Positions 1-41,364 of a stretch of DNA of 41,364 nucleotides are shown one piece after another. Position 1 is the stretch's first letter; the number at the start of each line of letters is the position of its first letter. This DNA is from a virus. Taxonomy: Duplodnaviria; Caudoviricetes. The DNA lies in IMG/VR virus record IMGVR_UViG_3300047288_000084, positions 1 through 41,364 of that record. One strand, written 5' to 3'. Position numbers and translations under genes: made by a program. Below the pieces are notes generated by a model, which was not told where the DNA came from, ran no database searches, and saw nothing but the letters and a program-made list of their open reading frames with translations.

Positions 1-1308
1 AATTTCTGTGCCCTCAATGTCACGCTGTCGACCGGCACGTATAGCGTAGATTGGGGTGACGGCACGTCGTCGACCGGCGTCGCCTCTGGGGCGAGCGCGC
101 AGCATCAATATACCTACGCGGACGGTGACCTATCGGCGGTAACGAGCGAAGGATTCAAAGTTGCAATTATCACCGTTACCACGAGCGGTGGCAACATCAC
201 GAATTTTAACCTGAGCACCAAGCATACGCAATCCGGGCTTGGTAGCTATTCCCAGCCGTGGCTTGATGCCAGGATCAACGCGCCGTCAGCGACTGCGATG
301 ACGATTCGTGGCAGCTCGCAGGAATGCCGCCTGCTGCGATACATCAATTTTACGGCAATTGGGGGACTAACTACACTGGTTAGTGCGTTTTATAATTGCT
401 CTGCCCTCCAATCAGTTTCGTTTCCTTCTGGATCATTAGCCAGCGTTACGACACTGGTTAGTGCGTTCCAGAATTGCTCTGCCCTCCAATCAGTTTCGTT
501 TCCTTCTGGATCATTAGCCAGCGTTACGGCACTGAATAATGCGTTTTATAATTGCTATTCCCTCAGATCAGTTTCCTTCCCTTCTGGATCATTAGCCAGC
601 GTTACGACACTGGCTAGTGCGTTCCAGGGTTGCTCGTCCCTCCAATCAGTTTCGTTTCCTTCTGGATCATTAGCCAGCGTTACGGCACTGAATAATGCGT
701 TTTTTATTTGCTCTGCCCTCCAATCAGTTTCGTTTCCTTCTGGATCATTAGCCAGCGTTACGACACTAGCTAGTGCGTTTTATAATTGCTATTCCCTCAG
801 ATCAGTTTCCTTCCCTTCTGGATCATTAGCCAGCGTTACGACACTGGATAATGCGTTCCAGGGTTGCTATTCCCTCAGATCAGTTTCCTTCCCTTCTGGA
901 TCATTAGCCAGCGTTACGGCACTGAATAATGCGTTCCAGAATTGCTATTCCATCGAATCAGTTTCCTTCCCTTCTGGATCATTAGCCAGCGTTACGACAT
1001 TGGCTAGTGCGTTCCAGAATTGCTATTCCCTCAGATCAGTTTCGTTTCCGTCCGGCTGGAATCCGACCGGTCTCACCACGACGACCAACGTGTTTACATC
1101 GAGCACGTCGCTGGCGAACGTCGACAACTGCGCTATTCCCGTCTCGTTCAGCGTGGCTTCGAGCAATTTAGGCCCGGATGCCCTTGATGAAATATACACG
1201 TCGCTCCCGACCGTGTCCGGCCAGACCATCACAGTTACGAGTAACTGGGGCACGGCGAGCGACGATCCGACAATTGCAACAGCTAAAGGATGGACGGTGA
1301 CATCATGA
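1..1308 (+). CDS. Tail fibre / receptor-binding protein with PKD-like segment and BspA/LRR-like 26-aa repeats (5' end outside window)
   Basis: Frame of ORF 298..1308 is open from base 1 (NFCALNVTLSTGTYSVDWGDGT..., a PKD-like DWGDG motif). Nine 26-aa repeats xTxLxxAFxxCxxLxSVSFPSGSLAS; C-terminus IATAKGWTV is typical of LRR-type phage tail proteins. Confidence 0.75.
   Translation, partial: NFCALNVTLSTGTYSVDWGDGTSSTGVASGASAQHQYTYADGDLSAVTSEGFKVAIITVTTSGGNITNFNLSTKHTQSGLGSYSQPWLDARINAPSATAMTIRGSSQECRLLRYINFTAIGGLTTLVSAFYNCSALQSVSFPSGSLASVTTLVSAFQNCSALQSVSFPSGSLASVTALNNAFYNCYSLRSVSFPSGSLASVTTLASAFQGCSSLQSVSFPSGSLASVTALNNAFFICSALQSVSFPSGSLASVTTLASAFYNCYSLRSVSFPSGSLASVTTLDNAFQGCYSLRSVSFPSGSLASVTALNNAFQNCYSIESVSFPSGSLASVTTLASAFQNCYSLRSVSFPSGWNPTGLTTTTNVFTSSTSLANVDNCAIPVSFSVASSNLGPDALDEIYTSLPTVSGQTITVTSNWGTASDDPTIATAKGWTVTS
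367..1055 (+). repeat. 78-bp in-frame tandem repeat, about 9 units
   Basis: Invariant 27-mer ccttctggatcattagccagcgttacg at 424, 502, 580, 658, 736, 814, 892 and 970 (78-bp period). Confidence 0.97.
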
Positions 1309-1727
1309 GTGGATTTTACCGCATTGGCGAAGATGGGGCTTTGCTCCACGCCCCAAACGGGTTGGCGACACCGACAGGCTCGTATGTCTCGTCCAATCAC
1401 AACGCTTACGTCTACCCAATCGATGGCGCATGGCGTTGGTTCGACGACGAAGCGGCGGCGCTGGTATTTTTCGCCGGGGCGCAAACGCCACCGCTTACAC
1501 CAGTGCAAGTGCGGATCGCTCTGCGCCAAGCCGGGATCACGTCAGCAATGGTCGATGCGGTGATCGCCGCCATTTCTGATCCGGTTGAGCGCGACATTGC
1601 CGCGACGTACTGGGAGTACGCGACGCAGATTCACCGTGACCATCCGCTGATCGCGTCGTTTGCGACGGGATTAGGGCTCACCTCCGAGCAGGTCGATACG
1701 ATGTGGCAGGCGGCGGCGATCACCTGA
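1305..1727 (+). CDS. Tail-fibre-associated/assembly protein
   Basis: ATG overlaps the tail-fibre TGA (ATGA). C-terminal pattern LTPxQxRxAL...WEYATxIxRxHPLIxxxxxxLGLTxEQVDxMWxxAA recurs in proteins following tail fibres. Confidence 0.6.
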   Translation: MSGFYRIGEDGALLHAPNGLATPTGSYVSSNHNAYVYPIDGAWRWFDDEAAALVFFAGAQTPPLTPVQVRIALRQAGITSAMVDAVIAAISDPVERDIAATYWEYATQIHRDHPLIASFATGLGLTSEQVDTMWQAAAIT

Positions 1728-1776
1728 TTCCTGCTGGTTTAGAAACACTTCAGGTGTTGCTTAAAAGGATTTTTAG

Positions 1777-1995
1777 ATGAACATCACCGTAGAAATCATC
1801 TTTACTGCCTGTCTTCTCTCCTCTCCTACTGCCTGTAAGACTGAGACGATGATATTCGATGCTCCAGTTTCTAACTACGAACAGTGTGTCCTTGTGTCGA
1901 AGTATGTCTCGCAGAAGTGGGAGCAGAAGAATCCGAAATACCGAATCATTGCTAATACTAGTAAGGGTAAGTGCTATCCGACCTGGAAGGTTTAA
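1777..1995 (+). CDS. Small Cys-containing hypothetical protein
   Basis: 72 aa ORF with AAGGA RBS, fills the gap before the portal gene. Confidence 0.6.
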   Translation: MNITVEIIFTACLLSSPTACKTETMIFDAPVSNYEQCVLVSKYVSQKWEQKNPKYRIIANTSKGKCYPTWKV

Positions 1996-2003
1996 TCTTA
2001 TAA

Positions 2004-3788
2004 ATGACTAAAACATTAGTTCTAGAAGACATCATCGAACCAGATCAGCTAGCATCTTCGATTGCCAACCAGTATATTACGTGGGAAGGTTTTCGTCGGC
2101 AGAAGACCGCTGAGTGGGAGGAGATTCAGCGGTACATCTTTGCCACTGACACTACGATGACTAGTAACGCAAAGCTCCCGTGGTCTAACAAGACTACTGT
2201 GCCGAAGCTTTGCCAGATTCGTGACAACCTTTATTCTAATTACATGGCTTCGATGTTTCCGAAGCGTAAGTGGCTAGTCTGGGAAGGTAACGAACCTGCC
2301 GATGAGGAACTAGAGAAGAAGAAGACGATTGAAGCCTACATGTCGTGGGCCTCTGACCGCAACGAATTCTACGATGAAGCATCAAAGCTTGTCCTCGACT
2401 ACATTGATTACGGAAACGTCTTCGCCACTGTCGATTGGATAGACACTCGAAACAAAGACAAGCTTCTTCCAGATGCAGGATACGTAGGACCGACTATTCG
2501 TCGTATCTCTCCTTACGACATTGTCTTCGATCCTACCGCAACTAACTTCGCGTCTGCTCCTAAGATCATTCGTTCGTTTATTTCGATTGGCGAAGTAAAA
2601 GAGATGATCGAAAGGATGACGTTGGACGATGACGAGCGAGAGTATTTGGACAAGCTCTACACTTATATGGTAGAGCATCGAAACTCTGTCTCTACGTTTG
2701 ACGGCAACGTCTCTCATAAAGATGCGATCTACGAGATCAGCGGTTTCAATTCATACCGCGACTACATTCTCTCTAACACCGTAGAAGTGTTGACATTTTA
2801 CGGAGATACATACAACGCGGAGACTGGTGCGTTCAAGCGTAACCAGGTTGTCAAGATTGTTGATAGACACAAAGTCCTTACGGAAAAAGATAACTCTTCG
2901 ATTTTTGGCTCTGCACCTATCTATCACGCAGCCTGGCGCGGACGGCCTGACAATCTATGGGGCATGGGTCCTCTCGATAATCTAGTCGGAATGCAGTATC
3001 GCATTGACCATCTAGAGAATCTTAAAGCCGACGTATTCGACATCATCGCTTATCCCCCGCTAAAGATTACAGGCTACGTCGAAGATTTCGACTGGGGGCC
3101 AATGGAGCGAATTTATGTTGGTGACTCTGGCAACGTTGATATGCTTGTTCCCGATGTTCAAGTTCTTCAAGCGAACACGGAAATAGCTATCCTAGAAGCC
3201 AAGATGGAAGAGATGGCTGGTTCTCCGAAGGAGGCTATGGGTTTCCGCACTCCTGGAGAGAAGACAAAGTACGAAGTACAGCGTCTTGAGAACGCAGCCT
3301 CTCGCATCTATCAGAATAAGATCAGCCACTTCGAACGGCAGATCATCGAGAACCTGATGAACGCTGAGCTTGAACTAGCTCGTCGTCACCTCGACAAGAT
3401 TACAATTCGCATATTCGACAATGAAGCGCGGATTACAAACTTCCAAGAAGTCTCTGCTGCTGACATCACCGGTAACGGTCGTCTTCGTCCAGTAGCTGCT
3501 CGACACTTTGCTGAGCGAGCAGAGATGATCCAAAACCTTACTAACTTCTACAACTCCGCTATCGGAGCTGATCCTGAGATCAGAGCACACTTCTCTTCGG
3601 TGAAGATTGCTCGACTTCTTCAGGACCTTCTTGAAGTTGAGGATTACGAACTCGTTGAGCCGTACATCCGTATCTCTGAGAAGGCAGACTACGCTCGTAT
3701 GTCGAATGCAGCAGACGAGCAAGTGCAGATTGAATCAATGACTCCGGCAGGAGTCGACCCGGCAGATTACGATGAAACGAACTTCTAA
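2004..3788 (+). CDS. Portal (head-tail connector) protein
   Basis: 594 aa; podoviral portal motifs (KLCQIRDNL, RRISPYDIVFDP, RPDNLWGMGPLDNLVGMQYRIDHLEN, MGFRTPGEKT); position before scaffold and capsid. Confidence 0.9.
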   Translation: MTKTLVLEDIIEPDQLASSIANQYITWEGFRRQKTAEWEEIQRYIFATDTTMTSNAKLPWSNKTTVPKLCQIRDNLYSNYMASMFPKRKWLVWEGNEPADEELEKKKTIEAYMSWASDRNEFYDEASKLVLDYIDYGNVFATVDWIDTRNKDKLLPDAGYVGPTIRRISPYDIVFDPTATNFASAPKIIRSFISIGEVKEMIERMTLDDDEREYLDKLYTYMVEHRNSVSTFDGNVSHKDAIYEISGFNSYRDYILSNTVEVLTFYGDTYNAETGAFKRNQVVKIVDRHKVLTEKDNSSIFGSAPIYHAAWRGRPDNLWGMGPLDNLVGMQYRIDHLENLKADVFDIIAYPPLKITGYVEDFDWGPMERIYVGDSGNVDMLVPDVQVLQANTEIAILEAKMEEMAGSPKEAMGFRTPGEKTKYEVQRLENAASRIYQNKISHFERQIIENLMNAELELARRHLDKITIRIFDNEARITNFQEVSAADITGNGRLRPVAARHFAERAEMIQNLTNFYNSAIGADPEIRAHFSSVKIARLLQDLLEVEDYELVEPYIRISEKADYARMSNAADEQVQIESMTPAGVDPADYDETNF

Positions 3789-3792
3789 GATC

Positions 3793-4038
3793 ATGACGGT
3801 GTGGACAGCACACCTAAAGGCAGAAGCTAAACCGTCGTTTGAATCTGCCGTAATAAACACTATGGAATCCCCTGTCTGGCATCGTCTAATCGACATTATC
3901 AAACAGGAGTTGTCTTCTCTAGAAGCTTCGACGACAAACGAAGCAGAGTACGACAACAGTTCGTGGGCCTTTAAACAAGCTCACAAAAATGGTAAGAGGG
4001 ACGCTCTTACTACAATTTTGAAACTAATGCAAAGGTGA
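3793..4038 (+). CDS. Small conserved protein between portal and scaffold
   Basis: ATG just after the portal stop; YDNSSWAFKQAHKNG motif seen at this position in related podoviruses. Confidence 0.7.
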   Translation: MTVWTAHLKAEAKPSFESAVINTMESPVWHRLIDIIKQELSSLEASTTNEAEYDNSSWAFKQAHKNGKRDALTTILKLMQR

Positions 4039-4042
4039 AAAA

Positions 4043-4810
4043 TTGAGCACACTCTTTAATCAACCGGACAACGGTGAAGGTGTAGAAGTTTTTGGCGACA
4101 ACCAGGAAATCCAATCTTACAAAGAACTTCTAGTTGGCGAAGGCAAAAAGTATCGGTCTGATGAGGACCTTGCCAAGGCCTACTACCACGCTAATAAGAC
4201 AATTAAGCTGCGTGAAAAGGAACTGGAAGAGCAGCGTAAGGAGATTAACTCGCGGGCTAACCTCGAAGCTTTGATAGACAAACTCTCTGCTTCGTCGAAC
4301 AACTCTGGCGTAAGTAATTCTGACAACACAAACAGGCAGAACGAACAGCAGATGGAATCCGCTAAGACTACCGAGCTTTCTCCCGAGAAAATCATGGAGA
4401 TCGCTCGTAACGCATTGAACCAAGAGAAGCAGAAAACTCTGCGCGAACAAAATATTGATTCGTGTGTGACGCAACTGCGATCAGCTTGGGGGGCTAACTA
4501 CGCCACAGTACTCGAAAGCAAAGCTCTTGATCTTGGCGTGACAAAGGAACAGCTAACTGAAATGGCTGCTTCTTCTCCTAAGGTGTTTCTCAGTGCAGTC
4601 CTTGGTACCGATGAGCGAAGGATTACCTCTCCCGAGTCTGTCTTGCCTCCCCGGCAGTCAGTCAACGCCACTGCTAAACAGCAGTTTGGTCCGTCGAAAG
4701 ACAAGGCTTATTTCGATAAGCTTCGTCGAGAGAACCCCTCCGTTTACTGGTCAGCCAAGGTGCAGAACGAAATCTTTAGTTTGGTAGAGCAGGGAAAGCT
4801 TTCTCTTTAA
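4043..4810 (+). CDS. Capsid scaffolding protein
   Basis: TTG start with AAGGTG RBS; LVGEGKKYxSxEDLAK motif, coiled-coil composition, directly upstream of the capsid gene. Confidence 0.8.
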   Translation: MSTLFNQPDNGEGVEVFGDNQEIQSYKELLVGEGKKYRSDEDLAKAYYHANKTIKLREKELEEQRKEINSRANLEALIDKLSASSNNSGVSNSDNTNRQNEQQMESAKTTELSPEKIMEIARNALNQEKQKTLREQNIDSCVTQLRSAWGANYATVLESKALDLGVTKEQLTEMAASSPKVFLSAVLGTDERRITSPESVLPPRQSVNATAKQQFGPSKDKAYFDKLRRENPSVYWSAKVQNEIFSLVEQGKLSL

Positions 4811-4833
4811 TCTAACAAGAGAAAGGAAACCAA

Positions 4834-5787
4834 ATGAGTGGTTTTTCTACTAACACTAACAACCATCTGATTCGCTCGAACATCTGGTCCAGCCAGCTTA
4901 AGGATGTAAACGAAGACGAGTTGATGGGACTCAAGTACGTCAACATGCTTACCGACTTCCCCGATGGCGATACGTTTAATATTCCGTCGATTGGTCAGGC
5001 TGAGGTGTACGACTACGCTGAGGGCCAGTCGATCCAGTACACTGCGATGGACACCGGCAACTATACGTTCTCGATCTCTGACTACAAGGCATCGGGCACG
5101 TACATCACGAACAAGATGAAGCAGGATTCGTTCTATATGAATCAGCTTGTGTCTTCGTTCGTTCCGAAGCAGGCTCGTGCCATCATGAAGCAGATGGAAA
5201 TCGACCTCCTGAAGGTTGGTCCGGAAGGCCAGACCTCTGCCGACACGAATACGATCAACGGCGCTTATCACCGTTGGGTTGGTTCAGGTTCGAGCGAGAC
5301 TATCTCGGTCACTGACTTCGCGAAGGCCCGTTATTCGCTTCAGAAAGCCAACGTGCCGCTGACCAATCTGGTCGCTATCGTCGACCCGTCGGTTGGTTTC
5401 ACGCTGTCGACTCTGACGAGCCTCGTCGACATGTCGGCTAACCCTCGTTGGGAAGGTATCGTCACTAGCGGTATCTCGACCGGCATGAAGTTCATCCGCA
5501 ACGTCTACGGCTTCGACGTCTACGAATCGAACAACCTGAAGGTGAACACGGCTTCGGAGACCATCGACGGCGTTACCGCTGCTGCTGGTGTCAGCAACCT
5601 GTTCTTCTCGGCTGCTAGCGACATGCTTCCGTTCGTCGGTGCTGTTCGTCAGTCTCCCACGGTTGAGTCTGAGTACAAGAAGGACCTTCAGCGCGAAGAG
5701 TATGTGACGGTTGCTCGTTACGGCTTCGGCCTGTATCGTCCCGAGAACCTTGTTGTTGTTCTCACCGACACCGATCAGGTGTTCTAA
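4834..5787 (+). CDS. Major capsid protein
   Basis: 317 aa, strong RBS (AAGGA), highly biased codons; N-terminal WSSQL...DFPDGDTFNIPSIG and C-terminal YGFGLYRPE typical of T7-like HK97-fold capsids. Confidence 0.9.
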   Translation: MSGFSTNTNNHLIRSNIWSSQLKDVNEDELMGLKYVNMLTDFPDGDTFNIPSIGQAEVYDYAEGQSIQYTAMDTGNYTFSISDYKASGTYITNKMKQDSFYMNQLVSSFVPKQARAIMKQMEIDLLKVGPEGQTSADTNTINGAYHRWVGSGSSETISVTDFAKARYSLQKANVPLTNLVAIVDPSVGFTLSTLTSLVDMSANPRWEGIVTSGISTGMKFIRNVYGFDVYESNNLKVNTASETIDGVTAAAGVSNLFFSAASDMLPFVGAVRQSPTVESEYKKDLQREEYVTVARYGFGLYRPENLVVVLTDTDQVF

Positions 5788-5813
5788 TCAACCTTAAGTA
5801 AGGAGAAAACAAT

Positions 5814-6347
5814 ATGGGTACTTGGACTAACAACGATGGCCTTTTCATCAAGTTCGGCACGGCTGAGGCTGCGCTCGCTCGTGGTGGAATGCGCTCTGAC
5901 GCTCTCGGTAATCATGTTATCGAGTTCGTCGTAGACTACACGGATGCCGCCTCGGCCTCTGCTACCATCATCGGTAACAGTGCTGGCGCTTACGGCGTCC
6001 ACATTCCGAAGAACCTCTTCATTGAAGAGATCGAATTTGTCGTCGAGACGGCGTTTACGTCGTCTGGTACGATTGGCTCGTCCACTCTCGTCCTCGGTCT
6101 CATTCGTGATGACCGCAGCACGACCTACGATGTTGACGGCCTGACGACGACTTCGTTCGTCGCTGGTGTCCTCGACGCCGCTGGTGAGAAGACGGTCCTT
6201 CGCGTTGGTGGTACCGGCGCTGGTGCTCTTATCGGCACGCAGCTCGCCAACAACGGCTACGTCGTCGCTGCTAACTCGGCTCATGCATCGCATCCGTTCA
6301 CTGCGGGTTCGGTTCGTGTCCGTGTCATCGGCCACTACGTCGACTAA
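5814..6347 (+). CDS. Probable capsid decoration / structural protein
   Basis: TAAGGAG RBS, same codon bias as the capsid gene, beta-rich, followed by a terminator. Confidence 0.65.
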   Translation: MGTWTNNDGLFIKFGTAEAALARGGMRSDALGNHVIEFVVDYTDAASASATIIGNSAGAYGVHIPKNLFIEEIEFVVETAFTSSGTIGSSTLVLGLIRDDRSTTYDVDGLTTTSFVAGVLDAAGEKTVLRVGGTGAGALIGTQLANNGYVVAANSAHASHPFTAGSVRVRVIGHYVD

Positions 6348-6357
6348 CGATGAAGTT

Positions 6358-6385
6358 GGGGGAGGACAACCCTCCCCCTTCTTCT
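6358..6385 (+). terminator. Rho-independent terminator after capsid genes
   Basis: gggggagg-acaac-cctccccc stem followed by ttcttct. Confidence 0.7.
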
Positions 6386-6414
6386 ACTTATATGATTGAA
6401 CGAGAGAGGGTAGA

Positions 6415-7176
6415 ATGGCCTATAAGCTAAATAAAGCAGGTCTCGATCTAATTAAAAAGTGGGAAGGTTATCATACTCGCCTGCCTAATGGTGATTGCAA
6501 GGCTTACCTCGATAAGCTTGTTAAGCCTGCGTACCGGTCCCCCGGATATGCAGGACTGTGGACGATTGGCTACGGCTGCACTGCTGGTGTGTACGAAGGC
6601 CTCGTCTGGACAGAGAAGCAAGCAGAGGCTGCCCTGAAGAAAGAGATTGCTACTCATGAAGCCGCGATTAACCGCCTGCTCTCAGAGAGGGGAATCAGCG
6701 TTGATGACAATCAGTTTGCTGCTCTTGTATCTCTGTCTTATAACGTCGGTTCTGGCAGCGTGGCTTCTTCCTCCATTCTGAAGCATCTTAAGGCTGGCAA
6801 TGAACAGGCTGCTGCCGACGCATTCCTTCTATATAAGAAGGCTGGTGGTCGTGTAGTTAAAGGTCTGCTTAACCGCCGTAATGACGAACGTACTCTTTTC
6901 CTTAAGCACACGCCTAAGCAGGTTATTGAGTCTTCTCGTAAGCTCACGTTACTTCAGCGTATTCGTAACTTCCTCAGTTTCTCTGGTGTCGCTGGTATCT
7001 TCTCGTGGAACTTCTGGACAGACGCTAAGTCGTTCATCAGCGATAACTCTGGCCTTATTCTCCTTGGCGTAGTTGCTGTTGCGTTCATCGCATTCAAGCT
7101 TGTCGAATGGTATTCGATTGACGACTACGAGAAGGGCAGGTATACCCCGTCAGGAGTAGCGAACGATGTGGAGTGA
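6415..7176 (+). CDS. Endolysin, GH24 lysozyme with C-terminal membrane extension
   Basis: LIKKWEG...AYLD...WTIGYG, NQFAALVSLSYNVG and GLLNRRxxE motifs; hydrophobic C-terminal segments. Confidence 0.9.
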   Translation: MAYKLNKAGLDLIKKWEGYHTRLPNGDCKAYLDKLVKPAYRSPGYAGLWTIGYGCTAGVYEGLVWTEKQAEAALKKEIATHEAAINRLLSERGISVDDNQFAALVSLSYNVGSGSVASSSILKHLKAGNEQAAADAFLLYKKAGGRVVKGLLNRRNDERTLFLKHTPKQVIESSRKLTLLQRIRNFLSFSGVAGIFSWNFWTDAKSFISDNSGLILLGVVAVAFIAFKLVEWYSIDDYEKGRYTPSGVANDVE

Positions 7177-7555
7177 CATCTTTAACGTATCATCCTTCAT
7201 CCTTAGCGGAGGATTGATTACGTGGATCGCTCTGGCTATCTTTGCTCCGAGTGTCCTAACCGTTGTATCGTCGTGGCTGACAGCCCTCGCACCTCTCGTC
7301 AAAGGAGCTGCTGAAGCTGCTGTCGCTTTCTTCAAGCTGTTTATCGACGGCATGAAGGATATGCTCGACAACTTTGCTAGCATTGTCTTTGTCTCGACTA
7401 TCGCCATCCTTTCGGCGTGGTTCTTTTCTTGCAGCCCTACTAAGACAGACTGTAAGAAGTGCGTAGATGAGCTTCGCAAAGAGTACAAATTCGTTCGTAA
7501 GCCGCAGTCCAATGTTGGGAAAGGCTTCTCTCTTCCTGATCTGAGGCTGTGGTAA
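7166..7555 (+). CDS. Membrane protein of lysis module (holin/spanin-like)
   Basis: Multiple hydrophobic helices; overlaps the endolysin stop. Confidence 0.55.
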   Translation: MWSDIFNVSSFILSGGLITWIALAIFAPSVLTVVSSWLTALAPLVKGAAEAAVAFFKLFIDGMKDMLDNFASIVFVSTIAILSAWFFSCSPTKTDCKKCVDELRKEYKFVRKPQSNVGKGFSLPDLRLW

Positions 7556-7782
7556 TGACTTGGAATATCGACATTAACACACTGTTGCAGCTTTTCTCAC
7601 TCGCTGCTGTTGTTGGCATGGGGTGGATTAGACTACAACATCTAGAGAATGATGTTCAATCTTTGAAGCTTGAGATGGCGGCTCTGCGCGAAGTACGCAC
7701 AGACACCGCTGTCATCAAGTCGAAGCTCGACATCCTCTCTGAACTCATCAAACACTTCACTACGAAGGACGCGGATACATGA
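7549..7782 (+). CDS. Small membrane protein with coiled coil (holin-like)
   Basis: One TM helix then a coiled coil; translationally coupled on both sides. Confidence 0.55.
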   Translation: MVMTWNIDINTLLQLFSLAAVVGMGWIRLQHLENDVQSLKLEMAALREVRTDTAVIKSKLDILSELIKHFTTKDADT

Positions 7783-8537
7783 GACTAACTCTACTCGAAC
7801 TTGTCCAGCAGACACTAGCTGCGCTGGATAGTGACGAAGTAACTAGCTATGATGACACTCCAGAGTCCTACCAGGTAGCTCTTCTAATCCGCCAGGCATA
7901 CTACGATCTAGCTACAGAGCTTGGTCTACCTGAGCACGAATCTCTGTTCAGACTTACAGAAACTAGTGCATCGACCCCCACGTTGATGTCTATCCCTTCT
8001 ACTGTAACTCGATTTGACTCTGTTAAATACGATAACAAGGAGACGGGAGACACGGTATCTAACCTAGTCAACTGTACTTACGTTACGTTCGACGAGTTTA
8101 TGGAGCGCCAAGCTGGTCTAAAGGACCATACCGGAGTAGAGGAGTATAGTATTACTTCGAACTCTCAGACGTTTCCAGTCCTTTGTCTTAACGACAGGTT
8201 TCCTACGTATTACACTACCTTCGACGACAACCAAATTGTCTTTGACAGCTACAACTCGGACGAAGATACGTACTTGAAATCTGCAAAGACCATGTGCTAT
8301 GGTTCAGTCTATCCTGCGTTCACCCTGTCTAATAGCTTTGCACCTAACCTAGACCCTACGCAGTTCTCCTATTTCGTCAACAAGGTAAAGACCAGGGCCT
8401 TTATCGAGTTGAAGCAGCAAGTAAACCAGGAAGCAATCAGCGAAACTGGTAAACAGAAGATCGTCGTTCAGAAAAGACAGCGTAAGGTTACTCGTGAGCC
8501 TGAAGTCTTTCGCGTCGCACGTTATGGAAGGAAGTAA
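7779..8537 (+). CDS. Tail tubular protein A (adaptor)
   Basis: N-terminal TLLELVQxxLxxLDSDEVxS typical of gp11-like proteins; position. Confidence 0.8.
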   Translation: MRLTLLELVQQTLAALDSDEVTSYDDTPESYQVALLIRQAYYDLATELGLPEHESLFRLTETSASTPTLMSIPSTVTRFDSVKYDNKETGDTVSNLVNCTYVTFDEFMERQAGLKDHTGVEEYSITSNSQTFPVLCLNDRFPTYYTTFDDNQIVFDSYNSDEDTYLKSAKTMCYGSVYPAFTLSNSFAPNLDPTQFSYFVNKVKTRAFIELKQQVNQEAISETGKQKIVVQKRQRKVTREPEVFRVARYGRK

Positions 8538-8543
8538 GAATAG

Positions 8544-8795
8544 ATGTTTAATCAGGACTATATCGAAGAGCTTGACCGTGCTCGCTCTCGGGTGCGTAAG
8601 ATTACTGTAAAGAGCCGTAGCTATACGCTAAAGGCTGATCCTCAGTACGGTCTCGTCACAATCTCTGTCGACAACGGTGCCAAACTTCCTTCAGAGCTGA
8701 TTGGTTCGTTCAGCTCGTTCTTCGAAGCAGAGCGTGCTATCAATATCCACGCTAATCGTCGTCCTAAAGAAGCCGCAGTAGAGAAGAAGGCCTAA
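8544..8795 (+). CDS. Hypothetical protein
   Basis: 83 aa ORF tightly packed between tail genes. Confidence 0.7.
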   Translation: MFNQDYIEELDRARSRVRKITVKSRSYTLKADPQYGLVTISVDNGAKLPSELIGSFSSFFEAERAINIHANRRPKEAAVEKKA

Positions 8796-8797
8796 CA

Positions 8798-11344
8798 ATG
8801 GCTAGGCAGGAAGCATCATTCGTCGAAAACAAATTTATCAAGGGGCTCATCACTCAGACTGAGGCGATGAGCTTTCCTACAGATGCTTGTACTGAGACCT
8901 GGGATTGTGTGTTCGACGAGACTGGTTTGGTTACCCGCAGACCTTCGTTTGACATTGAGGATACCCACACTGAACTGTCTCACACTGTAACCCCAGGCGA
9001 TGCTTGGGTAGAGTACGAGTGGACAAATACTGGAGAGGTCGAAAATCTTTCCTTCATCGTCCAGCAGCAAGGGTCAACTATCTACTTCTTCGAAGTATCT
9101 GACTCCACTAACGTTTCTTCGAACAAGAAACTGTTTTCAATCGACCTGACTGAGTACTCTGAAGCAGACGATACGACACTAGCCAGTTCTCCTTGCCAAT
9201 TTGCACAGGGTAACGGCAGTCTATTTATTGTCAACCGCTATTTCACTCCGATGTACGTCGAGTACGACAGCGCCATTGACAACATTACGGTTACTACGAT
9301 TACTCTTAGGATTAGAGATTTCGTCGGACTTGACGACGGTCTTGACCTGACTGAGCGTCCGACTAATACTGTCGCTAACCTGAAAACTGGTAACCCTAGC
9401 CACTACTACAACATCCTTAATCAGGGTTGGTACTTTGACAACGGAACCTCCCTAGCTAATTGGGATACTAGCAGGTCCGACATGCCCAGCAATGCGGACT
9501 ATCCTACTTACTACCGTAAGGGTAATGACGATGCATTCAACGCTAATCTCGTCAATGAGAATGACGGTGGTAATACTCCAGCACCTAAGGGCCACTTCAT
9601 CCTAGACTTCGGTGTTGAAGACAGAACGGCTGCCATGGTCGCAGAAGGCTTCACAGGAGCTACTGTTCAATCTTCTAAGTACCAGTCTTCTCTCATCGCT
9701 ACAAGCAGCCTGTCTACTCTAGGAGATATGACTAACCCGTCTAATGCCTTTGACGGAGACTCGTCAGACTCCATCGCTAACTCTGCTACCAAGTCATCGA
9801 CGACTAGTTCGTACATCGGTGTTAACCTGGTTACAGCACGAGCAATCAACAGCGCCGTTGTCTACGCACCGTCTGATGGCCTTCTCTACAGTTCGCCGTT
9901 CGTCTCCGGTACTATCACAATCTACGGTAAAGCAACTGCACCGGCTAACGCAACTGACGGCACTGTTCTCGGTTCGAAGAGCATCATTCCGTTCTCGTCT
10001 AACGAAGCGTTCACTGTCTACAGCTCGAACACTACATCAACTTATCAGTACGTGTGGGTGACGATTACCTCGGGCTCGAGTGTTACTCATCGAGTTGCTG
10101 AGGTTTACTTCTACGAGCAGGCAGAGCCGTATAACTTTCCTTCGACTGTGGCCTTCTTCAACAACCGGCTGTTCTATGCTGGTTGGTACCACCCTGGTCT
10201 TGCCCCCTACGTCCTCTTCTCTCAGGTTATTGAAGATGAAGACCAGTACGGCAACTGCTATCAGTTGAACGACCCTACGTCTGACAAGATTGCAGACCTA
10301 CTGGCTACTGACGGTGGTACTACGAGAATCCCTGACGTTGGGTTCATCTGCAAGCTAGTTCCTTTTCAAACGCAGATGCTGATCCTCGGTTCAAACGGTG
10401 TGTGGTCTATCTCTGGTGGCAGTGACAACGTATTCTCTGCGACTGGTTATTCTATCAGACGCATCAGTAACGTTGGCAGTACCTCTCCTTACTCTGTTGC
10501 TGACGTGAAAGGGTTACCTATCTGGTTTGCCGAAGATGGTATCTATACTGTCACGTTTGACCCCAACTACAATTCGATTACTCTGAAGACAATCACTGAA
10601 GAGACTATCAAAGACTTCTTTCTCGACATCTCTCCTATCGCTAGACGATACGTAAAGGCAGCATACGACAAGCTAGATGATATTGTCTATTGGGTGTTCC
10701 GTTCGTCTGAGCCCTCGTCTACCGAGTATTGGGATTACGACAGAGTTCTTTGTCTTAACGTTAAGTCGCTAGCATTCTTCCCGTGGACTATCAGCGAAAG
10801 CTCTACTAACCCTCAGATTGTCCACGGTATTATCTACGTTCAGGACGGACAGCGTAGCGGAAACTACAGTCTGAAGCTGCCGTTCACGTATGATGTAGCG
10901 GGTGACAGGCTCTGCTACGCCGACGTAGTTGGTACGACGTACAAAGATTGGACTACCTACGCTTCAGACATCTCGTCTACTGCCGGTGACGAAGAAGATT
11001 ACTCCTCCTACTTCATCGCAGGCTATCGAGTAGACGGAGAAGGGATGCGTAAGTTTCAATCTAATTACTTCTTCCTCTTTATGAAGAAGGAAGCTAATGC
11101 TTCTGCGTTCGTCCAAGGGTTGTATGACTTCTCAGACAGTTCATCCTCTGTCAAGTGGTCGACAGCACAGCAGGGTTATAATTCACTTACTACTCGTAAC
11201 CAAGCTTATCGCTCTACTCGTATTAAGAAGATGAAGATACGCGGACACGGAAGAGCACTACAGATTAAAGTGTACTCCGAAGAAGGTAAGCCTTTCAGCA
11301 TCATTGCATTGGGGTACTATGAGACAGCTAACGCTAGCATCTAA
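8798..11344 (+). CDS. Tail tubular protein B (nozzle) with inserted discoidin-like domain
   Basis: 848 aa; N-terminal NKFIKGL, TVAFFNNRLFY and C-terminal KIRGHGRALQI features of gp12-like nozzles. Confidence 0.8.
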   Translation: MARQEASFVENKFIKGLITQTEAMSFPTDACTETWDCVFDETGLVTRRPSFDIEDTHTELSHTVTPGDAWVEYEWTNTGEVENLSFIVQQQGSTIYFFEVSDSTNVSSNKKLFSIDLTEYSEADDTTLASSPCQFAQGNGSLFIVNRYFTPMYVEYDSAIDNITVTTITLRIRDFVGLDDGLDLTERPTNTVANLKTGNPSHYYNILNQGWYFDNGTSLANWDTSRSDMPSNADYPTYYRKGNDDAFNANLVNENDGGNTPAPKGHFILDFGVEDRTAAMVAEGFTGATVQSSKYQSSLIATSSLSTLGDMTNPSNAFDGDSSDSIANSATKSSTTSSYIGVNLVTARAINSAVVYAPSDGLLYSSPFVSGTITIYGKATAPANATDGTVLGSKSIIPFSSNEAFTVYSSNTTSTYQYVWVTITSGSSVTHRVAEVYFYEQAEPYNFPSTVAFFNNRLFYAGWYHPGLAPYVLFSQVIEDEDQYGNCYQLNDPTSDKIADLLATDGGTTRIPDVGFICKLVPFQTQMLILGSNGVWSISGGSDNVFSATGYSIRRISNVGSTSPYSVADVKGLPIWFAEDGIYTVTFDPNYNSITLKTITEETIKDFFLDISPIARRYVKAAYDKLDDIVYWVFRSSEPSSTEYWDYDRVLCLNVKSLAFFPWTISESSTNPQIVHGIIYVQDGQRSGNYSLKLPFTYDVAGDRLCYADVVGTTYKDWTTYASDISSTAGDEEDYSSYFIAGYRVDGEGMRKFQSNYFFLFMKKEANASAFVQGLYDFSDSSSSVKWSTAQQGYNSLTTRNQAYRSTRIKKMKIRGHGRALQIKVYSEEGKPFSIIALGYYETANASI

Positions 11345-11810
11345 CGTTATCATTAAAGTTGCGGATGAGCGGGACTCAATCGACGAAATCAAAGATGCAG
11401 TTCTAAGGGCTTCGAAGGATACTAGCTACAGCACTATGGTGATTGACGAACAAGCAGTAAAAGATGTTGTAGCTTCGTTCGTTAACGCTGACCTAAACGA
11501 ACGGCTTATCCTCCTTCTAATCGTCGACGACAAGATCAAGGGATTTATCGCAGCACGGGCACAGCCTATGTTGTTCAACCCAAAGATCACAGTAGCTTCT
11601 GAAACCCTATGGTGGGTTGAAGAGGAGTATCGCCGCAGCCGTTACGGTCTCATTCTATTCGATGCATTCGAAGAGTGGGCGTCAGCCATCGGGGCTAGCA
11701 CTGTTGCTGTCTCTCACTTCCCCAACACTATCGGTTCATCCATCTCAAAGCTCTATAAGAAAAGAGGATATAAAGAGATGGAGAACGCTTATATCAAGGA
11801 GTTAAAATAA
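11319..11810 (+). CDS. GNAT-family acetyltransferase (T7 gp13-like position)
   Basis: ETLWWVEEEYRR and LYKKRGYKEME GNAT motifs; start approximate. Confidence 0.75.
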   Translation: MRQLTLASNVIIKVADERDSIDEIKDAVLRASKDTSYSTMVIDEQAVKDVVASFVNADLNERLILLLIVDDKIKGFIAARAQPMLFNPKITVASETLWWVEEEYRRSRYGLILFDAFEEWASAIGASTVAVSHFPNTIGSSISKLYKKRGYKEMENAYIKELK

Positions 11811-11811
11811 G

Positions 11812-12405
11812 ATGCTGCTTACCGCAGGTACTCTTGCTCTCACTACTCTAGCGTCTTCTCTAGCCACAGCAGGAACAGCCGCTGCTGCCGGTCTCGGTGG
11901 TGCTGCTGCCACTGGTGCTGCTGCTACTGGTGTTACGGCTGGTACTATTGCTACTGGTGTAGGAACTGCTGGCACACTCGCTGCTGTAGCAGGAGCTGGT
12001 GCTAACATCTACGGACAGATTCAGGCGTCAGAGGCGTCGAAGAAGCAGGAAGCTATCCGCCAAAAGCAGATGGCGCTAGAGGCGAGGAAGGCTCGCATCG
12101 ACGCGATTCGTCGTACTCAGCAGGCTCGAGCCACTGGTCTAGTCAATCAGTCTGGTGCTGGCATTCAGATCAGCGGTGGTGGCACTTCTGCCTACGGTGG
12201 TCTTGTCGGTCAGGCTGAGTCTGGTCTTGCTTCCAGCATTCAGAATATCAACACTGGCGAGGCACTCGGTAGCGCTCTGTTCGCTGCCAACGCTGCTGAG
12301 TCGGAAGCTCGCGGAATCTCTGGTGTCGGTGGCGGACTATTCCAACTCGGAACTAACGCAGCCAACAACGCAGACAGCGTTGGTCGTCTCTTCGCAACCG
12401 CTTAA
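11812..12405 (+). CDS. Internal virion (ejection) protein, gp14-like
   Basis: Ala/Gly-rich hydrophobic N-terminus plus coiled coil; position before the large internal proteins. Confidence 0.7.
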   Translation: MLLTAGTLALTTLASSLATAGTAAAAGLGGAAATGAAATGVTAGTIATGVGTAGTLAAVAGAGANIYGQIQASEASKKQEAIRQKQMALEARKARIDAIRRTQQARATGLVNQSGAGIQISGGGTSAYGGLVGQAESGLASSIQNINTGEALGSALFAANAAESEARGISGVGGGLFQLGTNAANNADSVGRLFATA

Positions 12406-12420
12406 TTTAAGGATTAGTTC

Positions 12421-15400
12421 GTGTCGAACGACAACATTCCGTTCATGTTTCAACCGGGGCCTGCTGAAGGAAATGATGTCCTTCGGTTCGCTCCGGCTGA
12501 ACCTTCTGCTAAGCCTGTTGCAGCTCCGTCAGAGAGTGTTATCGACAGCCGCGCAGCTAAGTACACAATCGCTCTGGAAGGACAGGATGTCGATCCTGAC
12601 GTCCTTAAGCAGGCGATGCTGTACGGCACGATGGATGGCTTTAGAGAGCACCTAGCTCGTACTAAGGACGTCCAAGACGGCATGCTTCGTAACAAGATCG
12701 TCGAAGAGCTGGCGACTGCTGCTGCAACAGAAGGAAGACAGCTAACTGGTGCTGAGCAGGATACTATCCTCGGACTTACTCAGGCTGACGTCTCTAAGCT
12801 CCGCAACAACCCGAAGACATTCCTCGAAGAGGAGTATGCTAAGCGGGTGATCGCTCGTGCCCATGTCCTCGAAGAGGATACTGAGTTCGACAACCTTGCA
12901 CAGCAGGACGAGATTACTAGCTTCGAACAGCTAGACGCCATCCAGCAGCACGTAGCGAAGAAGGAAGTCTTTCAACGACTTGCTGAAGATGTTACTAAGC
13001 TCCGCGAAGAGCAGGGCTGGGTATCGTTTGCTGGTGACGTCATTGCGACTATGATTCCCACCGTGTCGTGGTACAATCTTCGCAATTTGATTAAGGACGA
13101 AGGTCCGGTTCCCTTTCTGCTTGGTTCCAATCTCGAAGAGAACATCCGTCATCTCTACTCATTGCCGCTCGACAAGGCAGCAGAGAAGGCTGAGGAAGCT
13201 GTAGAGTATCTGAAGGGCCGCAACCTTCTGCTCGCAGAGCGGTTCGCCAACGCTATGCTTTCGTACAGCGGAAGTGACGAGGCCACCGACAACTTCTGGA
13301 ACATCACTGACCTTGCTACCGTTGTCTCCCCCGCTGCTGCGGTAAAGAGTGCGGCAGGAGCTGCTAAGAGCGTCGCAGCTTCTACTCGTAACGTCGTCTC
13401 CACTGTAGCAGATGCTGGAGCTAAGAGTGCTGTAAAGTCTTACCGCGATAGTATGACAGAGTTCGTTCGTGCTATCTCTTCGAAGAAGTCTACTCCTGCT
13501 GACGTACTTGACGCTGCTGGTGACACAGATGGTGCTGCTCTTTCCAGGTTGAAAGAGAAGCTCGATGAGATGATCGAGAAGGGTCCTGGTGCAGACATCA
13601 AGTCGTGGGATGAGCTTAAAGGCTACATTCCGACACTGTTCAATCCAGAGACTGTCTTCGAAGGAGCTACGAAGTATCTGTCGGCGAATACCGTTCGTCG
13701 TCTTATCACGGCAGCGAATGACCAGAGCGTTGATATTCTCAATGCGATGATTGTTGACCCTCTTCGTAATGGTTACCGCGTTAGCGAGACAGCCCTTCGC
13801 GCTGGTCTCGACGAAGTAGTCGACATCTTTAAGAAGACGTATCGCGGACACGAAGATACTATTCTCGATACTCGCCTCGTCGACAACGAAAAGTCAATCG
13901 GCAACAACTTCTTCGCTGAAGTGTTTCTCGGATCGAAGAGCGGCTCACCGTTTAAGACGAAGCTCACTGCACAATCAACTGCAAAGACCTACTTTGGAGA
14001 CAAAGAGGGCTATGAGATCGTGTCTCATGGTGCAGGCTTTGCTATCAAGGTTCAGCGTCCTATTGACATCACGTCCGACAAGGTTCGCGATCAGATGATC
14101 GTCGATCTAAGAGACAAGGGACAGACGCCTGTCGGCAACATCGTCGCTGAACTCTTTCGTGGCATCCGCTCTGGCGAAGATGTTCTCCCTACGGCTGTTC
14201 TAGAAGCGATGAAAGTAGCTACTTACGGCGGCTCAGCCTTCGCTAAGGTTGTGTCGAAGTCAACTGAGTCCTTCGTCAAGGTCAAAGACAGCAAAGCGTT
14301 CTTCTCGTTCCTTAAGGCTGAACAGAACGCAGTTAATCCTGCCAACCCTGGCCAGCTCGGTTACTACTCCAAGTCTCTGCCGGAGTTTGAACAGAGGTTT
14401 TACGATAACGTAGGCCGTGCTCCTTCAGAAGATGAAGCTAGTGCGTACTTCGACTTTGTACGGCTCAACGAGATTGATCTTCTGTCTCGTAATCTTCTTG
14501 TCTACCATGGCAAGACGACGACTGGTCACGTTATGAACGAACTGCCGGGATTCCCTGGTAAGTTTGAAGGTGTTCCTCGCGCAAGTCTTCCTCCTGCTGA
14601 CCCGAAAGACTACGACTTCTACCGCGTGCTTGTCATTAGAGAAGATGGTTCTTCGTTCCATACGAACTCCAACTCGATTAATCGCAAAGACTTCGACGAA
14701 GCTAAGAAGCTCGTTGATGAAGGTGGTTATGGTGTCGTACAGCTTTCTCCCGCTGGCCAACAGCAGATCAAAGAGATTGAAATGCTGAAGGAGAAGCTGC
14801 CTAAGGGTGGTGTTGACTTCATCGTCACTAAGCGAGCGAAGACTACTCCGCTTCCGTTCAACCAGGTGCCTAGCCGTTCTGGCGTCCACCAAATTCTCAC
14901 TGACTCTTACATTGTTCGGCAACCTACTCTTGACGTTGGGGACAGTGTCGTTCGTTACTACGATGACATCAACCTGTACCAGACTCATACTGAGAAGGAT
15001 GCTGCTGAGTTCACTCGTCGCATGAACGTAGCGCGAGAACTGTTTGCTAAGGCCATTAAGCAAGTCGGTCCCGACCGAAAGGCTGCTCTAAAAGGAGTCA
15101 AGTCTTACGTAGAGAACAACCTCCCTATTTCTTATAGGGAATTTGCTCGTGACTTTAATCCAAAGCGTGGTCGACTTGATGCTAACGTAAAGATCCACTA
15201 TACGAAGACAGGTCAGACTGTCGGTAACTCTAGAGACATCGCCTCCGAGTTCCCCGACAAGTTCTTCGTCAACCTATCTAGCTCTAAGTGGAATACGTAT
15301 AAGGATCAGGTGAATCTGAACTATGCTATGCAGCGCGGAGACAAGCTCAGTGCTGTCGTGCAGGTTGGTGACGCTAACAATCCTATGTACTCTCTCCGCC

Positions 15401-17337
15401 CTGCTTCGTACCTTGACCCAATGGAGTCCATAGAGCGTGGTCTTCGCGATGTCATTCGAGGAAGACACTTCGAAGATTTGAAACTTGGCACTGCTGATAG
15501 GTTCATCGCAGAGTTCGGTGACATTCTCGACACTGCTGTCTGGTCTAAGGACAAGCAGCGCATTGATCCGTTCATGGCTCTCCTGAACCCTGAGTTCATC
15601 AAGAATCCTACGCCGTCACAGGCAGATAAGATTCGTGCCGCTCGTGTCTACAGCGCTCGTTTCAAGCAGTTCATGGGCATTGAGAATGAATGGCAGAAGC
15701 AGCACAACTGGGTTGCTCAGAAGATACTTAACGGTGTCTCTCCCGAGATGGCTACTGGCTTCCGCAAGAAGCTGTACGAGATCATCAACATGGAGGATGG
15801 GCCGTCTAAGCTAAAGGCTCTGGCCTTCCACGCTAAGATTGGTCTATGGAACCCCATTCAGCTCTTCGTTCAGGCCAATACTCTCATTCATACGGCGGGT
15901 ATTGTCGGACCGACTATCGGCTCTAAGGCTACTGTCGCTTCGATGGTGCAGTCTCTCTTCATCGACCAAGCAGAAGGGTTGACAAAGCATGGAGCTAAGC
16001 TGATTAAGTCTCTTGGCTTTGATGAGCAGGAGTTCATCGAAGTAACGGAAGCTATGCGTCGCAGTGGTTTCGACCATGTTGGTCGTGAGATTGCTACTCG
16101 TGAGCAACATCTGCAAGCAAGAGTCATGGCTACTAAGGTTGGTAAGATTGCGGACCACGGTCTCTTCTTCTTCAACAAGTCGGAGAGATTTGTTCGACGC
16201 AATGCTTTCAACGCAGCGTACCTTGAGTGGAAGCAAGCCAACGGTGCCCGTAAGCTGACTGACAGAGACATCGTAAAGATTGTCAACAGGGCGGACCTGT
16301 TAAACAACAACATGTCTCAGGCGTCTAACGCTGCATGGCAACAGGGTTGGGCGTCAATACCTACGCAGTTCTGGTCCTACCAGATTCGTTTGACTGAGGC
16401 TCTTCTAGGTCGGCGTATCAGCGGAACAGAAGCTGCTAGGCTACTGACGACTTACGCCACTGTATACGGCGTTCCTACGGCACTTGCTGCTGGTACAGCA
16501 GTTATTCCATTCATGGATCAATGGCAACAGTACGCAGCAAAGAACAAGATAGACGTAGACAGCAACGTAGCCTACAACACCCTGACCCAAGGTCTGCTAG
16601 GTGCTGCTGCTCAGTTCACGTTCGGAGAACGTACTAACATCAGCGAACGCTACGGTCCATCTGGTCTGCCGTTCGTCTCTGACATTATCTCTGGCGACAA
16701 GGGCGTGCTAGAGGCTCTTAGCGGTGCTACTGGTACTGTCTTTGCAGAAGTAGCAGCAGACGTTCTACCTATCTTCCCGTGGATTACAGATGCGTTCATC
16801 GGTTCTCACGACCCAACTCCTCCTAGTTTGAAAGACTTCACCGATGTCTTCACCAACATCTCTTCGCTGAAGGTTGGTGAGCGTATTGCTGTAGGACTTG
16901 CAATCGGTGGCCACGTAAACAAGCACGGAGAAGTGGTAGATAGCGGATACAGTGGTATCGGCTCTGTCGTCGAGTCTGTCATGGGTCTCACGCCCGCGCG
17001 CGTAGACGAGTTCTACACTCAGATGCTTGTCGGCAAAGAGCGCAGCACATTCCTCGCAGAGCAGCGTCGCCTTGCTTCTAAGGACGCACACGCTATGATG
17101 GAAGCTGTGAACGAAAAGGATCGTGAGTACTACCAGCGTCGAGTTAATGCTCGCCTGTCTACCTTCACTGCGAAGGAAAGAATGGACGCAATGGCTCAGT
17201 TCTTCAGGGAAGACAAGACGACTACCCTTCTTGAGCAACAGCTTTCTAGGTTGCAGACTAGGGACACCCCACAGAACGACGCATACTGGAATAATCTCCG
17301 CAAGAAATACCGAATTGAGAAAGGACAGTCTGAGTAA
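12421..17337 (+). CDS. Large internal virion (ejection) protein
   Basis: 1638 aa, GTG start with TAAGGA RBS, alpha-helical; position typical of gp15/gp16-like ejectosome proteins. Confidence 0.75.
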   Translation: MSNDNIPFMFQPGPAEGNDVLRFAPAEPSAKPVAAPSESVIDSRAAKYTIALEGQDVDPDVLKQAMLYGTMDGFREHLARTKDVQDGMLRNKIVEELATAAATEGRQLTGAEQDTILGLTQADVSKLRNNPKTFLEEEYAKRVIARAHVLEEDTEFDNLAQQDEITSFEQLDAIQQHVAKKEVFQRLAEDVTKLREEQGWVSFAGDVIATMIPTVSWYNLRNLIKDEGPVPFLLGSNLEENIRHLYSLPLDKAAEKAEEAVEYLKGRNLLLAERFANAMLSYSGSDEATDNFWNITDLATVVSPAAAVKSAAGAAKSVAASTRNVVSTVADAGAKSAVKSYRDSMTEFVRAISSKKSTPADVLDAAGDTDGAALSRLKEKLDEMIEKGPGADIKSWDELKGYIPTLFNPETVFEGATKYLSANTVRRLITAANDQSVDILNAMIVDPLRNGYRVSETALRAGLDEVVDIFKKTYRGHEDTILDTRLVDNEKSIGNNFFAEVFLGSKSGSPFKTKLTAQSTAKTYFGDKEGYEIVSHGAGFAIKVQRPIDITSDKVRDQMIVDLRDKGQTPVGNIVAELFRGIRSGEDVLPTAVLEAMKVATYGGSAFAKVVSKSTESFVKVKDSKAFFSFLKAEQNAVNPANPGQLGYYSKSLPEFEQRFYDNVGRAPSEDEASAYFDFVRLNEIDLLSRNLLVYHGKTTTGHVMNELPGFPGKFEGVPRASLPPADPKDYDFYRVLVIREDGSSFHTNSNSINRKDFDEAKKLVDEGGYGVVQLSPAGQQQIKEIEMLKEKLPKGGVDFIVTKRAKTTPLPFNQVPSRSGVHQILTDSYIVRQPTLDVGDSVVRYYDDINLYQTHTEKDAAEFTRRMNVARELFAKAIKQVGPDRKAALKGVKSYVENNLPISYREFARDFNPKRGRLDANVKIHYTKTGQTVGNSRDIASEFPDKFFVNLSSSKWNTYKDQVNLNYAMQRGDKLSAVVQVGDANNPMYSLRPASYLDPMESIERGLRDVIRGRHFEDLKLGTADRFIAEFGDILDTAVWSKDKQRIDPFMALLNPEFIKNPTPSQADKIRAARVYSARFKQFMGIENEWQKQHNWVAQKILNGVSPEMATGFRKKLYEIINMEDGPSKLKALAFHAKIGLWNPIQLFVQANTLIHTAGIVGPTIGSKATVASMVQSLFIDQAEGLTKHGAKLIKSLGFDEQEFIEVTEAMRRSGFDHVGREIATREQHLQARVMATKVGKIADHGLFFFNKSERFVRRNAFNAAYLEWKQANGARKLTDRDIVKIVNRADLLNNNMSQASNAAWQQGWASIPTQFWSYQIRLTEALLGRRISGTEAARLLTTYATVYGVPTALAAGTAVIPFMDQWQQYAAKNKIDVDSNVAYNTLTQGLLGAAAQFTFGERTNISERYGPSGLPFVSDIISGDKGVLEALSGATGTVFAEVAADVLPIFPWITDAFIGSHDPTPPSLKDFTDVFTNISSLKVGERIAVGLAIGGHVNKHGEVVDSGYSGIGSVVESVMGLTPARVDEFYTQMLVGKERSTFLAEQRRLASKDAHAMMEAVNEKDREYYQRRVNARLSTFTAKERMDAMAQFFREDKTTTLLEQQLSRLQTRDTPQNDAYWNNLRKKYRIEKGQSE

Positions 17338-17339
17338 TC

Positions 17340-19478
17340 ATGGCTCAAGATGAATTCGCACCTAAGACCCAGGTCTCTGAAGTACCTAATTTCCTTCAGT
17401 ACAGCCGAGGTTACACGTCTGGATCGAGTGCTATCGGAACCCTCTTCGAAGACTTGGGTAAAGCACTTGGAGTAGGGGCTAATGCTCTCGACCAAGCAGC
17501 TTCTATGCGAGTAAACGAAGAGGTTCGAGCCTCTGTCGAAGAGGCAGACACTCGTCTTGGTATTGACACTCGTCTTCCTGCTCGCGGAGAGTCCGTAGAG
17601 GCTCTTCCTAAGGATGCACAGATGCAGCTTAAACGCATCGAAGCATCCAAGCGAGCGATGGAGGCGGGAAAGATTACTCCGACGCAGTACCAAGTCCGTC
17701 TTCTCGCTGATAGCAAGGCCATTCGGGCTCGTTACCCCGGATACTCTGACCAGATTGACGCAGCCTACTCCCGTCTTACTGGTTCTACGCCAGCCAATGC
17801 TATCCGTCGTTCGCTAATGGCTGCTGCTGATGACGCTTCTCGTGCTCAAGCTGAGAGCAAAAGCCACGCTAGGCGCTTTCTTGACCAGAACCTCGCTAAC
17901 ATCGAAGACCCTGAGCTTCGCGCTAGGGCTGCTCTTCCTGGAGCAGAGGCTGATCCTGCGTTCGTAGCCCGTGCTCGTCTGTCTATCGCAGATAAGGTAG
18001 GACGAGACGAGAAGATCAAGACGACGACTGAGCTGCTGAACCTTAACGCTGCTCAGAGAAACTACGATAGGACTCTTAGCGGAGACACATACGCTCAGAC
18101 CCTGTCTGAGATCGACAGGACAATGGTCAACTCTGGTCCTAACCTGGACAAACTGCGTGAGATCAGCAACGAAGCACTCACTGCTCGACGTGCTGGTCTT
18201 CCCGTTAAGCCTGAGACACAACAGCAGCTTCAGGCACTCGTCTCCCAGCTTGACGGATACTTTAACGAGCGTCTTCAGAATGCTAGGTTGAATGCTCGTT
18301 ACATGGATCAGTTCCCTGAAGAGCGGTTGAAGCTCGAAGAGGCTCAGCTTAAGCGCTGGGACATGACTAAGAAGGCTATTCTTGGCGGCGACTTCAGCCA
18401 CCTTGCAGCCAATACTGCCTTGGTTAAGTCTCAGAAGGAGTTTACCGAGGCTTCGATGATTAAAGACTCGCAGACTCTGCTTGACTTCAGTACATTGCAG
18501 ACGATGCTTGGCCCGCAGGCCAGTGCCATCCTCGCTGAAACTGGTGTTCGAGAGAAGCTTACTGATTCTGTGCAAGAGCGCCTTCGAGTTACTGAAGAGG
18601 CGGACATCGTCAACAAGAGATTCCGCACGCTAAAGCAGAAGATGCAGAAGCTTCGCGATGATGGAGCAGACAGTAAGACAGCAGCATCGGTACTCGATAG
18701 TCTTACTACCATGCTCGTTGCTGGACCGCAAGACAAGTCTCTATCCGACCGGCTTATCAACGTTCTTTACGCACCGGATAGCGTAGAGTTTCTTGAGAAG
18801 CTACCTGACGAGAAGTCTCGAGTGGCTGCGTTCAACAAGCTTACGTCTCCTAAGATGGCAAAGCGTATCGCTGAAGAGTCAAAGCGTAACCCTGAGATCG
18901 CTCGTAAGTTCGAAGAGTTCTACGTTAAGGGCATTCTTCCGACAATGCAGCCGTTCATCAATACGGTTAACAAGTACAACCAGGAACGTACTGACGTTCG
19001 TATTGTCTACGACCCCACTCGCTTGGAGTTTGTCAGCCGCACTAACGAAAGCCAGAAAGGTCGCGTAGGAGCACGGTTCAAAGACCTGTTCATAACTCCT
19101 AGTCTGTCTCTGTTCGGTACTGTAGATGAGACGTCTGCGAGGATTGCTGTTACTAACCTCAACAATGAGTTGAAGAAGTTCCGCAGTCTGTCAAAGACAC
19201 TCGACGGTAGTCTGACTACCGAAGAGATTAAGGCCGGTGGAATGGGTCTGATGCGCGGACTTGGCTTCGACTTCAATGCGTCTGAGTCTTACGAAGGAAT
19301 TCCACCTCCTGGTCCTACTGAGACAGAAGCTTACAAAGAAGTTCAACAGCGTATCAAAGACGCTAAGAAGAAGCTTGGTGGTGATGATCGCGAGAACATC
19401 GGCAAGGTCTTCGACAGCATTAGCGGAGTAATCGCTGAGGGAGTTGACGCTCTTAAGAAAAACCCGCCTATCGAATGA
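17340..19478 (+). CDS. Internal virion protein
   Basis: 712 aa helical protein, last gene of the structural arm. Confidence 0.7.
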   Translation: MAQDEFAPKTQVSEVPNFLQYSRGYTSGSSAIGTLFEDLGKALGVGANALDQAASMRVNEEVRASVEEADTRLGIDTRLPARGESVEALPKDAQMQLKRIEASKRAMEAGKITPTQYQVRLLADSKAIRARYPGYSDQIDAAYSRLTGSTPANAIRRSLMAAADDASRAQAESKSHARRFLDQNLANIEDPELRARAALPGAEADPAFVARARLSIADKVGRDEKIKTTTELLNLNAAQRNYDRTLSGDTYAQTLSEIDRTMVNSGPNLDKLREISNEALTARRAGLPVKPETQQQLQALVSQLDGYFNERLQNARLNARYMDQFPEERLKLEEAQLKRWDMTKKAILGGDFSHLAANTALVKSQKEFTEASMIKDSQTLLDFSTLQTMLGPQASAILAETGVREKLTDSVQERLRVTEEADIVNKRFRTLKQKMQKLRDDGADSKTAASVLDSLTTMLVAGPQDKSLSDRLINVLYAPDSVEFLEKLPDEKSRVAAFNKLTSPKMAKRIAEESKRNPEIARKFEEFYVKGILPTMQPFINTVNKYNQERTDVRIVYDPTRLEFVSRTNESQKGRVGARFKDLFITPSLSLFGTVDETSARIAVTNLNNELKKFRSLSKTLDGSLTTEEIKAGGMGLMRGLGFDFNASESYEGIPPPGPTETEAYKEVQQRIKDAKKKLGGDDRENIGKVFDSISGVIAEGVDALKKNPPIE

Positions 19479-19509
19479 TAGAGCAGGTTGCATAAACTAC
19501 AGAAAACTC

Positions 19510-19545
19510 AAGGGTGGGGTTTGTATCCCCACCCTTTTCTTTTGT
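19510..19545. terminator. Terminator at the convergence of the two arms
   Basis: aagggtgggg / ccccaccctt 10-bp stem, T-run on + side, A-rich on the other side. Confidence 0.85.
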
Positions 19546-19679
19546 TAGTCAAGCACAATCGAGAGAATCATTTTGATGACAATTAGGTAGACTAGAATGT
19601 TGTAGATGAGAATCGTCTCGTTGTCCGTGATATACGCTTGCTTACGCCATTTGTTAAACTGTGCGATTCGTTCTTTCAT
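19545..19679 (-). CDS. Small membrane peptide (44 aa; below ORF-track cutoff)
   Basis: MKERIAQFNKWRKQAYITDNETILIYNILVYLIVIKMILSIVLD; begins 2 nt after the upstream stop and ends at the terminator. Confidence 0.45.
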   Translation of the reverse strand: MKERIAQFNKWRKQAYITDNETILIYNILVYLIVIKMILSIVLD

Positions 19680-19681
19680 CT

Positions 19682-19876
19682 TTACGAACGTCCCTGTCGC
19701 CGGTAGGATGAACACCACTCGTCGAATCGAGTCGAGTCACCAGAAAGACCGCAGCGTCCATACTCCACTTTTCGGAACCAGTTGACACACATTGCGCAGA
19801 ACTGATTGCCAATACTCTCGGGTTCTTTCTGCGTTCGTTCTTTAGCTGCATTAATCTTGAATGCGTTGAATGCCAT
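19682..19876 (-). CDS. Small four-cysteine protein
   Basis: AAGGAG RBS; C-x2-C-x11-C-x12-C. Confidence 0.7.
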   Translation of the reverse strand: MAFNAFKINAAKERTQKEPESIGNQFCAMCVNWFRKVEYGRCGLSGDSTRFDEWCSSYRRQGRS

Positions 19877-19899
19877 GAGTGTAACTCCTTGGGCAACAA

Positions 19900-20064
19900 T
19901 TACTTCTTCGAGTCTTTCCAGAATTTACAGCTTTCATCATACTTCATAATCATACTGTCTAGAGCACACGCCCTTGAATTAGATTTGATTGGTGCATCAA
20001 TCATCTCCCACAGATTCTTCCACCAGAATTTACAGGTCGCACAGCACTGAACTACATTATTCAA
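19900..20064 (-). CDS. Small four-cysteine protein (54 aa; below ORF-track cutoff)
   Basis: AGGAG RBS then TTG; CATCKFW...ACALDSMIMKYDESCKFW, same Cys spacing as its neighbour. Confidence 0.6.
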   Translation of the reverse strand: MNNVVQCCATCKFWWKNLWEMIDAPIKSNSRACALDSMIMKYDESCKFWKDSKK

Positions 20065-20109
20065 TATCGGTACTCCTAGAATTAGATGTTTACTACCAAG
20101 CTGTTGAGA

Positions 20110-20340
20110 TCATAGTCCACTATCTTCTCCTTCTACAGAGTTGCCGCCACTAGAATTACCATAGTCGAAAGTGTCAACATCAAAAAGATCGTCGTCATCC
20201 CAAGCCTCAGCCTCCTTAGGTTGGGATTTTCTTTTTCTGTCGACTCGTCTCTGTCTATATTTTGATGAATGAAGGTCATGCGCGATACGGTTCCTTTTCA
20301 TTCTGCGACGTCTACGATCTTTTTCTTCGGGGCTAGTCAC
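20110..20340 (-). CDS. Small basic/acidic hypothetical protein
   Basis: RNRIAHDLHSSKYRQR basic motif; overlaps the upstream stop. Confidence 0.6.
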   Translation of the reverse strand: MTSPEEKDRRRRRMKRNRIAHDLHSSKYRQRRVDRKRKSQPKEAEAWDDDDLFDVDTFDYGNSSGGNSVEGEDSGL

Positions 20341-20480
20341 TTCTCTAGAAACTCCGGCAATTTAAGACCACCATATTCAACTAGGATTTCGATAGCTTCT
20401 TCCTCTGTCATATCTCCGTACTCTAGAATTTCTTCGAAAGACATGACGTCTAGCAGTTCACGTATATCAACTTTTGCCAT
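20337..20480 (-). CDS. Small acidic hypothetical protein (47 aa)
   Basis: MAKVDIRELLDVMSFEEILEYGDMTEEEAIEILVEYGGLKLPEFLEK fills the gap and overlaps both neighbours. Confidence 0.6.
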   Translation of the reverse strand: MAKVDIRELLDVMSFEEILEYGDMTEEEAIEILVEYGGLKLPEFLEK

Positions 20481-21234
20481 ACGCATCCTGCAAAGCTTTC
20501 ATTGAAATCATCTGAAGATCGTAGTTGCCTTCGTTTGCGTCTCGTAGAAGGCAGACTCCTCTCCACCAGTGCTCTCCTCCCAATCCTGCATAGGAAGGAA
20601 CCCCATCGACGAAACATCCACTAACGAGTCCGTGGATTTTTCTACCGTCAGCTCTAGTTCTGACAGAATAGTCCAGAGTATGCGAGTGCCCAACGACGCA
20701 AGAAGTAAATTGCTTAGCAAGAAGAGAATAAGCGTGATGTTGTCCGCTAATAGGCCTGCCACTGTTGCCGCTAACGATAAAATGAGCGAAGCAAATCCCG
20801 TCGATAGTAATAGAGCCAGGAGTTGCGCCGACGTAGTAGACGATGTCGTTGTACCAATGTTCAAGCTCCAAGTCCTTGTAAGTGATTGTACCTTCTAGCT
20901 CTGGTTGAAGGTTGACTGCTCTACTAATTCGTTGTTCGTGATTGCCGATTAGCGTTACTCGGCGAGGCAACTTCTTCTTCGACTTCTTTACGCGAGACCA
21001 CATCCTGTCCTGGAAGTCAGCATGAGCTTCGATGTCTTTCGCGTATGACTTACCTACGAAGGCTTTAGTTCCCTTGTCGTAAGAAGAAAGAGACGGCATG
21101 TCTGCCGTATCTCCCATGACAACAACAACGTCGGGCCGAATGTCCGTTATAAGATTAGACAGATACTCAGCCCTGACGTTGCTGCTGCCAGGTGTGGCAT
21201 GGGGATCGGGAATTACCAAGATACTGTTACTCAT
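20467..21234 (-). CDS. Calcineurin-like metallophosphoesterase
   Basis: IPDPH, MGDxxD, IGNHE, FAH and GHSH motifs; likely start MSNSILVIPD at 21234. Confidence 0.9.
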   Translation of the reverse strand: MSNSILVIPDPHATPGSSNVRAEYLSNLITDIRPDVVVVMGDTADMPSLSSYDKGTKAFVGKSYAKDIEAHADFQDRMWSRVKKSKKKLPRRVTLIGNHEQRISRAVNLQPELEGTITYKDLELEHWYNDIVYYVGATPGSITIDGICFAHFIVSGNSGRPISGQHHAYSLLAKQFTSCVVGHSHTLDYSVRTRADGRKIHGLVSGCFVDGVPSYAGLGGEHWWRGVCLLRDANEGNYDLQMISMKALQDAYGKS

Positions 21235-21622
21235 CGAACCACTCCGTAGGGGCAGTGTCGATAGCAGCCGGAATTCCGTACCTCTCACACCACCTTAAAT
21301 TACGTCTGTTCTTCTGTAGTCCTTTTGGACCGTTACCACTACTGCCGAAGATCATTCTTATGTCTAGTGCAGGATGCTGTTGCTTAACAGCAGCCATCTT
21401 TCTTTTGTCTTCTGGTCGGAAGTGACCCTTAACCTCGACGAAGAATGTTTTACCAGACTTCAAAGTGATTTCAAAATCAGGGATGTACTCGTGTTTCGTG
21501 ACGTAAGGAATCTTCACCGACTCAAAACTTACGCGAAGACCCTTACGTCGAGGAAACGTACTCTTTACTGCTACTTCCAACTCAGACCGATACTTACCAA
21601 CTCTCTTACTTCTGTATCTCAT
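21227..21622 (-). CDS. Endonuclease I (T7 gp3-like Holliday junction resolvase)
   Basis: YRSELE, FES.KIPY, YIPDF and VEVKG motifs. Confidence 0.9.
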   Translation of the reverse strand: MRYRSKRVGKYRSELEVAVKSTFPRRKGLRVSFESVKIPYVTKHEYIPDFEITLKSGKTFFVEVKGHFRPEDKRKMAAVKQQHPALDIRMIFGSSGNGPKGLQKNRRNLRWCERYGIPAAIDTAPTEWFDE

Positions 21623-21658
21623 CTGGTCCTTTAGAACGGCAAACGCAGTTGCCTCTCT

Positions 21659-22534
21659 TTATACTTCCTGAACAACTCGAGGCTTCGGGTCTTTAACGAT
21701 GCGAGTAAACCAGCGAGGACCATTCGAAAAGAGAATCTTGATAAGACCTCGACCATCGTTCGTATCAGACCAACAATCTTCCTTGAAGTCGCAGTAGCGA
21801 CAGTTAAGACAGAGGGCTTCGTTACCGGAAACTCCATCTGGTACTGGAGCGTATCCTCTCTTCGGAAGAACTTCTTTATTCGCGACAGCACTAATTTTCT
21901 CCGCTGCAATTGCTTCGTAGTTCTTATCGCTGATGCGGTAAGAGTCGAGAGCAATATGCCCCAGCTCTTGGTCTACAGCGATGAAGGCTGCCGTCTTCTT
22001 CACAGTAACCTGCTCATCGTCAGCGGCAGCAAGAGTGTAGAGAGAAATCTGATCGAGGTAGTTGAACGGATCGTTAGACTGAAGTTCGTGCTTCTTGAAC
22101 TTCTCGAACGACCGACTATTAGCCGACTTAACGTCGACTGTCACCCCATCAACAACAGCGTCTCGCGATCCTTCTACCCCTGCGTACTTCATCTTAGTCT
22201 GTTCGCCGACTACTTTGTGACCAGCAGCCTTGGCAAAGCCAAGAACTAAGGCTTCGATGATGTGACCGTAGAGAAACTTCAACCTAGTATGAGGAGGTAG
22301 TGCCTCCGCTTTCTCTGGAAAGTGTTCCCTGTACCAGAGCTTACGAAGGCACTTCTCGCCGAAGGAAGACATCGAGATTCCGCGACGCTTAGTCGGTTCC
22401 CGTGCCAACTGAGTCTTCAACGTCTCAGTGATGGTGTCACCAATCTCCTGAGCTTGTTCCTCAGTCAGAGGAGTCTTAGACTGAAGAAGGTCATAGATGT
22501 CGGGAACTAACGTAGTAATCTGCTTGTCTGTCAT
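21659..22534 (-). CDS. Cas4-like PD-(D/E)XK exonuclease
   Basis: SMSSFGEKCxRKLWY, GSRD...VDVKS, Q-x3-Y and C-terminal CRYCDFKEDCW (Fe-S-type Cys). Confidence 0.85.
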   Translation of the reverse strand: MTDKQITTLVPDIYDLLQSKTPLTEEQAQEIGDTITETLKTQLAREPTKRRGISMSSFGEKCLRKLWYREHFPEKAEALPPHTRLKFLYGHIIEALVLGFAKAAGHKVVGEQTKMKYAGVEGSRDAVVDGVTVDVKSANSRSFEKFKKHELQSNDPFNYLDQISLYTLAAADDEQVTVKKTAAFIAVDQELGHIALDSYRISDKNYEAIAAEKISAVANKEVLPKRGYAPVPDGVSGNEALCLNCRYCDFKEDCWSDTNDGRGLIKILFSNGPRWFTRIVKDPKPRVVQEV

Positions 22535-22557
22535 TCTGTCTTCCCGACTAAGCTAGA

Positions 22558-22983
22558 TTAGAACGGAACGAAGTCGTCAACAGGAGCCATGACAGTAGGA
22601 CCGCCAGTTCCCTCTGCGTCTACTCGAACAGACTCGAGTCGGTGACCCTTACCTGCCTTAGTATCGTAGACTTCGACCTTCACGGTAACATTGTCGCCAG
22701 GATTAACAGGGACAGTGCGGGCAGTTCCATCGCTATTGAAAACCTGAGGAGGACTCATGTCGACTGGCTTGCCTTTAACCATTCCGACCGTGTTACGACG
22801 GAAACCGACAGAGCCTTCCTTCACCTTCAGGCCAAGACCACTCTCCTGAAAGAGAGATCGAGAAGGTTGGTCGAGCTTTACGTTGATCTTCCACGAAAGC
22901 TTCGACGGATCGTAGTTAGTCGTCGGCTCAATGAGCTTCGGATACTCCGCTACGCCGGAGAAGTAATACATCTTTGACGCCAT
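22558..22983 (-). CDS. ssb: Single-stranded DNA-binding protein (T7 gp2.5-like)
   Basis: OB-fold-like sequence, RLESVRV motif, acidic C-terminal DDFVPF. Confidence 0.75.
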   Translation of the reverse strand: MASKMYYFSGVAEYPKLIEPTTNYDPSKLSWKINVKLDQPSRSLFQESGLGLKVKEGSVGFRRNTVGMVKGKPVDMSPPQVFNSDGTARTVPVNPGDNVTVKVEVYDTKAGKGHRLESVRVDAEGTGGPTVMAPVDDFVPF

Positions 22984-22985
22984 AA

Positions 22986-23249
22986 TCAGTTCACCTGTGC
23001 AGGGGCTTCAGCCGTAATGTTTTCGATCAGATCAGCCGGAGGCTCTGTAGAAATACTCTCGATAATCAGCTCGCTAACATCGTCGCCTAGAGTTGCTCGA
23101 AGCACCGCCTCAGCCTCTTCGGGGTTATTAGCAGCGACATGCACATAACCAGCCTGAGGGACGTTGGCGATAAACGTAACGAGCAACCAGTAGGACTTAG
23201 TTGTTTCTGTATTGGTCAATACTTCATTCCTTTTCTTAGGAGTACGCAA
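22986..23249 (-). CDS. Hypothetical protein
   Basis: ORF between a promoter and ssb; the true start is probably ~23219 (TTG after AAGGA). Confidence 0.6.
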   Translation of the reverse strand: MRTPKKRNEVLTNTETTKSYWLLVTFIANVPQAGYVHVAANNPEEAEAVLRATLGDDVSELIIESISTEPPADLIENITAEAPAQVN

Positions 23250-23269
23250 ATCACTTCTTTACTTTTCAC

Positions 23270-23298
23270 ACTGTATCATACGAAAATGGTTTTGTCAA
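23270..23298 (-). promoter_or_regulatory. Sigma70-type promoter upstream of ssb/nuclease genes
   Basis: Minus strand TTGACA-17 bp-TACAGT with TGn extended -10. Confidence 0.7.
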
Positions 23299-23359
23299 GT
23301 ATTATTTTCGCATTCCCGAAAGAAAATTCTCAGTCAGGTCTGCCCACCACTCTTCGTCG

Positions 23360-23846
23360 TCAGTGTGTTTCGTACCAGTTCTTTCCAAATCTTGTCTCTC
23401 CTGCTAGTGGGCACTGAAGATTAAACATTTCGCCCACTGCTTCGATTGCTTTACATTGCAGTTCTCCTAGTTGCTTAGCTTCTTTTTCTCCGCCAAGCAC
23501 TTCAGTCTGCCACTCATCGTGGACAAAGTTTACTTGCCTGAAAACCAGACCAGCTTCCTTAGCCCACTGTTGCCACAGTACATTAGCATACTTCATGATG
23601 CAAGCTTCCCCTGTTTGGAGGTAGCCAGCCATCATAAGGTGAGCAGAGTCACAGACTACGAGTCTTCCGTCGAAACCCTGGAAGAATCCTCGGTCGGCAT
23701 CTTTCGGAATTTGCTTAGATCGCAAGACTGCAAGTCCTGGGTAAGCTTCAACAAAAGTTTTCTTTGCCTTTCGACCCAGGCGAGGTCCTCCTCCAAGGAT
23801 TTCTCCGAGCTTTGCGTCTCCCGCTCCAAGGAGAAAAGCATATATG
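23360..23846 (-). CDS. Family A DNA polymerase, exon 2
   Basis: Resumes motif B (F)IYAFLLGAG, in frame with ORF 23360..23725, which carries GYLQ and VHDE (motif C). Confidence 0.93.
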
Positions 23847-24209
23847 CACGTTGTTCAACTAGGTTCGCAAGGCCTAGCCCGTTCTCTTATGAACTGCTAC
23901 ATATTACTATGCAGGTCAGACTATATCATCACTGTATTTCTACAGGTCCACCGCTTCCACCACCATTAGCTTGTGGCGTACTCTCTTTCGAGATAGTCGT
24001 TGCTCTTTCTCGGTACTCTTCTATGTATTTAATTGCTTTATACATCACACTAGTATCTTCTTTAAAAAGACCTAGTGCTCTATTACAATTGTGGCATAGA
24101 AGTTTTCTAGCAGGCTTTTCTAGAAAACATTTTGTACCGAGCTTAGATCAGGATTGTCCATGTTTAATGGAGGTTCCCTGAATTCAATGGATTTATAGAC
24201 ATCCGATTA
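23847..24209 (-). mobile_element. Group I intron (IA2-like, 363 nt) in DNA polymerase motif B
   Basis: P1 GACAUU/GAUGUC with U-G at the 5' splice site; P (UGAAUUCAGGGAA), Q (AAUCCUGAUC), R (GCAACGACUA) and S (AUGAUAUAGUC) elements; terminal G at 23847. Splicing restores AKTF-IYAFLLG. Confidence 0.93.
23929..24130 (-). pseudogene. Remnant of endonuclease VII-type homing endonuclease within the intron
   Basis: RKLLCHNCNRALGLFKED...AIKY fragment in the loop closed by CTCGGTAC/GTACCGAG; out of frame with the ATG at 24130. Confidence 0.8.
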
Positions 24210-25606
24210 AATGTCTTCGCAGTGTCTCTTGAACAGCCAAGGATAGCTGCGTTAAGAGAGTGTGCGTCTGTACCATCCTTTGAACTTCCTGAGATGAGGG
24301 CCTTAGTGAAGACAGGCTCGTTAATGTAATGGGCGAAGATTCGTAGCTGAATGCCCGACGCATCTGTGCCGACGAGAGTGTAACCAGGGCTTGCAAGCCA
24401 CAGTGATCGCATCTGGCTGCCGAGCTTGATCGCTGTTTCTTGAAGGTCAGGTGCCTTGTACTTAATAGACTTCGCAGTAGCAATATTCCCCATGTTAGGG
24501 GAATTATGAGACATGCGATGGGTCCAAGTACCGATACCGTTGAAGCGTCCATGAATCCGGCCATCCTTCTCGTCCACACAGGCCAGCCATTCGTTGAGTG
24601 TACGCCACCTACCAGCTAGAAGAAGCCAGCGTACAAGCTCCTGTGTGGCTTCTGGAGCGTCTTCAGGAAGGGTAGATAGGTTCTGTTCGTTGACCTTCCA
24701 TCCGTGGATTAGAAACTTCTTCAGCTTCTCTTCGTCATTGGATTTCTCTGCCTCGATATGACCCTTAGTTTTGTCCGTCGGTTTCCAGCCAGCATCGTAG
24801 AGTCTTTCCGTAACCTGAGACGGAGACCCCGGGTTAAAAGGTACCCACTCGACAAGAGAAAAAGGAGCATCCGCAGAAAGACTAGAGAGGTCCAGCCAGT
24901 CCCTAGGTAGGTTTGATTTGGCGATTGTTCCATACTTCGTCAACCTCGGTGTGATTTCTCTGATGAGCCTTGACTTCGGAGGAAAAGCTAGATGAAGCTT
25001 GTCTTCGATCTTCTTAATCTCTTCAGCCAACTCATCACGTAACTTCTTCGCAGATTCTACGTCGAAGAGAAACCCATTGTCTGTCATCTCTTCTGCGATG
25101 ACAGCAATCTTATGTTCTACTTCAATCGCCTTCTTGAACTCAGGTCTATCAAGCTTCTTCATCAGAAATTTGTAGACCTTAACGTTGAGTTCTACGTCAC
25201 GGCGGCACCTCTGAAGAATCTCTGGCGAGAAGACAGAGAAGTCTAGGTCTGTGTGAAGTTTAGGAAAGTGAAGGCGGTCACCCCATGCCTCCAAAGAGTG
25301 ACCATCTTCCATCGAAGACTTCAACAGCTTAGAGAGAACGTATGTGTCTACGATCTCTTTCTCGGCGATGTCTACATGAAGAAGATCGCGAAGGCAACGC
25401 CGATCAAAACCGAGAAGGTTATGACCAATGTAGGTAGAAACAGAGTTGTGAAAGTGTCGAAATTCTTCTTCACTTGATGGTCGATCAAAGATGTATTCCT
25501 TCTGTGTGTCGATGTCTACAGCTACGATACACCAAACCTTAGTGTAGTCGTGCAAACCATTTGCTTCTACGTCCAGTACAACACGCAATATTACATTAGC
25601 CTCCAA
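24210..25606 (-). CDS. Family A DNA polymerase, exon 1 (3'-5' exonuclease plus motif A)
   Basis: VLDVE, GHNxxxFD, GTWTHRMSH, GTDASGIQLR and RDTAKTF; probable start TTG at 25588 after GGAGG. Confidence 0.93.
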
Positions 25607-26274
25607 AATGTGCGATCAACACCGAGATATTCGCAGGCTCTCGAGAAAGGACGCGATCCTAGAAAAGACTGAGAAGGATGTTCATTGACAAAAGAATACC
25701 GAACACCAGGAGAATAGCTTGAAATGACGCAATGACTTTCTCTGTTCCAGATAGCTGGGATGAATCTCTGCGCTTCGGCCCCCCACAGCATCCATACAAT
25801 GCCTTCCCTTTCATACGACAATTTAGACACGATTTCATATGCCAACATCTCCCATCCAATATTTGCGTGACTCTTAGGTTGACCCTTAATTACGGTCGGT
25901 CTGATGTTATGTAGTAGAACCCCGTTCTCGGCCCATGGTGAGAATGTGCGTAGATAGGGAGGTTTAAAACCGAGATCATCACAATACTCGCGAACGATAT
26001 TACGGTAAGCAGGAGAAATAGAACGCTTGCCAGGAGTTTCATCAAATGCTAATCCTGTTGCTCGGCCGTCTGCATACGGCTCACTTCCTAACACGACGAC
26101 TCTAACCTTTTCAGGTGGAGTCAACTCAAAGTCTCTGAAGATTCTGCTGGCAGGTGGGTAGACGTCTCTCAGGTCACCCAGTTTCTTTCGCGTAGACGCC
26201 CACTTAGCTGTGCGAAAGAACTTCAACTGCCCCCAGTCATTCTTAGGTCTGCGTAGAGTTCCCAAGTCAAACAC
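25591..26274 (-). CDS. ung: Uracil-DNA glycosylase family 1 homologue with divergent active site
   Basis: VYPP, VRVVVLGSEPY, ATGLAF, WAENGVLLHN, WMLWG and GSRPFS match the UNG fold. Confidence 0.85.
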   Translation of the reverse strand: MFDLGTLRRPKNDWGQLKFFRTAKWASTRKKLGDLRDVYPPASRIFRDFELTPPEKVRVVVLGSEPYADGRATGLAFDETPGKRSISPAYRNIVREYCDDLGFKPPYLRTFSPWAENGVLLHNIRPTVIKGQPKSHANIGWEMLAYEIVSKLSYEREGIVWMLWGAEAQRFIPAIWNRESHCVISSYSPGVRYSFVNEHPSQSFLGSRPFSRACEYLGVDRTFWRLM

Positions 26275-28744
26275 CAGGATCGAAGTCTGTTACCGTTGGT
26301 TCTTCGACTAGTTCTGCTAGTGTGAATGAAGCGGGATCGAAGTTAAGAACACCGGCTGGGCCAGATAGACCTGCAAAGCGGTTACCTCGAACAGTAAGGT
26401 GTGTCTTATTTCGCTCTTCATACGACGCTGCTTCGATGTCTCGATCCAACGAGATGATTAGGTCAGCAATTTTCGAGATGTTACGACTGCCTCGTGTCTT
26501 ACCATCATCGTTGACGTGACTGACCATGAACAGAGTGAAGTCTAGTTCTCGGGTCATCATAGCTAGACGTGTCGAAATGAAGTCCAGCTTCTTCCTCTCG
26601 TCGTCGTCTTCGAAGCCAGTGACGAGCATCGTAATGTGGTCGAGGAAGATAAACTTACAATGACAGACAGACACCAGATAGCGTATAATGTCCAGAATGG
26701 TGTTAGGGTCATCACTACCGAAGTGAGAGTAGAAATGAAGTCGCCCCTCACGTTTGGTAATAGACTTGTAAGCATTCACCTGATCCTCTACCGAGAGACC
26801 AGAGTCCGGTAGGTGGGCAGGAACGCCCAGCTCATAGCCGATAAGACCCTGGACTGACCGCTTCTCTTCCTCTTCTAGATGAATGATACCGATGTTGAAG
26901 TCGGTGTCTTTTAGAAGATGGTATTCAATGGCTCGCATAACTTCAGTGTTGTGAGTAAGAGTCCAACCTTCTCCTGCTGCAAATAGATGTTCATCATGGT
27001 CGACAGTCAAGCATCTACCTTCAAGATTTCCGATAGGCTCGATCGAACGAATAGCCTTCCACTTAGCCTTTCGATATCTAAACCTGTAGGCGGTCTTACA
27101 TTCGACAAGACTACCGTTAATATCTTTATACTTCCCCACTCTAGGTGCGGATTCAGTAACGATGTAGCCTAGGCTGCGGGCTAACTCTACTACTTGATCG
27201 AAGAGAATCTTATTGCTAGAGTAGAACTCATTCTGTTGTTTACCGTTATTACCAGCCCATCCATCGAAACAAAGACCTTTGAACAACTCCTCTCGTTGCT
27301 TCTTAGAAGCACGAAGATAGTCAAGAGGAATGTGCTTATTACGGTATAGGTCATGCTTCTTCAAGATAGAAGTTTTTAGTGCCATAGGTCTTATGGTATA
27401 GCAGTCATTCCCAGTCTTCTTAAGATACCCAAACTCAAACATAGACATCTTATCTAGTTTCTTTTTAGAAACGGTTATGTAAGTATTCGAACTTTGACCA
27501 TCTGCCAACCAAATACCTAAGAGATAGGGATCGATAGGCAGGTCTTTCTCGGGTAGTTCAACTGCTTCGATATTAGGCACGACGTACTTTGCCTTAGAAC
27601 CTTTAGCAATGATTCCACCTTCAGTGTTATACAACTGCTCGGTATTAAGAATAAGGATGTTATTATTCAAGTCACGAACAGTCCAACGATGGTTATCTCC
27701 AGCCTCTAGGAAAGTTTTGTCTGAGAAGGTTACCTTATAGTAAGGCCTAGTGTGGACTGGTGTTACGTAGGTAACCTTACAGATAGTACCATCTGCCGCA
27801 AATAGATCATCGCCTTCTTTTAGAGCACCTATAGTAGTCCATCCAGTAGGTGTAGGAAGAGGGGTGTTTGTTCGCAAAACCTTCCCCACCTTCTCTTGCG
27901 CGAGAAGAAGAATGACCTCACCCTGACGAATTCCATATGTCATTCCCTGAAGAGTGACAAACGGATAGGAGGCGATAGACACGCCAGACTCTTCGCGAAG
28001 AAGAGCTTCGATAGAGTTGTAGTCTGCGATCACACCCTTTGGCATATAGGGCTTGGCGTTCCACCAGATACGTTTGAACTCTTCCTGCTGTCCAGCAGTC
28101 AGATATTCATTCGCATCCTTGTACCTGTCTAGCTTAACGTGAACGACCTTATTCACGTCGAACAGTTGGGATACATCTTTTACTGCACGCTGTCCAGGTT
28201 CGTCATTATCGAAACAGATGTAGATTTTCTCGAAGGAATTCAAATAGTCTCTAGCCTTCTCGCAGTCCTTTCGTGCGGAAGAAGCTGAGCGAACGGAGAC
28301 AGCCGGGTACTTTGACCCTAGCATTTGGAAGACAGACATTGCGTCCATCTCACCTTCGGTAATGGTCACTGCCTTAGCAGAGCCAGCAGAGAATACGTTC
28401 TGCCCGAACAAGGAACAGTCATTCATTGGTCCGATAGAGAAGAAGTTCTTCTGGTCGAACCGACGTTCCTTCGATGCTGCCTCACCATTTGAAGATAGGT
28501 AAGGAAAGGAAACCGAGACAGGTTTCCCATCGCTATCTACCTTAAACAGCACACCGTAGTTCATAAACGTTTCTTTACTGACACCACGCCAGGGAAAGAC
28601 CTGAGTAGTAAACTGTTCGTTATTCAAATAAGTTACATCCTCTAGGCTACGCCATTTTTGGCATGCAAAACAGAACGAATGGTCTTCGTAGATAGACAAA
28701 GCATCTGAAGACCCACAATCATTACAGGGCTGGTGAGTCTTTAT
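26267..28744 (-). CDS. T7 gp4-like primase-helicase (intein-containing)
   Basis: Zn ribbon HQPCNDCGSSDAL...CFAC, TOPRIM EGEMD/CFDND, Walker A AQEKVGK/T, FLDHI and VSH. The frame extends upstream of the 28699 call to an ATA at 28744. Confidence 0.92.
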   Translation of the reverse strand: MKTHQPCNDCGSSDALSIYEDHSFCFACQKWRSLEDVTYLNNEQFTTQVFPWRGVSKETFMNYGVLFKVDSDGKPVSVSFPYLSSNGEAASKERRFDQKNFFSIGPMNDCSLFGQNVFSAGSAKAVTITEGEMDAMSVFQMLGSKYPAVSVRSASSARKDCEKARDYLNSFEKIYICFDNDEPGQRAVKDVSQLFDVNKVVHVKLDRYKDANEYLTAGQQEEFKRIWWNAKPYMPKGVIADYNSIEALLREESGVSIASYPFVTLQGMTYGIRQGEVILLLAQEKVGKVLRTNTPLPTPTGWTTIGALKEGDDLFAADGTICKVTYVTPVHTRPYYKVTFSDKTFLEAGDNHRWTVRDLNNNILILNTEQLYNTEGGIIAKGSKAKYVVPNIEAVELPEKDLPIDPYLLGIWLADGQSSNTYITVSKKKLDKMSMFEFGYLKKTGNDCYTIRPMALKTSILKKHDLYRNKHIPLDYLRASKKQREELFKGLCFDGWAGNNGKQQNEFYSSNKILFDQVVELARSLGYIVTESAPRVGKYKDINGSLVECKTAYRFRYRKAKWKAIRSIEPIGNLEGRCLTVDHDEHLFAAGEGWTLTHNTEVMRAIEYHLLKDTDFNIGIIHLEEEEKRSVQGLIGYELGVPAHLPDSGLSVEDQVNAYKSITKREGRLHFYSHFGSDDPNTILDIIRYLVSVCHCKFIFLDHITMLVTGFEDDDERKKLDFISTRLAMMTRELDFTLFMVSHVNDDGKTRGSRNISKIADLIISLDRDIEAASYEERNKTHLTVRGNRFAGLSGPAGVLNFDPASFTLAELVEEPTVTDFDPGV
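26948..27880 (-). mobile_element. Intein (311 aa, class 3 WCT-type) with LAGLIDADG-like domain in helicase Walker A
   Basis: Block A VLRTNTPLPTPTGW, block B AGDNHRW, block C DPYLLGIWLADG, block F RCLTVD, block G LTHN/T; inserted between K and T of GKT. Confidence 0.93.
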
Positions 28745-28855
28745 CTTTTCTTACTCCACTCTTGCTTGGTCGGGCATCGCTACGCTCGCCCTCCCTATAC
28801 TCTGCTTCTCTTTTAACTGTATAATAAGTTACCTTTGGGGACATCGGATAACCTT

Positions 28856-28884
28856 ATCATACCATATGAAGAGTGATTTGTCAA
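28856..28884 (-). promoter_or_regulatory. Sigma70-type promoter upstream of primase-helicase
   Basis: Minus strand TTGACA-17 bp-TATGAT. Confidence 0.8.
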
Positions 28885-28908
28885 GTAAAATCGACAGACA
28901 AGAACCAA

Positions 28909-29112
28909 CTATTTCGTAAGCTGTTGATTCTTCAAGGCTTTACAACCACTCTCAAACGTGCAGTTGCACGACTTTTCACTCATGACGTGAGGACAAACTT
29001 CACCTTTGAACAGGTCAGGCATGCGCCTATTCAACTCGTTAAGCGCAGCCTGAACCTGTGTGTAGTCCAGTTCATCCTGCTTCGGCTTCGGGCTTGTACT
29101 TTTCTTTTTCAT
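28909..29112 (-). CDS. Small hypothetical protein
   Basis: 67 aa ORF overlapping the end of the ATP-grasp gene. Confidence 0.45.
   Translation of the reverse strand: MKKKSTSPKPKQDELDYTQVQAALNELNRRMPDLFKGEVCPHVMSEKSCNCTFESGCKALKNQQLTK
28917..28929 (-). promoter_or_regulatory. Putative IHF site
   Basis: Minus strand AATCAACAGCTTA matches WATCAANNNNTTR. Confidence 0.5.
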
Positions 29113-29914
29113 AGAGAACCAAATCTTTCAGGTACTTGGAGTATTTACCGACGAGGTACGGAGTCAACTCCGGAGCAGTGTTCACTTCGAGGATGATTGG
29201 GTTGCCTCCGTTCTTGGGGACGATGATGTCGACACCACCGAAGTCGAGACCGAGGGCTGCGACAATTCTCTTCGCAGCCGGACGGATGCCAGACGGAATG
29301 TCTCCCTCAGAGAGAAGCTTCAGGCCGTAGCCACCTCCAGTCGTCTTCACGTCGTCATTGTAGGAGTCCTTCCCCTCTACGCGAACCTTCTTCTGCACGG
29401 CGAATGCAGAATAGTTGTCGACGACCTCAGGATTGTCCGTGGGAAGGCGGCAGACAGAGACACGATACTCTGCCTTAGCCGGAACGAAGACCGTGTAGAG
29501 CTTGCCTTCCGGCAGGCAATCGGCAGGACCCTTGTGAATGATAAGTCCATCCCCGTCGTGACCGGTAAGCTTCTGACGAACGCAGACGACACCGTCTTTG
29601 TTCATACTCTTAGCCTCGGCGTGACTCTTAGTCCACTTCGGGATGAAGTTGCTGAGCCCCTTGTCGACGAGAGTCTGGAAGGTAGACAACTTGTCGACGG
29701 CGACCTTGACGCAGGAGGGGTTGTTGATGATCTTCAGATCATCGTACCCATCCTTCACCTCTTCGAAGTGGGAGGAGGAACCCCAGTTGATGACGACATC
29801 ACCCTTCTCGGCCTTGAAGAGTTTCATCTTCTTATTCAGAAGAATAGCCCCCATTGCCTCGGCAAGCTGATTCGCGGACTTGGAGTACGACTTGTAGGCC
29901 CGTATCAAGAACAT
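29072..29914 (-). CDS. ATP-grasp ligase (RimK-like, phiEco32/PaP3 type)
   Basis: VINWG, DKLxTF, GHDGDG, EYRV, LGLDFGGVDI and LEVNTAP motifs. Confidence 0.9.
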   Translation of the reverse strand: MFLIRAYKSYSKSANQLAEAMGAILLNKKMKLFKAEKGDVVINWGSSSHFEEVKDGYDDLKIINNPSCVKVAVDKLSTFQTLVDKGLSNFIPKWTKSHAEAKSMNKDGVVCVRQKLTGHDGDGLIIHKGPADCLPEGKLYTVFVPAKAEYRVSVCRLPTDNPEVVDNYSAFAVQKKVRVEGKDSYNDDVKTTGGGYGLKLLSEGDIPSGIRPAAKRIVAALGLDFGGVDIIVPKNGGNPIILEVNTAPELTPYLVGKYSKYLKDLVLYEKEKYKPEAEAG

Positions 29915-29916
29915 CT

Positions 29917-30819
29917 CTAATCTCCGAAGGCGTCAGTAGATGTGGTGAAGTTCTCACCGTGAGAGTCGGCAGATTGGTTTTGCAATGCGATTACGTCTTT
30001 CTGCCACTGACTCCAGTCGTCAACTGCGAAGGCAAGAGAGCCGATGATACGACGACTGCGGCGACAGAGGTGATAGTAGTCCTTGTACGCCGCCAGCTTG
30101 GAGACGAACGAAGACGGGAGAACCTGCAAGAGGAAGGAGTCCTTCTGCGAGTCGAGGTACTGTTCGAAGACCTTGGAAGGGTCGTCGAAGTTCTTCGCTG
30201 CCGTGTTGACGAGATGGTGGACGGCAGTTGCCCACTCATGGATCACATCGGGGTCGATTGTCGACCGCATACCGCGGAACTCGAGAGAATTGATCGAGGC
30301 AATAGTCGCCAGATTGATTGATCCGTACTTGAACGTATCCTTATGGAAGTTGAAGAAACTCTTCCTCTCCTGACAGGAATTCATGACGAGCAGGGCGGTC
30401 GCAGGAGAGGAGCTGAGACGAAGACAGAAGTGATTGTTGTAGCGGGTCGGGCCGCAGTACAGCATCATCACATCTTCGATCAGCCAGTACGCGACGACTG
30501 CGTTGAGCACTTGAACTGCCGTGAGATGACCGACGTTGACATGAACGTGGACCGAAGCTCGTTCGTTGCCATCGTCGACGTTGCCGGTAGCCGAGAGAGC
30601 ATCAGTAAGCTGCTTGATCTTCGGGAGAAGAGTCGGACCGACTTTGAACGGCTGACGAGCGATCACCTCGATCCCGTTCTTCAGTGAAGGATCATTGGTA
30701 ACCAACCACGACGAGTCGACCTGGATGTCGGTTGGGGTACCGGGAAGAAACTCCACCTCCACTTCGATACCAACATCGCCGTTCTTCGACGCTTTGTTGA
30801 AGTACTTGCTCAACTGCAT
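29917..30819 (-). CDS. Putative amidoligase (glutamine-synthetase-like COOH-NH2 ligase)
   Basis: VGIEVEVE, WxxxxDPSL, GIE, SVHVHVN and SLEFR motifs. Confidence 0.85.
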   Translation of the reverse strand: MQLSKYFNKASKNGDVGIEVEVEFLPGTPTDIQVDSSWLVTNDPSLKNGIEVIARQPFKVGPTLLPKIKQLTDALSATGNVDDGNERASVHVHVNVGHLTAVQVLNAVVAYWLIEDVMMLYCGPTRYNNHFCLRLSSSPATALLVMNSCQERKSFFNFHKDTFKYGSINLATIASINSLEFRGMRSTIDPDVIHEWATAVHHLVNTAAKNFDDPSKVFEQYLDSQKDSFLLQVLPSSFVSKLAAYKDYYHLCRRSRRIIGSLAFAVDDWSQWQKDVIALQNQSADSHGENFTTSTDAFGD

Positions 30820-30846
30820 GTCTGCTCTCCTGAGGCAGTGATGAAG

Positions 30847-31485
30847 CTAGTTGATCTTGACGCCAGCAGACTCAAGGTCTTCACCGAAGACACGAGTCAA
30901 CCGCTTGTCGAAGACAGAGAAGGTCTTTCCCTTGTTGATAGAAGCCCCGATGATCCGACCACACGCAGCAATCTTGAAGATGTTCGGGTCATCCGAGATG
31001 ATAGCGATGTCCTTCCCGAGCAGTGCCACCCCGTTATCAACGACGGCGTCTGTGGAGAAGGACTTGATGAACGACGTCTTTCCAAGCAAGACCTTGTAGT
31101 GCTCCACGCTGTAGAAGTGCGAGCTACTAGAGTAGCTCTTCGCAGGATTCGAGTGATGAAGGAAGGTAGTATTCGAAACGTGGACGCCGTGCTGTGTGAC
31201 TCGAGCCGGGAGACGAGACGAGAACAAGAGCTTCCCGTAGTTGACGAAGTATCCGTAGCCAAGGTCGAAGTCGAGATCGTCATTGTTGACGTACGAGATC
31301 GTCATAGACCCTTGCGGCGAGAAGTAGTTGGGGTTGGGGTCGATGCTTACCGGTGTGATGTTGATCTTGTCGAGAGGCGTGTTGCTCTTCGCTTCGATCT
31401 GTTGCAACACACCCTTGTACTTACAGAAGACGCCGTTCAGGCGACGAAACTTGTCGTCCTGCCCGTAAAAGATAGAAAGACCCAT
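30847..31485 (-). CDS. Hypothetical protein in the ligase operon
   Basis: AAGGAAG RBS; 212 aa; co-oriented. Confidence 0.75.
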   Translation of the reverse strand: MGLSIFYGQDDKFRRLNGVFCKYKGVLQQIEAKSNTPLDKINITPVSIDPNPNYFSPQGSMTISYVNNDDLDFDLGYGYFVNYGKLLFSSRLPARVTQHGVHVSNTTFLHHSNPAKSYSSSSHFYSVEHYKVLLGKTSFIKSFSTDAVVDNGVALLGKDIAIISDDPNIFKIAACGRIIGASINKGKTFSVFDKRLTRVFGEDLESAGVKIN

Positions 31486-31501
31486 GTTATCTTCCTTTCG
31501 T

Positions 31502-32437
31502 CTAGACGATGATGAGAGGAGAGTCGAGGGTAGGAGGACCTAAATACTTGCCGCCGACCGAAAACGGCACGTCGAGATCGAGATCGTAGTTGACCGTTCC
31601 AGATGTCGGTGCGATGCGAGCACCCCTCTGAATGTTCTTCGAGACGGTATCTGCGTAGAAAAAGTAGTCCCCGACCGGCGTCATCTTTTGTGGGATGTGG
31701 GTAATCAACGAGTCGCCGTTGATGATCCTTTGCATTCGAGACTTCACAGCATCGAACAGGACTCTGGTGAGGTGGTCGCTCTTCATCCACCAGTTCGAGG
31801 GAACACGCCACTCCACGCCGTAGCTCTTCGGCCGGAAGGAACCGAGCTTGCCGTACATCTTCTCGCGAATGAAATCCTTGTCGGCCTTTTTCAGGAGCTG
31901 CTCATAGAGAGAGCAGTCGAGAAGACGGACGACAGTCCTACAGTCCCACAGATGACTGATGTCGGTGACATCGGCGTCACTGGTCCAACCGATGTGAATG
32001 TGACCAGAGCAGGTGCGAAGAGAGGGAAGGCCGACGATGGGCTCGGGTGGAGGGTTGATACCTCCGGAGTGCCATGCGTCGAAGTCCGGGCTGCATCCCA
32101 GCATCTTCACTTCTTCGGGGAGTGAGTCGAAGTAGCCGGGGTCGAAGACGATGACCGGCTCGAAGATGAAGTTGTACCGATCCTCCGGCAACCACTTGCG
32201 AAGTTCAGCCAGCACCTTGTTCTTGTTGCTGATGAACTGGTCGGCAGTCTCAGCCGGATCGATATTGATCTCGACCATCAACCCATCCACCTGGATGGCA
32301 CCGCCGTTGACCTTGTGAGGCTCGTTCTTCGTGCCGGGGATGAGGTCATGAGCAGAGACCAGACGGTTGATCTTCTTGTCGAAGACGCCGAACTCAGGGT
32401 CTGCTCCGATGAGAATCTTGCTGATCGTCTTGGACAC
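31502..32437 (-). CDS. phiEco32-like COOH-NH2 ligase type 2
   Basis: IGADPEF, QVDGLMVEINIDP, GCSPDF, RTCSGHIHIG and YGxxGSFRPKSYGVEWR; likely GTG start at 32437 after AAGGTGGAG. Confidence 0.88.
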   Translation of the reverse strand: MSKTISKILIGADPEFGVFDKKINRLVSAHDLIPGTKNEPHKVNGGAIQVDGLMVEINIDPAETADQFISNKNKVLAELRKWLPEDRYNFIFEPVIVFDPGYFDSLPEEVKMLGCSPDFDAWHSGGINPPPEPIVGLPSLRTCSGHIHIGWTSDADVTDISHLWDCRTVVRLLDCSLYEQLLKKADKDFIREKMYGKLGSFRPKSYGVEWRVPSNWWMKSDHLTRVLFDAVKSRMQRIINGDSLITHIPQKMTPVGDYFFYADTVSKNIQRGARIAPTSGTVNYDLDLDVPFSVGGKYLGPPTLDSPLIIV

Positions 32438-32450
32438 GGTCGGCTCCACC

Positions 32451-33659
32451 TTAGCAGAAACCTTTTCGGCAGACAAGCTCTTCTTCCCAAGGGGCGGTTG
32501 CTTCTTCGGGAACGGGCTTGCGTACCCAGTGAGAGTAGTCGAGAATCCCTTCGTAGGCTTCTTTGAAGTAGCTGTAGAAGAGGGGCTCTTTTTCTTTGCA
32601 GGTTTGGCAGACGTAGGCTGAGTTGTTGAACCAGAAAGCTTTGCCATATTGCGTGACCTTTGTTGTGCAGAATGAACAGCCATTGTTGAGGAGCGTGTTA
32701 GCCTTGGCCAACGTCATAGTCTTTCCTCTGTACGCTCGGTACATCGGAACGTTCTCGATCTGATCCGGCTTCTTGGAAGCAGGACCGATCACCGCAGGGA
32801 CAGAGCCCGTAGACGCAGTTACCGCAGTCTCTGGCGCGCTGCCTTTCTCTGCTGTTTTCGAAGCAGCCTCCGCTCCCTCTTTGTTAAGAAAGCCGACACT
32901 GCTTATCGACGTGTGCTCGCCCCCTTTCTGTGACGAAGTAGAAGCAGAGTAGGACACCGTCGTTTTCGTCAGAGAAACTGGATCGTCGATGTCCCACGAG
33001 AACAGCGTCATAGACGGGACGACTAGAATCTGTGCCGTCGCCTGTGAGATTGCCGATCTGCTGCGAACCAGATCGAGGAAGGCGTACTCAGATGCGTAGT
33101 AGAACACCTGGTTGAAGATCATGTAGTAGAGAGGACGCTTGTCATTCCGAACCAGGTTGAACGTGCGGTCCTTCAGGTCGGTGTAGGCCAGAGCAAAGGC
33201 ACCGGAGTAAGGAAGCATCGACAGTGTAGGCTTCAGCCCGAACTCGTTGATACTTTCGAACAACTCTTCCGAGTCCGTTTTACCACCGCCTCCCAGCCCT
33301 TCGATGGTCCCGTTGTGCATACCAACAAGTTCGTTGTTGATGTTGAACGGATGGGCGTTGTCATCGACGATGCTGCCCTTTGTCGCATGACGACAGTGAC
33401 CGGCGAAGATCATGATGTCGGAGCGGTTGAACAGCTTCGACCCCTCACCGTTCCCGAGAAACTGCGACGCAGAAACTGCCTGCTTCTTGACGATCAGACC
33501 CCTTCCCTTGGCATTCTCACGAGTGATGAGAAAGGCGCCAGCACTGTGGAGTCCACGCAACTGGGAGACAATGAACAGATCGAAAACTCTCTCCCTCTCA
33601 ATAATGGAAAGGGTTGGTGTGCTCCCAGACATCACCACTGCACCAGCTAGACCACACAT
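32451..33659 (-). CDS. Class II (Ntn) glutamine amidotransferase with C-terminal Zn-finger
   Basis: MCG N-terminus, RGxHSAG, GHCRHATKG, NAHPF, HNGTI, TDSE and YASE; C-terminal CSFC...CQTC. Confidence 0.92.
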   Translation of the reverse strand: MCGLAGAVVMSGSTPTLSIIERERVFDLFIVSQLRGLHSAGAFLITRENAKGRGLIVKKQAVSASQFLGNGEGSKLFNRSDIMIFAGHCRHATKGSIVDDNAHPFNINNELVGMHNGTIEGLGGGGKTDSEELFESINEFGLKPTLSMLPYSGAFALAYTDLKDRTFNLVRNDKRPLYYMIFNQVFYYASEYAFLDLVRSRSAISQATAQILVVPSMTLFSWDIDDPVSLTKTTVSYSASTSSQKGGEHTSISSVGFLNKEGAEAASKTAEKGSAPETAVTASTGSVPAVIGPASKKPDQIENVPMYRAYRGKTMTLAKANTLLNNGCSFCTTKVTQYGKAFWFNNSAYVCQTCKEKEPLFYSYFKEAYEGILDYSHWVRKPVPEEATAPWEEELVCRKGFC

Positions 33660-33681
33660 TTCTTTTCTCCTTTTCTACCTC

Positions 33682-34332
33682 TTAGTTGAAGAGGTGTCGG
33701 TAGAACAGTTCTTCGAACAAGTCGAACGAAGGACCGTCCTCCCACTCTGGATGCCACTGAACCCCGAGGAAGTTCTCATGCAGGTAGTAGAACGCCTCGA
33801 CGTCGCGCCAGTCGCCGCTCTTGAACCGCTTCTCATCGGTCTCATGGTACGTACTGATGTTGGCGACAGCGAGCAGCTTCGCATTGTCGTTGATGACACA
33901 CATCTGGTGGTGGTCCGAGTTGACGACCGACATCTCCTCCCCCAGCTTGAAGTCATCGTCGAAGAAACGAATGCCGTGCCGACTGCCTCGATGGCAATCG
34001 ACATCTTGGTAGAGGCTGCCGCCACACAGAACGTTTCCGAGCTGTGCCCCTCGGCAGATGCCGACCTTCGGAGTCTCCGGACTGAGAGACTTCCAGAGGG
34101 AAATCTCTTTCAGGTCTCGTGTCGGGTTGGGGAACGTCTTGGCATGTCGCTTCTGACCGTAGATGAACGGATGGATGTCCGAGCCTCCGGTGAAGAAGAC
34201 GATGTCGGGGAACGTCTTGTCGACAGACGATTCGTCGATGACGTTGAACCCCATCCTCTTCACCATACGCACGGTATCGGCGTCATTGTCGGAAACGATT
34301 GCGTTGAGAATCACATTGGTCTTCACTGCCAT
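33682..34332 (-). CDS. Class I glutamine amidotransferase-like / peptidase C26 (gamma-glutamyl hydrolase)
   Basis: TGGSDIHPxxY, GICRGAQ, NSDHHQ and GVQWHPE (Cys-His-Glu triad); start approximate (ATG at 34332 or 34347). Confidence 0.9.
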   Translation of the reverse strand: MAVKTNVILNAIVSDNDADTVRMVKRMGFNVIDESSVDKTFPDIVFFTGGSDIHPFIYGQKRHAKTFPNPTRDLKEISLWKSLSPETPKVGICRGAQLGNVLCGGSLYQDVDCHRGSRHGIRFFDDDFKLGEEMSVVNSDHHQMCVINDNAKLLAVANISTYHETDEKRFKSGDWRDVEAFYYLHENFLGVQWHPEWEDGPSFDLFEELFYRHLFN

Positions 34333-35234
34333 GCAAGAGCCCTCCATTCGGACCTGTTCTTCAGAAGAAAGCTCACAGCCTCAGAAGATGAGACGCACGA
34401 GCCGGCGGTAGTATTGAAGTCCTTGACGTTGAGCGACAAAACGTCAGGGAACAACCCGCTGTAACTAGGCTTGCCGGTGAGATTCTTCGAGAAGTAGCTG
34501 GAGATGTTGGTGCCGTGCCACTTTGAACCGACCGGGCCGTAGGAACCGCTTTTGGTGTACGGAGCAGGATTCGCTTGGATGTCCGGATCGCTCTCTTCGA
34601 GCCGGCGGAGAGAAATGCCAGATTCGAGGCGGTCGAACAGGTGAGTGTACGTTTCACCAGAGAGTGAGAGAGAGCCGTTGACGTGGACAGAAATGTACTC
34701 GGCCAGAAGGATGGATTCGGGGCGAGTGAATCCATTGCGTCGCCACAGCCAGTACGACCGAATCTTGTTGCTCATCTCCTGCGGGACGCGAGCACCGATC
34801 ATGATGTTGGTCAGCACCTGGGCTGAGACAGTGCTGGTGTTGAACGTACCGACAGCAAGAGGGCGGCCGATCTTGTCGCGGAGGATGACGATGTCATCCG
34901 CCTTAAGGTACTTGGCGAAGGGGCCACTCTTTGTGTCCGTCAGATAGTCCCAGTAGTCGACGGCTGCCTCGTAGAGATCGGGGTAGCGGCACCACAGCGA
35001 CGAGAAGACGCCACGATTCGAGCCAAAAAAGAAGCCCAACGTCGCGTTATGGCAACCGATGCCAGGCATCGTCTTGATTTTTCCATCTCCGTCGATCTTC
35101 CGAAGATTCGCGGAACCCTTCTTCGCGCCGAAGTACTCCGGGTAGTCACTCTCATAGTAGGAAGAGAGTTCCTTGATCAGACCCTGAAGTTCTTCGGTGC
35201 CTCCTGCGGAAGCAGTACTAGTCTTTGCATTCAT
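34323..35234 (-). CDS. Hypothetical protein heading the ligase operon
   Basis: AAGGAG RBS, 303 aa, overlaps the C26 gene. Confidence 0.8.
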   Translation of the reverse strand: MNAKTSTASAGGTEELQGLIKELSSYYESDYPEYFGAKKGSANLRKIDGDGKIKTMPGIGCHNATLGFFFGSNRGVFSSLWCRYPDLYEAAVDYWDYLTDTKSGPFAKYLKADDIVILRDKIGRPLAVGTFNTSTVSAQVLTNIMIGARVPQEMSNKIRSYWLWRRNGFTRPESILLAEYISVHVNGSLSLSGETYTHLFDRLESGISLRRLEESDPDIQANPAPYTKSGSYGPVGSKWHGTNISSYFSKNLTGKPSYSGLFPDVLSLNVKDFNTTAGSCVSSSEAVSFLLKNRSEWRALAWQ

Positions 35235-35387
35235 GGGATTGCTCCTTGCAAAACAATTAGTTATCGGCAGTCTGCATAAAAAAGGAGGAAAGAGACGGCA
35301 GGTAAAGGAAGACCGTTGCCTTCGATCACCACCTATCTCTTTCCTCCAGTTGGCCGGGGTAAACGGAGAGGAAAACCCCCGGCAGCG

Positions 35388-35723
35388 TTACGAATTAACG
35401 TCCTTCACCTTCGGAGCCGGAAGGTGAGTGCCGACGTTGTAGATGTTCTCACTGTTCTTCTCGCGCGCCTTCTTCTTCGAGAAGAGAGACTTGATCGAGG
35501 CGAACAGGGAATTCTGGATGACCTCCATCTTCTTCGAAGCACGAACATGGACGTCGTGGAACGACGGCTCACCGTCTTCACCATCCTCCTGAAGAGTGAG
35601 GACGGCAGTCTCGACGGTGCGGGCGACAGGAAGTTCGATGATCGTCGCCGACCGGACAGTGAACGTCTTCTTGCCCTGCTTGACCTTATCGCCGGGCTTC
35701 AAGTTCTTAGCGTTGATCTTCAT
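35388..35723 (-). CDS. Hypothetical basic protein (SH3/KOW-like N-terminus)
   Basis: MKINAKNLKPGDKV after GGAGAG RBS. Confidence 0.7.
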   Translation of the reverse strand: MKINAKNLKPGDKVKQGKKTFTVRSATIIELPVARTVETAVLTLQEDGEDGEPSFHDVHVRASKKMEVIQNSLFASIKSLFSKKKAREKNSENIYNVGTHLPAPKVKDVNS

Positions 35724-35973
35724 CAGTCTCTCCAATCTTGGATGTCTTCGGTACTACCATCAAGCGATGCCGCCGGGGTCCGTTCTTACGAACGTGATAC
35801 CCTTTGACGACAGCTTCACCTGAATAATTACCGGCTTCATCCAAGGTCGGGGTGACGGACCAAAGAACGTGAAAGCCGGGACGAACCTCACCCTGCATCA
35901 AACGCCGTTGGGTGAGAAAATACAAGTAGTTATCAGACGATTGCAACAACCACTCTGCATATTTGGAAATCAT
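35707..35973 (-). CDS. Hypothetical protein
   Basis: ATG with GGAGAG RBS just downstream of the putative ncRNA. Confidence 0.5.
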   Translation of the reverse strand: MISKYAEWLLQSSDNYLYFLTQRRLMQGEVRPGFHVLWSVTPTLDEAGNYSGEAVVKGYHVRKNGPRRHRLMVVPKTSKIGETDEDQR

Positions 35974-35989
35974 CTTCGTCTCTCCGTCT

Positions 35990-37060
35990 TGGTTTGTTCT
36001 TTAGTTATTGCTGAAAGTGAGAAGGCAGTAGCCCTCCCCGAAAGGCCACTAGTTCGACCGAACGGGAAGGGCTAACCTCATTACTATGACTCACGACCAT
36101 CTCGGGCTGAAGCAACCTGCTTGTACTTCACAGGTCACAACATTAAAAGCACCGCAATCGCACTGCGGTTGAGTACCTAGTCTCATCTTGTGGACGATGT
36201 TTGTCATAGCGTCTGTCTCGTCGATAATTCCTAACTCGATAGAAGCTGAGAGCTTCTACATCACCTGTCGCACCCACGTTACGAGCACTGAGCCATACCG
36301 GTTGGAACGGATTAGGCAGTGATGGTATAGGAATGTTACTACATAGTGGGCGGTCTGCTATGTTTTCAAGACAGACGAGCGTTTTCCACTCAGTTGCAGT
36401 TCTACGAAGACAGACCGTCGATAGTCAGTCTAAGCAACCACGTACTTCGCTAGCTCAGGGTTTTCACGCCCCTTATAACTTTTCAGTAGAAGAAAGACAT
36501 GACTCTTCTCCATTCATTTTCCTTTGCTGGCACCACAGATTACGATGAGCAGACGTCACGGCCCTCGCCGTATCTTGGGGTAAGACACCCCGTATGCCTA
36601 CCAGTGAATAGCCTAGTCTAACCCGAAGACCTTCAGCCTTCTCCACCTTTAAGACATACCGTCTTCTCTCATAACAAGGGCGCTCCTCTCAAAAGAAAAC
36701 TACAGGAGGCCACACCGCAGACTTACCTTTCCCCTCCCCACCACGGAAGTTCATGGACTCCATTAGGCTAGAGGTCTCGAACCTGAGGGTACTGATGCAT
36801 ACGGTGTCCACTGCCTCAACGTACTACCCGCCACGGTAATAGTACGAGAGGAAGACAAAACAACTGCTCCAGTGTGCAACACAGACCTAGTTACTGAGCT
36901 TGTCTTACAGACGGTTCGTTGTGCTAAGCACCAGCGAAGACAGTTTCTTAAGCTGCCAAGGCCGTTTTTGCGAACACCCAGTAGTTCATCCTACTCTGTC
37001 GTGCACACACAGATAGGAATACCTAGACCTTTACCGGCCACACACTGAAGCAGTTGTAAC
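35990..37060 (-). ncRNA. Candidate large structured non-coding RNA (~1 kb), family unrecognised
   Basis: No minus-strand ORF of 60 aa or more; more than 15 helices including long-range ones. Imperfect pairs repeatedly read as G-U on the minus strand and A-C on plus. Confidence 0.7.
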
Positions 37061-37666
37061 TCAAGCGGCGAGCTGTTGCTTCGCCACGAAATCCTTATAG
37101 TTCGGACCTGCGATCATCGGTGTGACCGGACGACTGATGTTCGCCCCGGTCTGCCGATTGCGAACGACGAACCGCTCAGCAGGGTCGCATCCCAACTGGG
37201 ATGGCTCGAGTCCAGTGCGGTTCTTCACGAACATGATGATCTTCTCGCTCGTCGTGGACCGCATCCTGACGTACTTTCCGAAGTACGGCCACGCCCTCTT
37301 CAGAGAGGCGCACGCCTCCCCCATGGACGGATAGACCAGGACGGACCCGTTGGGAAGGAGCACCTCGTACCCCTTCGCCTGCGGAAAAGGGAGAGGATCG
37401 ACGCCGACCTCCTTCGGCACCTTCACCTGCTTCACCTCGCCGGTGCCGAAGAGAACAATATCCTTCGTCTCCGACTTGGGCTTGACGTTGGCGTAGGGGT
37501 GCGTCTTCGTGTCGAAGGAGACGAACTTCTTCGAGTCGTAGACGATGCCGAAAAGCCGGTACTCATACCGGTCAGTGTAGGGGTTCCACCCCTCGGCAAG
37601 AACACCCTTGGAGCGAAGGTACTGCGCGACCTTCCAGGTGAAAGAGTTGTAGTTCTTCGTAGTCAT
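37061..37666 (-). CDS. Hypothetical early protein
   Basis: AGGAG RBS, strongly biased codons, 201 aa. Confidence 0.8.
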   Translation of the reverse strand: MTTKNYNSFTWKVAQYLRSKGVLAEGWNPYTDRYEYRLFGIVYDSKKFVSFDTKTHPYANVKPKSETKDIVLFGTGEVKQVKVPKEVGVDPLPFPQAKGYEVLLPNGSVLVYPSMGEACASLKRAWPYFGKYVRMRSTTSEKIIMFVKNRTGLEPSQLGCDPAERFVVRNRQTGANISRPVTPMIAGPNYKDFVAKQQLAA

Positions 37667-37711
37667 TGGTCTTCTCCTGTTTGTTTTGTAGGGTTAACGT
37701 TCTTCGATCAT

Positions 37712-37939
37712 CTACGCAGCACTGGCCGTAAGGATTTGCACCTCGGCCATGTTGATGGCCTTGTCGATGCGCTCCTTCTTCTTATTGTAGATGGTGTTCT
37801 TCATCTCGACCGGCTTGAAGCCCAGCGAGTGAAGCTTCTTCGCGAAAGCCTCTTCCATCTTCAGAGACATCGCTGTCTGCCGTCGTCTCAGGACGTTGTT
37901 GTTGACGATGCGGCAGTACATGTGATCGTAGTGAATCAT
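37712..37939 (-). CDS. Hypothetical early protein
   Basis: ATGA overlap with the upstream gene. Confidence 0.65.
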   Translation of the reverse strand: MIHYDHMYCRIVNNNVLRRRQTAMSLKMEEAFAKKLHSLGFKPVEMKNTIYNKKKERIDKAINMAEVQILTASAA

Positions 37940-38310
37940 TCGATTGCCCTCTCTTCAATTGTGAAAGTACCCTTCACTCGGTATACCTTCTCGACGATAG
38001 TGAACACACCACCCCGAATGTCATGCCCTCTCCCGGTAAAAACGTTTACCGCATTTCGAATACTCTCGAAGCTCGCGTCTTCACCAACCGAGACAGATGC
38101 GTCGTCGAAGAAGATAAAATACTCCTTCTTCTTCAGTACGTCAGCCTGATCGGCCTCGTATTCGAACGACTCGACACCGTTGGCTTTCTTAGCCGATAGT
38201 GACAGGAGAGTCGGCCAATCAAGGTGGTTGCAGTATCCCTTCGGATTCCTGACGGCAATCGGCCCGTGGCAATACTTACAACAGGGCTCATCGTTAGTCT
38301 GTTCAAGCAT
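37936..38310 (-). CDS. Hypothetical protein with N-terminal CxxC...CxH metal-binding motif
   Basis: CKYCHGPIAVRNPKGYCNHL; overlaps both neighbours. Confidence 0.65.
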   Translation of the reverse strand: MLEQTNDEPCCKYCHGPIAVRNPKGYCNHLDWPTLLSLSAKKANGVESFEYEADQADVLKKKEYFIFFDDASVSVGEDASFESIRNAVNVFTGRGHDIRGGVFTIVEKVYRVKGTFTIEERAIE

Positions 38311-38830
38311 GCTCGTAGTCCTTCATCCATCCGGGTTTCTGTCGAGAAGTCCACCGATGCATGATGCGACCACGGCGGTCAGACTTCTTCGCGATGGTGT
38401 AGTACCTGCGGTAGCTGTCGATAGTGTTGACGCTACCGTCCTTATCGAACGACTTGTAGTCGTCGGGCATCACAGCCGGAGGTTCATTCCAAACATCGAG
38501 AGACAGGTCAGCAGGCATGCGAGCAAGCTGCTTGTTGATACCCTTCCTGACGATGTAGTGCGTCTTCCCATACCGATACTCGTACTCGTGGCAGTAGCAG
38601 CACATCAAAGAGTGCAGCCATGCGTAGTGGATACCGCTTTTGCGGACCCACTGAGTACAGGGATGCGAGAAGACAGACTTCGGGAACGGGTAGCCGAAGC
38701 CATCCGTTCTGATTGGTGAGTGTGCAGCAGTCAACATCTGCGCTGATTCGATTGCCATCTTGTTGACGTGGCTGTCAATTGCCCACTCAGCGACATCTGC
38801 CGGGCAAGTCGAAAGATAGAAGATGTTCAT
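38303..38830 (-). CDS. Pyrimidine-dimer DNA glycosylase-like (DenV-related) protein
   Basis: MNIFYL...DSHVNKMAIESAQML, HPCTQWVR, EYEYRYGKTH and SYRRYY. Confidence 0.75.
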   Translation of the reverse strand: MNIFYLSTCPADVAEWAIDSHVNKMAIESAQMLTAAHSPIRTDGFGYPFPKSVFSHPCTQWVRKSGIHYAWLHSLMCCYCHEYEYRYGKTHYIVRKGINKQLARMPADLSLDVWNEPPAVMPDDYKSFDKDGSVNTIDSYRRYYTIAKKSDRRGRIMHRWTSRQKPGWMKDYEHA

Positions 38831-38854
38831 CCGTTTCTCTTTCCTCGGCGCCGG

Positions 38855-38983
38855 CTAAAGGGTGAGGAAGAGAAGCCCAGCCTGGAAGCCGACCAGAAGG
38901 AAGGCGACGTGGGTGATGATGAGGACGAGTGCGGTTTCGAAGTGGGACATGCTGACGTTCTCCTTGTTGTCATCGTCGAACAT
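38855..38983 (-). CDS. Small membrane peptide (42 aa)
   Basis: AAGGA RBS; single hydrophobic helix ALVLIITHVAFLLVGFQAGLLFLTL. Confidence 0.5.
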   Translation of the reverse strand: MFDDDNKENVSMSHFETALVLIITHVAFLLVGFQAGLLFLTL

Positions 38984-39001
38984 TGTGTTGATCCTTTTTC
39001 T

Positions 39002-39298
39002 CTATGCCATCTCCTTCAGTTTCCTGACGATCTCGGTGTTCTTCTCGTCTTCGTCCGACCAAAGCCACGAGTGTAGGCTAAGTCCATACTGTCGAACAGT
39101 CTGGCCAACCTTGACGACACCGAGATGGCAAACCTTAAAGACGCAGTGAGGATCACCCACCTGATACGAGCGATCCAATGCCTTGTCGATTGCGTCTCCC
39201 TTCGCAGGGAACGTCTCTTCATAAAATGGTGAGCTACCACCGATTGGGTCCTCCCTTCCGATGAAGTAGAGTTCGATGTCTTTCCAGACGGACATCAT
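39002..39298 (-). CDS. Hypothetical early protein
   Basis: Likely start MMSVWKD after GGAG. Confidence 0.65.
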   Translation of the reverse strand: MMSVWKDIELYFIGREDPIGGSSPFYEETFPAKGDAIDKALDRSYQVGDPHCVFKVCHLGVVKVGQTVRQYGLSLHSWLWSDEDEKNTEIVRKLKEMA

Positions 39299-39622
39299 TG
39301 AATCTCCGTTGTTTGTAGTAGAGGATTGTTTAAGTCCACCCATCTATTGAATAGACCGACATGTAATCATGTCGCTGAGCTACCCCGCTGCGGGAACCCA
39401 GGGGTGGAAAGGAATGGGGTGTGGGTAGACACAGAAGCTAAGAGCGGTGAGGCTTTCCTCTCTTTGCTTCTTGTCGTGTGAAACGGTCAGCTACCCCACA
39501 TATAGCTGCCTCCTCCCCCCTACGGGGGATAGTGTTGGCTCAATTGGTTCGCTCGGGTACCCCTCGCTCACCTTACTATACTATCCATTCTTAATTAACC
39601 CTCCGCATACACAGGTATCTTT

Positions 39623-39650
39623 ATTATACACCTGTTCGCAGATTTGTCAA
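39623..39650 (-). promoter_or_regulatory. Consensus sigma70 early promoter
   Basis: Minus strand TTGACA-16 bp-TATAAT. Confidence 0.85.
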
Positions 39651-39682
39651 GAGAAAAATGCAAGCGATCAACAAGTATTTTG

Positions 39683-39695
39683 TAACTCATTGATC
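39683..39695 (-). promoter_or_regulatory. Putative IHF site
   Basis: Minus strand GATCAATGAGTTA, near match to WATCAANNNNTTR. Confidence 0.45.
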
Positions 39696-39711
39696 TGCAA
39701 GCATTAATTCC

Positions 39712-39945
39712 CTAGCTCTCTCGCCTTTCACCCAGCACCTCGCCAAACCATTGGTTATTCGCTGCTTCGACCAGCTTGTCGCAGACAAACGTCGTCGCAT
39801 ACTTGTAGTTGACGCCGTTGAACCTGTTCTTCACGACATCATGCAGTCCGTCGGCGACCTCGACGAAGATGAAATCAGCTTCCGCGATCTCCGCCTTCGT
39901 CAGCTTTTCGGAATAGCTGTCAAGCCAGATGACTTTAACTTTCAT
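39712..39945 (-). CDS. Hypothetical early protein
   Basis: Likely start MKVKVIW after GAGGA. Confidence 0.65.
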   Translation of the reverse strand: MKVKVIWLDSYSEKLTKAEIAEADFIFVEVADGLHDVVKNRFNGVNYKYATTFVCDKLVEAANNQWFGEVLGERRES

Positions 39946-40229
39946 TTGTTGCTTCCTCTCTCCGTTATTAAGGTTAGATAATAGACACACCATCTTCATC
40001 TCGATGACGATCAGCCCGACCGCATTATAGGCTTCGTTTCATCGGGGAGAGAGACAAGACAGTGTGTCTATTGCCTAACCTTTGCTACCCTTCTATTCAG
40101 AATAGCGATTGCTGCCCTAACGAAGCCCGTACACGGGCATTCTTCCTTCTCTGGTAGGGAGACAGCCAGAGACAGTAAGTGCCGATGTACGGGCTTCTTA
40201 ACGGGGGGTAGTTCTTGCGTGGTCGGCGA

Positions 40230-40916
40230 TCAGTTCACGCTGATAGCGTTGTCGGCAACCTTCTTCGTCGCAATCTTCTTCGTCACAGCCGGGATCGAAA
40301 TGACATCGGCGTCTTTGTTCGACGACTTGAGCATTGACCGAAGCGTGTTGATGTCGGCCTTCTGGACGATGACCTTCTCGCGATCCTCATCCGAGAGGGG
40401 GAGACCCTTCAATTCCTTGCCGGTGGCGTAGATGCCGCTCTCATAGTCCTCGGCCTGAGCCAGCAGGGCAGCCAACTTCTTGCGCAGGTCGAACCCCTGG
40501 AAGGGATTGGCAGGCTTCGACATCTCCCAGTAGTTTTTCGCTTTCAGCAGCATCTCGATGTAGCTGCCGATGTTCTCGCGATCATCACCTTTCGGTGTGA
40601 CCGGGCCGGCGAATTCCGCAGCACGTTTTGCTGAGAATTTGAAGCCGTCCGTCACCGTGAACGAGACCGGAGCGAACTCCATGAGCCAGCGAGCAACGTT
40701 GTTGTCGTGCGTCATGGTCTTCGTCTCGGCGAAGAGCCGTTGCAGCGGACCGATCTGGCCCGTCGAACATGCGAAGATAGAGACGGCGATCAGTGTCTTG
40801 TGCATCCGTGTCCGCCACGTCTTGGCGTCGAGGATGATATTGTCGACCATGTTCTCGACCGTCTTGAGGTCTCGCGGAATCATGTCCGCTTCGTTCTTCG
40901 TCTGAGCTTTCTTCAT
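40230..40916 (-). CDS. Hypothetical early protein
   Basis: GGAGG RBS before MKKAQTK; host-like codon bias; ~228 aa. Confidence 0.8.
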   Translation of the reverse strand: MKKAQTKNEADMIPRDLKTVENMVDNIILDAKTWRTRMHKTLIAVSIFACSTGQIGPLQRLFAETKTMTHDNNVARWLMEFAPVSFTVTDGFKFSAKRAAEFAGPVTPKGDDRENIGSYIEMLLKAKNYWEMSKPANPFQGFDLRKKLAALLAQAEDYESGIYATGKELKGLPLSDEDREKVIVQKADINTLRSMLKSSNKDADVISIPAVTKKIATKKVADNAISVN

Positions 40917-41364
40917 AGTAAAACCCTCCATTGTTTAGTGCAAGGTTCGCCGATGAATCGGACAAGCGTTGCAGCCAAACAACGGAAGATGATGAAGCTT
41001 GGTTAAAAGATTATGTTATCGCTCCCCTTCCTATCGAATGGTTACTTCGCCGATTGGATAGTCGGAGGCTTTTCGCCGTCGATAGGAAGGGGAATGATCC
41101 GCAATAGAATAGACAAGGCAAGGCGCTCTTAGCGGGACCAACCTAGCGAATAGCTAGGCCAGAGCGCTGGCCTCTACCTTGTCGCCCCGCATGGCACGAT
41201 CTATTGCGGATCGGTTCCAGCGCTAGCGGAGCGCTGCCGACGGGGGCGACGCAAGAAACGTCGGGCCTGGAGGCCTTTATCCCGCTACCGCCCTAAATAC
41301 GGTAGCAATGCCCCGTTGCAGGGGCTATGTTGCGCGGACTGACCGCTGCCTCGAAGGGACAAGA

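Follow-up and report, generated by a model that had tools for sequence, protein, structure and literature searches.

The gap of about 1 kb between two early genes of a phage genome very probably carries an RNA structure that is maintained by selection. Together with its counterparts in two other virus records it constitutes a new three-member RNA family of about 0.7-1.07 kb in which a T-loop module is conserved and for whose structure there is partial support. By analogy with GOLLD and ROOL we propose, at a probability of roughly 0.45, that the gap may encode a structured RNA of about 1.05 kb which is cut from the early transcript and acts in trans as a stable GOLLD/ROOL-like particle, its tRNA-like T-loop arm being a decoy for host tRNA-binding proteins. 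An earlier note on this DNA had called the gap a large structured non-coding RNA of the minus strand which belongs to no known family. Conservation in the two relatives and a weak hint from RNA-seq support this description; the argument from G-U pairs, on which the note also relied, does not.

Genomic setting of the gap

The window analysed is the whole of a 41,364-base IMG/VR virus record, linear and 83% complete. Its capsid protein is 53% identical with that of roseophage SIO1, and we take the phage to be Zobellviridae-like. All sampled words of 35500-37600 are present in four freshwater runs, from which the phage may stem. The minus-strand arm contains a phiEco32-type operon of glutamine amidotransferases, a COOH-NH2 ligase, an amidoligase and an ATP-grasp-like ligase, and small early genes are located upstream of it. 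The gap extends on the minus strand over 35974-37060, i.e., between the upstream stop at 37061 and the downstream start at 35973. In the window and in both relatives, L002 and L003, it sits 0.7 kb upstream of the operon. All sense-strand ORFs within 35974-37060 are at most 57 aa long, and the gap of about 1 kb is thus as real as first described. To call the genome wall-to-wall was an overstatement: the early arm has further gaps, e.g., 39344-39711 and 40000-40229. The ORF upstream of the gap has no Pfam family match at E<=1; a NUMOD-like lead with a low score of 0.78 is all that emerged. No promoter-like site was found on the minus strand in the gap. The elements which define the setting are:

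39623-39650, minus strand: perfect sigma-70 promoter consensus, 2.6 kb upstream of the predicted RNA; likely source of the precursor transcript
37061-37666, minus strand: upstream ORF, 201 aa, directly before the predicted RNA; homologue in the same position in L002
36010-37057, minus strand: predicted large structured non-coding RNA, ORF-free; the first stem and the 3' arm of helix X serve as its presumed ends
35707-35973, minus strand: downstream ORF, 88 aa; homologue in the same position in L002

Several other elements of the window deserve mention in their own right. An ORF-less group I intron is present in the gene of the family A DNA polymerase (23897-24256, minus strand). The primase-helicase (26267-28699, minus strand) has an insertion of about 310 aa (about residues 274-584) of intein-like appearance, which is also found in L003 and is absent from L002. 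Further non-coding stretches of the early arm fold strongly, 39901-40229 and 40801-41364, with tile z-scores of -8.7/-9.0 on both strands at 39901-40200 and of -5.4 at 40801-41100. ARAGORN calls a tRNA-Leu at 3316-3404, within the portal gene and antisense to it; as no tRNA model matches there, the call is probably spurious.

Conservation in two relatives

Loci for comparison were collected by profile scans with the ligase (57 loci), the amidoligase (80), the primase (80) and the first gene of the operon (3). Among 240 loci, many of them fetched through operon genes, a homologous gap exists in two records only, both of distant Zobellviridae-like phages:

L002, 5578-6644: homologous gap, 1067 nt, ORF-free; flanked on both sides by homologues of the window's neighbouring ORFs
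L003, 6310-7043: homologous gap, 734 nt, ORF-free; same gene position

The next downstream gene in L003 is a 115-aa homologue, that in the window and in L002 the 88-aa ORF. Similarity of the gaps was scored as chains of colinear exact matches of at least 7 nt and compared with 300 dinucleotide shuffles. The chain score of the window and L002 is 46.1 (shuffles 22.2+-3.8) and that of L002 and L003 39.7 (18.7+-3.7), values which none of the 300 shuffles reach; for the window and L003 it is 27.8 (18.8+-3.4), reached by 5 of 300. Four-fold degenerate sites in six neighbouring genes are identical at 120 of 453 (26%) and 150 of 473 positions (32%), which amounts to saturation. Identical blocks of 12-22 nt in the gap side by side with saturated silent sites indicate purifying selection on the gap. 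A small ORF with a ribosome site common to the three gaps was not found.

The folding energies favour the sense strand in two of the three genomes. On the sense strand the z-scores are -3.16 for the window, -2.64 for L002 and -4.04 for L003. In the window, the strand-specific comparison which the earlier note had called for yields -3.16 on the minus versus -1.09 on the plus strand (36000-36999, 20 shuffles each). The antisense strand of L002 is weaker than its sense strand (-1.05); that of L003 is as strong (-4.58).

Long-range helices recur at homologous positions more often than in block shuffles. The counts for the three pairs of genomes are 32 versus 18.3+-4.7 (0 of 80 shuffles), 20 versus 12.6+-4.1 (4 of 80) and 26 versus 16.5+-4.6 (2 of 80), with anchors which were picked by hand and include the flank of helix X. 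These numbers stem from the version of the test which replaced a loose and too permissive one. Four helices are common to all three genomes: P1, X, the one which the U-rich linker can form instead with the purine arm, and a further helix; 4 of 40 shuffles also reach four. As the family has only three members, covariation at the level of R-scape is beyond its reach.

The family appears to be small. Profiles of the three members identified no further member among the 240 loci. Motif scans of IMG/VR returned only L002, L003 and chance matches (5 of 7 in one scan, 2 of 4 in another), and a motif scan of GTDB genomes returned no match. Metagenome contigs provided two matches: L072 is identical to L003, and L071 agrees with L002 in length and profile score. 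Searched by blastn against cultured phages, the gap of the window gave three matches of 37-44 nt at E 0.03-0.4, which we take as chance, and the gaps of L002, L003 and L031 gave none. Chain scores of the gaps of L037, L031, L014, L022 and L043 are not above shuffles. L037 had been considered as a fourth member on grounds of synteny and of a T-arm plus D-arm; this was rejected, as 52, 190 and 38 of 300 shuffles reach its chain scores.

Hints of expression

Two wastewater libraries from one study, described as RNA-Seq although this kind is flagged as a guess, share a few words with the stretch. Over 21400-41364, runs X14 and X16 each have one contig of at least 95% identity (1 of 19 in X14, 1 of 7 in X16), and both are located in the gap. 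These are also the only contigs of at least 99% identity over that range:

36705-36900: contig of RNA-seq run X14, depth 2.9
36305-36497: contig of RNA-seq run X16, depth 15.5

The DNA runs X13 and X15, found in the same way, cover 20 of 30 and 16 of 30 bins, a comparison in which gaps in contig cover prove nothing. Among the listed runs which contain the stretch none is on record as RNA. The X14 and X16 contigs are a weak hint of expression and only a hint, because the search that picked out the runs used 35500-37600, roughly half of it gap, and because the contigs are short and come without strand or ends.

Anatomy of the predicted RNA

Read in the sense of transcription, the predicted RNA comprises the following elements:

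37037-37057, minus strand: 5' arm of P1, starting 3 nt past the upstream stop codon; 21-bp stem, p 0.96
36930-36939, minus strand: CUUCGCU segment, 5' side of a candidate long-range pseudoknot; 10 bp with 36445-36454
36860-36880, minus strand: 3' arm of P1, closing a 5' domain of about 200 nt
36852-36864, minus strand: U-rich linker after P1, which can pair instead with the purine-rich arm of helix X, at homologous places in the three genomes
36764-36785, minus strand: T-loop module AGG-UUCGAGA-CCU followed by GCCUA, like a tRNA T-arm and acceptor strand
36658-36668, minus strand: purine-rich 5' arm of helix X
36609-36618, minus strand: GACUAGGCUA, which may pair with (U)AGCCUA into a back-to-front acceptor-like stem
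36445-36454, minus strand: AGCGAAG segment, 3' side of the candidate pseudoknot; AGYGAAGU in all three genomes
36182-36189, minus strand: AAGAUGAG motif, common to L002; present in L003 as AAGAUGA
36101-36109, minus strand: CAGCCCGAG motif, common to L002; single-copy in both genomes
36029-36074, minus strand: 3' hairpin with a 12-bp stem, p 0.99
36019-36029, minus strand: 3' arm of helix X, closing a domain of about 640 nt; preceded by GGGCUAC, as in L002

In all three genomes no more than about 10 nt separate P1 from the upstream stop. P1 closes a 5' domain of 120-200 nt and is followed by the U-rich linker and then by an extended hairpin. The 17-bp stem 36860-36876/37041-37057 of the original description is part of P1, which extends it to 21 bp. 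Helix X is positioned at 36668-36658/36029-36019 in the window, at 5887-5897/6456-6466 in L002 and at 6637-6649/7001-7013 in L003. It was recovered as a three-genome helix in the test of homologous positions. Found after the fact, it has shuffle p values of 0.0375 (window), 0.0275 (L002) and 0.0005 (L003); with the register set by hand, 28 of 30 cells are paired and 6 of 10 columns are changed on both sides. The candidate pseudoknot has the same 7-nt core on both sides in L002 and is not in register in L003; its CUUCGCU segment also reappeared at homologous positions in the long-range helix test. Three key motifs were checked and are single-copy in the window.

The T-loop module is the most conserved element. 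It is identical in 22 of 22 positions between the window and L003, and 12+5 positions are invariant in three genomes, AGGUUCGAGACC..GCCUA being the invariant motif in the window, L002 and L003. Within the module GGTTCGAGACC occurs once in each genome. A later GACUAGGC(U/A) in the window and L002 complements GCCUA, with a compensatory change from A-U to U-A between them. Taken alone this acceptor-like helix is not significant (p 0.20 and 0.56), it appears in the ensemble of neither the window nor L002, and the distal UAGGC was not found in L003. The likeness to tRNA has further bounds. The T-stem has only 2-3 bp, and in RNAalifold the invariant 20-mer becomes a plain hairpin, which removes the T-loop. 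CCA does not follow GCCUA in any of the three genomes; there is no clear D arm and, in L002, no convincing D-loop GG.

Folding of the single sequence

The helices drawn from the window alone exist as written, yet carry little of the argument. In each of the six helices for which coordinates had been given, every position is a Watson-Crick or G-U pair on the minus strand, and the sub-helix motifs are at their places. Stems of at least 9 bp number 22 in the gap as compared with 20.0+-4.6 in 30 shuffles. Four 300-nt tiles of the gap have z-scores of -2.3, -1.3, +1.1 and -3.1 and are no better than neighbouring early-arm tiles, which range down to -3.9 to -8.7. Arguments for the gap RNA from single-sequence folding are weak.

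The same applies to strand asymmetry. The earlier note held that imperfect positions which are G-U on the minus and A-C on the plus strand betray selection on the minus-strand RNA. Such a position is indeed present in 7 of the 12 listed helices; as a signature of strand selection it had to be abandoned. Among near-perfect stems, 70 in the gap versus about 51 in shuffles, G-U and A-C stand at 43:27, and 15 mononucleotide shuffles produce 30.7:20.5. Since composition-matched shuffles have the same ratio, it reflects G/C = 1.27 on the minus strand.

The compound long-range helix 36804-36764/36615-36590 pairs as reported, but it does not appear in the ensemble at p>0.15. It competes with a long rod, 36708-36508, and forcing it results in -361.5 versus -386.6 kcal/mol for the best fold, a cost of 25 kcal/mol. 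Thus, it is either a pseudoknot or one fold among several alternatives. AGUA, suggested as a loop-E element, occurs eight times in the gap and nowhere within the exact matches common to the window and its relatives.

Comparison with known RNA families

No Rfam family matches 35700-37400 at E<=10, GOLLD and ROOL, which the earlier note had named as a possible class, included. In the L002 and L003 loci Rfam returned only miRNA-type or off-gap chance matches, and in L037:2900-4100 nothing.

According to PMC12286853, very few non-coding RNAs of more than 600 nt are known from bacteria and phages. GOLLD and ROOL are phage RNAs which form RNA-only cages, and their functions are open; GOLLD binds ribosomes. 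GOLLD (RF02032) is described there as large (many over 800 nt), multi-domain, phage-encoded and variable in length, sometimes with linker tRNAs. The gap RNA is likewise large, multi-domain, phage-encoded and variable in length. At about 1.05 kb it is longer than a typical GOLLD, and the 416-position RF02032 model, to which the conserved 3' domain of GOLLD corresponds, has no match at E<=10 in any of the genomes G000 (the window), G001 and G002. GOLLD is often near tRNA genes and reaches high levels at lysis. No tRNA island was found around the gap RNA: the tRNA model matches nothing in G000 or G002 and in G001 once, about 3 kb upstream. ROOL is described in PMC5737381 as an ornate RNA of phages or prophages in which pseudoknots span long distances; the gap RNA would share this character. 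ROOL (RF03087) has six junctions and three pseudoknots and averages 581 nt; the lengths of the gap RNA are 734-1075 nt. It yielded 0 matches at E<=10, the weakest of the negative results because no positive control matched either.

Back-to-front tRNA-like order has precedents. In YrlA, which PMC4201824 also reports from phages, a T stem-loop is followed by an acceptor-like stem and then by a D stem-loop. The candidate module of the gap RNA has the same T-then-acceptor order. It differs from the YrlA of RF02553, a model of about 114 nt with a Ro60/TROVE neighbour and a GNCGAAN0-1G motif: RF02553 has no match in G000-G002, and a Ro60/TROVE gene was found in 0 of 4 records with positive controls, G000 being 83% complete. 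Two-piece tmRNA is permuted as well; its T-arm and acceptor 3' strand precede the acceptor 5' strand. Two-piece tmRNA (RF01849) has a tRNA-like domain ending in CCA and a tag frame; the gap RNA is without CCA, and the gap has neither a tmRNA call by ARAGORN nor a match to RF01849. Type A RNase P (RF00010) has 0 matches in G000-G002, with positive controls. Group I and II introns have no Rfam match at E<=10 in 35700-37400; the same library recognizes the intron of the polymerase gene.

The gap RNA resembles the large ornate phage RNAs as a kind: it exceeds 600 nt, is ORF-free and has conserved long-range helices, if in three members only. By this analogy it probably works like GOLLD or ROOL without being a member of either. 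Searches of the literature on large ornate phage RNAs and on non-coding RNAs of Zobellviridae returned no description of this family. Neither motif and neither relative's sample number occurs in six supplementary files of PMC10690425.

Proposed function and alternatives

How might such an RNA operate? Transcription would start from the host-type promoter at 39650. Because the gap has no promoter-like site on its minus strand, the RNA would have to be released from the early transcript, conceivably by nucleases which cut at the long stem of P1 and close to the 3' hairpin. During transcription the U-rich linker would pair first with the purine arm of X and later be displaced. The folded RNA may then consist of three domains (5', T-loop and 3'), which helix X and the UUCGCU/AGCGAAG pseudoknot would tie together, and it could possibly oligomerise. 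A back-to-front elbow, made up of the T-arm, the acceptor-like strand and its later partner, might bind host factors which recognise tRNAs, for instance anti-phage tRNA nucleases or the ribosome. A decoy role is suggested by the T-loop as the most conserved element and by the analogy to GOLLD, which binds ribosomes and sometimes carries tRNAs.

The conserved pair of mutually exclusive helices suggests another, possible if less probable, reading: a giant leader or switch acting in cis in the early transcript, whose purine arm would, by its choice between two partners, govern read-through, processing or stability of the middle genes that follow. Both pairings recur at homologous positions in three genomes, the RNA has the same sense as the polycistronic arm and is directly upstream of the operon, and a terminator-like hairpin is located at 36169-36151; yet the 11 terminator-like sites found compare with 6.9+-2.7 expected. 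In the window and L003 about 30-45 nt lie between the 3' arm of X and the start codon that follows, but in L002 about 180 nt. Further, the next gene is not the same in the three genomes (the 88-aa ORF or, in L003, the 115-aa homologue), the ribosome site is not part of a conserved helix, and the contigs from the RNA runs originate from the gap and not from the flanking genes. It is unlikely that the phiEco32-type peptide-ligase/amidotransferase operon uses the gap RNA as a partner, which the earlier note had contemplated, or as a scaffold or substrate. The constant distance of 0.7 kb in all three genomes would fit, as would the unrelated T-arm-bearing structured gaps upstream of the same operon elsewhere, i.e., a second family with at least 8 loci and L037. 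However, the family is restricted to two other records among 240 loci, and the first operon protein, for which no RNA-binding fold was found, belongs to a wide phage family of 223 representatives. The partnership is left unsupported because relatives possess the operon without this RNA: L083, L093 and L160 have the first operon gene and not the RNA before it, and L004 has no upstream gap of at least 500 nt.

An element acting at the level of DNA, such as a replication origin or an entry or protein-binding site with hairpins which is transcribed incidentally, is quite unlikely. PMC5737381 provides a precedent in the ARRPOF and GEBRO motifs, large structured motifs which can be tied to replication regions; moreover, L003 folds equally well on both strands and the G-U bias is compositional. 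Against it, the sense strand folds better in the window (-3.16 versus -1.09) and in L002 (-2.64 versus -1.05), the sequence of the tRNA-type T-loop is invariant, the three key motifs are single-copy in the window, and pieces from the RNA runs map there. A degenerate self-splicing intron or mobile RNA, perhaps connected with the upstream ORF, could be imagined in a genome with a group I intron, an intein-like insert in the primase-helicase and a NUMOD-like lead (0.78) in that very ORF. Since no Rfam intron model matches the gap at E<=10, the flanking ORFs are intact and separate in the window and L002, and the upstream ORF has no Pfam match at E<=1, we consider this very unlikely. Least probable of all is a neutral spacer with helices by chance. 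Stem counts and local z-scores, which are not exceptional, would permit it; motif chains and a 22/22 match kept across genomes with saturated silent sites do not, and the chain scores largely refute it.

Extending the preferred reading of a trans-acting particle, one may speculate, on analogy and with considerable doubt, about a new class of RNA-only machines of about 1 kb, longer than typical GOLLD or ROOL, in small lytic Zobellviridae-like phages. The particle might display back-to-front tRNA elbows that would sequester anti-phage tRNA nucleases of the host, or translation factors, and could be one of several independently evolved T-arm RNAs in the same slot before the peptide-ligase operon. 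Besides GOLLD and ROOL the gap RNA would constitute a third, unrelated phage family of about 1 kb, located in compact lytic genomes of 41-49 kb where space is costly. It offers a fresh target for cryo-EM by which one can ask whether giant phage RNAs in general form cages and contain tRNA-like modules, the 734-nt version of L003 being a natural minimal form. Unrelated T-arm RNAs recurring in the same genomic slot point to a shared, as yet unexplained need in early infection.

Other elements upstream of the operon

A confident model (pLDDT 92) of the first operon protein (34323-35234, minus strand), which represents an unnamed family, has no PDB match by sequence or Foldseek. VIA-align gave a best Z of 4.4, with scattered rows of the guanidino-kinase/ligase type. 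Among these weak matches, at Z 3.3-4.4, are McsB, arginine kinase, PafA and glutamate-cysteine ligase. As a lead, the protein may be another degenerate member of the ligase fold. Structural relatives are present in the phages CVT22 and CW02.

Upstream of the ligase operon in related phages we observed a second structured RNA family, which consists of a 6-bp T-arm and a CCAY/RUGG hairpin. Its loci are:

L018:5503-5581; L022:266-343; L031:7055-7132; L044:7305-7379; L041/L042; L019:6943-7016; L046:6661-6730
Weaker loci: L024/L026; L043; L040

Every one of the 40 cells is paired, 4 of the 10 pairs differ in both partners, and the covariation score is reached in 0 of 500 shuffles. The family comprises at least 8 loci, those outside the training set being matched at E 1e-8 to 1e-14, and it has no meaningful Rfam match. 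A likeness to the window RNA (GCCU..GAGUCCAU) raised the question of homology, which was rejected: both the HMM and the covariance model miss the gap.

L037 has an ORF-free gap of 1 kb in the same gene position (2970-3994) with a textbook back-to-front tRNA elbow of its own, a T-arm followed by a D-arm at about 3050-3108. It has a weak full-length YrlA score (E 0.118) and no TROVE gene, and it is not homologous to the window RNA. A third non-coding family, conserved in blocks of 70-90% identity and likewise found upstream of the operon, is represented by L014:5950-6630, L017:386-1015 and L023:4100-4490; in L014 and L023 it has no Rfam match at gathering score. Finally, L160:335-2200 contains repeated intergenic elements between early genes, one of about 29 nt occurring twice and one of about 24 nt several times, which are probably promoters or protein-binding sites.
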